From Schmidtea polychroa (Eukaryota), in contig CM097886.1 in NCBI GenBank assembly GCA_044892525.1, positions 14,570,001 through 14,634,000 of the forward strand: a DNA stretch of 64,000 nt, written 5' to 3'. Position numbers and translations under genes: made by a program. Below, one piece after another: positions 1 to 64,000 of this stretch. How positions within the stretch are numbered: the first letter of the stretch is position 1; the number at the start of each line of letters is the position of its first letter. The notes below the pieces were generated by a model. It did not search any database, was not told the DNA's origin, and saw nothing but the letters and a program-made list of their open reading frames with translations.

Positions 1-328
1 TATCCGTCTCAACGATCTTCCTGGTGATCGCGGCTTGTGCATATACCTTATGTAAAGCCTCCGATTGCTCTTTGATTAGCGATCACTGAGCACGACTCTC
101 TTCGATCATTCTATCCCGACAATGTTCACTCCGGAATAGCTCCTTTTGTACTTCCTTCATTTGTGGTGGGAAAAACCATGTTTCCTCGAGATGGTCGATT
201 TTCTTTTTCAGGAGCCCTATCTGGGTTTGTATGATCTTGTTGATGCTATTCTTATCGGCGCATGAAAAGCATGGTGTGAGTAAGACTTTGGTATGCTGCT
301 TTGACGTCATTCTCCTATAAATATACAT
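1..328 (-). pseudogene. Unknown repeated ORF family, copy A (coiled-coil-like; runs off the window start)
   Basis: QIGLLKKKIDHLEETWFFPPQMKEVQKELFRSEHCRDRMIEESRAQ*SLIKEQSEALHKVYAQAAIT aligns with the 38,984-39,300 ORF (QIGLPKKKIDQLKVTWFAPTQMKEMRKKLAQVEHCQDSLVEESRSQRLLIKEQSEALH*VYVQATIT). Confidence 0.6.
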
Positions 329-1544
329 TAAGATTTTCCATGATGAATATGTTGGTGATCTGACAGAAAACTAGGATGTCGACAAAAAAAATTCTTATGT
401 TTTCCGAGTTAGGGAGTTCATCGCGAAAAATGGATAAAAACTCAGAAACCTCAAAAGACTCAATATCAATGGCGACTATTGGCAGTAAATCATCACTATA
501 TTAATTCATCAATATTTACTATAAATTTAATCGCCCAAAAATTAATAATCTAATTTGTTTACTAATAAGTACTATCATGTTGGCTTTTTAGAAGTTACTA
601 AATTAATTTAGTTATAATTGTCATAAATTCTATCTCGTAAAGTTTATCAAATTAATCCGTTAAATTCTCTCAACTTTAATCAGGTTCACAACTTACTGAA
701 TATTGATACCGCTAGTCTGGATTGTATTCATCGGTATTTCAGGCGCGTATTATCTGTTATCAGTGTGACTTCGAGAACTATTCATATATGACTTGGTGAA
801 AATCAGAAATATGGTCAATTTACAGATAAGTCTATGTTAATTTACTAATTTGCCTCATGCCACTAGTCGGGTTTATCGGTACACAGTCACCTAATGCTCA
901 GCAATCTATGCCGACTGGTATTGTAGTGATATCGGAGCTTTTATGTGGCTTATCTCCGGTACTGAATGTCATTCATAATCTTATCACTCCCGGTGTCTAT
1001 AATTTGTATGATCTCGTATGATCTAGTTGAAGAAGGTTGACTAATGTCACACAACCTCCGAACCCAGCGATCTCAGCTATTCTATTCATGCGATTTCGAT
1101 TTTGTGAAATTTTACAATCAGAAATTTTAATGGTTTCCGACCTCCGATGCCACAATCATTGCTTTGTACGTATATCAGTTTTCCTCAACGATTTTCTCAA
1201 TTTCTAATTTAGGTTCTCACTCTGCAATTATATTGTGATATTACTCTTTCCTAATATGACCCGTTCATTCACTCATCCTCCGGTGACGGATCCGTGGAGA
1301 AACCCCCACATTTCGGCCCAAAAGTCAACCGAGTTATTGAAGAGCCAGTGTATCCACCAATTTCGAGCATCCCGAAGGTACCTCGAACCAAAGTGTACTG
1401 GTCCTCAAATACACTATCATGATGACGCTGTTCATATCCATAAATAAATTCTCCAAACAAACATGTGATTTTTTTTATTATTATAGAATAAAATTATGTA
1501 TCCATTATTAAAACACTCATTACTCAAAATAAACTTTATGAAAT

Positions 1545-2454
1545 TGTTGTGATTGAAAAGAAAAAGGGTTTAATTACTAATATTTAATCGTTTCATTACA
1601 AGAACTAAGAACTTTTTTTTCTTCCAATTTCACCACTGAATATTTTTTCCATTGAATTTATTATAGAGTTTGAAGACTATAAATCAGACTGATTTATAGT
1701 CTTCAAACTCTCTTTTTAATAAATATACTTATACATACAGAAAATATTCAAAACATAAAAAGTTACCGAATTATAAAAGCTTCCTACTATAACAGTTTGG
1801 TAAATATGGGTTTCCGGATTATTGAATTTCAAATATCGCTGTGAATGAATTGATAGTCGATTTGAATGATTTTAAAAAATAAACAATGAAATGATCGTGT
1901 TCGATAGCTTTCAATAGTTTTTTTGGTACGTTTTCTAACCAATCACAGTTGATCTGGTTTATTTTAATTAATTTATTTTATGATCTCACATTTTCTGTTA
2001 TTTTATTGGTAGATCGTTGTTTTATTTTTAATTATTTGATTTAATGTCCCTCAATTTTATTTTTATGGGTTAAAATCCTTTTCTTAGGTATCTATTGTTG
2101 TTTAATCATTTATTTTTGTTATTCCTTATTTTCTTTCTCCTTTGGAATTTATAAATATATAATTAATTTTCATCTTTTTTATTATTTATTTATTTCCTAA
2201 TTCACTGTTGATTATTAAGTTTTTATTGGTCAACTTCTGCGTTTCTGCTTCCCATTTCGTATATTAATTTTATTTTTCCTAATTTCTTTTGTTATTATTT
2301 ATTTTTATTTTGTCAATTTTATTTCTTTATTTTATTTTTACGTTTTCCTTGCGTTACCCGACCCTTTCACTGTTTTTTCCTTGGTTTTTCTTACAACAAG
2401 AAACAAAAAGATTTTAAGGAAGTTTATTTTAACCATATAGTTTTCAGCCCAACA
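1545..2454 (-). mobile_element. LTR-like segment truncating the adjacent Gypsy integrase; left boundary uncertain
   Basis: The right end GTTTTCAGCCCAACA resembles the terminus of the 48.6/62.3-kb LTRs (GTTTTCAACCCAACA) and falls exactly where the integrase frame (GPLPPNN) stops being homologous. There is a T-rich arm, a CCAAT at ~1,938 and TGTTGTG at 1,545. No unambiguous TSD. Confidence 0.4.
1665..1711. repeat. Perfect 47-bp palindrome (23-bp arms, 1-nt loop)
   Basis: AGAGTTTGAAGACTATAAATCAG-A-CTGATTTATAGTCTTCAAACTCT read directly. Confidence 0.95.
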
Positions 2455-4200
2455 GTTGTTTGGTGGTAATGGTCCCACTATGTCTATACGTATCATTTCG
2501 AAAGGTTGGCTGCTTGGGAAGTTTGCTTTTTCGACCGCAGGCTTTTTTGTTGGTTTTGTTGAGTTGGCAACCTTTGCATGTTTTGACGAATTTTTTTTTA
2601 TTTCTTTTAGCATGTTTGTCCACATGTATTTGTTGTGGATGATTTCATATGTGGGCCTGTTTCCTGGATGATTGTTATCGTGCATCTTTGAGATGAACAT
2701 GTTCCTGAACTGTTTTGGTAGGAGTATTCTTGGTGTGTTTTCGTTACTGATGCCGTACCAGCATTTATTGATTTTTTTCTATTTTTAGGCTATGTTTTGT
2801 TGGTAGCTCTTCCAGTGTTTCTGATTGTTTCGTCTTCGAAAATTTCACTGAATTCGAATGCATTTATGTCTGTTTCGGTTCTTGACAGAGTGTCGGCTGC
2901 TATGTTTGCTGCTCCTGTGACGTAATTGATTGTATAATTAAATTGGGATATATAATTTAATTGCCCTATTTGTCTTGGTAATGGAATTTTCATTCGAATC
3001 GCGTTTATAAGAGGTTTGTGTTCCGTATAAATCTTGAAGTTCCTTGCTTTTAGTAGTTGTTGAAAGTGTTTTATAGCCTTATTAATTGCGAGCAGTTCTC
3101 GATCGAATGTGGAGAATCTTGTCTGATGTATTTTTAATTTCTTGGAGAAGAAACCGATCCGTTGTTTACCGAATTCATTGTCTTGGTAGAGGGTTGCTCC
3201 CATTGCGAAATCTGAACTATATTTTACTAGGTTTATATCTAGTCTTGGATCCGGGTATCCAAGTAGTGTAGCTTGTGATAAACTTGTTTTTTCTTTTTCG
3301 AATTTTTTTATTGTTTCCTCGGTCCAGCTTATTTTCGCGTTTTGTCTTGTTTTGATTAGGTCGTTTAGGGGGCTAAAAGCTGGCTGCAGTTGGGTATATA
3401 AGAGTGGTAGAAATAGTATTTGTGTTTGGCAGTTTGAATTGTTGGATTTGCTCTTTTGAGTCTGTTTATGATCGGCAGTGGGTAGTTATCTGGCTCTGTC
3501 ATTTTGTTGAGCATTCTATAGTCCCCGCAAGCTCTCCAATCTCCATTTGCCTTTTGTTTGAGCATTAGTGCTGATGACCAGTCTGAATTCGAGCGTGTTA
3601 CTATATTGTTTTCCAGTAGTTCCTGGAAAATTTCTTCACTGATATTTATCTTTTGCGGGTCTAATTGTCTGACCTTTGCGTGCATTGGGTTTCCATTGGT
3701 TATGATGGCATGTTCAGTAGAGTGATTCGATTTTCCGTCGAAAGTTACTGGTTCGCTGAGTTTATTCAATTTTGCAGAAGTGCGGTTATTTCTAGAACGT
3801 GTTCGGCTGCTTTGATTGTTTTGATGTTTGGTGTGCTTGTTTGGATCACGCCGATGTCTACTTTTGAAATGCTCGTTGTTGTAATCATGGTGGTTTCTTT
3901 ATCTATTGTGAGGTTTTCAATTAATTTTTTGTTTCGACAGTCTACTATTAAGTTGTAGTGTGCTAGGAAATCAGCTCCGATTATTTACTGTTGGACCTCT
4001 GCGATTGTGAATGGCCAGTTGTATTTTTTTTTGAATTTATTGTTAAGATTAGTGTATGTTGGCCAAATGTTTTTTATGCTGGAACCATTTGCGGCGGTTA
4101 GTGGTTTTTCTGGTTTTTTTGCATTTTATCTTCTGATATCATACATATTATACTGCATTGAAGTGGCTATTTTCACTGCCATTTTAATAGCGTCAGTACA
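2455..4200 (-). mobile_element. pol: Degenerate Ty3/Gypsy pol (protease-RT-RNase H-integrase N-terminus), CsRN1-like
   Basis: Protease: LTAANGSSIKTFG...IIGADF. RT: SDWSSAL..KQKANGDWRACGDYRMLNKMTEPDNYPLP. RNase H: IGFFSKKL..HQTRFSTFDRELLAI..AIKHF...ANIAADTLSR. Integrase: HDNNHPG...IDIVGPLP. Several frameshifts. Confidence 0.9.
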
Positions 4201-4309
4201 TTTTCTTGTATGAATTGTAGAGTCTTTGAAATTGCTCATTCGAGAACGTTATTAATTTTTGCATCTATTTCTTACTTCTAAATAATTTTTTATATAACTT
4301 CTAAACTTA

Positions 4310-4799
4310 TTTTGCTACTTGTCCATTCATATGCCACAATGATGTGTCTCTGTCTTTGGCAGAAGAAGAAAAACTCATTGAATTGAAAAATGATGTAGTT
4401 TTGAAAGCTGCGCTTGCTGAGAAGGACTTGCCAGAATTTTGGATTTTCGTAAAAAGTCAATATCCTGATTTAAGTTTAAAAGCCATCAAATCTCTGCTGC
4501 CATTTGGATCCTCATATCTGTGCGAATTCGGATTCTCTGCACTCACAGAGATTAAATCTAAAAACAGAGAGCGATTTCTAATGTTGGATGATGAGCTGCG
4601 AGTTTGTTTAACAAAAATCGAACCACGTATAAAATTTATTTGCGACAAAAAACAAGCGCACTCATCCCATTAAATAAAATATATACATGTAATTTCATTT
4701 TATTAAAAAAATTCTATATAAAAGATACATTCTTTCTATTTGTGCCTTGACTTTTTTTTTCTAATTTGTGCCGGGAGGTAAAAAGTTTGCGTACCACTG
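4310..4799 (+). mobile_element. hAT (Buster/Charlie-type) transposase 3' fragment with right TIR
   Basis: C-terminal dimerisation motif LLPFGSSYLCEFGFSAL..IKSK.RER....DELRVCLT.IEPRI....KKQAHSSH. TIR ...AAAAGTTTGCGTACCACTG ends at 4,799 and is followed by CTGTAGAG (nnnTAnnn target). Confidence 0.9.
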
Positions 4800-4997
4800 C
4801 TGTAGAGTATTCCAAGTGTATTCTTCTCCTAAATATTCTTCAACTTCTTTTGTAAGTTTAATTCCATATGAATCGAAATAAAGAACTCCATTATAAACTC
4901 CAACCCAATGAGATCCTTTTTCATTAGAGTTTTGATAATTGATAATTATATTATTTTTCTTGGTTTTACCAATCTTGTGCAATTCATCATTCATCAA
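4800..4997 (-). pseudogene. Polinton adenain-like cysteine protease, truncated by the hAT insertion
   Basis: IIINYQNSNEKGSHWVGVYNGVLYFDSYG (HW...YFDSYG motif). The frame runs into the hAT TIR just after NTLQ, before the catalytic Cys. Confidence 0.85.
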
Positions 4998-5127
4998 AAT
5001 TTTTATTGGTATTAATAATTTTTCAAATCAAAATTTGTTTTTGTACCAACTCCAAATGTTTTTAAAAAATCCAATATTGAATACTCGGTCATTTTGTTTA
5101 AATTAAATTTATTAACGAGTGTTTATC

Positions 5128-5766
5128 TTATGAAATTATTTCATGTTTTAATTTTTTAGACATGTTTAAAATATCACCATTCAAATTATTATGACCTGCT
5201 TTCTTTGCTGCTAACAATTTTCTTAGTTGAATAAAAAGATTAATAAAAACTTTTCCATTAATATAATCGTGTTTTGTTACAAAATCCATTCCCTTTCCTT
5301 CTTTAACAACATAACCATTTTCATTTTGATTTAAATATTGATTTAAACCTTTTATATGTTTTGCATTTGATTTACCTCCCACCATTTTTATTAAATCTAA
5401 ATATATTTTAATTTCATTTTTATCATCTGAAGAATATCCTTTTATTAATTGATCCAAATCTTTTGTGTAATCTATATATAAACGTTGATTGTTGAAACTA
5501 TTTTGAGAACGAATATATACTTGACCATTATTATTTTCATATAATAGAAATCTTTGATTATTAATTGTTATAATTTGATATCCTTTATCAATAGAAAAAG
5601 TTGGTACAATTGTTGTAGGTAATTTTCCATTAATTGTTGTATCAACTTTGTATGGTTTTATATTTATCCCTAAATCTTCAGGTTCCAAATCCCAAGATTC
5701 CAATTGGTCTAATTGTTCTAAATGTCCAGATTCTAATTCTTTGGGTTTTAATTCTAATTCTTTCAA
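5128..5766 (-). CDS. Polinton hypothetical protein
   Basis: 212-codon open frame between the protease and the ATPase. Its C-terminus LRKLLAAKKAGHNNL..DILNM resembles a motif I recall from Polinton hypothetical proteins (recalled, not searched). Confidence 0.55.
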   Translation of the reverse strand: MKELELKPKELESGHLEQLDQLESWDLEPEDLGINIKPYKVDTTINGKLPTTIVPTFSIDKGYQIITINNQRFLLYENNNGQVYIRSQNSFNNQRLYIDYTKDLDQLIKGYSSDDKNEIKIYLDLIKMVGGKSNAKHIKGLNQYLNQNENGYVVKEGKGMDFVTKHDYINGKVFINLFIQLRKLLAAKKAGHNNLNGDILNMSKKLKHEIIS

Positions 5767-5861
5767 AGCTTTCGTTCATTTAAAGATTCTTCAGTCGTCA
5801 TTTTTTAATAAATAAAATGGTTCCATATATATATATATATATATAAAATTTTTATATATAA

Positions 5862-6543
5862 ATGGCTAGTTGGAATCCAATTTTAACGCGACATAAAAGT
5901 AAATTTAATAATAAAATATTTCCTCATAATTTTAGATTATTAATTGTTCGATTTTCAGGATGTGGAAAGAATGTACTTCTTTTGAGAATGTTACTTGGTT
6001 TTTTAGATTATAATAATTTAATATTTTATTCTATAACTATAAACTATAACTATAATGATTTTAGAATCAAACATTGCTAATAAAAATGATTATGTTAGTG
6101 ATGAATCAAGTTTCATTAATAAAACAAGTTTTAATAATGAATCAATACAGGTTTTATTCTCCAACAAACCTGAAGATGTATTACATTGTGATTTTCTTTC
6201 CAAAGATAAAAAGAATCTAGTTATATCTGATGATGTTGTAAATATGAAAAATCAAGAAATTCAAAAAAGTTATTTTACTCGAGGACGTCAGAATAATTGT
6301 AATGTGATTAACATCTTTCAAACTTTTATGCCTTGGATAAAAATTCAATTAAAAACAACTCCAATTATTTCATCTTTTTTAAATTAGATAAGCGTGACAA
6401 GAATATGATTTATAGTGATTTATTTACAAATGTTTAACCTGACAAGTACATGTTTAATGTGTTTGTCGCTAATCATTGGAAAAAAATACAATTATATTTA
6501 TTTGGATAGAGAAAAGGATGAGTTAAAGAAAAACCTGTTTTAA
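5862..6543 (+). pseudogene. Polinton A32/FtsK-like packaging ATPase, frameshifted
   Basis: FPHNFRLLIVRFSGCGKN (degenerate Walker A), NLVISDD (Walker B), YFTRGRQNNCNVI..FQ. At least two frameshifts. Confidence 0.9.
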
Positions 6544-6583
6544 ACTTGTATTTAAAATATTAAAAACTTGTTTTTAACAAAAT

Positions 6584-8480
6584 TTGATTTGTTAAAAACT
6601 TGATTTCTGTAATTCATTATTATAAAATCTACGTAATATTTCTTCATTATTTTCATCGATGATACCATATGTCATTGGAATTGTATGATGTATTTTATTT
6701 ATAATAAAAATTTCATTTGTCTATTTCGCTGTGAATCCTTTATCAAATTTATTTTTATATTTAAATATTTGTTGGGTTTTGAATTATTTCAAGTCGGTTC
6801 TCTCTGACTCCTGTGTTCTTTAAATCAAAACAATGAACGACCCAACGTATATTGAAACAACAGGTTCACAATTTATTATCACGCTACAATTACCAATCAA
6901 AGTTTTATACGATTCTCCGCTCGGCGTTGATGCTTTGCAAACAAATAATATTCACCTTTTAGTCCTTTAGATTCTCTCGATTCACGTTTTTCTCGGTTTC
7001 TGTTTGGTTTGATTCCTTTTCACCTCTCCGTATTCTTAATTCTATTCTTTTCCCTACTTTCCCTAATTCGTCTACCAACTTTTCCTACAGTCTAATTCTT
7101 CGAACCCTAGCTGAGGCAAAATGTCGATTTTCTCTGATTTTCCCTTTGCTTATATACTCCTCGAAATCAGGATGACAAATGGTTATTGCCGAGCCAATCT
7201 TTCGTTTGACATTTGCTCCTACGTATTTGCTTTGGCTGTCACCCGTAATGGTCCAACGAATCCATATAATTAATGGCCCTACCGGTCTTCCTACGCGCGC
7301 TATCTTCTCCTTACTCTTTTCCCATTAATCATTGTGTCAAACTAATGGGCCCAAATCTTCCTTCTGTTTGCTTTTCTTCTTGTTTACCCAGCTCGGGTTT
7401 CCTTTATCTCTCGGGTTCTCCATTGGCTCGGGTTTCCCATTAGCTCGGGTTTTCCATTAGCCAATTAATTAATTAATTAACGTTTTCTGTTTTCATACAT
7501 TTGAATGTTTTTCGACATTTCCTAACCATTTTCTGATAAATCCCTAACCATCATCTTGTTGACCATTAGCTAATCTATACCTGTCCCGTTTTTCCCATTC
7601 GATTTCGATGATTTTTCCATTTATTGATTTTTCTCGGATTTCCGGATACTTGCCTTTCGTAATTGCTTTTGGCATTTTCTAATACTGTTTCCATCACACT
7701 TTCCTTTACTATTGATTCTGTGCGCGATCCCGCTTTTATTTGTCTTTTTTCTTCGCTTACTTTCTATTTGAATTATTATCCTGAATTTTATTAAAATTTT
7801 TAATTTTAATTTACAGACCTCAACATATTCTTACTCTATCACCAATTTTAAACTTTGGTTTTTCTAATTCTTATTTTATAGCCAAAACTTGTTTTGGTTC
7901 TAAAACGGGGTTTGTAGAAGCTTTCCCTCCAAACAAGTTTGGAGAGAAAGAGCATTTAAAGGTTTTTCTTTAATAGAGCTATGTACATCATTATTATATT
8001 CATTTACCATCTTTTGTAACCATTCATTGTTCCATTTTTGTTTTCCAACAGCAGTAAAATATTTCCACATTTTATTTTTTAACTTTCTATTTAATCTTTC
8101 AACTACGACTGCTTTTCCTTTCTTTTCTGTTGAATATAATTTAATATCATTTTCTTGCAAAACCTTTGTAAAACTTTGTTATAAAATTCTGTTCCTTTAT
8201 CACCCCATAAATATTTTGGAATTCTTTGATATTCTTCAAATATATTTTCAAATGCTTCTGTAATAGAATATCCTGTTTCATTTTCTAAACATCTTGCAAA
8301 AGCAAATCTTGTATATAAATCTTTTATAGTTAAAATTATTTTATATTTTTCAGGGTCTGATGATTTGGTTGGCAAAAAGACTAAATCAGCAGACCAAGTA
8401 TGATCTTTTTCATAAACTTGAACTTTTAGATATTTTTTATTTTTTCTAAATTCATGGTATGATTCGTTAGCATATTTTAT
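6584..8480 (-). pseudogene. Polinton rve integrase, split by a solo LTR
   Basis: WSADLVF...ILTIKDLYTRFAFA...PKYLWGDKGTEFYNK...VVERLNR.LK. After excising 6,770-7,825 and one TSD copy the C-terminus reads KFKIGDRVRIFKYKNKFDKGFTAK*TNEIF...TY...FYNNELQK. Confidence 0.9.
6770..7825 (-). mobile_element. Solo LTR (1,056 bp), TSD TATT
   Basis: TGTTGGG...CCTCAACA with TATT at 6,766-6,769 and 7,826-7,829. Shares the GAGCTAATGGGAAACCC repeats and terminal motif with the 15,779 LTR, in opposite orientation. Confidence 0.9.
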
Positions 8481-8497
8481 TTGTGATTCTGTTGGGA

Positions 8498-9256
8498 TTA
8501 ATAAACTTTTATTAGTAAAACTTGTTTGCTAATAAAAGAATCAGTCTTGGATGCATTCTCGAGGTGTTTTTCAGTGTCTGCTTGTTCAATAATCTTTTTA
8601 TTAGCAACATCTTTTGCCATCCTTGGTACTCCTGCACCTATGAGAATCATGAAGATCTTACCCTTCATTGCTAATTTAACTAGAGCTCTTTGAATCTTTT
8701 CTTTGGTTGATGGATTTTGTATATTATTTAAATCATGTATTAAATTAACATCAGCAACATGTCTATCTCTAAGAATTTTTGAATTGTAAGCAATGTCATG
8801 TTTCAAAGCAGCTTGGTCAATTCTATTTATTGGTTCCTCTCCTTGTTTGGGATTATTATTTTCATCAAGTCTGATATCTAATCGTGTTCCTGGTCCAGTA
8901 TAGTTGTGTTTAAATAAATGTCTTTCACCTGGATATTTTTCAGTAGTAAAGGGTTTCAATAATGTTGATGTTAATTTTGGAGATTGTAAATCACCACCCT
9001 GTTTTTCAAAAATTTCAAAAGCAAATCTACTTGAAGGATCGAAATCTAACCATGGGATATTATTTGAAGATGAAATTATTTCACCTTCAAAATTATTTGA
9101 TGGAATATTATTATTATTTGATTGAGTTAAATTCTCTCTCTCTAAAGCAAGTTTAGATCGAGAGAGGTGTTTTTTAGTTTTAAGATGACTCGTTTTATGG
9201 TGTGTTGTAACATCACAATTACAAGTTTCACATCTCCAATAACGTTTAGTAGTCAT
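8498..9256 (-). CDS. Zinc-finger plus parvovirus-VP1u-type phospholipase A2 protein (adintovirus PLA2X-like)
   Basis: N-terminal CxxC...H..HL.TKKH. Ca-binding loop NYTGPGT, catalytic IDQAALKHDIAY and downstream RHVAD are all intact. Confidence 0.85.
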   Translation of the reverse strand: MTTKRYWRCETCNCDVTTHHKTSHLKTKKHLSRSKLALERENLTQSNNNNIPSNNFEGEIISSSNNIPWLDFDPSSRFAFEIFEKQGGDLQSPKLTSTLLKPFTTEKYPGERHLFKHNYTGPGTRLDIRLDENNNPKQGEEPINRIDQAALKHDIAYNSKILRDRHVADVNLIHDLNNIQNPSTKEKIQRALVKLAMKGKIFMILIGAGVPRMAKDVANKKIIEQADTEKHLENASKTDSFISKQVLLIKVY

Positions 9257-9344
9257 TTTTGAAAAGTTTAAATTTAATTATAATAATTTTAGTTTTATTA
9301 CTAAAAAACTTATTATTACTCCAAATAAGTTTGGAGAATTAAAC

Positions 9345-10619
9345 TTAATGTCCTCTAACATTCTCAATTATTGAAATCTTTCCACAATATAACTTCATTT
9401 CTATTTTCTTTTCTTCAAGAATTAATGTATATATTTTTGCTTTAAAATTAAAATCCTTTGTTATATGAAGAGTAACATCAACATTATTTATAGCTAATCT
9501 ATCATCTTGAACTGAAACATTTATACAGAATATAGAATACAAATTTTTGAAATCTTCTAAACTTAATTGTGGTTTTATTTTGAAGTCTTGGCATGTTTGA
9601 ATATAATTTACATATGGGAATATATTTTCATTGTTTTCTATATTAAACTCCATTCTATTTACTGGATAATTTAATTGAATTTGAATTGATTTTAATTTAT
9701 TAACTCCAATCTTTTGAATAAACAAGTTGTTATTTTTTTGAAAGGATGGATCTATTTCTTTGAATCCAATTAAAATATATCTTGGTCGATATGCTAAATT
9801 TGCAATCTTTATAGAGTATGTTGAACCTTCTCTCATGTCAAATACACTACAGATTCTATTTAAATAATTTACATTTATAGATTTGTTGGAATTTAATCTT
9901 TCCAGTAATTTAATTTCAGCGTGTGGATTTAATGCCCATTTAGATATATGTAATTCAAATGTTATTAATTTTAATTTACTTTTTGTATCTGCAGCTCCAA
10001 TAATATTTTATCATCTAATATTCTATTACAAAGTAATTCTATGAAAACATTATGGAGTATGTCATTATAGTTTTGAAGGAATCCAAATAAATGTATCAAT
10101 TCGAAATAACCTTCAAATTTTTTAGATTATATAGTTGAACTCGTTTATGATAACCATAATTTACATCTAAACCATCTTTGTCTAAATCACCATTATTTAC
10201 ATTAGGGATCCAACCTGTTAATTCACCATATTCATTTTTGTAATCACAACCAGTCAAAACAAAATTTAACATTGTAGAATATACACCTGGACTTGATATT
10301 TTTTTAATTTCTGATGATCCTAATTTTAATCTCATGCTGTTGAATAAATTTGGAAAGATATTATTTTCTAGGTTAATATCTTTGTTTGCTTCAATCTCTA
10401 ATTCAATTTTGTAATATAATTTTGCATTACAAATATCTATAGGGTTTGATGTTTGAAGATATTAAAAAACTATATCACCAACACGATTTAAATTTGAAAT
10501 GGAACCAGAGGTTGGACAGATTTTAAGTACATCATTTTCTTGATTTCATGAATAAACTGTTTATCATAATCAAGATTTAATTTATTTTTTTCTAAAATCT
10601 CGAGATTTATATTGTTCAT
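9345..10619 (-). pseudogene. Polinton major capsid protein (double jelly-roll), frameshifted
   Basis: ATG at 10,619; ...LNRVGDIVF...NNIFPNLFNSMRLKLG..EIKK..SPGVYSTM; RPRYILIGFK...NNNLF...YP...F...FKNLYSIFCINVS. The ORF-track pieces 10,096-10,335 and 9,345-9,836 are fragments of it. Confidence 0.8.
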
Positions 10620-10769
10620 TTTTATAATAAAAATTTCAATTTTTCAATTTTTATATTTTTCTTTTATTGATAAAACTTGTTTTATCAATAAAAGTTACTA
10701 TTCATAATGTGACCCTCTAATTTTTAGAATTTTATAAATATAAAATTTTAAAAAATGACAAAAAACCGA

Positions 10770-10850
10770 ACCATAATAGCTCAGTGGGATTAGATTCAAT
10801 CAGTAGTATGAATAGGCAGCGGTTCAAATCCCAAAGTCAAACTATTTTTT
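10770..10850 (+). promoter_or_regulatory. tRNA-like Pol III cassette 1 (A box, B box, T-run)
   Basis: TAGCTCAGTGG at 10,777, GGTTCAAATCC at 10,821, T6 at 10,845. Confidence 0.6.
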
Positions 10851-10946
10851 GTATAAATATTATTTTCATAATATTCTACTACTTTTAGTTTTTAAGTAGA
10901 ATATTTAATTTTCTATGTTTAATTGGAAAAAGAAATTATAAAAACA

Positions 10947-11028
10947 AGATTGCTGGCTCAGTGGGAATAGACTGGCACAGTGGTTCAAATGGATAATTGT
11001 TTAAATCCCAACTGAAATTAGTTTTTTT
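10947..11028 (+). promoter_or_regulatory. tRNA-like Pol III cassette 2 (degenerate B box)
   Basis: TGGCTCAGTGG at 10,954, TGTTTAAATCC at 10,998, T7 at 11,022. Confidence 0.45.
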
Positions 11029-22550: not shown

Positions 22551-24079
22551 ATATCCAATTCCCCAACAGTTCAATCCAATCCAATACAATCCAAAAACAA
22601 TAATTATCCTTTGTGATTCTATTAATCTAATTAACAATGTATATATATACTGTGTATGACATTCATTTATATTATTATTGACTATTTGCTATGATCCTAA
22701 ATGATTGTAAATATTTTATTATGGATACACTATGTTATATTTTATTTTAATTTGATTATTTTAATCGGTGTATAGATGTGATAATAGATTTAATATATAA
22801 ATACAAGGGAAACTATTTTAATAAATAAATTAATATAAATTATTATATATAAATTAATATAAATTTTAGAGTTTTAATATTCTTAGGAAAATATAAATCT
22901 GTTTCTGAAAACCTTTGAAATAAAATAATTAAATATAAGCACGCAAATAAATAGATTAATTAAAATCTTTTAATAAACACACAAGGCAAATATTAGAAGA
23001 ATAAATTTTAATTAAGTAAATATAATATTCCGTGCGTATATGCCGGAAATTAAAATATTTTATTTTACCGTCACTTAAAAATGGTATACCACACCAAAAT
23101 TTAGTAAATTCGCCCAAAATTTCTTGAATTATTCCTGAATCTTGAAGAAGCAAACTCTACGAGATTTCAAAATAAGACAGCACAAAACGTCTACCATATT
23201 GATTCTGCAATTATAATATAACACGCACGACATACATATTAACAATATACAACACGCATCGTTGATTTGTGAATTCTGAAAGGCTTAAAAGATAAATTTT
23301 GTAATTAAAACGTGAATTTTATTTATTAATAAAACTTTGTTCAACAGACTTATTTTTATTCAAATAATTATATAGGAACCAGTAAGCTGGGGTTTTAAAA
23401 AGTGAGACCTAAAGTGTGGGGTTGTCTGGAGCAACAATTTAGAGAAAGCCATACGCACTGAAATTAAATATATCAAATACTACGAAACGAAAATAAGTGA
23501 GCCATTAGATAATAAGGTAAAATGCGGTGAAACTACCTACTGCAACCATACGTAGGAGAAGCGTGAGTGGCACGAGTAAAACTCTGTACATTACACCTCA
23601 GCCCGGTAGAATCGCTTTAGTAGCAAGGACCTGAATATTTCATCTCATATTAACTTTAATTAAATTAATGGAAATTGTAAACCCCATTCTTAAATTAAGT
23701 AGTTACTTTAAACAATCTATAAATTTTGTTAAATTTAATATTCAACAATGAATAGAAATACGTAGAAGAGATTTTGTATTTCGGTCGTCTATGAAACTTA
23801 TATTTAGGTTCGATTTAAGGAATTTTAGAAAATATCATACCTTTGCGATTAATACACGATTGTTGAGAAAAATAGTTAGTTTGATTGTACAATATGTTCA
23901 TATTCTTACTTAAGTTTATTAAATTTAACTCAAATTTTAAGTGGATCAGTAACCTTTAATAAAAGTAGTTTAACGGCAGCATATTAAATGTTCACCGATG
24001 GTGAGAAAACTAATCTTGTAAACGTTTATTCCGCCTTTTTTCAAATTAAAAATACACTTGTCATCAGCAAAGGAGTTTA

Positions 24080-24450
24080 TTGTATTCTATAACTATCACA
24101 AGCATGTTTAACGCAGGACAAAGAAACGAACAAGCTGGTCCCTCGTCGACCGAATTAACCCCCGAGACAATCCAGATGGAGGCCGAAGACACAGCCAGTC
24201 TCGATCGAATCGAGGAACTAACACGTCTGCGATCGAGGTGGATTTGGTACTGCATCCACGATTGGACGTACCAGAATGTGACCCCAGTAACACCAAAAGT
24301 GGAGCCATACATAAATCACACGAAGCTGGAGTTAATGGGGGCCTTCAGGACGTCAAGATAGTCCTAGATCGGCTGCAGAGATTGGAAACGGAAACTCTGG
24401 CCGGTGAGCTAGAGGACCCCGATGGATCTGCCAAGTTGCATTGCTATTAT
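24080..24450 (+). pseudogene. Unknown ORF relic, convergent with the UBL ORF
   Basis: Overlapping + strand frames 24,080-24,361 and 24,238-24,585 in a locally GC-richer block; no recognised motif. Confidence 0.35.
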
Positions 24451-25122
24451 TCGATCCATCTTTGCTCTCATTCCCCATTGGAATCTCTTGATTTGTTGAT
24501 CGGTTTTGGTGGCGTTTTTGTGTCCACCCGATGGTTCATCCATCGCGATTATATTAATGACGGCTCCATCTTCCCAGATTCCTAGTTCGTAAATTACAGT
24601 TCGGTCTCCTCTTTCTAGCATGTGCCGGTTGTACATTATTATCACATCTTCGATCATTCCATCCTCACTATTTTCTCGAGCCTTTTGGATGATCTCTTGA
24701 TCTATGATTCGTACTAATTCGTCAACTTGGCAATCGGGATTAACTTCTATTATTTGTTTCTCTTCATTTGGCAACTTCACCTTCATTTTTATTGTTTCTT
24801 GTTCGCATTTGGTTCTCTCGTATTCTCCGTATTTTGATATCAATTCTGTTGCACGTACGTCTTTGACAAATTGTTTCATTAGTTGTGCCCATCTTTCTTT
24901 CAGTCTATTAATATATTTCCTTGCCTGATCGATAGCTTGTTTGACCAAGATTATTTGGTTTTCTTTCATTATTTTTCGTTCGATCTTTTCCAATTCTGGT
25001 TCTACTTCATTGTTAAACACTTGTTGGATTTTCTTGAACATTTCTGCTACCGATTCGTCATCTCTGGTTTTCTCTAAGGTTAAGATGTTAGTTTCGTTTG
25101 GCCATATCATCGCATCTACCAA
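24409..25122 (-). CDS. Coiled-coil plus ubiquitin-like domain protein with internal di-Gly (first ATG at 25,110)
   Basis: aa 111-200 (IKMKVKLPNEEKQIIEVNPDCQVDELVRII...VIIMYNRHMLERGDRTVIYELGIWEDGAVINIIAMDEPSGG) follow the beta-grasp pattern of ubiquitin; 237-codon open frame in AT-rich DNA. Confidence 0.65.
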   Translation of the reverse strand: MVDAMIWPNETNILTLEKTRDDESVAEMFKKIQQVFNNEVEPELEKIERKIMKENQIILVKQAIDQARKYINRLKERWAQLMKQFVKDVRATELISKYGEYERTKCEQETIKMKVKLPNEEKQIIEVNPDCQVDELVRIIDQEIIQKARENSEDGMIEDVIIMYNRHMLERGDRTVIYELGIWEDGAVINIIAMDEPSGGHKNATKTDQQIKRFQWGMRAKMDRIIAMQLGRSIGVL

Positions 25123-25904
25123 ATGTATGTCCGTAAAACGACAATCGCACTGAATTCTCTTCGGCTATAACTTGTGTTATAGTGTTCGATATATATATCT
25201 ATAACAGTATAAAGTATGTAGTTAGTTATTTGTAATAAGAAGTTTGAAGAACCCGATAGAGTCACCGATAAAAAATATGGCGGGACAATAGGGGTGCGTG
25301 TATGTAATTAACAAAAGACCTCACAAGAATGTTACTAAATCGTATCACAAAAAAATAATAATGCACAGTTTAACTAACAAACGTTTTATTAAGTAATAAA
25401 TAATATGGAACCTGTATAAAACTGAATGTTGTAGGTTGAATTTCAGGGTCCAAATGCAGTTAATATGTTAGATAATCGTCTGGTTGTAGATGATATGAGT
25501 TTGTAGAATAATCTTCTGATTATAGATGATATTTATTTGTAGAATAATCTTCTGATTATAAATGATATTTTAATTGTTTATTGATTTTAATTAGTTTTCG
25601 TTATAGTTTCTATATAGTTTTTTTAAAACATTTCGTTTCGTGCTATTGGGACACAGAAATGAAAATAAAGACAAAACCTAATTTGGGAACAGTTTTGATT
25701 CATAAAATGATAAAATGTGGCATCGCATATTCTCTTATTCTTGTAGTTTGTTCTAGTGGGTGTAACCATACCTTGTTTTGATTCACTTGACTTAGTTTGT
25801 ATATTGTGATATAGATCATTCAATTTGGCTTGACAATGGTTTTATATTAATTTTAGTTGCTCACTATTCTAATTTATTTGTTTTTTTATAATAAATTTAC
25901 AAAA

Positions 25905-25944
25905 AAGTTAGAGAGCCGGTGGCCAAAAAGTTTCAGAAACACTG
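25905..25944 (+). mobile_element. Orphan hAT (Buster-type) right end
   Basis: GGTGGCCAAAAAGTTTCAGAAACACTG followed by GTTTAAAC (nnnTAnnn). Confidence 0.55.
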
Positions 25945-27390
25945 GTTTAAACCATAACTCTGTTTGATGATATTGAAATTATAGTCTCTTAAATTTATTT
26001 GAATACTGAAGATTGATGAAGATATAAATTTGTATATTGAGGCAGATTTTAATTATGAAATCATTGTTTACTTTTTATGATTAACTTTAATCTTATTTAT
26101 ATTATTTATTTTTTAACAGAATTTAGGATTAAGAATATTTCATTTATGTTGTAAAATTTTTGATGATACAAAAAAAACTCGCATTAAAGCTTTAAAAGAA
26201 ACCTGACAGAAACCAGTAAAATCTCTCTACAATGGTTGAAATCATCCATTGAAATCTGTAAAATTGGCCGGTAAATATTTTCTAAGGAAAACGTTATGTT
26301 TCTACTACATATCTATAAAAAAAATTCCCATAAAACACGCTCTTCCAACATACTCAAACTGATCAGATAATGATCCTCATTCAGTGGAACCTATGGTATA
26401 TAGCCGACAAAGATAATTTCTATAGACAAATAACCTATCTCATTAGCAAATAGTTCAATGTACGCCAACCATTTGTTAGGTTCGATGGGTAGGTACTCGA
26501 ACTAACACAATCTTAAATCTGACTCCAATAAACTGATTGTAAAACGTGTAGGTGAGTTTAGGTTATTTCTAAGGATCAAGGCTGGCCCAGAATGCGCCAA
26601 CAGCCCGATATAGGTGTCAAGATCAAGAAGGGTTATCCGAATTTTAATCGAGATAGTGTCAACCCAGAAAATGGTTAACACTTTAATTATAATCGAAGCG
26701 AGACAGTTACAAAAACGTATGCTGACGCTATACACTTTAAATTTAATTAATTAAACTAAAATCTACAAATTTACCAGATTAGTGTGAAATCTCCCTAGAT
26801 CCCAAAATATCCACACGATTTGAAATGAAAGTTCGCGATACAAATTCCAAAATCCAAATTGCTATAAACCAGAATTGGTTCTTAATAGCAAAGCAATTTT
26901 ATCAATATCGAGAATTCCGATCAAATATAATCAATACAATCACTATTGCTCAAGTACTTTCAAACTATTGCGTTTGTGTATTCTGTTCGGTTTTGTATCT
27001 ATCAACTCTTCTAATCTAAATTCCGTCACAAATTGTGTCTGACTATATGGTGTGTCTCGTTGTCTGAGTTGTCTTCGAATGAGTATAACTTTGAGTTTTA
27101 ATTATTGGTCCCTCAACTAAAATATATTTCTGTATTTATATTAAATTATAATTCTACTGATCTATTTATGGTAATTGTTTAATTACCAAAAATACTTATA
27201 ATTCTTTATTTAAATGCTATTTTTTATTTATAGTAATTTATTGTTTTTATTTTAATTCTAATTGTAGTAATTATTAATGATTAAATTCTATTTAAAGTAA
27301 TAATTAAATACTATTTATAAATTATTTTATTTATTTTCTAAAACCTCCTTATGTCTTTATCCCGGCTCCTACTGAACCGCAACACCTTAA

Positions 27391-27580
27391 CCCTTTTATC
27401 GTGGTGTCATGAGTTAACTCGACACGAAAATTCAAGTTTTTCTTATTTTCCTCACAATTTCTAAGACTCATTTTCACTTAAAAAAACATTTTATTTTGCC
27501 AGGACAATATAACATCAAATTATGAATGAAAAAAATATACGGTTTGCATAACAAAAAGTATTTTTTATCACGATAAAGAG
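27391..27580. mobile_element. piggyBac-type MITE (190 bp)
   Basis: TTAA|CCCTTTTATCGTGG...TCACGATAAAGAG|TTAA. Confidence 0.75.
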
Positions 27581-29379
27581 TTAATCAGAAAACACTCGTA
27601 ACTCTTGACACATTGGTTGAGTAATTAGATTTGGTTCAAAGCCCAAGATATTTTATGGTGATCCATGATCGTTGAGAAGTTTTATAATATAATTATTGTT
27701 ATTAATTTTAATTAGTTATGTTAGTATTATCATTACTAGTGCTATTATTATTATAACTATCATATTATTTTTATCATTCACAATACAATTTAATTAAGAT
27801 ATATAATTACTATAATTAAATAAGTTGGGAAATTTATTAATATAAATGTGAACTTTTACTCAAAAATTACAAAATTTTGTGTTGAGCTGAATCAATATTG
27901 ATTACAAAAAACACTAACCAGCTGAGCTTACAATAAGTAATAATATAACAGCTGTCAAATTTGGGAAGTCATTCGAAGACCACAAAGGAAGCATAATAAG
28001 CGTTGAATAATAATAAATACCAGCTGCGGGTATAAATCCCAGCAGTTGCACATTTAAAGTAGTATAAAAGGGTATCCTCAAATTGAGAAAAATAACAGAA
28101 AGAAAACTAAAAGCTATATCAGCTTAAAGTAACTCCTGAAACCAGAAGAAAATTAAAATCTATAAGATTCTTAAACAGAAGGTTATTTGAATTCTATTTG
28201 ATTATAATTTTTTAAATTTAAAAATTGCACAACCCGACCACGAGAAGCAGCAATTCGGTCTTACTCGTCGGATTAAAATTTTAGAAAGGGATCACTTTAA
28301 GAAACGTTAAATCGACCTTGATCTAATCAACAGCGCAAACTTCTGCAAACTCATACATCTTGATCCATTCTTTTATACATGGCTGAGAGGCATTAGTTCC
28401 AGCGTTTGTTCTTTACCTGAGAACGGTTCGAATAACCGATTTCTTGACTTAGTATTTTAGCGACATTTTTTGGCTACACATTAATAAATTTTGTATAATT
28501 TGTGCATAATAAATAAATCTTTAATAGTATCAAAGTCTCGGTTAAATCATATATATTTATTTATATATTTACACGCACATATATTTTATATCTTTGAAAT
28601 CTATCCACCAGATCAGAACCTAACATTATTATTATTACCATCATTGCATGTGATTGCCAAAGGGGTATATAACAACCTGCAAAGTGTCTACGTCAACGAA
28701 AAAAAAATTGGGGGTCTACGATAATCGATCTTAACATACACTAATAGTACCTATTTACTTACATTATACAATCTTATAATATAAAGCCATATTTATAAAA
28801 GTACCTATGAAGTAAAATATTTATTATATATGTTTAAAAAATTGTGTAAGTTGTAGGATGTAGGCATTCGCTTTGTGGACGCAATACATTTTGAACTTGT
28901 AAAACCTGCACATAATGATATACCAGTATCATCTTGTTTCAAGTATAGGCGCAGCAAAATTTCTTGTCAATTTTTGTCTCAGAGCTTCGCGAACTTGCAC
29001 TGGACTTGTTCAATTCGTCACTCTATGAATAAGAATGTGAGACAAATACATTTATTCTTAAAAAAATTATACTTATACTTAAAAAAATATAAACTGGTAG
29101 TTTATCGCACAAATTATAGTGAATCAGTGTTATTTTGTTTGAGAGTGCCGGAGAAAAGTATATTATTTTTATTAAATTTATTATTAAAAATTATGTTTGA
29201 ATTAAACTACATATTTTGGCCAATTACATAAATAAATATGTATGTGTCAATATTTACTTATTTACGACCTTGCTAGATATTTATTATTCTTTTATAAATA
29301 CATATCTTACCAAATAACTTCATAAAAAGAGTAAAAAAATTGTACTTGTGTCCATTGGTCGTTACACTGTGAATGTTTT

Positions 29380-29425
29380 ACTGGAATGCTCGGATTACTG
29401 AAGTTCGGATTATGGGTATTGACTG
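29380..29425. mobile_element. pogo/Tigger-type MITE end
   Basis: CGGATTACTGAAGTTCGGATTATGGGTATTGACTG|TA; partner end not found. Confidence 0.45.
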
Positions 29426-29663
29426 TACATACTTCTCTATATTAAAATTAAAATTTTGTATTATTGCTAAAGTGGAACCAATGAATTTTTACACATGACA
29501 GTCGAATGTACGTAGAGATAAATCGCATAATAATATGTTATTATTATTCGTTGTGTAATGTACAGCTATTTTTATTAATATTTTAGTGTTCACAATTAGG
29601 AATTGTGAATACTAAAATATAAAATGCCACCATCTGGGAAATCCAGAATTTTAAAAAAAACTA

Positions 29664-29699
29664 TATAGCGATAATTTACTATAGTAAATTATCGCTATA
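29664..29699. repeat. Perfect 36-bp palindrome, no loop
   Basis: TATAGCGATAATTTACTATAGTAAATTATCGCTATA. Confidence 0.95.
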
Positions 29700-30399
29700 G
29701 TAAATAAAAAAATTTTAAAAAAATCAATAACCAAATAATACAAAAACAAGCCCAAGCAGAAATTACTTACGAAAGTTAGGAAATTTAATCCAGAATCAAA
29801 CGAACGAAAAATCAAATAATCATTGATAACATTAGTAAAGATAAAGATTCAACGATAATATAGTTTCAACTTTAGACAAAAAAATACAGAAGATACAAGA
29901 GAGAAACCTATCAGAAAGAAATCTAAAGTCGGGTGACGTCAATTCTGATAACGACAATCAAAGAACGTTACAATACAGCTGTAAAAACCTTGCGGATATA
30001 AGGAACTAAATTAAAAATAGAATACGAAAAAATTACAGTATCAAAGAATCAGAACAACAAAACTAAGAACGTTTGAAGTTAGCCGGTTGTAGAAACTCAG
30101 GTCATTCGTTTTTTTTATTTTGAATAAAAGTTCTAGTTCGCTATATATTATTGTTTGTTTTTATTTTTATTTTATTTGTAGCTACATTATTAGTAAACAC
30201 AGCACGCACCCCGATTGTCCCGCCACAAGTTTTAATGGTGACTCTTTCGGGCTCATCAAATTTCTTAACAACAACATACACAAATATAATAAGAACATAC
30301 TAATATAACACGTTGTATAATATTTTATTTTAACATTTTTTGTCATGTTACTTTCAAATATCTACTTAGTTATTTAAATAGATCAATTTTGTCCACAGA

Positions 30400-31172
30400 T
30401 GACTGATGCCTGGCAAACAATTGCCTTTATGCCTTTTGTGAAACAAAGTTTTTGGCAATGACGCTATGAAACCATCTAAGCTGCAGGATCATCTGAGAAG
30501 ATGTCATCCTGATAAAACATTTAAATGCCCTCTATTCAGATTTTGAAACTAGGTTTCAGAATGTTTTGACTATGATAATACCACCGTGGATTATTAACCC
30601 ATATGGTGACATAGAAGAAACGAATGTCATAATACAAGAGAAACAGACTGAAGTACAAACGAAGAACTTTAGGTTAAGTTTAAAAACGGATATCAGCAAT
30701 TCTGGCTGCAAAAAACATACCCGTTACTTATCCCGTATTATGGAATATAGCGAGGAAATTTTCAATTTCCTTTCCATAGTCATACCTAGTGGAAAGGGGG
30801 TTCAGCACTGTTACGAATCTCCTAACGAAAAAAAGAAACAGGCTGGACATCATTAGCCGTGGAGATTTAAGATTAAACCTTACAAAATTGACGCCAAATG
30901 TTGATAATTTTTTATTAAAGCATCAGGTTCATCCTTCACACTAAAACATTTACTTATTGCTTAGTTTATTTTATGTTTATTTTATGTTACGCATATTTTA
31001 TATAACAGAAACAAAATTTTATTTTGAGTAGTTTTAATTTAAATTCAATTAATAAATGTATAAAACTTAACATGTGATTTTACTTTAAGTTTTTTACACT
31101 AAACGGTCAGAAATTTACAAAAAATCAATATCAGGCAAGGGGTATACGACACAAAATATTTGGGAACATCTG
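30400..31172 (+). mobile_element. hAT (Buster/SPIN-like) transposase 3' relic with right TIR
   Basis: PPWIINPY...IQEK.TE.QT; frameshifted PS...GFSA...RGDLRL.LT...NVD.....HQVHPSH; TIR ...TTTGGGAACATCTG followed by GGCTAATA. Confidence 0.8.
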
Positions 31173-32698
31173 GGCTAATACTTCATAAAGTCAGTGAAAC
31201 GGTGACGGTATTTTTTAATAGTTAGATAGACAGTTAGTGAAATTTGGCTGCGATTTGGAAAATATAATCTAATACAACTTCTTCAGAGGATTAGTAAGGC
31301 GTTCACAGAAGCACAAATAACAGACCAACGGTTATTGCGACACAAGTTTATTGAAGCTCTTCCAAAGGAAATTAAGCTCATAATCACAAGTTTTTAAAAA
31401 AAGTCTACGGAACAATTGTCTGCAATAACAGACGGGATGATGGCAGGCATGGAAAATGAAACACCATATTCGAATTACAATTTTAAAATCCAGGCATTAA
31501 TGGATGAAATCGCGGAATTAAAAGAAGAAATATTCTATTTAAAGGAAACTCCCAAGAAATCAAAATGCCTTAGCTTCTATCACAGTATTTATGGAAAAAA
31601 CGCCAGGAAATGTGACAAACTGAAAGATGGATCCCGATGTGCTTCATATATGCCGGGAGATGGAAAAACGCTTCGAAATTAACCACCGTCGAAGCTTGTA
31701 TTCAAAAGCTGTATACAGTAAATCAAATCTTCATTTTAATTAATAAGACAAATTTTTAGTGGAAACAGGAGCATCTGTTTCATGTTTGCCACGAAAATTT
31801 TTCAAGCCAGAAATTCCGTGCTCATCTCGACTTACAGCTGCTAATAGTACTCCAATAAAATGTTATGGGAATAGGAAGATTGATTTACGAATCGATGACA
31901 AAACAATTAGTTGGCTTTTCCATGTATGCGATGTATCACAGCCTATTCTTGGTGCACATTTTCTAGCAGCACATCACGCTTTAATCGACTACAAGTTGAA
32001 AAGAGTTTCAATTAATTCGATAGTTGATAATAATCTTTTGAGTTACTTCAACAAACCAGAATGTAGCGCCAAGATCACATGACATTGTTTTAAATGATAT
32101 CGTCAAGACTATTATATGGCGACAAATTAAAAGCTGCCAAAGATTGGTTTAATAAAATGGTAGACACTGGCAAATGTCGATTATCAAACTCACCGATTTC
32201 TTTTTCACTGGTCGTTGTAAATCAAAATGGAAAATAGATTTTGCGGTAATTAAAGAAATCTGAATACAGAAACCGTCCCTGATAGATATTCAATTCCAAG
32301 AATCGAGGATATATTGTAGATTGTGAGAAATAAAAAATACTTCTCTACTATCGACCTTGGAAAAGAGTATCTACAAATTCCAATGAACGAAAATGACATT
32401 CCAAAGACAACAATAACTACTCCGTTTGATATGTACGAATTTCTTTTTATGTCATTTTTATTACGAAATGCCACATCGACTTTTCAAAGAACAATTGACG
32501 CAATACTGTGGAAATTTCCATTCGCAAGAGCATACTTGGATGCAACAGATACAGAAGAGGATCATGACAACCATTTAAAAATAATTGCAAATGAATTAAA
32601 TAAAGTTGGATTGTTAATAAATGTAAGGAAATGCTAAAAATCTGAAGTAGATTTTTTGGGCCATCACATATCAAGAACTGAAATTTGTATATATGGTT

Positions 32699-32831
32699 AC
32701 GTTCCCAATAGTGTACCTGGGTATAAATAACCAATTAGAGTACCCGGGTATACTAATTGGATTTATTATTTTTTCAGAATATTGCCATTTTCCAATTAGA
32801 GTACCCGGGTATTATATTCAGAACTTTACGG
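32699..32831. mobile_element. Small pogo-like MITE relic inside the RT
   Basis: Two CCAATTAGAGTACCCGGGTAT copies and end ...AGAACTTTACGG|TA, interrupting RT between FLGHHIS and RRYLGIINFY. Confidence 0.5.
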
Positions 32832-34094
32832 TAAGAAGATATTTAGGTATAATTAATTTTTATAATCGTTTCATTTCAGAGTCTGCAAATAAATTGGAAT
32901 TATTATATAAACTCATCAATTCTAAATCCAAAAAGATAATTTGGACGGAGGAAAGTCTAAAATGTTTTGATGAAGCGAAACAATTATTACAAAAAACGAC
33001 TGAACTCGCGTTATTTCATGAATCAGAACCTACCACCTTGAGAACTGATGCCTCAGGATCAGGTATTGGAGTAGTAAAACGGTCGACCTATATCATTTTT
33101 TAGCAGACTGTTAACGAAGACAGAATCTAGATACAGTACATACGACAGATTATTACTTCCAATATACAAAGCTTGCAAGCACTTCCATCATTTTCTCGAA
33201 GCCACTGAATTTGTGATACAGACGAATCACAAACCAATCGCCCAACGACAACAAAAGGACCCAAGCAACAGACAATGCAAGATAGTTTACTGCCATGGAA
33301 AAAAAAACAAATTGCTGATGCACTCTCTAGAACAGACGCTCAATTAGTTTCAGAAAACGTTTACCCGTGACCGAATGAAGAGATACTACAAAAGCAGAAA
33401 GAAGAGATGAAGCATAATAAAGATGAATTATTAATGAAGAATGGGAAATTAATATTACCACCGAGTCTCAGAAGAGAAGTTTTTCAGATGACTCACAATG
33501 TCGCTCATCCAGGAATACGAAGGACCAAAAAGTTGATGTTGAGCTCATATACATGGCACAAGATGACAAAGGATGTCCAGATGTGGTGTCAGCAATGCGA
33601 TTCCTGCTCAAAATCAAAGGTATATCTTCATATCAAAGCACCATTGCAAACCTTCCCAGCAACTAGTCGGTTTCATACACTTCACATGGATATTGTTGGA
33701 GCTCTTTCAGCAAATAACGTAAGTCCTATTTACTCACAATGATCGATAGACAAACATCATGGCCTGAGATATTGGCCATTAAAAACATAAATTCAGAAAC
33801 CGTGGCAAAATCACTAATTGGATTTTCCGATATGGAATCCCATCTGAAATCGTAACAGATCACGATAGGCAATTTACAAGCTCTTTATTCCAGTATCATC
33901 CTCAAGCAAACGGAAAAGTAGAAAGATTACTTCGGCACAGAAAGCATTTGGATGTGATCTTGCTGTACCAGGAATTATGTTAAATTCCCCAAAAGAAGCT
34001 TCTCCACATCAATTAAAAGAAATTATTGAGATTCAGAATAATCGAAAGACCATTGCAAGATGGTATGACGATCCCAAAATCTATTAAGGACTGT

Positions 34095-35221
34095 GAATTC
34101 GTCTCTCTCGCCTGATCCTCAATTCTTCTCTTTTTCCATGGCAAACTTCTCATACTTCTAACCGTTGTCCTGTACTGGGGTCAATTCGATAGATCTCGAT
34201 AACTTTATATAGAATCTAATCACCTTCCAATTCCTACCTACAATCCTCATTTCGATGTCTCCTGTCTCAGGAGAGTGATCAATCATAACAACTGCTCATC
34301 AATTCTTAACATTCCTCAATCATTGCTTCTACCTGCATAGCATTCTGGAACCATATATTCATATCTCTAATAAATTCATCATTCATAGATACCGCCAAGG
34401 ATATGTTCAAATCATTTTCCGTTGAAATGGCATTATTGAATCACAAGTCATAGTTAAATAATTTAATTTGCTGAATTTAAATAAATTATATGAAGAGAAA
34501 AGAGAAAACGGTTTTAACCAAATTTTTGATATTTTAACCCAACATTACATATTAAAAATTAGATATACATAAGATAAATATAAACCAAAAATTACAATCT
34601 TACCAGTTCCTGTTCGTCGAATCTAAGGTTTTTTAAGTGGAATACTGCGCTGCTATTCAAAAACTGACAATAAATGTTCCGAAATAGTATAGTTAACAAT
34701 GAATTTGTCGCTTAGTGAAAATTTTAATAATTGACCTAAGTCTGAATCAAAATTTTAACAATTGAGGGAATCAGTCGTCGTTTTTTTATATACTAAATTT
34801 CGTCCAATCAGGGTCTAGGTATGGTGTAAAATGATATTTTTCCATTTTTTATTCTTTGAAAATCTTTTTCTTAGGTTTTATTTGTTTATTTTGTGATTTA
34901 TTTAATGATTTTGTTATTCTTATTTTCCTCTTTCTTTGGCTCGATCCTGTTGGCTATGTTGTTTGTGATTTTTATGTTTTATTCGATTTATTTTCCTGGA
35001 CATCCTTTTCATTAATTATTATTTCTTTTGCTTATTTTATTATTGTTATTTTGCTTTTGGTGTTTTTAATTTCATTTTTCTTTAATTGTTTTATTCCCTC
35101 ATGGTTGTTGTTATATATTTTATGCTTGGTTAGTTACTATTTGCTGTATTTTTTTAATTATTTTTCTTATTCTTTATTTTTACTTTTTACATTTCGGACC
35201 TTCCCGGTTTTTAGCCCAACA
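34095..35221. mobile_element. Insertion in the Gypsy integrase, ending in an LTR-like terminus
   Basis: The integrase frame stops at KDCEFV and resumes at YFKL...VSVDRLKPA; the T-rich arm ends TTAGCCCAACA at 35,221; no TSD resolved. Confidence 0.5.
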
Positions 35222-37399
35222 ATATTTCAAGCTATTGAATGAGGATAATGTATCAGTTGATCGTCTAAAACCAGCATGGCAATCAAGTTAGGAGTGGAGA
35301 ATTGTTGTGATTAGAAAAGCATTAATCACACAAAACCCTTTTAACAAAATATTAATTTAATTTTGTTTCAATAATTAAGAATTGTGAAATTATAAATATT
35401 TGAATTTTGTTAAATCATTATGTCAAATCATAACAACTACCATAACAAATTTATTAATCTTAAAACAGATCCTGTGATAGTAGGCCTGGACTCGTATATT
35501 ACTTAATCAAGAAAGCATTCTGTTGAAGCCTCAGTGTTGAACTCTTAGTGTCTTATACTTAGTCTTAAGGTTAGGTATTGAATTAAGTATGTGCTCTAGT
35601 TGCATTATAGATCATTAATTACTCAAATTGTTTGTCGTCCTGGCTCACTGGACTCGATACGGCAAACCCTTAATGTGTTGTAACCTTGAGCTAACGTACA
35701 AAATAAAGGTTCGCCGTGGCCTCAGTCGATTTAATTATAAACGTTAACACTACACGTAGACAACGTCGATACTGATCATGTTGCTTATACCTGGGCCTAA
35801 AATCAGTTTTTACCCAACTCATGGAACAACATAAACTTAAATTTTTTATTCACTTTAGATGTACTGAATTTCAATGAACTGAAAAAGTTAACTCATTTCT
35901 TGACCAACGAATTTTGAGTATTGACATACACATAAAAATGGTAATCAATGAAAAAATGTTTACTAAACTGCTGAGCTATATAATAAAAGTGTTGAAATTG
36001 ACCAAAACTGCTAAGTTGGAGATTCTAGTTATAAAATTTTTAAATAAAGTTAAAAATTTCGTATTTACTGAAAAAATTAAATAATTTACGTAGGTTTAAG
36101 TACATAATCAAGATTGTAAGGCTGTGAAAATAGTAAAATTAAAATTAAGTAGAATGTAATTAAAAAAAAATAACGGTCTACAAAATTTTACAGTAAACCA
36201 ATCGACCACTTCGCGCGAGAACAATATAGTAGAGTCCAGAAGTAGAATGTTCCGGTAAACCGGCCTGGTGTCTAATTCATCACTAGCAACTAACGCGAAC
36301 ACAGAATGTTATCAGTGAAGGGTTAGAATAACATGAAAACTTAACTGTAAGACAAACAGTAATCGACATACAATCATTGTTAGATGCTATAACATTCAAT
36401 TCTTCAGTCATCAAATAAATTACTAAGACTAAATAAATCCAAAATTATATTTCAATAAATCTACTTATCTGAACTTCGAATTTTTGTCCAGGGTCATAGT
36501 TTTATAACATCCTGGGACATTTTCTTTTTATAAATTTTAATTTCAACCAAATATCAACATACCACATTCATACTTGAATTGCAATTTTATTAAAAATTAT
36601 TTTCAAAATTAAAATCAAAATATTCATTTTAATTTTAAACCATTTTAATTTTAATATATTTTAAATAATTTAAGTTTCGCTTTTATTTTTACAAAATTTA
36701 ATCATAAAATAATTCTAATTTAATATTTTAATTTTAACTCCTCACAGTCTTAATCATAGTTTTTCTAGTTTAAATTAAATCTATTTTAGCTATTTATAAT
36801 TGGTAGACCATTTCAACTAAATAGATTAGTTTTTACAAATTAAGTGTAAGGTGTACGGTTAATTAATTATAATGCCGAATCGTTTTAACTAATAGTACTT
36901 AAAAGTCATTTTAACTATTTAAATTTACAACTCCGTTTAACTCATCGTTTACTTGGATCGTTTTAATTAAATAGTTTTTTTTCTTTTCAATAAATTTGGA
37001 TTTAAATCTTTAGGGGATTGGCTTTGATGATTTATGGCAGGGGTGCCCATAAGGTCGATCACGATCTACCGGTAGATCGCGAAGGATTTTTTAGTAGATC
37101 TTCATAAAAATATTTTTTATATAAATTTAGATTTTATATAAAATTTCTGTTTTATGCTTAAATTTTTTGTCAATTTTCATGTTCTGTCTTCCATTTCTAT
37201 GGTAATACTAAATAACATTTTTTAATTTTGATTTCACCATTTCCAAAATGTTATTTAGTTTAATTTAGTTTAGGTAAATATTATGTAAGGTAGGTAAATA
37301 TTATGTAAGTATTAAAAAAGTAGATCGCATACACATTTTGGATGTGAATGTAGCTCTCCTAGAAAAATTAGTGGGCACCCCTGCTGTAGTGTATTTGAC

Positions 37400-37900
37400 A
37401 TGAGAGAAGGTTCAACATACTCTATAAAGATTGCAAATTTAGCATATCGACCAAGATATATTTTAATTGGATTCAAAGATATAGATCCATCCTTTCAAAA
37501 AAATAACAACTTGTTTATTCAAAAGATTGGAGTTAATAAATTAAAATCAATTCAAATTCAATTGAATAATAGTTATTATCCAGTAAATAGAATGGAGTTT
37601 AATATAGAAAACAATGAAAATATATTCCCATATGTAAATTATATTCAAACATGCCAAGACTTCAAAATAAAACCACAATTAAGTTTAGAAGATTTCAAAA
37701 ATTTGTATTCTATATTCTGTATAAATGTTTCAGTTCAAGATGATAGATTAGCTATAAATAATGTTGATGTTACTCTTCATATAACAAAGGATTTTAATTT
37801 TAAAGCAAAAATATATACATTAATTCTTGAAGAAAAGAAAATAGAAATGAAGTTATATGGTGGAAAGATTTCAATAATTGAGAATGTTAGAGGACATTAA
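37400..37900 (+). pseudogene. Captured Polinton capsid C-terminal part
   Basis: Near-identical to 9,345-9,836; retains NSY that the 9.6-kb copy lacks. Confidence 0.9.
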
Positions 37901-37987
37901 GTTTAATTCTCCAAACTTATTTGGAGAAATAAACAAGTTTTAGTAATAAAACTAAAATTATTATAATTAAATTTAAACTTTTTAAAA

Positions 37988-38542
37988 ATGACTACTAAAC
38001 GTTATTGGAGATGTGAAACTTGTAATTGTGATGTTACAACACACCATAAAGCGAATCATCTTAAAACTAAAAAACACCTCTCTCGATCTGAACTTGCTTT
38101 AGAGAGAGAGAATTTAACTCAATCAAATAATAATAATATTCCTACAAATAATTTTGAAGGTGAAATAATTTCATCTTCAAATAATATCCCATGGTTAGAT
38201 TTCGATCCTTCAAGTAGATTTGCTTTTGAAATTTTTGAAAAACAGGGTGGTGATTTACAATCTCCAAAATTAACATCAACATTATTGAAACCCTTTACTA
38301 CTGAAAAATATCCAGGTGAAAGACATTTATTTAAACACAACTATACTGGACCAGGAACACGATTAGATATCAGACTTGATGAAAATAATAATCCCAAACA
38401 AGGAGAGGAACCAATAAATAGAATTGACCAAGCTGCTTTGAAACATGACATTGCTTACAATTCAAAAATTCTTAGAGATAGACATGTTGCTGATGTTAAT
38501 TTAATACATCATCAACCAAAGAAAAGTTTCAAAGAGCTCTAG
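37988..38542 (+). pseudogene. Captured ZnF-PLA2 gene, 3' frameshift caused by a 25-nt deletion
   Basis: Near-identical to 8,498-9,256; catalytic motifs intact; deletion between CAT microhomologies. Confidence 0.88.
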
Positions 38543-38983
38543 TTAAATTAGCAATGAAGGGTAAGATCTTCATGATCGCATACACATTTTGGATGTGAAT
38601 GTAGCTCTCCTAGAAAAATTAGTGGGCACCCCTGATTTATGGTAAGGAGTTATCCAAATTTAGTTAATGGATACTAATAGACAAGTCAACATACCGGCTT
38701 AATTCGTATTCGACGGTTAATTTCATTTTAACTAGACTTGGGTAGCGAAGTTAATTTACTCTAATTTCGGTTAAAATTCTAGTTGATAATAAAAGTTGAG
38801 TTAACTATCAATCAATATTTTTTTCTCTAAAGGGTCCTAACCTGTCGTCAATAGGTGTGAGATTTTCCTGTCCAAATTGTTTGCGTACTGATTTCGCTAG
38901 GATCAAATCTAAGTAAATATTAGTGTACAAAGCTCATCGTCTCATCATATATTCTTACCATCTAAATATAATAATGTGGATTT

Positions 38984-39820
38984 ATGTCACTTTATCACTT
39001 TTATAGAGAATGTATGGAAACCCTTCGACCACGACGGCACTCAAACCATGCTATTCACGGCCCGACAAAAATGCAATTATCAAGACTACGATGGCAGATC
39101 GGTCTTCCGAAGAAAAAGATCGACCAATTAAAAGTAACGTGGTTCGCGCCCACGCAAATGAAAGAAATGCGAAAGAAGTTGGCTCAGGTAGAACATTGCC
39201 AAGACAGCCTAGTCGAAGAAAGCAGATCCCAGAGACTGCTAATTAAAGAGCAATCAGAGGCGCTGCACTAGGTCTACGTGCAGGCGACCATCACCAAAAA
39301 TATTGTCAAAATACCAATCACTGAAGACAACGTATTTCCGTCTCATTATTATCGTCCATAACACACTCAACCAGTTTGGAAATTATGCAGGAGTTGTGTG
39401 GACACTCTTCTATCGCCCAAAACTCCGGAAGTCAGTATCACCGGCGTCAGTCAAGTAGTACCAAAAACCACTATAATACTCAGCCCAGTCATCTCTTTAG
39501 TGCCACCGAATTTATCCAAACGACGACAGCCGACTCAGGCCGAAAGAACCAAGAAACAAAAGATTCTACAAGCTGAACGAGAAGCTAAACTAATTGCCGA
39601 TAACGTGCAGGCAGCTCTACAACCTCAATCCGCTATGTCGACCCATCCAGCATGTCAATTTCGCGTCGTACTCCCCTCGAGTACACCATAGGAGGAGAAT
39701 GCTACGGACTTCTTGGATCTCGAGGAACTATTCACCGAAGCTGCTTCCACTACGTTATTTATTACTCATTCAAATTCAAAAGAAAAAATATTCGTTTGAA
39801 GTGCTCAGAAAAGATTAAAG
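38984..39820 (+). pseudogene. Unknown repeated ORF family, copy B, with Pro/Thr-rich continuation
   Basis: Homologous to the 1-328 minus-strand ORF; interrupted by stops. Confidence 0.55.
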
Positions 39821-40099
39821 TTAACAAGTAGACTGTTAAAATTACTAAGTTCAGGTTTATCGAAAAAATCAGAAGTCACATTTTGTTTAAAGTTTATTTA
39901 ATCAAAAATATCTGTCTAAGCCAATTTTATGTCCAATTTTATATTACTTTAACAAATATTTTCGTACTTAAAACAAATCTATATTTTCAAATTCATATAT
40001 TTTCTAAAAATGTTAGTTTTAAAAAAATGTTATATTAAGAATGGACCATCGACACTTCGAGAAGGTTCTAGAGCATTGAGAGAATTTGTAAATGGTATC

Positions 40100-40840
40100 G
40101 GGGTTGCAGTAGAATTAATTGCTAATAGCTGCTAACCTTGAGAAATACATAAATCTGGGAAGGATGGAAACTCATATTTGATAAAAACTACTTACGAAGA
40201 AATTATTTCGAAAAAGTCAAACTTGCAATAATTATATAAAAAAATTCGAAATATTATTCAATTAATGTGGATTCTACATCAGATATTTGAAATGTCAACC
40301 AACTTTCGTTTAAATTAAGATGTCATAAACGGAATTCCTATGGAACGATTCATATTTTTGGTTTGTGGAAAATGTTTTTAGTAAGGCAGGATAAAAGAAT
40401 TCCCAAAATCAGAAGAATTTGAAAAATTTTTTCATGGTTCATAATATCATAAAACTAACGAGTTAACAAGTTTCATACAATAGAACAAAGCAGTAAAAGC
40501 TGGGAAGATATATTACCAGAAGTTAAATACACATTGAATGAAACAATTCCGAAATACGTTCCACAAAATTTATATTTTGCGGGAAGATTACTGTATCAAA
40601 ATGTTATAATAATAGCGCCAAAAATAAAGCTAGCATAATAAATCACAAGAATAAGTACAAGAAGTTAAAACTGTAAGACATTTTGAAATATAATGTGGGA
40701 CTCGAAATAAAAACAAGGATGTGAAGAACAGTATAAGATAATAAAGAAAAGGCACAAGGGTTAATCTGTTAAACGACGAAGAACTCAAAATAATAATCAG
40801 AAATATTGAGATGATGAAAGATTTTAAAAAGGGGATGTGA
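40100..40840 (+). mobile_element. Very decayed Gypsy integrase 3' relic with PPT
   Basis: YHKTNE, SWEDILPEVKYTLN; AAAAAGGGGA|TGTGAG at ~40,835. Confidence 0.45.
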
Positions 40841-41689
40841 GAAAGTCTACATAATTAAGGTTTGTTGACGAAGATAGTATTTTTAAAGATTTATAAATGT
40901 CTGGTATAGATTTAAATATTTTAATATGAATGACAGAAATGAATCTAAACATTTAAGCACAGAATCGAAATTGAAGTCTTCTTGTTTCATGTACCTTAGA
41001 AACGGCATGATTACATTTCATCCAGATAAATAAATATTACTGTCCATCACTTTACATCCATCACATAAACAATTCCTAGACTATCATTGTTGTTGAAAAA
41101 CATCGGTTTGGTTTGTCCTTAATATCACTTAAGCAAATTTTCAAATCGGATCGCTATTCTAATTAATATTTACATTAGATTTAAATATTCATCTACATGA
41201 GAGGGAAGGCTTTCCCGTTTACCGGCAGGCATTATTTCATGTTCATTCAATTTATTCTAATACTATTCAAATTAATTTTTTATTTAAACCTCATTTAAAT
41301 TAAACTTCGATTGAATTAATATTTTCTTTAATAATAAATGGAGTTTACCTATGTTCGTTAATCAAATCTCGTTCCCAACACTCGGAAAGTTCTCGAGGGT
41401 ATACATGAAATAGTGCTGGTAGGGTATGAAGTGGAGATCGGCTGGAATCCGGCCATCATGTAGAAATGTTTAATGCTAAAATTTGAGTCAAATTCAATAT
41501 GTGATTTTTCGATTAGATGTCTGATTACTTATATCCCCATTTGCTGTTTTGCGAATCACTTTATAACTACTTTTCCAAATTTTCAGTAAATGTCTGAACC
41601 AAATCTTCCCAAGGCTGGTCCAAAGCCGTGTTTTTTCATCTTTTTTCTCTTCGTAAAACTTTAATATTAATTTCCTAGTGTCAGATTGA

Positions 41690-42797
41690 TTCTTTGGTAA
41701 TATAAATTCTTTTTGCTTAATATATTCTCGAATGGAATCACTACCCGTAATCCATTTTATGGAAAAACCATCTTTAGCAGCTAACCGGGCAACAATTTCA
41801 GGGAGTGATTGTTTTTTTATGAAATTTGATATAGATGATTGGCATATTGTAATTCTTTTGGGACTATTTAAACATTCCGTATTTTTGGATTCTTCTATAG
41901 TTTTTTTATCTAGATAAATATCATGAACTCTTTCTAGATGTATTTCTAATCCAGTTGTATTTGACCCTTTGCATGAAATTTTTCTTGGACAGTGTTTGCA
42001 TTGAGTTGATTCTTTTTGTGCTAGTTTTTTGTAATGTTTCCATACTTCCGAATGATTAAAATAATGATCGAATAAAAAATAACAATAAAATGATAATACT
42101 TATTTTATACGAAATATCCAAAGCAAATATTATTATAATTACCGTTAAAATGAATTTAAAATGTTAATATCGAAATCTGCAGGTCACAATTTTAAAAATA
42201 AATTGATAATTCATTTTGCAAGTTGTTAAAAACTATATCGAGTATCTAAATATGTAGAAAGAAACTGATCGTATTTAGTAAGTTTATAATAATAGAAAAA
42301 TATAAGAAACAACTAAATTGGTTTTATAACATGTAAGAATGCAAGCTGGACGTTTATTTGTTATGTATTCTGTCGACAGATATGTGAAATACAATTGAGA
42401 TGGCCCATTGTTTTCGCACGTACCTTCACCGTCGCCAAAGGGTTAATATTTTATGCATATCCATAACACATTAACACATCCTTTGGAAAACGAGTAATGT
42501 TTACGTTAAAAAATAAATTTAAATTTACGATGGCGAATGCTGTCGGGTTTGGAAATTGGATAAAAATATTTTATCTAATTTCCAGATTGTGTAGTTTTTG
42601 AAGGAGGGCTGACCAAAAATAAAAATAAAAAAATCTTTCTACATTTGCAAAAAAAGTCGACAAATAAAATGTAAAATATATTAACTACATTTTTAATCAA
42701 AAAGTCTCGAGTCCCGGGAATTTTTTAATAAAAGTCCCGAGACTCGAGACAGTTAAAAACCCCAAAAGTCTCGGAACGTCTCGACGCAGAATCCCTA
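41690..42797 (-). mobile_element. 5' part of a BED-finger hAT-like element
   Basis: SEVWKHY...QCKHC...SCKGSNTTGLEIHLERVH; SLPEIVARLAAKDGFS; terminus TAGGGATTCTGCG at 42,797 with CGAGAC subterminal repeats. Confidence 0.75.
42400..42442. mobile_element. piggyBac-like end
   Basis: CACCGTCGCCAAAGGG|TTAA; partner end not found. Confidence 0.4.
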
Positions 42798-43001
42798 GAC
42801 AGTTGGTAGACTCACAAGAATTTACAGGAACTTATCTTAGCAGCCACGTAACTCACATCGATTGAAAGGAACAAAAAATGAAGTGGGCTACTCGAGTTTA
42901 CATTATTAAGCATTTGAATTTTATTATTCGTAATAATGTCTTTAAAACAAATTATTAATAAAATAATTTAATCAAACAATGAATTCTTTTAATAAAATCG
43001 T

Positions 43002-45162
43002 GCTATGGCGGAGAATAAGGGTACTGATTTTGTAAATGAATAAATAATGTAATATAATATAACGAATAACTCCATATAACATGACTATTCCTAATAATAT
43101 GATCATAATAAATAGTTAAACCATTAATATTTAATGATTTTTTAAATTCTTTTATATCAATAATACAATTTCTATAATAATTTTTTCTTATAAATCACCC
43201 CAATGAAAAAAAGAGCATTTACAATTGCTTTTAAGAAAGAAGTGATTTCATATATGGAACTTGGAAATTCATGTTATAAGGCAAAAAACTTCGGCTACAG
43301 AGATAGTTGCTAGTATAGTCAATCTATGTTTCAGCAGTGGTGTAAGAAAAAAGAAGCGATTAGAGCACAATCTGCATCGATGAAAAGAGCGTCTGGAGGC
43401 GGAAGAAAGTCTTTGCTGGGATCTCTTGAAGAATTAATTTTTGATGAAATTATTGAATTAAGAATAATGAAAATAAGGTTACCCGAACTTTCATATCCGA
43501 TCGAGATATTACATTAGGAGAACAAAATAATATTGACATCAAAGCTTCAGGCCGCTGGATTGATGGTTTCATGAAAAGAAAGTGATTGTCGCTTAGAAGA
43601 ACCAACTTTACGAATTTATTAGATTATACGTTAATTTTCCGTACCATTAATTATATGGGTTTTTTAAGAGCTACGATCCTTAATTTTGACTTGTCGAAAA
43701 CATTGTTAATGGATGAAACAGCTGTTTATTTCGAAGATAATAGGACCCATACAGTTGATTTAAAAGGACGGAGACACGTAATAATGAAATCAACAGGGTT
43801 TTCTTCCATGCGTATAACAGTAATTGCGTCAATTTGCGCTAATGGAAGAAAAGCTGTACTTCTTGATATTCACAAAGGAAAATATACTTTTGCAAATATT
43901 AATTCGCTCAACAATATTTATAGCATTACACAAGAAAAAGCATGGGTAAATCAAGATTTAATAATCGCATGGATAAATTTAATGTTACCCATGTTTGATG
44001 CTAGTCAAGGAAAATGTATTGTATGGGATTCTTGCCGTGCTCATATTTCAGAACGTGTAAAAGAGCACTGCAGAAAAGAAATATATAACTTGTGGTAATA
44101 TCCGGTGGAATTTGCAAGCAGGAGATATTGGAATTTTTAAAGAATTTAAAGACAGAATTTCCAGTTTTATTATTATTTGGAAAAACTCCGAGAAAGGCGA
44201 ATACAAAAGACGTGGAAATCCCAGGGCTCCCAGCCAAGGCTTGTGAATCTTTGGATTAGTAATGCTTGAAGCTCTATGTCTATTCAAAACATAAAAAACT
44301 CTATTCAATCAGCTGGATTTTATGGAGAATTTCGGATTGGCATATATCTAAAAAAGATATTTATGGTGAGAGATTCCGAAATGAATTTATTAATTCGATA
44401 TTTGAAGATTCAACACCAACTCAGAACGAGCATGATTTTGAACCAGATGTATTTGATCTAGCTGATGAATGATTAAAAATACAATTATGTTTTTTATATT
44501 TCTTTAAAGTCAAATAGTATGACTAATTTACTTAACCATATTATTGGAGTTATCCGTTAAATATTTTTATGGAACTATGGATTTGTTTGAGCTTTTAGCA
44601 ATAATAAATGATGGTATGAAACCAATTTTATGGTTTATTGAACACAGGTTAATAAGAGAACGGATATTATGTGAAATATGTGGGAACACCTGAATCTTTG
44701 AATTCCTTTAAATGAATTTGTCGTTCTTGAAAAGAAAATTCAAAATACACGTTTAGAAGAGGTGTAGGAAGCTTTTTTGAATCAGCTAAAATTGCGTTGA
44801 AAAAATTTTTAGTTTTATTAAATAAGCAAAATTAGAAAAAAACAGTAATATTGCTATTTTAGGGATGTGTTCACACTATTTACTTGGAAATTGTTCTGAA
44901 TTTGGCGGAGATAGACGAGTCAAAGTATATGAAAATGAAATCAAACCGGGGGAATCCGAATGAAAATTCAGGATGAAAAAACGAGTTTTCGGTATTTTCG
45001 ATATGAACACTAAATTTTTTCATTTGGAATAGGTAAGTAACATGAAAAAAATACATATACAATTCAAATATTTTTTTATATTTTAGTTTAGTCACAAGAT
45101 ACTTATATTATTTATTTATTCACTTATTTTCAAAATCAGTACCCTTATTCTCCACCATAGGC
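43002..45162 (+). mobile_element. Merlin (IS1595-like) defective element carrying a nested pogo
   Basis: TIR CTATGGCGGAGAATAAGGGTACTGATTTTG / CAAAATCAGTACCCTTATTCTCCACCATAG; probable 9-bp TSD TAAAATCGT/TAAAATCAT; relics CEICG...GSFFESAKI and EIDESKYMKMKSNRG. Confidence 0.75.
43062..44557 (+). mobile_element. pogo-family (CENP-B HTH plus DDE_1) transposon, pseudogenised
   Basis: ATG 43,203 MKKRAFTIAFKKEVI; GGGRKS; MDETAVYF; VWDSCRAH; short TIRs ACGAATAACTCCA/TGGAGTTATCCGT between TA dinucleotides. Confidence 0.85.
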
Positions 45163-46169
45163 TAAAATCATGCTTATGTAATTATTATGTAATTATCATT
45201 TAAAAATATTTGAAAATAACTTACCAACATTTGACAAGTAAATCCACTAATAAACTAAATCATTAAAAATATTCTAAATTTTATTGTTATAATCTGTATC
45301 TAATTAAGTTAACAATTCATTTGAATAAATTATAATTCCTAAAAAGTACAATTAAATCACATATTGAAAATCACTTAAAATTTAACATTCAAAAAATGAG
45401 AAAAATAAAGTCACGGCTGTCATTCCTTTAAAGTTATGGCAATAAACAAGATTCTGAAAATCAGGTTTAAATTACCTGCTATCAAAAACTAAAGAAAAAC
45501 AAAGGATAAATATATAGAAATATTTCAAATATGTTATTCAATAAAACAATTTTAAATAACAATTCGTTCTTTTAAATCTTTCATTAAAAATTTATTATAA
45601 ACTCTTGAAAATGCTTTACTAAAAATTTATGTCAATTTAATGAAAATGCTGATAAAAAGTAAAATAAATAATGGAAATTAAAAATACATATTATTTTGTA
45701 AATATTGGTAAAAACAATTTGTACACTTGATGGAATTGTAATGTTGATAGATGTAGAATGATTAATGTTGACTTAATATATGTGGTTAATACCACATCGA
45801 TCATTGCTATAATTCAAATATAAACAATTACAACGTTGATTAAAATGCATTTCAGCAAAATCAAGCCCACCATGAGTTAAATTGGTATTATGTTGATAAT
45901 AAAATTCAGTGCTCATGAAGCTGTTGAGTTATGAATTCAATAAAATGACAGAAGGCATCTCAATTTCCACTACAGTGTTCCAACTAAATTATCTCTCATA
46001 TCGTCTCATGCAGATGAAAAATTTCTTGCAGATGAGAATAGACAAAAAGAATTGAGAAGCGAATTTAAGGAGACATTGAGAAAGTAGTCGTAAAATAATA
46101 ATGAAGCTTTAAGAATTATAAATAAAATTCATATATGTATTAATATAGAATTTTTAGGAAACTTAGTAC

Positions 46170-46905
46170 TGTTGGGGTTGTTAAAACTAAAAAAGTTATA
46201 TATAAAAAGAATGCATAACAAATATTGGTATTATCAATAAAAGTGCAAAATTGATTAAAACTTACTAAAAATCAAAGATCAATATTGAACGGGGGTATTG
46301 GGTATGGTTGAACTCCAAATTGATAGACGAGTTCAGAAAGTATAATGAAAATATAATAAGGTGTTCACAGGGAAAGTTAATGCGAGAAAAAAAATTAATT
46401 AAAATTAATTAATCTGTAAAGGAAAGCCCGAGCCCATAGAAAACCCGATACACAGTGAGACCCGATCCATCAGATAAGAGAGGGAATTTTTGAGCGCCAA
46501 TCTAGAACAAATAAATTAAAATAATTTGGAAACCTTCTAAAGTTTACTTAGAATTCCCAGGAGATAATAAATTGCAATTCTGTATATAATTGCCCTCTCA
46601 TAAACATACAGGCTACCAGTTGGTCGAAGAAACAAAGAAAAGGTCGGAGAATCAGGCGATCAGTGATCAGAAAACGAAATATAGTAATTGAAAAAATTTT
46701 AATCCTCGTACCAGTAAAGATGGTTGCCCCTCGGGTTATTTACCTTAACGAGTTATATTTATATTGAGCGAAAGGTGTAAATAGAGAGGTACATTGTAAT
46801 TTGATTGAAATTGCATAAAGTTATTCTGTGTTGGGTTTTGACTTATTTGTTTGAATAAGAACAATAGAAGTCAGAGAGAACTGATTTGAATGATAAAATA
46901 TAACA
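46170..46905 (+). mobile_element. Solo LTR (736 bp), TSD GTAC
   Basis: TGTTGGGG...TAACA flanked by GTAC; shares CCAGTTGGTCGAAGAAA and AGTCAGA motifs with the 15,779 LTR. Confidence 0.88.
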
Positions 46906-48000
46906 GTACCTTTGATGGTAAAAAGACAAAATCAAGCAGGAATTTTCGAATTAGAAATTGAAATAATATAGATATTGAAGTGTTACTTAAATATGTGACA
47001 TAAAACAAAGGTCACATGAAACTTTAAAAGTAAATCTAAAGATAAATGTTTTTTTCCAAGTAAGGGATACTCAAGGGATACTCAACTCAAGCAAGGGATA
47101 CATGCTTGTACAAGAGTGAATAAGTTGAGACAAATGGAAAATAGAAAAATGTCCCACAAAAATTGTGGACAACGATGAGATAAAATTGTATTTAGTGAAT
47201 ACTTGATTGTCTATGGAAAAAACAATTGCAATAGACGAAAATATCATATTAGCTGTGATAGCAAGAAAGGAAATTCCTAAACCGATTTATTAATATCATT
47301 AGTTGAATTAAGCGTGAACGAGGAAACAAAATACGATAGATCATATAAATTATGGGAAATGTAAAGTCACTAGAAGGAAATAATTTTCCAAACATTCCAT
47401 AATAAATATGATAATATACATTTGACAATTGAAAATATTGCAAAATAAACAACAATGAAAGAATAAAAAAACTGACAAAATAAAGTTGATTTTAAGAGAA
47501 ATCATAAAACTGGCCTAAGAATTTTTTATGCTGGTCAATCCAAATTTATGATTTTTATTTATTTTTAAAGAATCTTTATAAGTCAAAAATATATATGTCA
47601 TACATATACTATACAGTTTAAACAATACACACACACGATATATAGTTTAATTAATCGTTTTTAAAAACATTGGCCCGCTGTGACAAAGTCATATTCTACC
47701 ATAGTTTAATAAATATACAATATACAATATATACACTATTTAGTTCAATTAATACTTTTGGGGTTAGAAAGAATTGTCTATGTGTAATGGGTAATGAATA
47801 AGGAATATCTTATCAACTTATAAAAATCGAAAATTATAAATCTAAAATCGATTTTAAAACTATGGGCCACAAGGAAAAAGACTTATTTCTATAGTTAATT
47901 ATATAGGTCACACACGTTATATTTATGGGGTAGAAAAAATAATCTGTGTGCAAGGGGCAGTAAATTAGTGATAGCTCACCAAATTTTAAGATAAAATCAA

Positions 48001-48289
48001 AAATGTTTCAAGTATCATAATAAGGTGAATGAGGTATCATTTTAAAGTGTTATTATTATTCAAGGTATATAATGGTAATACAAGGGTCAATTTGAAGGTT
48101 TCATGGAAGAAAGTAATCAAAATCAAGATTAAAATCAGTGAATCCAAAAAGAATTTATTGAATAAGCACAGGAAACCTTTGTTATATCTAGTAAATAATA
48201 AAAATTTTAAATAATAAACCTTGGAAAACCCCATTGAAATCACTTTTAAATGATACCTCATTTACCTTATTATAATACTTGAAACATTT
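48001..48289. repeat. 49-bp inverted repeat pair (MITE-like)
   Basis: 48,001-48,049 versus 48,241-48,289, 3 mismatches. Confidence 0.8.
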
Positions 48290-48644
48290 TTTATGTTCCC
48301 TTAAAAGTTGATCTCTTATTTATTATATCTACTATATTAATTATATATACTAAAATTATATAGAATGTATGTGCGTGTAATTAATGTAACTTCATTGAGC
48401 ATGCGTATGTGTGTCTGTATGTTTAAATAATTAATTAAATTATATATTATGTGTATAACATATATCTAATAAAACTATATAGTATATATGAGGACAATGA
48501 AAGATTCTAAAAGTTTTAATTAGAAATTTTGTTAAATTTTAAAAATATTTTTATCGAAGAATATTTTAAAAGAAAGATTGAAATTTGTTTAAATAAGAAA
48601 CAAAGGATCAGATAAGTTTTGAGTGTATAATAATTTAATAAAAT

Positions 48645-50304
48645 TGTTGGTTACTTAGGGGTGTGCCCTTTTTACAATTTAAAATACGTTAGGGGTAATC
48701 ATAATCGTTCGACTCTTTCCTAAGCACCTCCATGACTATTGCAATTTAAACCATTTGTGTACCCATGGCGACGACCATGTTGGTACTGTACACAAAGGTG
48801 AAAAAACAATGAGCAGGTGAGCTCTATTACTAAAACTACTCCCCATTGGATTTTCTTTTCGGGTTCTAGACTGCCGATAGAAGGTCTTACGTCCTTATCC
48901 ACTATATATGCTATTTTTGGATCGATGTTGGTCCTCAATTACGGGTATTTTTAATTGTTCTCTTATAAAATTTTGTGCAGGGATCCGTCCTTATTTCCCA
49001 GCTAGTAATTATTGTTCTACACTTCCTACAATATTTAAATTATCCTTTGAAAAATTTGCGCAGGGATTGGCCCTTATTTTCAAGTTAATCCACACTTGCC
49101 ATGATATTTAAATTGTTCTTCAAAGATTTTGAGCAGGGATCTGCCTGTGTTTCTAATCCTGAGCTGTCGGAAAAATTACATAAATCTAACTTTATCCATC
49201 TTCAACTGGTCTCAACTATTCCATCTTTACTCCTAACTCACTTATGTCTATAAAACATAAAGGTGACTAAGCCACCTACATTATCTAAATCTAAATAAAA
49301 TCCTAAACGACCTAAAATGACATTACACTCCCAAATCATTCCTATCACTATCACTGTCCTCTAACTCGATGGACTCAACCGGCGAAATATCTGCCGACCA
49401 ACAGCACGTAGTGCCGCCCGTCCACAAACTTTTCCCCAGCCCAGACCATCGACACAATCAACAAATCATATAATTGAATTCAATAAAACTATGAATTAGA
49501 ATAAATGAATTTAAACCATTAAAAAGGATCACAAAAAAAAATTGAACCGAGACATTTATTAATTAAATTTATTAATTAAAATACTTCATAAAAATTACAG
49601 AAAACAATAACAAATAAATTACCACATCCACGTTGGCATAAAATCGAAACTGAGAGTTCTGCAAATTAAGTGGCTATGTTGAAAAAAGAGAGAGAGAGAG
49701 AGTTTTTCAATTGAATTTGTGATCAGTATTTATACTGATTTTGAATGCGTACTCTATCCAATCAGAGTGCGAGAATTATTGAATTGATTTTGCACACATG
49801 CATGAATGTGTGTAATTATTTATTTGTTTTAATTTCATAAATTTAATTAATTTCTTATTTAATTTTTATTAATTTTAATTTTACAAATTTTATAATTTAA
49901 CTAATTTGAGTTATATTAATTTTTATTAATTTAAACATTTTTATTCTTTAAATTTAATAAGTTAAATAACCATTTAATTCTATAAACTTTACAATTTACA
50001 TAATGCTAATTAATTTTATTATTTTTGACGATTTAATTTTTATATTATTTAAATAATTTTCAACTAATTCCATTTTCTATTTTATTATTTTTCTATTTAA
50101 ATTTTTAAGTGTTGAATTTTCTGTTAAATTTATTTATCTCTTTATTCTATTATACGGGGTTTATTGATTCTTAATGTGTAATGTAGTTTATTTTATTTAT
50201 TTTAAATTAAACCTTGGTCATAAATTTTTTCAACTTTGCGGTTTTTGTGTTAGGTATTTTCGATCGATTAAAACAAACTCTCAGTTCTCGTTTTCAACCC
50301 AACA
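48645..50304 (-). repeat. 3' LTR (1,660 bp)
   Basis: TGTTGG...CCCAACA; near-identical to 62,310-63,975. Confidence 0.95.
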
Positions 50305-50529
50305 AATCACTCCGGGACCCGTTAAAATTGCGTCCCGCAATTCTGTTAGACATATGAATTTCGCAGATCATAGTCTATTACATTTCCATTAACCCATAAA
50401 CATACTATAACAGTTTAAGACATGTTAAAATTGAATTATCAGAAAAAGGTCTAAGCTAAAATTCAAGCAGTTGCCACGTACAGTGACTGGTCATAATACA
50501 CATACATACTTATACCATGTCCAAACTCA

Positions 50530-53002
50530 AGTCAAGTCACATGCAACAGTTTTATTTCTGGATCAATTCTTCAGTTGGTTGTTTCTTCTCGTTTCTGGGT
50601 TCGGTTTTCAATCTTTCGGCACGGTTTTGTAGGCATGTTTGACTCCTGTTGTTGATTTTCATAATTAGCTCGTAATACTTACCGAAGATCATAGGATTCT
50701 TCCTATCGGGGTTTGACTGTTTTCCCATATTCTCTTTGGATTTTTAGGTTGGGATTCTGATTTTCTGGATCATTTGATGGTATTGACGGACCTTGCTCCA
50801 GGGTTTTCGGAACTTTTGTTCAACTGGGTGATTTGACACATTGATTTTTCTTTTGGTTTTTCTTGGGTGGTTTCGTTTACGGTATTGCTCTTATTAAGGG
50901 GTTTTCTTCCGCTAGTGGGTAACTTGAATTATTTTCGATTTTGGTCTAAGTTCGCTTGATTTGATTAAGTTTCTAATGTCACTGGGTCTGTGACTTTCGT
51001 CTCATTTATCAGGATCTTTTACCGTTCTTTGTTTAGGGGTTCCAAATTAGGTATTATTTTTAGATATTCGTTTAACTCATTCTTTCTAGGTTTGCATCTT
51101 TATCTTTCTTCTGGATTTATATTCTTTCTTCTCATTTGAGCCTCTGTTCTCCTTTACCATTGTAAGGGTTCAAATTTTGTATTTTTCCCAACTGATTACT
51201 TGATCCACTTCTATTTATACATCGATCTTTTGCCACATTATACATCAATTTATACCTATACATCTAGTACATTTAGTTTGCTATTTATACATCAATTTTT
51301 ACATATGTTCACTTCCTTTTTACTATTTTGATCTACACTCCCTCTTTAATTTCCACTACATCCTTTGGACTACCCTTCTGCTTTTCCTTGGCTGTCATCA
51401 TTTGTGTCTCTTCTGCCATATCTTTACATTTTTCTTGATTACTCGTTATTTCATTGATTCTTAATTCGGCTGACCTTGCTTCTTCTTTTAGTCGGAGTAT
51501 CGTTGTTTTTTGTACTTCAGTTTCTTTGTTTTGTTTTCGGCAACTTGTCCCCATATCATTATCAATTCATCCTGTCTTTTTTCTTTCATCACAAATTCTT
51601 TTATTATGTTACCTTGTTCTATACATTGTCTTCTCAATTCTTTGGATACGTTGAGTTTTACATGTTTCTTCCCTTCTACGTACGGTTGTCGACTGTTATT
51701 TTATTGACATTGGAGGTTGACAATTTTTTCTCTCCGACTGTTGGATTCTTTTCTCAGTGCGTATTTGCTTGGTTGGTTCTTCGGTACTTCTCCGTGATTG
51801 ATTTTTCTCTGGATTTCACATTCGGACCGTTGTTAATTACGTGTCCTGTTCTTTTACATTCGTTTTTACACTTTTTTTTTTTTTTTTTTTTTTACGACGA
51901 CATTTCTTCTCGCAATGCCTCATTCTCTGACAATTCCAACCGGTCATTTTCAAAGAACAATTACGCTCATTGTGTCCTCGCAGCTGGCCTTGGTTACAGT
52001 ACTGTTTTACTTTATTTTCGATATTTGGTTCAATCTCATTTTCATTTTTTTACCGTTCTTCTGTCACGATGTTTTCATTATTTTCACCATTTCGATTCTC
52101 GTAGACTTCGTTGGTCTTCGATTTGTGGCAATATCTTCTGTTGACTGCTCTCATGCGATTCTCTTGGATTGCTGTAATATCAGCCTAATTTTCCGTATTT
52201 TTATTATTTCTCCGATTGTTCTCAATGATTCTGATATTTTGATGGTCCAATGTTACATTTTCTATTCTTTCGATTGTTTCACTTTCCACTCTTGAGTCCA
52301 GAGTTCTTTGTAATTCCCGTTTGTTGCTCGGTACCACTTTCATCATATTGATTTGTATAACTGTTCTTTGTTGTCTTTCACACATTTCTTCTATCTTTTC
52401 TCTCTGGCTGTCAATGATATCAACTCTCAACAGTTCTTCCTTTCTCCTCCTCCAATACTCTTCTTCACTTTTTGCCTGAAGTTCTTTTCGTCTACTCCAT
52501 CTTTCTTCTGCTTCTCGTGCCTTTGTGATCTGTCAGGTGTTTCATCCTTGTTGTTGTTTGGTTGGGTTGTTTTCAATTTGTGATCTGCTTCCAAATATTG
52601 TAATACATTTATTCTTGGAGGTTGCTTTCTTTCTATTTCAGATTGATACTTGATTATGTTACTGCATAGTTTCGACGGATGGTTGTCTGATTTTGCATCT
52701 CATCTAGCTTGTTCGCTCATATATCCATATTATCTCTCCATCGTTGGTTTCTTTCTTTAGTTAGGTTTCAGTGTCTTTTACTAGTTCTGCTTTTACATTA
52801 TTTCCTCTTTCATGAAGTTCCACTGGCGTTTTAAACTTTTCGACTGACTGTTTTACAATTCCTTTTGCCACTCTATTTTGAGGGTCAACTTTCCGTTTTT
52901 GAGATGCCGCTTTGATTTCTCCTTTTCACTCTCTTACGTTTGCTTGAATTTGATTGTTCGTTTTCCTTTCTTTGCAGCTTTCATTTCTTCTTGGTTTGAC
53001 AT
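50530..53002 (-). pseudogene. Stop-riddled coiled-coil/gag-protease-like relic
   Basis: Long charged frames from ATG ~53,002; FEPLQW.RRTEAQMRRK, decayed knuckle (C..NHPVEQ), MKINNRSQTCL. Confidence 0.45.
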
Positions 53003-54566
53003 ACTTGGTTCTATTATCGATTGACTTAATGATTTGGTGTTGAATTCTGGTTGATTGTTGATACTTGGCTGTTATCTTGATTGATTGATTTACCTTACTA
53101 GAAAAATATCACTCCTCCTTACCGTTTATTATCTTTATAAATTATAATTTATATATTATATAACATAATTGCAATATTTTTGTTTTAGTTTCCTTGGGCA
53201 TCTCTTAATATTTGTTCCCTCGTTCCCTTAGTTTACACCTTTATTCTCATGGTCTACTTAATTTTCTCAATCCTTATTTATTTTAATTCGTGTTCCTTTT
53301 CCTCGTTTCTATGGTTTTCTTGGCTTCGAATGACTATCTCTCGATCTATTAACTTGTATTACCTCTTAGTTTTTCTTCATTACTATGGTACTTGTTCTGT
53401 TCTCGGTTGTTTCAGTTTTAATCATTTCTCGAGTTTACTATAACGGTTACCCTTTATATTTCCTCCTTTCATTAACTATTATTGTTATCGTTGCCGTTTT
53501 TCTTGACTTAGTTCATTGTTTTACTTAGCGGTTTCTCTTCTTAAGTTTGAAACTATATTCACAGTTGTACTTGTATTGCCTCTCATCTGTACTTGACTCA
53601 GTCCTTGTCATTTCTATAACTCATTCTTAACTAGAATTTCCATTATTCTCCTTATATTCTCATTCATTCTCTCTTACCCGATTATCTAATATCAATTCAT
53701 TTCTTGTCATTTCTACTAATATATCAAAATTTACCAATCTTATCATTCCTTAACTTGCCACTCTTTACCTTACAAATTTATAACTCGTTCGTTTCTGCAT
53801 TCAAAACAATCAACTGAAACAAAATTCTTATCCCATTGGTCTCCGCTTTCGAGACTTATTAGAAATTCTTAATTTCCACGTTTCTACTTTTGAAACTTCA
53901 AAAATCATTATCTGGTCCGCTTCTACTTTTGAAACTTCCGAATGATGTACAATTCCTATTTCGTCGGTTGTGAATAACCATAATCCTAAATTTTCGTCGA
54001 TGTTGAATTATCTATGTGGTCGTATCAATTATCTATAGGGTCGTATCAATTATCTATAATTATCAATTATAATATCAATTGGTCGTTGTCCATTGCTGCT
54101 AATTACCCCTCCTCATTTTCCTAGTATACTTTTGCGCAATTTCGCCATTTTACTTATCCTTTTATATCTAAGTCACCTATTACTCTTTACTCGGTTCTAC
54201 TCTGGAACCAAAAACAAGATTCGTTTATCCGGTTTAAACCAAAAAAAAATTCTGTAGCACCTTGTCTACTTACCTGGGATCCCCTTTAATTAGTTAATTT
54301 TTTTTTTCCTCTTTTACTCATCATCTATTCACACTTATTCTTTATTTTCATTATCTCCTTAATTCATTTTCCTTTTTTCTCTTCCTTTTCCACTATAATC
54401 TTATTATCTTTTCTACGAGCTCGTTTATTTCCTCTCTAAATTCAAATTCCCATATGTAATTCCAATTCGTTTCTAGCTAGCTTTAATATTCTATCTTACC
54501 GTAACTTTAGCTTCGATATGTTATCTCATTGTAGCTTAACTGCTATCTCTCGCTTTTCTAGGCCTT

Positions 54567-55012
54567 TATGACTGGCTGGCACTATTCAACAGCTCAATCT
54601 TCTTCCTTCTGACCGGTTGGACTATTCGACAACTCGATCTTACGACTGGCTGGCACTATTCAACAGCTCAATCTTCTTCCTTCTGACCGGTTGGACTATT
54701 CGACAACTCGATCTTACGACTGGCTGGCACTATTCAACAGCTCAATCTTCTTCCTTCTGATCGGTTGGACTATTCGACAACTCGATCTTACGACTGGCTG
54801 GCACTATTCAACAGCTCAATCTTCTTCCTTCTGATCGGTTGGACTATTCGACAACTCGATCTTACGACTAGCTGGCACTATTCAACAGCTCAATCTTCTT
54901 CCTTCTGATCGGTTGGACTATTCGACAACTCGATCTTACGACTGGCTGGCACTATTCAACAGCTCAATCTTCTTCCTTCTGATCGGTTGGACTATTCGAC
55001 AACTCGATCTTA
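54567..55012. repeat. Six tandem 74-bp units
   Basis: ACTGGC (ACTAGC in unit 5) recurs at 54,571, 54,645, 54,719, 54,793, 54,867 and 54,941. Confidence 0.97.
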
Positions 55013-55175
55013 ATAATCCCTAACATTTATGTTTTATTCTCCATTTCTCCGTTTGTCCTAGGCTCACTATTTTTGTTGTCTTTCCTTTAGTTACTGTGCA
55101 CTTTCTAAACGTTTATCCCCCTGCATGCCTGTTTTTTACTGCTCTTACGGGTTTTCCTCACTCCCCTGACTCCGG

Positions 55176-55389
55176 ATTCGCATCTATTATTTGCATCTAT
55201 TATTCGCATCTATTATTCGCATCTATTATTCGTATCTATTATTCGCATCTAGTATTCGCATCTATTATTCGCATCTAGTATTCGCATCTATTATTCGCAT
55301 CTATTATTCGCATCTATTATTCGCATCTAGTATTCGCATCTATTATTCGCATCTATTATTCGCATCAATTATTCGCATCTATTATTCGC
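55176..55389. repeat. 13-bp minisatellite (ATTCGCATCTATT) x ~16
   Basis: Read directly; explains ORFs 55,096-55,460. Confidence 0.97.
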
Positions 55390-57984
55390 TTTCCTTTGAC
55401 TGTCCTTGTCCCTATCATTCTGCCTACCGGTTATCTATCAATTTAGTCTTTAAGCTCTAATTGTTTCTCTTTACTTCGCTCTCTCTTTTCCCATTTACTT
55501 GGTCTTCTTTTTATTTCTCCTACATGCTTCTTTTTACTGCTCTTCCAGGTTTTCCCTACTCTCCTGACTCCGGATGCGAAACACTCGCACTGGTCGATCT
55601 CCGATCGTGTGGTGATCAGTCACACGCAGAGATGTTCCAGTATATGCGATGGGCCCTGTTCCACATCTTTCGTCAGGACAGTTGGTACTTTCCTGGGCCT
55701 TATCCGTACTACGCTGAGCGTAGCTCATAGGTTGTGGATTTCCTAAATCTTAACAGGGAAAAAAAATTTTTTCCTTATTCATTTGCTCCCAATTTTCGTA
55801 ATACTTTATTCTCGTTTTTACGCAGTGCTCTTAATCTACTTATCTCGATTACTCTTGGTCCTTTTTCATTATTCTAAATATATTCACGTCTCTTGTCTAG
55901 TTAACGTCTTATTGCTATCGCTTTTACTCTTACCGCTTCGGTTGACTTGTTTCTCGTTAATATGTTCACTATTTCCTCAGGCAGATCCCTCTCGCATTAT
56001 TTGTTAATATTAGTTTATCCATTTTATTCGTTACCCTTCTATTCGTTAATGATTTATTTACGAAACATCCCTGCTCAATTTTGTAATTTATCGCTTCCGT
56101 ATTTGTATATTTTCCTCAGCTTTGATTTTTTATGTTACCTCTCACTGATTTCCCCGTCATAATGTTTCTCATTTCGTATATTTTACGTTTTCAAAATTTG
56201 TTTGTTGTTTTTCTGTTTATGGGCCTCTTTGTTCCACTCCCTATATTTTAGGTTTTTAACTTATTTCCGCGTCTATTTGATATTTTACTTTTGGCGCGTA
56301 ACTTTGATTGGTCATTTATTTTCATTATCTCATTTAATTGTTTATCTATGTCTACATATACACGCATATACTTATACATATACCCTTATCCATAAACATA
56401 TATTCATATACTCATATCCACCTATATCTGGATATCTACATCTGTACGCATTTCTCCCTAGCTGTTCGTGGAGTGGTTGATATTATTGCATTTATCGTTT
56501 CTGAATTTATTCAATCTCACAATTGCAACTTTTTGTTTCGTAATAAAAGTGGACAGTTCGTTCGTTTTCATTATTGTAACTTTTTGTTCCGTCGTAAAAG
56601 TAGGCAGTATGTTCGTTTTCCATAACTAAAACTTTTGTTCCATGTTTCTAATTGGTCTCATTTTTGTTAGTATCTCTCGTTATTTTAATTTTCCGTGTCA
56701 TGATGTTAAGCTTTCACTTTTGTTCTATTATAATGTATCGCGTTTCATTTTATATTTGTTGTTTCTCGTAATTTTGATTTTTCATTCAAATGTCTTTGCC
56801 CTTGCTTTCTTTCTGTGAATTTGTTACTTGTTGTTTTCTGTTTGTTCATTTCGTTTTGTGTTTTCCTTGTCATTTTTATTGTGTTTATTTGTTCACATTC
56901 TATTTCGTTATATGTGCGCTCTTCATTTTCTGTCCATCATGTTTTTGTATAATTTTCCCGATTGTTCCTATTACTACTCATGTCCATTTTGACTTTCATC
57001 TTGATCTGCCGTTTGTTGTTGTCCTAGTTTGATCTCATTTTTCCTCCGCGTCTTCGCAAAATGTCGTCCCCGACATTCATTATTTTATTTATTATTATGT
57101 GTTCTCTCGGTTCTCAGTATTTTGTTCTCGTGTCCTCTCTACCATATTTTCTAAACGTCCATTTTCTCTGATTAATTTTCCTTATTCTTAAATAAGTGTA
57201 GATTTTAATATTTTTTGATTTTCGCATTATTTTATCTTTGTTTATGGTGATCGGTCCTCTACTTTTATTATATATCATTTTTGGTTGGGGTGTATACACC
57301 GATATATGCGATTATTTATATACAATTAGTCCTCTTTTTGGCACTCAGTTCTGCCATTACCGTCTCTTTTCCATGTTATGACCCTGCTGATAGTTCGTTG
57401 TTTTTCCTCCTTTACGCAAAATACGGATACGGTGTTCTTCTGATCATTCCACCTCCCCTCGGAATATTTTACTCATCATCTTATAACCATTTTCAATGAA
57501 TACTATGCTGGATTTGTTATAACTATTTGTACTTCATCTTCAGCTCCCTGCGTTTTCGTTTTCCCGTTTCCTTTTCCCGTCTGATATTCTCCGTTACATT
57601 CTGACCATATCTTTCTCTCTTTGTTTTCCTCAGTTTTCTTAGTAGTTCATTTCTTGCATTCGGCTTTATCATTAGAGTCGTTCCATTTCTCTTTACTTTA
57701 GTTCAATTTTTCCTCTCTGATCCTTGATTATTCTCTCATGAACAAATTCATTATTCAAATTTTCGATTAGATTGTTCCTCCATGAGATTCCTTACTTCTG
57801 TATAGCTAATGCTATTTACGATAATATGACGCTTTTCTGCTTCCATATTTCTCCTGTGGTGGTATTGGGATTGATTTCCATTGTGATCCATTTCATTCTA
57901 TTAATTCACCTATATTGATTCATAATCTTTTATCTGAATTTTATTTCATTTTACTTCCCGAAGTTATATACTAATTATACCGCG

Positions 57985-57987
<3 letters not shown>

Positions 57988-58030
<43 letters not shown>
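57988..58030. repeat. (TA)n microsatellite
   Basis: Read directly; shorter TA runs at ~5,825, ~14,703 and ~17,126. Confidence 0.95.
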
Positions 58031-58032
<2 letters not shown>

Positions 58033-58931
58033 ATCATATACCTTTATATATTCATTGTTCACACTATATATAGTCATCACCCTTTCTATGTATGTGGGTT
58101 CGTAATTCGTGATACTTGCTAGATCTCTCCCCACTGTTCTTAGTTTAGTGTTCTGTACTCTTTCATTTACTGTATATTTCACCCGTCTGGTTCTAATTGT
58201 TTCCAATTCTCTATCGTTGACGTTGGATAATTTTTCATACTTTTTTCCGGTTATTAATATGAGCATCGTACGTATAACTGTCTTGTATATTCATATTACT
58301 TTGGCTAACCTTAGGCTTCCTGGTTTCTTTCGCTGGATCATTTTCGTTGATACCTATCATGTTATTCTCGTATCTTGTATATTTACTTTCATTGATTTCT
58401 CTCTATACTTTGTCAATCTCCCGAGTCGTTTTACATAAGTTTTAGAATTCATTTTCTACGTACCCTGGGTGTCTGTGATGTTCGCCTATTTTGCAAAGTT
58501 TTTCACTGCCTTTTAACTTAGTTCTCGTGCCTTTGTCACGAAGATTTTATTTCGATTTGTTTTTGCTCTATTTTTGTACCGTGATTTTATTTTTTCGCAG
58601 TTATTCTCGATTGTCTTTGGTTCAGATTTATTCTTCGAGTTACCAGCAAGCTTAGTTCTTGTTTTTGTTCTTTTACTTAACGCTTTTGTTCATTTTGTTC
58701 ATTTCTATTCGTGATGTTTCGATGTCTTTTCTTGTCTTTACTTTCTTTTACTTTCAGTAGAATCTGTTGACTCGCTCGGTTTCGTCTGGTAAACTCATCT
58801 CTTTATCTATAATGTTGTTCGTCTCAGATTCACATTTGCAGAAGCTAAGACATGGTTATCATTTGCTTTATTTATCGTTTGGTACTTTGTTATCTGTCGA
58901 GTTTTATCGTATTTTTCATTTGGATGTTTAT

Positions 58932-59168
58932 TCAATCGTTTTTATGGTTTGGTCTTTCCATTTTACCGATGCATTTAACATCCTTGGGTACTCTACCCTT
59001 GGGTTGGTATGCGTAGAAGGTATTACCTGTAGAGTATAATTGGTTTAAATAGTCCTTATCATACACTGTATGTATCGACAACTCAATACCAGAATCATAT
59101 ATAGCTTGCTTTTTCCTAAACCCCCTAATCCATACATTCTTATATATCATTTGCATATAATCATTCAT
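58932..59168 (-). pseudogene. Retropepsin-like protease relic
   Basis: WIRGFRKKQAIYDSGIELSI (D-S-G motif). Confidence 0.5.
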
Positions 59169-60354
59169 ACCATTACATATTCATTTATCAGTATATTCTC
59201 AAAAAGTTATCCTTCTAAAGCCGCTATCATTCCCTCGGTTTATCCATTCACTAATCAACGTAATAACAATTAACATTTAATAATTCATTGACATAAATAT
59301 TATCAAGAGCCTGCATAACCAATCCTCAACCAATTGCTGGCCCATCATTCAACCATTCAACCAAACAAGGACACATTATCAAGGAGAAGACTTATTTATT
59401 TTCATAAAATTAGCTTATCTTACTTATCCTATTGTCAAACCTTGAATTTACTGAAATCCGGATGTAACGATATTCATACATTATTCTTTTGTTCTGGGCG
59501 TATCCAACCATTTTTAGCAAAGAACATTCCGTCTATCTTCGAAATAGAGTAATTTTGTCGAAACCAATTAATTACGATTTGCTACTTCGTATGATTTATA
59601 ATTTCCTAATAAATTCCTATATGCACTGCTAGCAATGTCCTCAAAACAGATTATTAATTCCATACACACGATAATTGATTTTTGATTACGCCTAAGATTT
59701 ATTTGCAAACCACAGCCTGTAACACAATATCATGATTTTATAGGAGTCAATAATGCACAATTCGATCAAGCTCCAATCACGAGCACTCGATGTATAGAAG
59801 CGTGTCAATTAAAATCATTGTCAAGATGCGCACCAACCGAAATATATTTGTAAAAACTTATAGTTGCAAGTGTCTTGTCTTACCAGTGTATCTACATGCT
59901 CTTCGGGTGTACGATTTCGCCCGCCCTTCGTCTTTACTATCATCATAATTTGTAAATAATCACACCGACCGGTAACCGATCACAATCGAATGGGTACTGA
60001 TTTGGGTTTTTATAATATAGACCTTAGTTTGCCTATAATAAATGTGCGTATGAATTAGCAATGTGAGATTAAATTGGCAATTATATTATACAACAATAGG
60101 AAACAAAATCGATGTTAATAATATATATATTATAAACAAGCACACACAAACACGGCTCGCAAGACACATGCAACAGGATATTGATCCAACAAGGGTATTT
60201 AATCAGCTGAAATTTTCCAATTTAAAATTAACAACAAAAATTGACGAGGATGTTTGTAACCTCATCAGAATCGCCTATTTCGTTTCGAGAATTTCGTAGC
60301 CAAATGTGTAAGCTTTTCATTTAAACTTGAGACATTTTATAAAATCTATATGGA

Positions 60355-60480
60355 ATGGCCATTGCTGACAACGAAAGAATCATCAAATCCATGGCGGATG
60401 GCCATAATTATCACGAATCAGGCCACATTCTCGGAATCCAACGGAATACAATAATCGGCACCATAAATAAAATTTACTAA
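60355..60480 (+). pseudogene. Tc1-like transposase N-terminal HTH relic
   Basis: MAIADNERIIKSMADGHNYHESGHILGIQRNTIIGTINK. Confidence 0.4.
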
Positions 60481-62284
60481 CATTTTTAGAATAGAAATTT
60501 CACTGCAGTTGTTTAGGACACTTGTGATATTTTATTACAGACAAGGCAGACAAACATATAGAGTCAAGTCAATAACACTAAGACGCATAAATCAACACTA
60601 CTTATACAACACACGAATTTATAATGGAATATTTCACGCATATATAAAAAAAAAATTTTGAAATTACCACTATCCTGAGATTAATAACACCAAATAAAAT
60701 TGATGGTTCTGAGAAGTGGACATGATTTATTAATACATTGATTATCCCATTACCGACTAACAATAATTATTTAAGTGCATATAAATTTATATACAAGTAC
60801 AAAATGCTATAGTAACATAATTAATAATCATTTCCATACCTGCAAATTTGACAATTTTCTGTTTTATTTTAACCAATTAAATCAAAAATAGAAAGCCATA
60901 CATAATTTTATTAAAAACTGAATTTTAAAATACTTATAAAACATACTTGATTTAATTAGTAAAGTCCATAAAATCAATAAAAATATATATAACCATTCCA
61001 CCTATACTGTACTGAAAAATCGCTCAAAGTTTTATTCGACATCGACAAAAACAACGAAACGAACCGAGAGAAAATCACCATGAATCGAAGAACTAATCAA
61101 ATTTCCAGCATCATTTTCAAAAGTAAATATTCGAATCATTATTCCAATTGATAGACATATTAACATCAATAAAAACAAATTCCATTTTCGTTTTGTAAAT
61201 CTCATAAAATTTCAATTTCATCTGAACACTACAGCAAAAATCCAAATCCACAAGAAATGAAACCTAAAATCAAGAAATAAATAATTGTTACACATCGCGT
61301 TTCTGATTGGCTGACTTTCATAAACGTAAATCATCCATACCTGTACATTGCATCCAAATCTCGCACCAACTTTCGAGCACACATCACAACTGACACTCTC
61401 AAATCATTAGCGTTCACAACGCCATCTCCACTCAACCATAAAACGTTTAAGTACCGTACCTACGTCAATCATTCTCCACTCACCCTCACCACCGATACAC
61501 AATTTCCATACAATATTGCTCAAATGCGTGTCTGAACACGCCCTTGAGTTGAATTGCGCGTTGCGCATCACTGCGTTTCCTCGTTGAAACCAGTTCAGAA
61601 AAAGTTAAAACTATGAAAATGGGTAAAATCTTGTCTGAACATGTCGGTGTCTCCAAAGTTGGTTATAATACCATGAAGCATGTGTAGACTTGTCAGATAG
61701 AATGCTTTGAATAATAGATCGGTAAATAGATCAAAAAGTTTTCGGAAAAACTGAATAGTTGAAAAGTAGTACAAATTGTGTATTCCATTTTCGTTTTGGG
61801 AGCAAAATTTTATCCGATGAATAATATTATTGTAATCTGGCTCTATAATTGTGTAGTTAATGATTAATTCATTTTATGTGCAATAGCATTGATAACGTTA
61901 AATGAACACTATGGCCAGATTATTCAATTTGTATTTATTTGTTCGCACAGATGTTGGATGAATAAATATTTTTAAATAACTATTGCAGACCGAGTAGTGA
62001 TTATTATTATTATTATCATTATTATATGAATGTTGATTATAATAAGTTTAAATCAAATAAATATAAAGAAATAATAAACATAGCGCCAATTTGTAAATCA
62101 TAACAAATTTTTCTTAAAACTGGTAAAATTTACTATTAATTTTTTAGAAAATGATTATTATTATATTTTATTTTCATTTGTTAGAATCTTATTAATTTCA
62201 AATTAATATTGTCATTGCATTACATTTTGCTTCAAATTTGTGTTCATTCTCCCATTCATTGTGTACGTTTTGTATTTTCAAGTA

Positions 62285-62302
62285 ATCCCGGCTGAGCCCC
62301 CA
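62285..62302 (-). promoter_or_regulatory. Primer-binding site, tRNA-Pro-like
   Basis: TGGGGGCTCAGCCGGGAT, 7 nt from the LTR; resembles the canonical Pro PBS TGGGGGCTCGTCCGGGAT. Confidence 0.85.
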
Positions 62303-62309
62303 AAAATCA

Positions 62310-63975
62310 TGTTGGTTACTTAGGGGTGTGCCCTTTTTACAATTTAAAATACGTTAGGGGTAATCATAATCGTTCGACTCTTTCCTAAGCACCTCCATGA
62401 CTATTGCAATTTAAACCATTTGTGTACCCATGGCGACGACCATGTTGGTACTGTACACAAAGGTGAAAAAACAATGAGCAGGTGAGCTCTATTACTAAAA
62501 CTACTCCCCATTGGATTTTCTTTTCGGGTTCTAGACTGCCGATAGAAGGTCTTACGTCCTTATCCACTATATATGCTATTTTTGGATTGATGTTGGTCCT
62601 CAATTACGGGTATTTTTAATTGTTCTCTTATAAAATTTTGTGCAGGGATCCGTCCTTATTTCCCAGCTAGTAATTATTGTTCTACACTTCCTACAATATT
62701 TAAATTATCCTTTGAAAAATTTGCGCAGGGATTGGCCCTTATTTTCAAGTTAATCCACACTTGCCATGATATTTAAATTGTTCTTCAAAGATTTTGAGCA
62801 GGGATCTGCCTGTGTTTCTAATCCTGAGCTGTCGGAAAAATTACATAAATCTAACTTTATCCATCTTCAACTGGTCTCAACTATTCCATCTTTACTCCTA
62901 ACTCACTTATGTCTATAAAACATAAAGGTGACTAAGCCACCTACATTATCTAAATCTAAATAAAATCCTAAACGACCTAAAATGACATTACACTCCCAAA
63001 TCATTCCTATCACTATCACTGTCCTCTAACTCGATGGACTCAACCGGCGAAATATCTGCCGACCAACAGCACGTAGTGCCGCCCGTCCACAAACTTTTCC
63101 CCAGCCCAGACCATCGACACAATCAACAAATAATATAATTGAATTCAATAAAACTATGAATTAGAATAAATGAATTTAAACCATTAAAAAGGATCACAAA
63201 AAAAAATTGAACCGAGACATTTATTAATTAAATTTATTAATTAAAATACTTCATAAAAATTACAGAAAACAATAACAAATAAATTACCACATCCACGTTG
63301 GCATAAAATCGAAACTGAGAGTTCTCCAAATTAAGTGGCTATGTTGAAAAAAGAGAGAGAGAGAGAGAGTGAGTTTTTCAATTGAATTTGTGATCAGTAT
63401 TTATACTGATTTTGAATGCGTACTCTATCCAATCAGAGTGCGAGAATTATTGAATTGATTTTGCACACATGCATGAATGTGTGTAATTATTTATTTGTTT
63501 TAATTTCATAAATTTAATTAATTTCTTATTTAATTTTTATTAATTTTAATTTTACAAATTTTATAATTTAACTAATTTGAGTTATATTAATTTTTATTAA
63601 TTTAAACATTTTTATTCTTTAAATTTAATAAGTTAAATAACCATTTAATTCTATAAACTTTACAATTTACATAATGCTAATTAATTTTATTATTTTTGAC
63701 GATTTAATTTTTATATTATTTAAATAATTTTCAACTAATTCCATTTTCTATTTTATTATTTTTCTATTTAAATTTTTAAGTGTTGAATTTTCTGTTAAAT
63801 TTATTTATCTCTTTATTCTATTATACGGGGTTTATTGATTCTTAATGTGTAATGTAGTTTATTTTATTTATTTTAAATTAAACCTTGGTCATAAATTTTT
63901 TCAACTTTGCGGTTTTTGTGTTAGGTATTTTCGATCGATTAAAACAAACTCTCAGTTCTCGTTTTCAACCCAACA
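62310..63975 (-). repeat. 5' LTR (1,666 bp) with CCAAT, TATA and AATAAA
   Basis: Minus-strand TATAAATA at ~63,410, CCAAT element at ~63,430, AATAAA at ~63,230. Confidence 0.95.
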
Positions 63976-64000
63976 AAATTGATGGAATTATTTAGTGATT

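Follow-up and report, generated by a model that had tools for sequence, protein, structure and literature searches.

Within the 64,000-nucleotide stretch of Schmidtea polychroa DNA that we analysed (the window; GCA_044892525.1, contig CM097886.1, positions 14,570,001 to 14,634,000), positions 4800-11565 hold an old, decayed and truncated copy of a Polinton/adintovirus-like element in which every gene is broken. The copy contains a capsid gene, PLA2, an integrase that is split by a solo LTR, an A32 ATPase and a cut-off protease. On the left it is truncated by the 3' end of a hAT transposon (4305-4799, forward strand; Dimer_Tnp_hAT E 0.0083, below the curated cut-off), whose terminus adjoins the protease frame at 4800. 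The adenain-like protease (4800-5093, reverse strand, one frameshift) was recognised by tblastn with the protease of young copies from the same genome (E 2e-25), by six-frame reading and by Atlas Peptidase_C5 clusters; its His and Asp motifs are kept and the Cys-bearing end is lost. At 5122-5799 (reverse strand; tblastn 52% identity, E 7e-50) lies the remnant of a putative core gene, 289 aa long in young copies, which a deletion has fused to the opening codons of the pX-like gene, with ∼940 bp of the young copy gone. The A32/FtsK-like packaging ATPase occupies 5862-6560 on the forward strand and has several breaks (tblastn E 2e-40; the young-copy ORF matches Pox_A32 at E 9.7e-9, over the cut-off).

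The C-terminal end of the integrase (6595-6771, reverse strand, 78% identity to residues 403-461, with no chromodomain after it) is parted from the rest of its gene by the solo LTR, which sits inside the integrase 3' part at 6770-7825 (1056 bp, TGTTG..CAACA, 4-bp TSD). Genomic copies of this LTR were 96-100% alike in 40 of 40 scored (of 3261 candidates), and a polypurine tract adjoins the LTR in 3 of 5 other copies. The remainder of the gene, a zinc finger-PLA2-rve integrase fusion, spans 7826-9256 on the reverse strand with frameshifts near 8520, 8165 and 7940; residues 1-404 of the young 461-aa fusion ORF were recovered there by tblastn, divided among four frame pieces. Next on the same strand, at 9345-10619, comes the double jelly-roll major capsid gene, which is likewise broken into four (70-86% identity to the young 430-aa ORF). 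The inner part of a TIR is left at 10722-11565 (72-80% identity to young-copy TIR arms); the outer terminus is gone, and AGTAGT/ACTACT is absent at the end of this arm. At 11575-11821 lies a stretch of the non-coding DNA from upstream of the capsid gene, displaced and out of order (85-89% identity).

The initial annotation had reported motifs for five hallmark genes in this region, and all five lie where it put them. On window frames, Pfam found the capsid (DJR-like_dom, E 8.6e-10, 9348-10007), PLA2 (Phospholip_A2_4, E 4.3e-9, 8501-9277) and the integrase (rve, E 1.2e-9, 8106-8528). The ATPase and the protease were located by tblastn with young-copy proteins; for their window pieces, Pfam matched nothing relevant or the piece was too short to scan. 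The tblastn matches themselves span 10619-9351 for the capsid, 5862-6540 for the ATPase and 5685-5122 for the core-type gene, and the protease was traced from 5080 to the hAT terminus at 4799. The count of genes did not stand, as PLA2 and the integrase are the halves of one broken gene and the genes therefore number four. Polymerase, penton and pX had no match in the window, nor in 40 kb to its left and 20 kb to its right, and a missing left half of the element near the window was ruled out by these 60 kb of flanks. Since its coding DNA is 68-88% identical to that of young copies, and reaches at most 90% with the nearest of the other loci, the window copy comes from an older wave. It is an ordinary fossil and carries out none of the virus functions proposed here.

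Further elements lie in the same window. A 261-bp element with Polinton-type AGTAGT..ACTACT ends (11862-12122; 74-94% alike, 40 scored of 101 candidates) had no 6-bp TSD around it in any of 4 copies. The second integrase family suspected at 12.5 kb was identified at 12532-12720 (forward strand) as a fragment with 76% identity to the integrase region (rve, locus L041) of a second Polinton family; BLASTP between the capsids of the two families was not significant (E 1.8). A slightly different copy at 37-38 kb had been taken as a sign of a multi-copy lineage. This segment (37384-38573, forward strand, between two hAT-like ends; repeats I1-I3, I5 and D14) is instead an inverted local duplicate of 8646-9852, covering the capsid 3' part and PLA2: it is 96.2% identical to the window copy versus 79-89% to ten other loci, which ruled out an independent insertion.

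The young Polinton family

That the window copy belongs to a multi-copy endogenous Polinton lineage was borne out by the rest of the genome, where relatives with pPolB are present. In the 781-Mb host assembly (1012 contigs), a search with the capsid fragment returned 2685 candidates, and 150 of 150 scored were matches, mostly open frames of 430-437 aa. In six copies picked from this list, the gene order was capsid, zinc finger-PLA2-integrase, ATPase (reverse), pX-like and 289-aa gene in the first half, and protease, 254-aa, 336-aa and 198-aa genes and pPolB (reverse) in the second. All six have TIR arms of 300-990 bp that are 93-98% identical; five have AGTAGT..ACTACT ends, the left end being altered in one. 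Their 6-bp TSD was perfect in five and had a single mismatch in one.

Two terminal motifs had 707+654 and 715+704 exact matches in the genome (reversed controls, 0). When the first 100 listed matches of each motif were paired, a reverse partner 12.5-17.5 kb off (median ∼15 kb) was found for 35 of the 51 forward ends with one motif and 23 of the 54 with the other. By extrapolation from the start of one contig, we estimate about 790, or roughly 800, full-length copies, amounting to 12 Mb or ∼1.5% of the genome. The initial annotation had suggested that an intact progenitor with pPolB may exist elsewhere; copies with pPolB do exist, and the scale was set too low, with hundreds of full-length copies rather than one. 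We then sampled 20 elements (10 early-listed pairs per type, 20 of the 58 pairs, with a few near the list tops skipped). Their 6-bp TSD was perfect in 16, carried a single mismatch in 1 and failed in 3. All nine non-polymerase genes were present in 20 of 20, with open frames in 6-10 of 10 elements per gene, and the polymerase frame was open in 9 of 20. The six core frames were all open in 4 of 20 and all ten frames in 2 of 20, an open frame not being proof of function. Contigs of two runs guessed to be RNA covered 30/30 and 28/30 bins, which cannot show transcription. Contigs labelled as another organism (X10) were mostly 99-100% alike to a young copy; horizontal transfer is one possible reading of this likeness.

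Co-occurrence of these genes with pPolB, a point raised at the outset, was seen in all 26 elements examined (PF03175 E 3.4e-14 on a 1459-aa ORF). There are two pPolB types, 58-60% identical, which have a common virion (capsid) module. The pPolB type follows the TIR type in 6/6 first copies and 19/20 sampled elements (25/26 in all), and a 3' remnant of the type-1 polymerase is kept in 8 of 10 type-2 elements. A split polymerase in young copies was ruled out, as the 184-aa ORF is the 3' remnant of the other polymerase type.

The fold of the capsid had been proposed beforehand as a test as well, and on neither point was the Polinton reading refuted. The natural young-copy capsid, modelled at pLDDT 89.8 (42 sequences), is a predicted double jelly-roll major capsid; Foldseek retrieved PBCV-1 Vp54 (E 4e-14) and iridovirus, mavirus and Sputnik capsids (E about 1e-13), and a BFVD fold search gave one Adintovirus sp. 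entry at 8% identity. The 254-aa ORF (pLDDT 94.2, 113 sequences) is a predicted single jelly-roll penton, its model matching the penton of mavirus (E 4e-11) as well as adenovirus penton bases. The young copies have this predicted penton, TIRs and 6-bp TSDs, all named beforehand as features to look for. The young-copy protease had no Pfam match; it fell in Atlas Peptidase_C5 clusters (0.96-0.98), and His, Asp, Gln and Cys motifs were read in it. The pX-like protein is a separate ORF of 197 aa (Adeno_PX E 0.042).

The PLA2-integrase gene and its possible use

In young copies, PLA2 and a retrovirus-like integrase are encoded as a single ORF. It measures 460-469 aa in 4 of the 6 first copies and 14 of the 20 sampled elements, and no stop interrupted a 300-aa stretch across the junction in any of the 131 best matches scored (the best were scored first, so this figure is biased). 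The 461-aa ORF gave rve at E 6.5e-12 and a Pfam PLA2 match at residues 58-139; no Chromo domain was matched in it by Pfam, whereas relatives have a chromodomain. A PDB sequence search with the fusion profile returned integrases only. A protein search with the fusion found 772 homologs, with the PLA2 HDxxY motif in 114 of the 120 listed. In a 50-row alignment (4 rows being copies from the host genome; identity down to about 40%), PLA2 residues H98, D99, Y102 and D114 and the integrase DDE residues D224, D291 and E325 were invariant.

Glycine motifs flank the PLA2 domain. Upstream, GG[DSN] was present in 52 of the 70 homologs with enough N-terminus (missing in 18; background 0.09 per 35 aa), outside the Pfam PLA2 match. 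Downstream, K...GxG was present in 85 of 114 homologs (missing in 29; background 0.14 per 35 aa), followed by a linker of 5-77 aa. The pattern GxG+[LIVMHY] occurred 6 times in 947 aa of the pX-like, 289-aa and fusion proteins and was absent from the 4526 aa of the remaining proteins, in a post hoc comparison. K...GxG also ends PLA2 in PLA2X proteins, and the motif may therefore be structural.

Among relatives, PLA2 is partnered by either pX or the integrase, in mutually exclusive layouts, as the arrangements at nine IMG/VR loci indicate. At 5 of the 9, PLA2 and pX shared an ORF and the integrase was encoded apart (chromodomain in the 2 scanned), one locus had the fusion and a separate pX as in the S. 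polychroa family, one had an adjacent frameshifted PLA2/integrase pair, and at two no PLA2 was found. Capsids of PLA2X-bearing IMG/VR elements match the capsid profile of the S. polychroa family (E 1e-50 to 1e-56, 3 loci). An integrase tree built with a quick method from 66 rows (every second homolog, without L131) placed the 5 PLA2X-type rows together on a long branch of their own, away from the fused rows; it did not show that the fusion arose once.

Between pairs drawn from 14-19 open copies (the pairs are not independent), dN/dS was 0.14 for the capsid, 0.14 for the ATPase, 0.24 for PLA2, 0.29 for the pX-like gene, 0.36 for the protease and 0.36 for the integrase, and these low values support use of the virion genes. 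The linker between PLA2 and the integrase had a value of 0.57. No purifying signal was seen at low divergence for the penton (0.95) or the 289-aa gene (0.92); nor does the value of 0.60 for the 336-aa gene support use.

The reading to which we incline, with little more than even confidence, is that the fusion is a precursor that probably enters the virion and is probably split by the protease of the element, at the glycine motifs on either side of PLA2. It is suggested by the precedent of mavirus: its virions contain the integrase together with a hydrolase that is cut by a protease, the sites being GG|X and GX|G (PMC6048507). Under this model, pPolB would copy the linear genome starting from the TIR ends, the ATPase would load it into the capsid together with the pX-like and 289-aa core proteins, and the protease would cleave precursors at those same two kinds of site. 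Once released, PLA2 would open the endosomal membrane, like its parvovirus counterpart, and the integrase would join the incoming DNA to the host genome, leaving a 6-bp TSD. Because the two enzymes are encoded in one gene, we propose that entry may be tied to integration. Against the model stand the motif gaps (18/70 and 29/114), the near-neutral dN/dS of the penton and the 289-aa gene, and the small share of sampled elements in which all six core frames (4 of 20) or all ten frames (2 of 20) are open.

An origin of the junction as an artefact of assembly or of a single local mutation is scarcely credible: the window copy and locus L126 do have both parts in different frames, but the stop-free junctions in all scored matches and the fusion in >100 independent public proteins refute it. 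It could also be that the fusion stays uncut and that PLA2 is a targeting or membrane-crossing domain, which as part of one protein helps the integrase-DNA complex through the membrane of the nucleus or the endosome. In favour of this, the two domains are jointly conserved, the C-terminal GxG may merely end the PLA2 fold, and retroviral-type integrases tolerate N-terminal extensions; however, the linker ranges in length between 5 and 77 aa and is less constrained, the upstream GG motif lies beyond the Pfam PLA2 match, and the same glycine motifs recur in the pX-like protein, so that we regard this as unlikely.

We also think it improbable that the family has become a purely intracellular, self-synthesising transposon, with capsid, protease and PLA2 as an unused viral legacy. 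Such a transposon would fit the very high copy number, the many broken copies and the dN/dS near 1 of the penton and 289-aa core gene. In contrast, dN/dS between diverged copies is low for capsid and PLA2, the nine non-polymerase genes are kept in every sampled element, and element lengths cluster at ∼15 kb, as expected under a capsid size limit. Near-identical copies in hundreds could also arise by intracellular transposition or trans-complementation without virions.

Taken further, the model of a cleaved precursor leads to a two-part proposal: that a widespread undescribed polintovirus lineage packs an entry enzyme and an integrase as a protease-cleaved precursor, and that the host carries an endogenous DNA virus that currently produces particles. 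We put this forward tentatively and consider it rather doubtful as a whole. If true, the precursor would be a retrovirus-Pol-like strategy in a DNA virus, the integrase would be a virion protein freed by the maturation protease, and integration of the incoming genome before its own gene expression would be explained. Particle production by animal Polintons is a long-open question, and particles are reported as not observed (PMC8097293). Perhaps 100-200 of the ∼800 copies would have open core frames, and it is in this host that virions of an animal Polinton might first be seen; with its hundreds of young, full-length copies and a capsid under purifying selection, it is a good place to search for particles.

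Relation to known elements

The element class is known, and the PLA2-integrase fusion sets the family apart from the published PLA2X. No description of the fusion was found in the open-access literature searched. It does not appear in the accessible portions of PMC8502044, PMC3671162, PMC5803895, PMC11131425, PMC11161782, PMC11071296, PMC8097293, 10.1101/2023.08.22.554363, 10.64898/2026.10.13.758929 and 10.64898/2026.07.28.741253. Since planarian Polintons are reported to be piRNA-silenced (PMC8532177), this family may already have an entry in a repeat catalogue; the available part of PMC6431247 holds nothing further on planarian Polintons.

With Polintons/Mavericks (class Polintoviricetes) the family shares pPolB, rve integrase, A32 ATPase, cysteine protease, double jelly-roll capsid and penton, as well as TIRs with AGT-repeat ends, a 6-bp TSD and a length of about 15 kb; it differs in that the integrase has an N-terminal zinc finger and PLA2. 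The estimated load of ∼800 copies is far above the figure for vertebrate Polintons (at most 38 intact copies per genome; PMC8097293) and above that for Trichomonas (388 pPolB2 copies; 10.1101/2023.08.22.554363), although counting criteria differ.

The label adintovirus-like in the initial annotation holds for the Polinton hallmarks, but in the strict sense the family is an adintovirus only in part, since the integrase is without a chromodomain and there is no PLA2X. In common with alpha adintoviruses (Starrett et al., PMC8502044) and Sf Mavericks (PMC5803895), the family has an adenain, a pX-like protein and a PLA2 of parvovirus type whose catalytic residues are kept. Alpha adintoviruses carry PLA2X, an entry role being presumed for parvovirus PLA2, and the adintovirus integrase has a C-terminal chromodomain (PMC11071296), whereas here PLA2 is joined to the integrase, pX is a separate ORF and the chromodomain is lacking. 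In pPolB, a Cys motif and a downstream His motif may, judged by eye, fit the N-terminal OTU-like domain of adintoviruses, for which Pfam gave no match. In the mavirus virophage, the integrase and a hydrolase are virion proteins, the protease cuts at GG|X and GX|G, the sites proposed here, and the penton is the nearest solved one. In mavirus, in contrast, the integrase and an alpha/beta hydrolase are separate genes, and it needs a giant helper, none being known here.

Finally, pPolB exchange has been described in nematode Polintons (Jeong et al., 10.1101/2023.08.22.554363), where, as in S. polychroa, a single virion module goes with two polymerases. The present case differs in that the polymerases are 58-60% identical, each has its own TIR type, and a 3' remnant was left behind in most type-2 elements; this pairing of polymerase and TIR offers a natural test of origin recognition by pPolB.

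hAT-like ends and repeats in the window

Both Polinton copies in the window are cut by a hAT-like end, one at window 4800 and the other at window 37384. A similar 8-base word directly follows this end at both positions, as though hAT elements had a preferred target for insertion inside the Polinton. Polinton-type ends were also seen on a 261-bp element (window 11862-12122). Its 40 scored copies were 74-94% alike, and the 6-bp target-site duplication was absent at all four copies where we looked for it. Further along, two identical direct repeats (window 48645-49986 and 62310-63657, 13.7 kb apart) are probably the LTRs of a young large retroelement; they flank 74-bp and 13-bp tandem arrays (window 54492-55435).

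Polymerase-like sequences elsewhere in the genome

Several matches to the Polinton polymerase, pPolB, formed inverted pairs with a spacing of 2-12 kb (e.g. C1:235384712 and C1:235393695 in genome contig coordinates). Loci L080-L083 and two other places hold six open frames that lack introns and are 1787-1928 aa long. All six matched the RNA polymerase largest-subunit family, and four of them were grouped inside 120 kb in opposite orientations.

A second Polinton family and relatives of the main family

A second Polinton family adjoins a copy of the main family (L040:2509 to L041:6632). Its polymerase was 28% identical to that of the main family, its capsid was unrelated in sequence to the main-family capsid, and it encodes a TBP-like protein of 158 aa (PF00352, E 3.4e-16). 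In one IMG/VR contig, a single 355-aa frame joins PLA2X (PLA2 joined to pX) with the protease (L130:471-1535). Finally, we compared contigs of run X10, which carry a different organism label, with a young copy of the main family (L029:300-8500). Identity was mostly 99-100%, in pieces no longer than 1.1 kb. On this comparison, which covered the element sequence, a recent transfer between species is possible.

Follow-up and report, generated by a model that had tools for sequence, protein, structure and literature searches.

An apparent ubiquitin-like gene of Schmidtea polychroa is a fragment of a giant, probably Burro1-type, retroelement polyprotein gene

Does a small ubiquitin-like reading frame in the genome of Schmidtea polychroa represent a host gene for a new protein modifier, or a piece of something larger? 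The frame is an intronless ATG-to-stop ORF of 233 codons on the minus strand, found in the ORF list of a 64,000-nt stretch of DNA (the window). The original prediction, made from the sequence alone, was of a divergent ubiquitin-like (Ubl) protein with an N-terminal coiled coil, either processed at an internal di-glycine and conjugated or acting as a DUB/SENP decoy, and of mobile or viral origin. The features on which it drew are all present in the sequence, namely the intronless ORF, the motif EPSGG (aa 192–196) with a 37-aa tail, the overlapping plus-strand frame and a raised GC content. The mobile or viral origin was also right, as the frame derives from the polyprotein of a retroelement. 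The 233-codon frame is not a stand-alone gene. With good confidence, the locus is 689 bp of a giant Burro1-type element's polyprotein gene, lying in an older repeat and probably without function, and the Ubl is probably an uncleaved module of that element.

A chimeric frame in a patchwork of repeats

A search of the genome, which has four large contigs and totals 781 Mb, returned at least 188 matches to the frame when 150 out of the 877 candidates were scored; the source element is high-copy and young. Among the matches listed, all 149 other than the window's own end at aa 223, with 94–98% amino acid identity, and at least 40 matches sit in an open frame of 4,791 codons. The start Met of the 233-codon frame is aa 852 of this polyprotein frame, an internal residue within the end of an upstream domain (Ubl1). 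Past aa 222, the DNA switches via a 3-base overlap to the antisense strand of an adjacent repeat, repeat X (Table 1). The 37-aa tail is an artefact of truncation, consisting of 26 aa of polyprotein and 11 aa read from the antisense of the repeat.

Table 1. Features of the locus, with positions in the window.
Feature	Position	Strand	Basis or remarks
Chimeric 233-aa frame	24409..25110	-	222 polyprotein residues plus 11 residues and stop from antisense repeat X
Internal fragment of Gag-Env-Pol polyprotein gene, Burro1-type giant Ty3/Gypsy, both ends broken	24444..25132	-	blastn against 20 other loci, one gap
C-terminal end of polyprotein Ubl1, holding the Met of the frame	25072..25132	-	Ubl1 aligned weakly with a ubiquitin variant, E-value 0.53
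Helical segment between Ubl1 and Ubl2 (the predicted 'coiled coil'), carrying the deletion	24829..25071	-	two long helices, low-confidence model
Ubl2, likely ubiquitin-like, aa 106–196, ending in EPSGG (GG at 24523–24528)	24523..24795	-	ESM Atlas, sub-cut-off Pfam
Repeat X, left part: older LTR-like repeat with frameshifted ORF remnant	24086..24446	+	matches at 68–86% identity
Repeat X, short middle part	25137..25175	+	local alignment to L034, score 60 versus shuffle maximum 31
Repeat Y, ~550 bp, LTR-like, inserted in X	25175..25723	-	53 matches
Repeat X, right part	25720..25881	+	blastn to L034, L037 and L038, collinear with left part

The polyprotein fragment begins inside Ubl1 and stops mid-protein. 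Outside a 33-nt in-frame deletion near 24855 (blastn alignment), it shares 94.9–96.8% nucleotide identity with all 20 copies aligned. The block had been described as one GC-rich unit, and the rise in GC is there (0.50 at 24086–24446 and 0.375 at 24447–25132, with flanks at 0.27–0.30), but the bulk of the excess stems from the left part of repeat X, not from the Ubl frame, and the block is no unit, being patched together from three repeats. The 'convergent ORF' (24112–24585) is a plus-strand, stop-free frame that overlaps the 233-aa frame and has no ATG of its own across the overlap. Rather than a separate ORF, it is a frameshifted remnant of the ORF of repeat X that continues into antisense polyprotein DNA; the corresponding ORF at locus L038 matches the window (tblastn) in two frames, at 24086–24346 and 24340–24447.

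Repeat X has at least 42 matches in the genome, its own place aside, at 68–86% identity (40 of 199 candidates scored). It is likely to be the LTR of a family related to Burro1, since three of the five X loci fetched share ~200 bp that are 78–81% similar to the Burro1 LTR. About 137 bp of repeat X are absent where the polyprotein fragment sits. Repeat Y, at another locus (L041), directly precedes a Gypsy gag-protease frame. Part of the Burro1 LTR is matched at 75% by a further old LTR remnant, at 19137–19379 of the window.

With up to 2 mismatches allowed, the 30-mer across each junction is unique in the genome. The left junction is probably real DNA, because a contig from run X6 (24262–24470) crosses it without mismatch, although on one side of it the contig extends for fewer than 31 bases. 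When the fragment was compared with 20 copies (one of 21 loci was dropped, the anchor motif being absent), only 3 of 666 bases were private, that is, absent from all copies; the event that placed it here would accordingly be recent, and its open frame is inherited and is not evidence of selection. Beyond 24444–25132, the window contains no other match to the internal region of the element, and the locus copy lacks the LTRs, gag and pol, and target duplication of an autonomous LTR retroelement. From the 3-nt junction overlap, the ~137 bp of lost target and the lack of LTRs and target duplication, we infer that element cDNA or a genomic copy was captured by end joining during break repair; a full element that inserted here and then underwent two deletions would be indistinguishable from capture in the present sequence. 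Capture of retrotransposon cDNA at double-strand breaks is established in yeast, and the locus resembles the cases in the available text of that report (PMC11724301) in being an internal piece without LTR or target duplication, with a short junction overlap and loss of target bases. It differs in that the pieces described there come mostly from the LTR region, whereas here the presumed capture is of an internal coding piece. The locus copy probably does nothing.

The source element and its relatives

A natural full copy of the element, examined as separate 10-kb stretches (L021–L025), is ~34 kb long and carries a 4-bp target duplication and TG..CA ends; its LTRs show no difference across 4,326 aligned bases. 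Its long frame gave Pfam matches to zf-CCHC, MATH, Monjiviricetes_fusion, RVP, RVT_1, RNase H, rve and Ank, and the order of domains is Gag-knuckles-Ubl1-helices-Ubl2-MATH-Ubl3-(Bcl-2-like)-fusion glycoprotein-PR-RT-RH-IN-ankyrin. The Bcl-2-like region before env returned no Pfam hit in this family, in which a GGW motif is visible; related families match PF00452 at this position with E-values of 3e-5 and 0.02. Accessory ORFs of the full element (L024:5318–9778, L022:4434–4913) specify TRAF-like (zinc fingers plus MATH) and BIR-RING (IAP-like) proteins, and there are also a RING ORF preceding gag and long coiled-coil ORFs.

The layout corresponds to that of Burro1/GYPSM1 of Schmidtea mediterranea as given in section 7 of PMC6431247, which includes a size of >30 kb, long LTRs, a single ORF of ~4,800 aa with Gag, CCHC knuckles, MATH, a mononegavirus-type fusion glycoprotein between gag and pol, PR-RT-RH-IN and ankyrin, and a BIR in an accessory ORF. 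Judged by layout and size (4,791 codons here versus 4,873 aa published), the source element appears to be Burro1/GYPSM1, of which the window carries only 689 bp. Both the element and a single Ubl domain in it are already in print: the one Ubi/SUMO-like domain named in the text of PMC6431247 lies between MATH and BCL-2 and is Ubl3 here. Ubl1 and Ubl2 lie upstream of MATH and are unnamed in that text, and a search of literature other than the primary Burro1 paper turned up no description of Ubls in this position. According to the available text of PMC8532177, tissue expresses Burro1 RNA, at levels that rise when SMEDWI-2 is lost.

Three related families, with frames of 3,334, ~3,419 and 3,437 codons, were found via a profile of the fusion protein. 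They have two Ubl-like domains at the equivalent place, 160–167 aa apart versus 175 aa in the Burro1-type element, and the helical unit that precedes their Ubls weakly resembles, in a profile comparison, the segment lying between Ubl1 and Ubl2 (E-value 0.0066, probability 5.7%). Codon differences in 190 pairs of copies, which are not independent, comprised 4,247 synonymous and 961 non-synonymous changes, indicating that the Ubl region is under purifying selection. Tandem Ubl-like domains between Gag and Bcl-2/envelope are kept in four related giant families, and they sharpen a proposal already in print, in which Burro elements interfere with ubiquitination and cell death in the host. To the published picture of Burro the extra domains add modestly, and the source element is of more interest than the locus, which itself matters little. 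Three compact Burro-like families (L045:7525–8535, L049:1335–2390 and L093:2451–3512) carry their Ubls within a duplicated unit made up of an ~80-aa helical segment, without a family match, and a Ubl.

Ubiquitin-like character of Ubl2

Ubl2 is likely to be a ubiquitin-like domain. Its hydrophobic pattern aligns with that of the genome's own ubiquitin, with an insertion of ~10 residues after helix 1. Submitted alone to the ESM Atlas, it gave a recognition value of 3145 and a first hit to the PF00240 cluster (0.91), with 158 shared features (same-family hits typically share 170); the best named hits (10/10) belong to one clan. The Pfam family OTU1_UBXL matched below the cut-off (E-value 0.018), and Ubl1 aligned weakly with a ubiquitin variant over 68 aa (E-value 0.53). 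A profile of the related families' Ubls alone returned ISG15/ubiquitin at an E-value of 2e-6 and, with the Burro1 domains added, NEDD8, RAD23 and di-ubiquitin as well.

That the pattern is a look-alike and Ubl2 not ubiquitin-like at all is improbable, but several results lean that way. As a single domain, Ubl2 has no Pfam or PDB hit over threshold. The AlphaFold models are poor (pLDDT 39 and 51), and neither Foldseek nor VIA gave a beta-grasp match that stood out when run on them, so that this check did not recover the fold. In a leave-one-out test against a profile built from the Ubls of the other families, Ubl2 was equalled or exceeded by 177 of 993 shuffles, and hhalign returned a probability of 0.5%. 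What argues against a look-alike, besides the Atlas hits and those gained by adding the Burro1 domains to the profile, is the order strand-strand-helix-strands in both models, and a position and spacing that match those of the better supported Ubls of the related families. As the profile and hhalign scores were negative, orthology to these Ubls rests on position and spacing. The predicted divergent Ubl is thus retained as likely, by the Atlas and family profiles, with its beta-grasp fold unconfirmed by structure or leave-one-out profile. The N-terminal part is indeed helical and amphipathic, with helices in the low-confidence model, and is a coiled coil only putatively.

Ubiquitin-shaped domains of the integral UBL/UBX type (RAD23, ubiquilin, OTU1, and Ubl1 of coronavirus nsp3) lie within larger proteins, are not conjugated and have a binding role. 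Ubl2 would be a likely counterpart, as a ubiquitin-shaped domain in a larger protein, but is very divergent from them, lacking a single-sequence hit over threshold and carrying the insertion after helix 1.

The di-glycine and the role of the domain

The GG is internal to the polyprotein (aa 1057–1058 of the 4,791-codon frame) and directly follows the predicted last strand of Ubl2. It is kept in 21/21 copies of the same family, which carries little weight because 104 of 117 positions (89%) are invariant among these copies. Conservation in homologues had been set beforehand as the point on which the original prediction would turn. The motif was found in none of the eight equivalent domains of the three related families, in neither of the polyprotein's other Ubl-like domains (Ubl1 and Ubl3), and within 50 aa of none of 45 domain ends in family 3. 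The tail of Ubl2 has Pro at P4 and lacks the LRLR-like basic residues of the genome's ubiquitin. Because the GG is internal and absent from the other Ubls, and the tail without basic residues, a conjugated modifier is unsupported; a protein processed at GG and conjugated together with its coiled coil is not supported either, the frame being a truncated polyprotein piece, and a DUB/SENP decoy, if there is one, would have to be the polyprotein. More probably the domain has a scaffold role within the polyprotein. In the intact element, Ubl2 would probably remain uncleaved and act as a binding module built into the polyprotein, not as a conjugated tag. The Ubls may well dock factors of the host ubiquitin system beside the TRAF-type MATH and the RING and BIR-RING ORFs, and so tune polyprotein turnover or host death signalling.

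Cleavage after the GG by a host DUB or SENP, freeing Gag-Ubl1-Ubl2 from MATH-Ubl3-Bcl-2-Env-Pol, is unlikely; if true, the host ubiquitin system would mature the polyprotein of an enveloped retroelement via one of three captured Ubls. The placement of the GG after the last strand, its presence in every copy and its rarity (only 7 GG in 3,333 aa of the polyprotein) would suit a cut site, and an unrelated BEL/Pao family in the genome has GG-ending ubiquitins fused to Gag. There is also a precedent in the cytopathic pestivirus BVDV, in which, according to the available text of PMC8310069, ubiquitin inserts in the polyprotein serve as processing signals; there, too, a viral-type polyprotein contains a Ubl with GG after it. 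The pestivirus inserts are host ubiquitin in near-canonical form, whereas Ubl2 is barely recognisable and its GG is not common to the related families. The general invariance among copies, the composition of the tail and the element's own aspartic protease also count against cleavage. At the locus itself, a young chimeric gene, with repeat Y as promoter and the captured helical-Ubl protein as a putative decoy, is very improbable. It has in its favour what stands against the best explanation, a frame that is still open, with an ATG, downstream of a same-sense LTR-like repeat; there are a TATA-like word at 25197 and AATAAA at 24081, and the run X6 contig covers the left junction. However, the openness is inherited, the Met is internal with an out-of-frame ATG 5 nt upstream, both words are common at 29% GC, the arrangement is single-copy, and database searches returned no homologue as a separate protein. 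A genuine new host gene for a conjugatable Ubl modifier, as the Ubl-like pattern and GG motif might suggest, is so improbable that it was rejected, as the genome search places the frame in a multi-copy polyprotein, the GG is not conserved across families and the tail is a junction artefact. The favoured reading of the locus, a polyprotein fragment in an older repeat, makes it repeat debris that looks like a short gene without introns, a case worth bearing in mind when genes are called in the S. polychroa genome.

Judged by eye from their translations, none of the window's long frames is evidently a host gene. Frames at 5131–10461 (minus strand) and 37316–38539 (plus strand) are capsid-like, phospholipase-like and integrase-like, and we take them to be decayed Polinton/adintovirus-like elements. 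Decayed Gypsy pol and DNA transposase pieces, labelled by eye, occur at 2341–3898 (minus), 31747–33739 (plus), 4305–4670, 41497–42099 and 43586–44095. A 126-codon frame without a Pfam hit (21097–21477, plus strand), directly after a stretch of N, encodes imperfect tandem peptide repeats. Elsewhere in the genome, the high-copy BEL/Pao-type family (L054:4673–8857, plus strand; also L057–L061) carries a near-canonical di-ubiquitin, both units of which end in GG, joined in frame to the front of Gag (DUF1759). The host gene pieces upstream in this family vary, and include dual-specificity phosphatase, proteasome alpha-like and Rab-like sequences.

What the first reader, a model, noticed from the sequence alone, without database searches (positions are those of the whole stretch)
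37030..38642. Composite hAT transposon that has captured and moved viral capsid and PLA2 genes
Seen: TSD ATTTATGG - complete 346-bp MITE - 1.19-kb Polinton fragment (matching 9,852-8,646) - duplicate of the last 61 bp of the MITE - ATTTATGG. The inner right end is followed by CTGTAGTG, a Buster-type target that is native capsid sequence. The distal junction has a 3-nt GAT microhomology. Inference: the MITE first inserted in a Polinton, acquired a second right end downstream, and the three-ended unit then transposed as one piece. This is Pack-type transduction of endogenous virus genes by a DNA transposon, carrying intact PLA2 catalytic motifs. The cargo keeps a 9-nt segment absent from the local Polinton, so the donor was another copy or the local copy lost it later.
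Basis: partly seen in the sequence, partly recalled or inferred. Interest (0 to 1): 0.85.

Follow-up and report, generated by a model that had tools for sequence, protein, structure and literature searches.

The report
hAT MITE carrying Polinton-like gene fragments
A small cut-and-paste transposon (a Buster-type hAT MITE) sits here with 1.2 kb of a virus-like Polinton element trapped between its normal ends and an extra 61-bp copy of its right end, most likely dragged from another site by a known kind of aberrant transposition; the trapped genes are only broken-off fragments, so this is a neat but ordinary case.

Summary
The structure is exactly as described. An 8-bp duplication (ATTTATGG) flanks a 346-bp MITE, then 1,193 bp matching window 9852-8646 (0.9% substitutions plus indels), then an exact 61-bp copy of the MITE right end. 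The inner junction is flush with the MITE terminus. The distal junction shares 3 nt (GAT).

The MITE is a deletion derivative of a hAT element. A metagenome contig (L003) has 91-93% identical ends around a 624-aa transposase of the GTF2IRD2/ZBED5 (Buster/Charlie) lineage. All three independent termini abut nnnTAnnn sites, which make up 10% of random positions.

The cargo is not two genes. It holds the C-terminal ~160 of ~416 residues of a double-jelly-roll capsid protein and the N-terminal part of a ~430-aa PLA2-integrase fusion, which also carries one frameshifting deletion.

Best explanation (about 0.65): the MITE sat in another copy of the element, and hAT alternative transposition carried the adjacent DNA here. 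This is as in maize Ac/fAc macrotransposons and composite insertions, and in the Pack-TYPE model.

Main rival (about 0.2): the cargo was copied in at this site as filler during break repair.

No further copies, donor or empty site could be found with the collections available. Interest is modest.

The parts
37030..37037 (.). Left copy of the 8-bp target-site duplication ATTTATGG (TA at positions 4-5)
   Evidence: chance of 8/8 about 5e-5
37038..37383 (+). Complete 346-bp hAT MITE. It has perfect 12-bp terminal inverted repeats at 37038-37049 and 37372-37383, and an internal 19-nt tandem duplication.
   Evidence: The ends are 91-93% identical to the ends of the autonomous element L003.
37384..38576 (+). 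1,193-bp cargo copied from a Polinton-like element. It begins with CTGTAGTG directly after the MITE terminus.
   Evidence: 96.2% identity to window 9852-8646. 11 substitutions and indels of 9, 1, 2 and 22 nt.
37397..37900 (+). C-terminal fragment of the double-jelly-roll major capsid protein gene, equal to residues ~255-414 of the 416-aa relative. It is in a single open frame and its 5' part is missing.
   Evidence: PF21738 profile positions 171-314 of 316; tblastn against the L001 capsid protein; alignment A2
37988..38576 (+). N-terminal fragment of the PLA2-integrase gene. It has an N-terminal cysteine/histidine-rich segment and a PLA2-like domain, and the integrase part is absent. It is broken once by a frameshifting deletion relative to the local copy and to L001, and is cut off at the distal junction.
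   Evidence: PF08398; relatives are ~430-aa PLA2+rve fusions
38574..38634 (+). Extra right end: an exact copy of the last 61 bp of the MITE, including the 12-bp terminal repeat at 38623-38634. Its first 3 nt (GAT) are shared with the cargo source.
38635..38642 (.). Right copy of the 8-bp target-site duplication ATTTATGG
8646..9852 (-). Segment of the local Polinton-like copy that is homologous to the cargo. There is no MITE and no doubled octamer at the CTGTAGTG site.
9369..10583 (-). Local major capsid protein gene, decayed: 3 frame changes, 1 stop, and one in-frame 9-nt deletion
6595..9277 (-). Local PLA2-integrase gene, decayed: 4 frame changes, 1 stop, and about 1.1 kb of extra DNA
5868..6540 (+). 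Local A32-type packaging ATPase gene, decayed: 2 frame changes and 2 stops
5149..5736 (-). Homologue of the 213-aa protein of unknown function that follows the integrase gene in the relative L001

Best explanation
The unit is a product of hAT alternative transposition, that is, a macrotransposon or composite insertion.

Proposed sequence of events:
1. A Buster-lineage hAT MITE had inserted into the capsid gene of some copy of a Polinton-like element at the octamer CTGTAGTG. That copy was not the local one as it now stands.
2. A transposase supplied in trans then joined the MITE's left end and a second right end to a new target, ATTTATGG. This carried along the whole MITE and the 1.19 kb of Polinton-like DNA that lay to its right.
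3. The second right end was connected to the cargo by a repair-type junction with 3 nt of microhomology. There are two ways this could have happened:
   (a) before the move, giving a three-ended unit like maize Ac plus fractured Ac;
   (b) during the move, when re-replicated or broken ends were joined, as in maize composite insertions.

The cargo is passive. It holds two gene fragments with no evidence of function.

Shown directly: the anatomy, the hAT/Buster identity, the fragmentary cargo, and the decay of the local copy.
Inferred: the former MITE-in-Polinton state, and the joint move.
For: - One 8-bp duplication flanks the left terminus and the outer right terminus. Its chance probability is 5e-5.
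- The inner junction is flush with the MITE terminus, with no loss, filler or overlap. It abuts an octamer with TA at positions 4-5, as do the outer duplication and the flank of the related autonomous element L003. Only 10% of octamers in the window or in the element fit that pattern. nnnTAnnn is the published Buster consensus (PMC3517528).
- The autonomous relative encodes a 624-aa transposase whose named relatives are GTF2IRD2-like and ZBED5-like proteins, many with PF05699.
- The distal junction has 3-nt microhomology. This matches the 3-4-bp junctions inside maize composite insertions, which also carry 8-bp duplications (PMC4270019).
- Macrotransposons bounded by an Ac 5' end and a 3' end can excise and reinsert (PMC9910405).
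- Pack-TYPE elements, including Pack-hAT, are proposed to arise by mobilisation of neighbouring insertions (PMC8903248).
- The flanks of the unit show no similarity to the Polinton-like element.
Against: - There is only one copy of the unit. No donor copy with a MITE at CTGTAGTG was found, and no empty-site allele, because the genome itself is not in the searchable collections.
- A 99%-similar source copy lies only 27.5 kb away with no doubled octamer at the site. That is what in-situ templated repair from a nearby sequence would predict. Under transduction it needs chance, a local hop from an allele, or a repaired donor.
- The TA-site argument rests on a single junction, with a likelihood ratio of roughly 9.
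- It is unknown whether 61 bp of right end suffices for transposase recognition. This matters only for version (a).
Confidence: 0.65

Rival explanations
1. In-situ capture of filler DNA. A plain MITE inserted at ATTTATGG. Later the transposase cut only its right end, or an excision aborted. The flank end copied 61 bp of the right end from the sister or homologue, then switched template at GAT to a nearby Polinton-like copy and copied 1.19 kb. It was then end-joined to the intact MITE terminus. On this reading the composite never moved.
For: - There is 3-nt microhomology at the distal junction.
- A suitable template lies 27.5 kb away in cis, differs by only 0.9% in substitutions, and shows no sign of ever having hosted the MITE.
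- The two right-end copies are identical, 61/61.
- Only one transposition event is needed.
Against: - The inner junction has no microhomology, trimming or filler, and lies exactly at the transposon terminus.
- It falls on an nnnTAnnn octamer, which a random break would hit only 10% of the time.
- Each copy has its own derived indel (9 nt lost in the local copy, 22 nt lost in the cargo) plus 11 substitutions. So either time has passed since the copying or the template was another copy.
Confidence: 0.2
2. Assembly artefact. Reads from a plain MITE at this locus and from a MITE-bearing Polinton-like copy elsewhere were joined through the repeated MITE sequence.
For: - The window contains an N run (20887-21054), so the assembly is scaffolded.
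- The 346-bp MITE is longer than a typical short read, so the path through it could be ambiguous.
Against: - The 61-bp outer end is short enough for single short reads to link the cargo to the right flank.
- The right flank carries the same 8-bp duplication as the left flank, which ties both ends of the unit to one insertion site.
- Both junction sequences must exist somewhere in the reads.
Confidence: 0.05
3. Independent events. A Polinton-like fragment was already at this site, and a MITE and a truncated MITE landed on either side of it separately.
For: The region is dense with transposon remnants.
Against: - A MITE inserting next to the fragment would be flanked by its own duplication on both sides. 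Instead its left flank is ATTTATGG and its right flank is CTGTAGTG.
- The matching octamers at the two outer ends would then be a coincidence of about 5e-5.
Confidence: 0.02

Closest known systems
Maize Ac/fAc macrotransposons and composite insertions (alternative transposition; Huang and Dooner 2008 as cited in PMC9910405; Zhang et al. 2014, PMC4270019)
   Same: It is the same superfamily (hAT). A full element plus a terminal fragment of a second end brackets ordinary DNA. The whole unit is flanked by one 8-bp duplication. The internal junction has 3-4 bp of microhomology.
   Different: Here the element is a 346-bp MITE of the Buster lineage, not Ac, and probably in an animal-like host. The second end is only 61 bp. 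The cargo is 1.2 kb of an endogenous virus-like element. The event is inferred from one sequence, not observed genetically.
Pack-TYPE transposons / transduplication (Pack-MULE, Pack-CACTA, Pack-hAT; PMC8903248) and hAT capture of histone H3 in fungi (PMC6710886)
   Same: A non-autonomous DNA transposon has gene fragments between its termini. The proposed origin is mobilisation of neighbouring insertions using the two outer ends.
   Different: Those families are defined by amplified multi-copy elements, and here only one copy is known. The inner terminus is still intact here, whereas in the model it is deleted or mutated. The cargo comes from another mobile element, not from a host gene.
Mar and other Buster-family hAT MITEs (PMC3517528)
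   Same: It has an 8-bp duplication with the nnnTAnnn pattern and short terminal repeats beginning CAG. It originated by internal deletion of an autonomous element related to GTF2IRD2-like proteins.
   Different: It belongs to a different family with different ends, and this copy carries cargo and a third terminus.
Polintons/Mavericks and adintoviruses with a PLA2 gene (PLA2X; PMC8502044, PMC3671162)
   Same: The source element family has a double-jelly-roll capsid protein, an A32-type ATPase, an rve integrase, a parvovirus-type PLA2 domain and, in relatives, a protein-primed PolB.
   Different: In this family the PLA2 domain is fused to the N-terminus of the integrase. In adintoviruses it sits in a separate virion protein with a pX-like tail. 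The local copy is decayed and has no detectable polymerase or protease.

Membership tests
hAT superfamily, Buster lineage, non-autonomous (MITE) | 8-bp target-site duplication | tested here: met
   ATTTATGG on both sides of the unit
hAT superfamily, Buster lineage, non-autonomous (MITE) | Short terminal inverted repeats and no coding capacity | tested here: met
   Perfect 12-bp repeats, seen 3 times against 0.02 expected. The 346-bp body holds no gene-length frame: only the ends of two ORFs (54 and 194 aa) that lie mainly in the cargo reach into its last ~70 bp.
hAT superfamily, Buster lineage, non-autonomous (MITE) | Ends shared with an autonomous element that encodes a hAT transposase | tested here: met
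   L003 ends are 91-93% identical. Its 624-aa ORF has relatives named GTF2IRD2-like and ZBED5-like, many with PF05699. The L003 protein itself scores below Pfam cut-offs, and the left terminus of L003 is cut off by the contig end.
hAT superfamily, Buster lineage, non-autonomous (MITE) | Target preference nnnTAnnn | tested here: met
   3 of 3 termini, against a 10% background. Consensus taken from PMC3517528.
hAT superfamily, Buster lineage, non-autonomous (MITE) | Many copies in the genome | not testable with these tools
   There is only this copy in the window, and the genome is not in the collections.
hAT macrotransposon / composite insertion | A left and a right terminus in transposition-competent orientation bracket non-transposon DNA, with one duplication around the whole unit | tested here: met
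hAT macrotransposon / composite insertion | The cargo was contiguous with one transposon end at the donor site | tested here: inconclusive
   The junction is flush and on a consensus target octamer, but no donor was found.
hAT macrotransposon / composite insertion | Repair-type internal junction | tested here: met
   3-nt microhomology GAT; compare PMC4270019
hAT macrotransposon / composite insertion | Evidence of movement: an empty site, or further copies with other duplications | not testable with these tools
   Searches of viral, metagenome and prokaryote-genome collections found none. Exact-protein look-ups also found none.
Pack-TYPE / transduplicating element | Gene-derived sequence between the termini of a non-autonomous element | tested here: met
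   Capsid and PLA2-integrase fragments
Pack-TYPE / transduplicating element | Amplified family of copies that carry the same cargo | not testable with these tools
   Single copy known
Polinton/Maverick (source of the cargo) | Protein-primed family B DNA polymerase | tested here: not met
   There is no match in the window to the polymerase candidates of relatives or to Pfam. It is present in the relative L005 (PF03175). It is probably present in L001, from a weak alignment at E 0.02-0.024 and motif recognition from my own knowledge.
Polinton/Maverick (source of the cargo) | Retrovirus-type (rve) integrase | tested here: met
   PF00665 piece; full-length match to the L001 PLA2-integrase, broken
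Polinton/Maverick (source of the cargo) | Double-jelly-roll major capsid protein and A32/FtsK-type packaging ATPase | tested here: met
   PF21738; ATPase homologue of the L001 Pox_A32-type protein. Both are broken.
Polinton/Maverick (source of the cargo) | Maturation protease, terminal inverted repeats and a short duplication at the element's ends | tested here: inconclusive
   No protease hit was seen in the ORFs scanned. The ends of the element were not identified. The inverted repeats found belong to other repeats.
Parvovirus-type PLA2 domain (PF08398) | Profile match above the curated threshold, with the calcium-loop and catalytic-pair region retained | tested here: met
   34.2 bits against 23.9, covering profile positions 4-67 of 80. 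This stretch is 63% identical to L001. The end of the domain is lost to the frameshift. PDB sequence hits to capsid-protein chains are marginal at E 0.27. Enzyme activity was not tested.

The most novel reading that the evidence does not exclude
The three-ended unit is a still-competent Pack-type hAT element that has multiplied elsewhere in this genome. Its truncated capsid and PLA2 reading frames, or RNAs made from them, might then interfere with the Polinton-like elements they derive from. That would be a transposon-borne decoy against an endogenous virus. A more modest version is that this is the first sequence-level trace of composite-insertion-type alternative transposition by a Buster-lineage hAT outside plants.
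Probability: 0.05. Interest if true: 0.7.

Novelty: new member of a known kind. Interest (0 to 1): 0.3.

Why it matters
If the transduction reading holds, hAT alternative transposition also operates with Buster-lineage MITEs in what is probably an animal-like genome. That mechanism has been worked out genetically in maize and inferred for plant Pack-TYPE elements. It would also show that it can scatter pieces of endogenous virus-like elements. That is useful for annotation: stray capsid or PLA2 fragments need not mark a Polinton insertion. It also gives a clean textbook-style example with both junctions preserved. It opens no new question. The cargo is fragmentary, shows no selective constraint, and is known from one copy only.

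Tried and rejected
- Exact-protein look-ups of both cargo ORFs found nothing on record.
- I scanned for the MITE right end in metagenome, viral and prokaryote-genome collections, and for both junctions in viral contigs. The only hit was L003, the autonomous relative. No further MITE or composite copy was found.
- The longer ENA contig carrying the same transposase had no DNA available, so the left terminus and the duplication of the autonomous element could not be checked.
- BLAST of the flanks and of a modelled empty site against the window found no paralogous empty site.
- tblastn with the transposase found no autonomous copy in the window, only a distant hAT C-terminal remnant at 4365-4667.
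- PHROGs gave nothing for the cargo proteins, and Rfam found nothing in the window.
- My first idea was that inverted repeats near 7.4 and 16.1 kb bound the local element. I rejected it once tblastn showed that the element's genes extend beyond one arm.
- The organism could not be identified. The best protein relative of the local PLA2 ORF is only 72% identical. I ran no further search on it.
- I did not attempt structure prediction, because the Pfam matches were above threshold and the cargo pieces are partial domains.
Full report
**Observation**

- ATTTATGG occurs at 37030-37037 and again at 38635-38642.
- Between them lies a 346-bp element (37038-37383) with perfect 12-bp terminal inverted repeats. 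That 12-mer is found three times in the window against 0.02 expected.
- Next come 1,193 bp (37384-38576) that align with 9852-8646 on the minus strand at 96.2%.
- Last is an exact 61-bp copy (38574-38634) of the element's right end.
- An 8/8 flank match has a chance probability of about 5e-5 at this composition.
- The inner junction is the exact element terminus followed by CTGTAGTG. This is native sequence in the local copy, the preceding bases differ, and there is no overlap.
- The distal junction shares GAT between the source sequence and the element.

**What the MITE is**

A scan of metagenome contigs with 22 nt of the right end returned one contig, L003 (2,520 bp).
- Its two ends are 91-93% identical to the subterminal regions of the MITE, and a further 24-nt internal stretch is identical.
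- Between its ends lies a 624-aa open reading frame.
- That protein scores only below threshold in Pfam (DUF4371, Spin-doc zinc finger) and has no PDB sequence relative.
- It does have more than a thousand relatives. [quoted passage not shown]
- These names mark the Buster/Charlie branch of hAT. PMC3517528 places GTF2IRD2-like proteins with Buster elements.

The MITE is therefore an internal-deletion derivative of an autonomous hAT element. No autonomous copy lies in the window. The right end of L003 is followed by ATGTATAC. All three independent termini of this family thus abut an octamer with TA at positions 4-5, the published Buster consensus. Only 10% of octamers in the window or in the source element fit that pattern.

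**What the cargo is**

The first cargo ORF (37400-37900) matches the second half of the double-jelly-roll-like domain PF21738, profile positions 171-314 of 316. The second ORF (37988-38542) matches the parvovirus-type PLA2 domain PF08398. Both are above the curated cut-offs.

Relatives of the local PLA2 ORF are mostly ~430-aa proteins that combine PF08398 with the rve integrase core PF00665. The 12-kb contig L001 shows the gene order packaging ATPase, 163-aa protein, 416-aa capsid protein, 98-aa protein, 434-aa PLA2-integrase.

Measured against these relatives, the cargo contains two pieces:
- residues ~255-414 of the capsid protein;
- the N-terminal part of the PLA2-integrase, which matches the relative up to about residue 118 of 434.

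So two gene fragments were captured, not two genes.

Relative to the local copy, the cargo has 11 substitutions (0.9%) and four or five indels, depending on whether the 9 nt are counted as one gap or as 4+5.
- One is a 22-nt deletion inside the PLA2 frame. It is derived, because the local copy and L001 stay homologous in frame through that segment.
- The 9 nt that the cargo keeps are ancestral, and the local copy has lost them.
- The part of the PLA2 domain that holds the calcium-binding loop and the catalytic pair lies upstream of the frameshift and is 63% identical to L001. Assigning those residues rests on my own knowledge of the family.
- In the frames that are open in both copies, codon differences are 2 synonymous and 6 non-synonymous. 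That gives no sign of constraint.

**The local source element**

By tblastn with the proteins of L001, the window holds four pieces of the element:
- a capsid gene at 9369-10583 (-);
- a PLA2-integrase gene at 6595-9277 (-);
- an A32-type ATPase gene at 5868-6540 (+);
- a homologue of a 213-aa protein at 5149-5736 (-).

All three recognisable genes are decayed:
- capsid: 3 frame changes and 1 stop, plus the in-frame deletion;
- PLA2-integrase: 4 frame changes, 1 stop, and about 1.1 kb of extra DNA;
- ATPase: 2 frame changes and 2 stops.

No polymerase or protease was detected. A more distant relative, L005, encodes PF03175 (protein-primed PolB) next to the ATPase and the PLA2-integrase. The 779-aa protein of L001 aligns weakly with that polymerase, at E 0.02-0.024. 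So the family is of the Polinton/Maverick type, while the local copy is a partial relic. PLA2 domains in Polintons and adintoviruses are already described (PMC3671162, PMC8502044). The fusion to the integrase is different from the adintovirus PLA2X arrangement.

**Mechanism**

Two facts have to be explained together. One 8-bp duplication surrounds the left terminus and the outer right terminus. The inner right terminus is joined, flush and on a consensus target octamer, to DNA of another mobile element.

The most economical reading has three parts. The MITE once sat in a copy of the Polinton-like element at CTGTAGTG. A transposase then used the MITE's left end and a second right end. The segment between them came to ATTTATGG.

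This is the behaviour known from maize:
- Ac plus a fractured Ac form macrotransposons that excise and reinsert (PMC9910405).
- Alternative transposition during replication creates composite insertions. These have transposon termini, an 8-bp duplication, flanking DNA of variable length, and an internal junction with 0-4 bp of microhomology (PMC4270019).
- It is also the model proposed for Pack-TYPE elements, including Pack-hAT (PMC8903248).

The one-step version needs one event fewer, and it does not require a 61-bp end to be recognised by the transposase.

The local copy is not the donor as it stands, because it has a single CTGTAGTG and no footprint. An allele of it, or a repaired donor, cannot be excluded.

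**Rivals**

- In-situ filler capture. This would be an aborted excision at the right end of a plain MITE, repair synthesis that copied 61 bp of the right end, a template switch at GAT to the nearby copy, and end-joining to the intact terminus. It explains the microhomology, the closeness of a 99%-similar template and the absence of a footprint there. It predicts neither the flush terminus nor the TA octamer (10% by chance). I put it at about 0.2.
- Assembly artefact. This is unlikely. The 61-bp end is short enough to be spanned by single reads, and the matching duplication ties both flanks to one insertion.
- Independent insertions. This is excluded by the flanks of the inner MITE and the 5e-5 coincidence it would need.

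**Limits**

- Only one copy of the unit is known.
- The genome is not in the searchable collections: the best protein relative is 72% identical, there are no exact-protein records, and there are no further DNA matches.
- The organism was not identified. The nearest named relatives of the transposase and of the PLA2 domain are from animals. The autonomous hAT relative comes from environmental assemblies.

1. I later learned that it lies inside the interrupted integrase gene. I do not repeat those coordinates here and have deleted nothing.
2. The statements that depend on motif recognition are marked as my own knowledge.

**Verdict**

The thing is a new example of a known kind of event, of modest interest.

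Noticed in passing
window 6595-9277 (-); L001 8585-9889; L002 686-1834; L005 6892-8121: In this family of Polinton-like elements the parvovirus-type PLA2 domain is fused to the N-terminus of the rve integrase, giving ~380-440-aa proteins with dozens of relatives in metagenomes. In adintoviruses it sits instead in a separate virion protein (PLA2X). A membrane-active domain on an integrase is unusual, and I did not find it described in the papers read.
   Followed up: partly
L003/L004 (JGI contig Ga0307474_10074623, 2,520 bp): This is an apparently intact autonomous hAT element with a 624-aa transposase (P0058). The identical protein is recorded in JGI, ENA and Logan assemblies. Its ends are 91-93% identical to the window's MITE, so the host or a close relative occurs in environmental samples.
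   Followed up: partly
window 5149-10583: The local Polinton-like copy is a decayed relic. Its gene order differs from L001 (the ATPase is inverted and lies downstream of the integrase). It has no detectable polymerase or protease. Its integrase gene holds about 1.1 kb of extra DNA that includes a 17-nt tandem repeat. The same repeat also occurs in inverted orientation near 16.0-16.1 kb.
   Followed up: partly
window 48640-50306 and 62303-63977: These are two 1.67-kb direct repeats, 99.3% identical and 13.7 kb apart. The second runs to within 23 bases of the window end. They could be long terminal repeats of a large retroelement or a segmental duplication.
   Followed up: no
window 54566-55012: Tandem array of a 74-bp unit, about 6 copies at 97-99% identity.
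   Followed up: no
window 14426-16933 and 18540-19136: Three collinear blocks (236, 123 and 251 bp, 91-97% identical) are repeated. They lie compactly at 18.5-19.1 kb but are spread over 2.5 kb at 14.4-16.9 kb. This suggests a small repeat that has been interrupted by insertions in one copy.
   Followed up: no
window 2341-3898 (-) and 30497-33739 (+): Two decayed LTR-retrotransposon pol regions (RT RNase H and integrase zinc-binding domains), each split over several frames.
   Followed up: no
window 41497-42099 (-), 43586-44095 (+), 4365-4667 (+): Other DNA-transposon remnants: a BED zinc-finger ORF, a DDE_3 (Tc1/mariner-type) transposase piece, and a distant hAT C-terminal remnant (35% identical to P0058). 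No evident host gene was seen in the ORFs of 80 aa or more that were scanned.
   Followed up: no
window 38557-38576 compared with 37093-37106: The native Polinton-like sequence just before the distal junction contains a 10-nt match (AGATCTTCAT) to a left-subterminal repeat motif of the MITE. It may be chance, or it may have favoured pairing at the junction.
   Followed up: no
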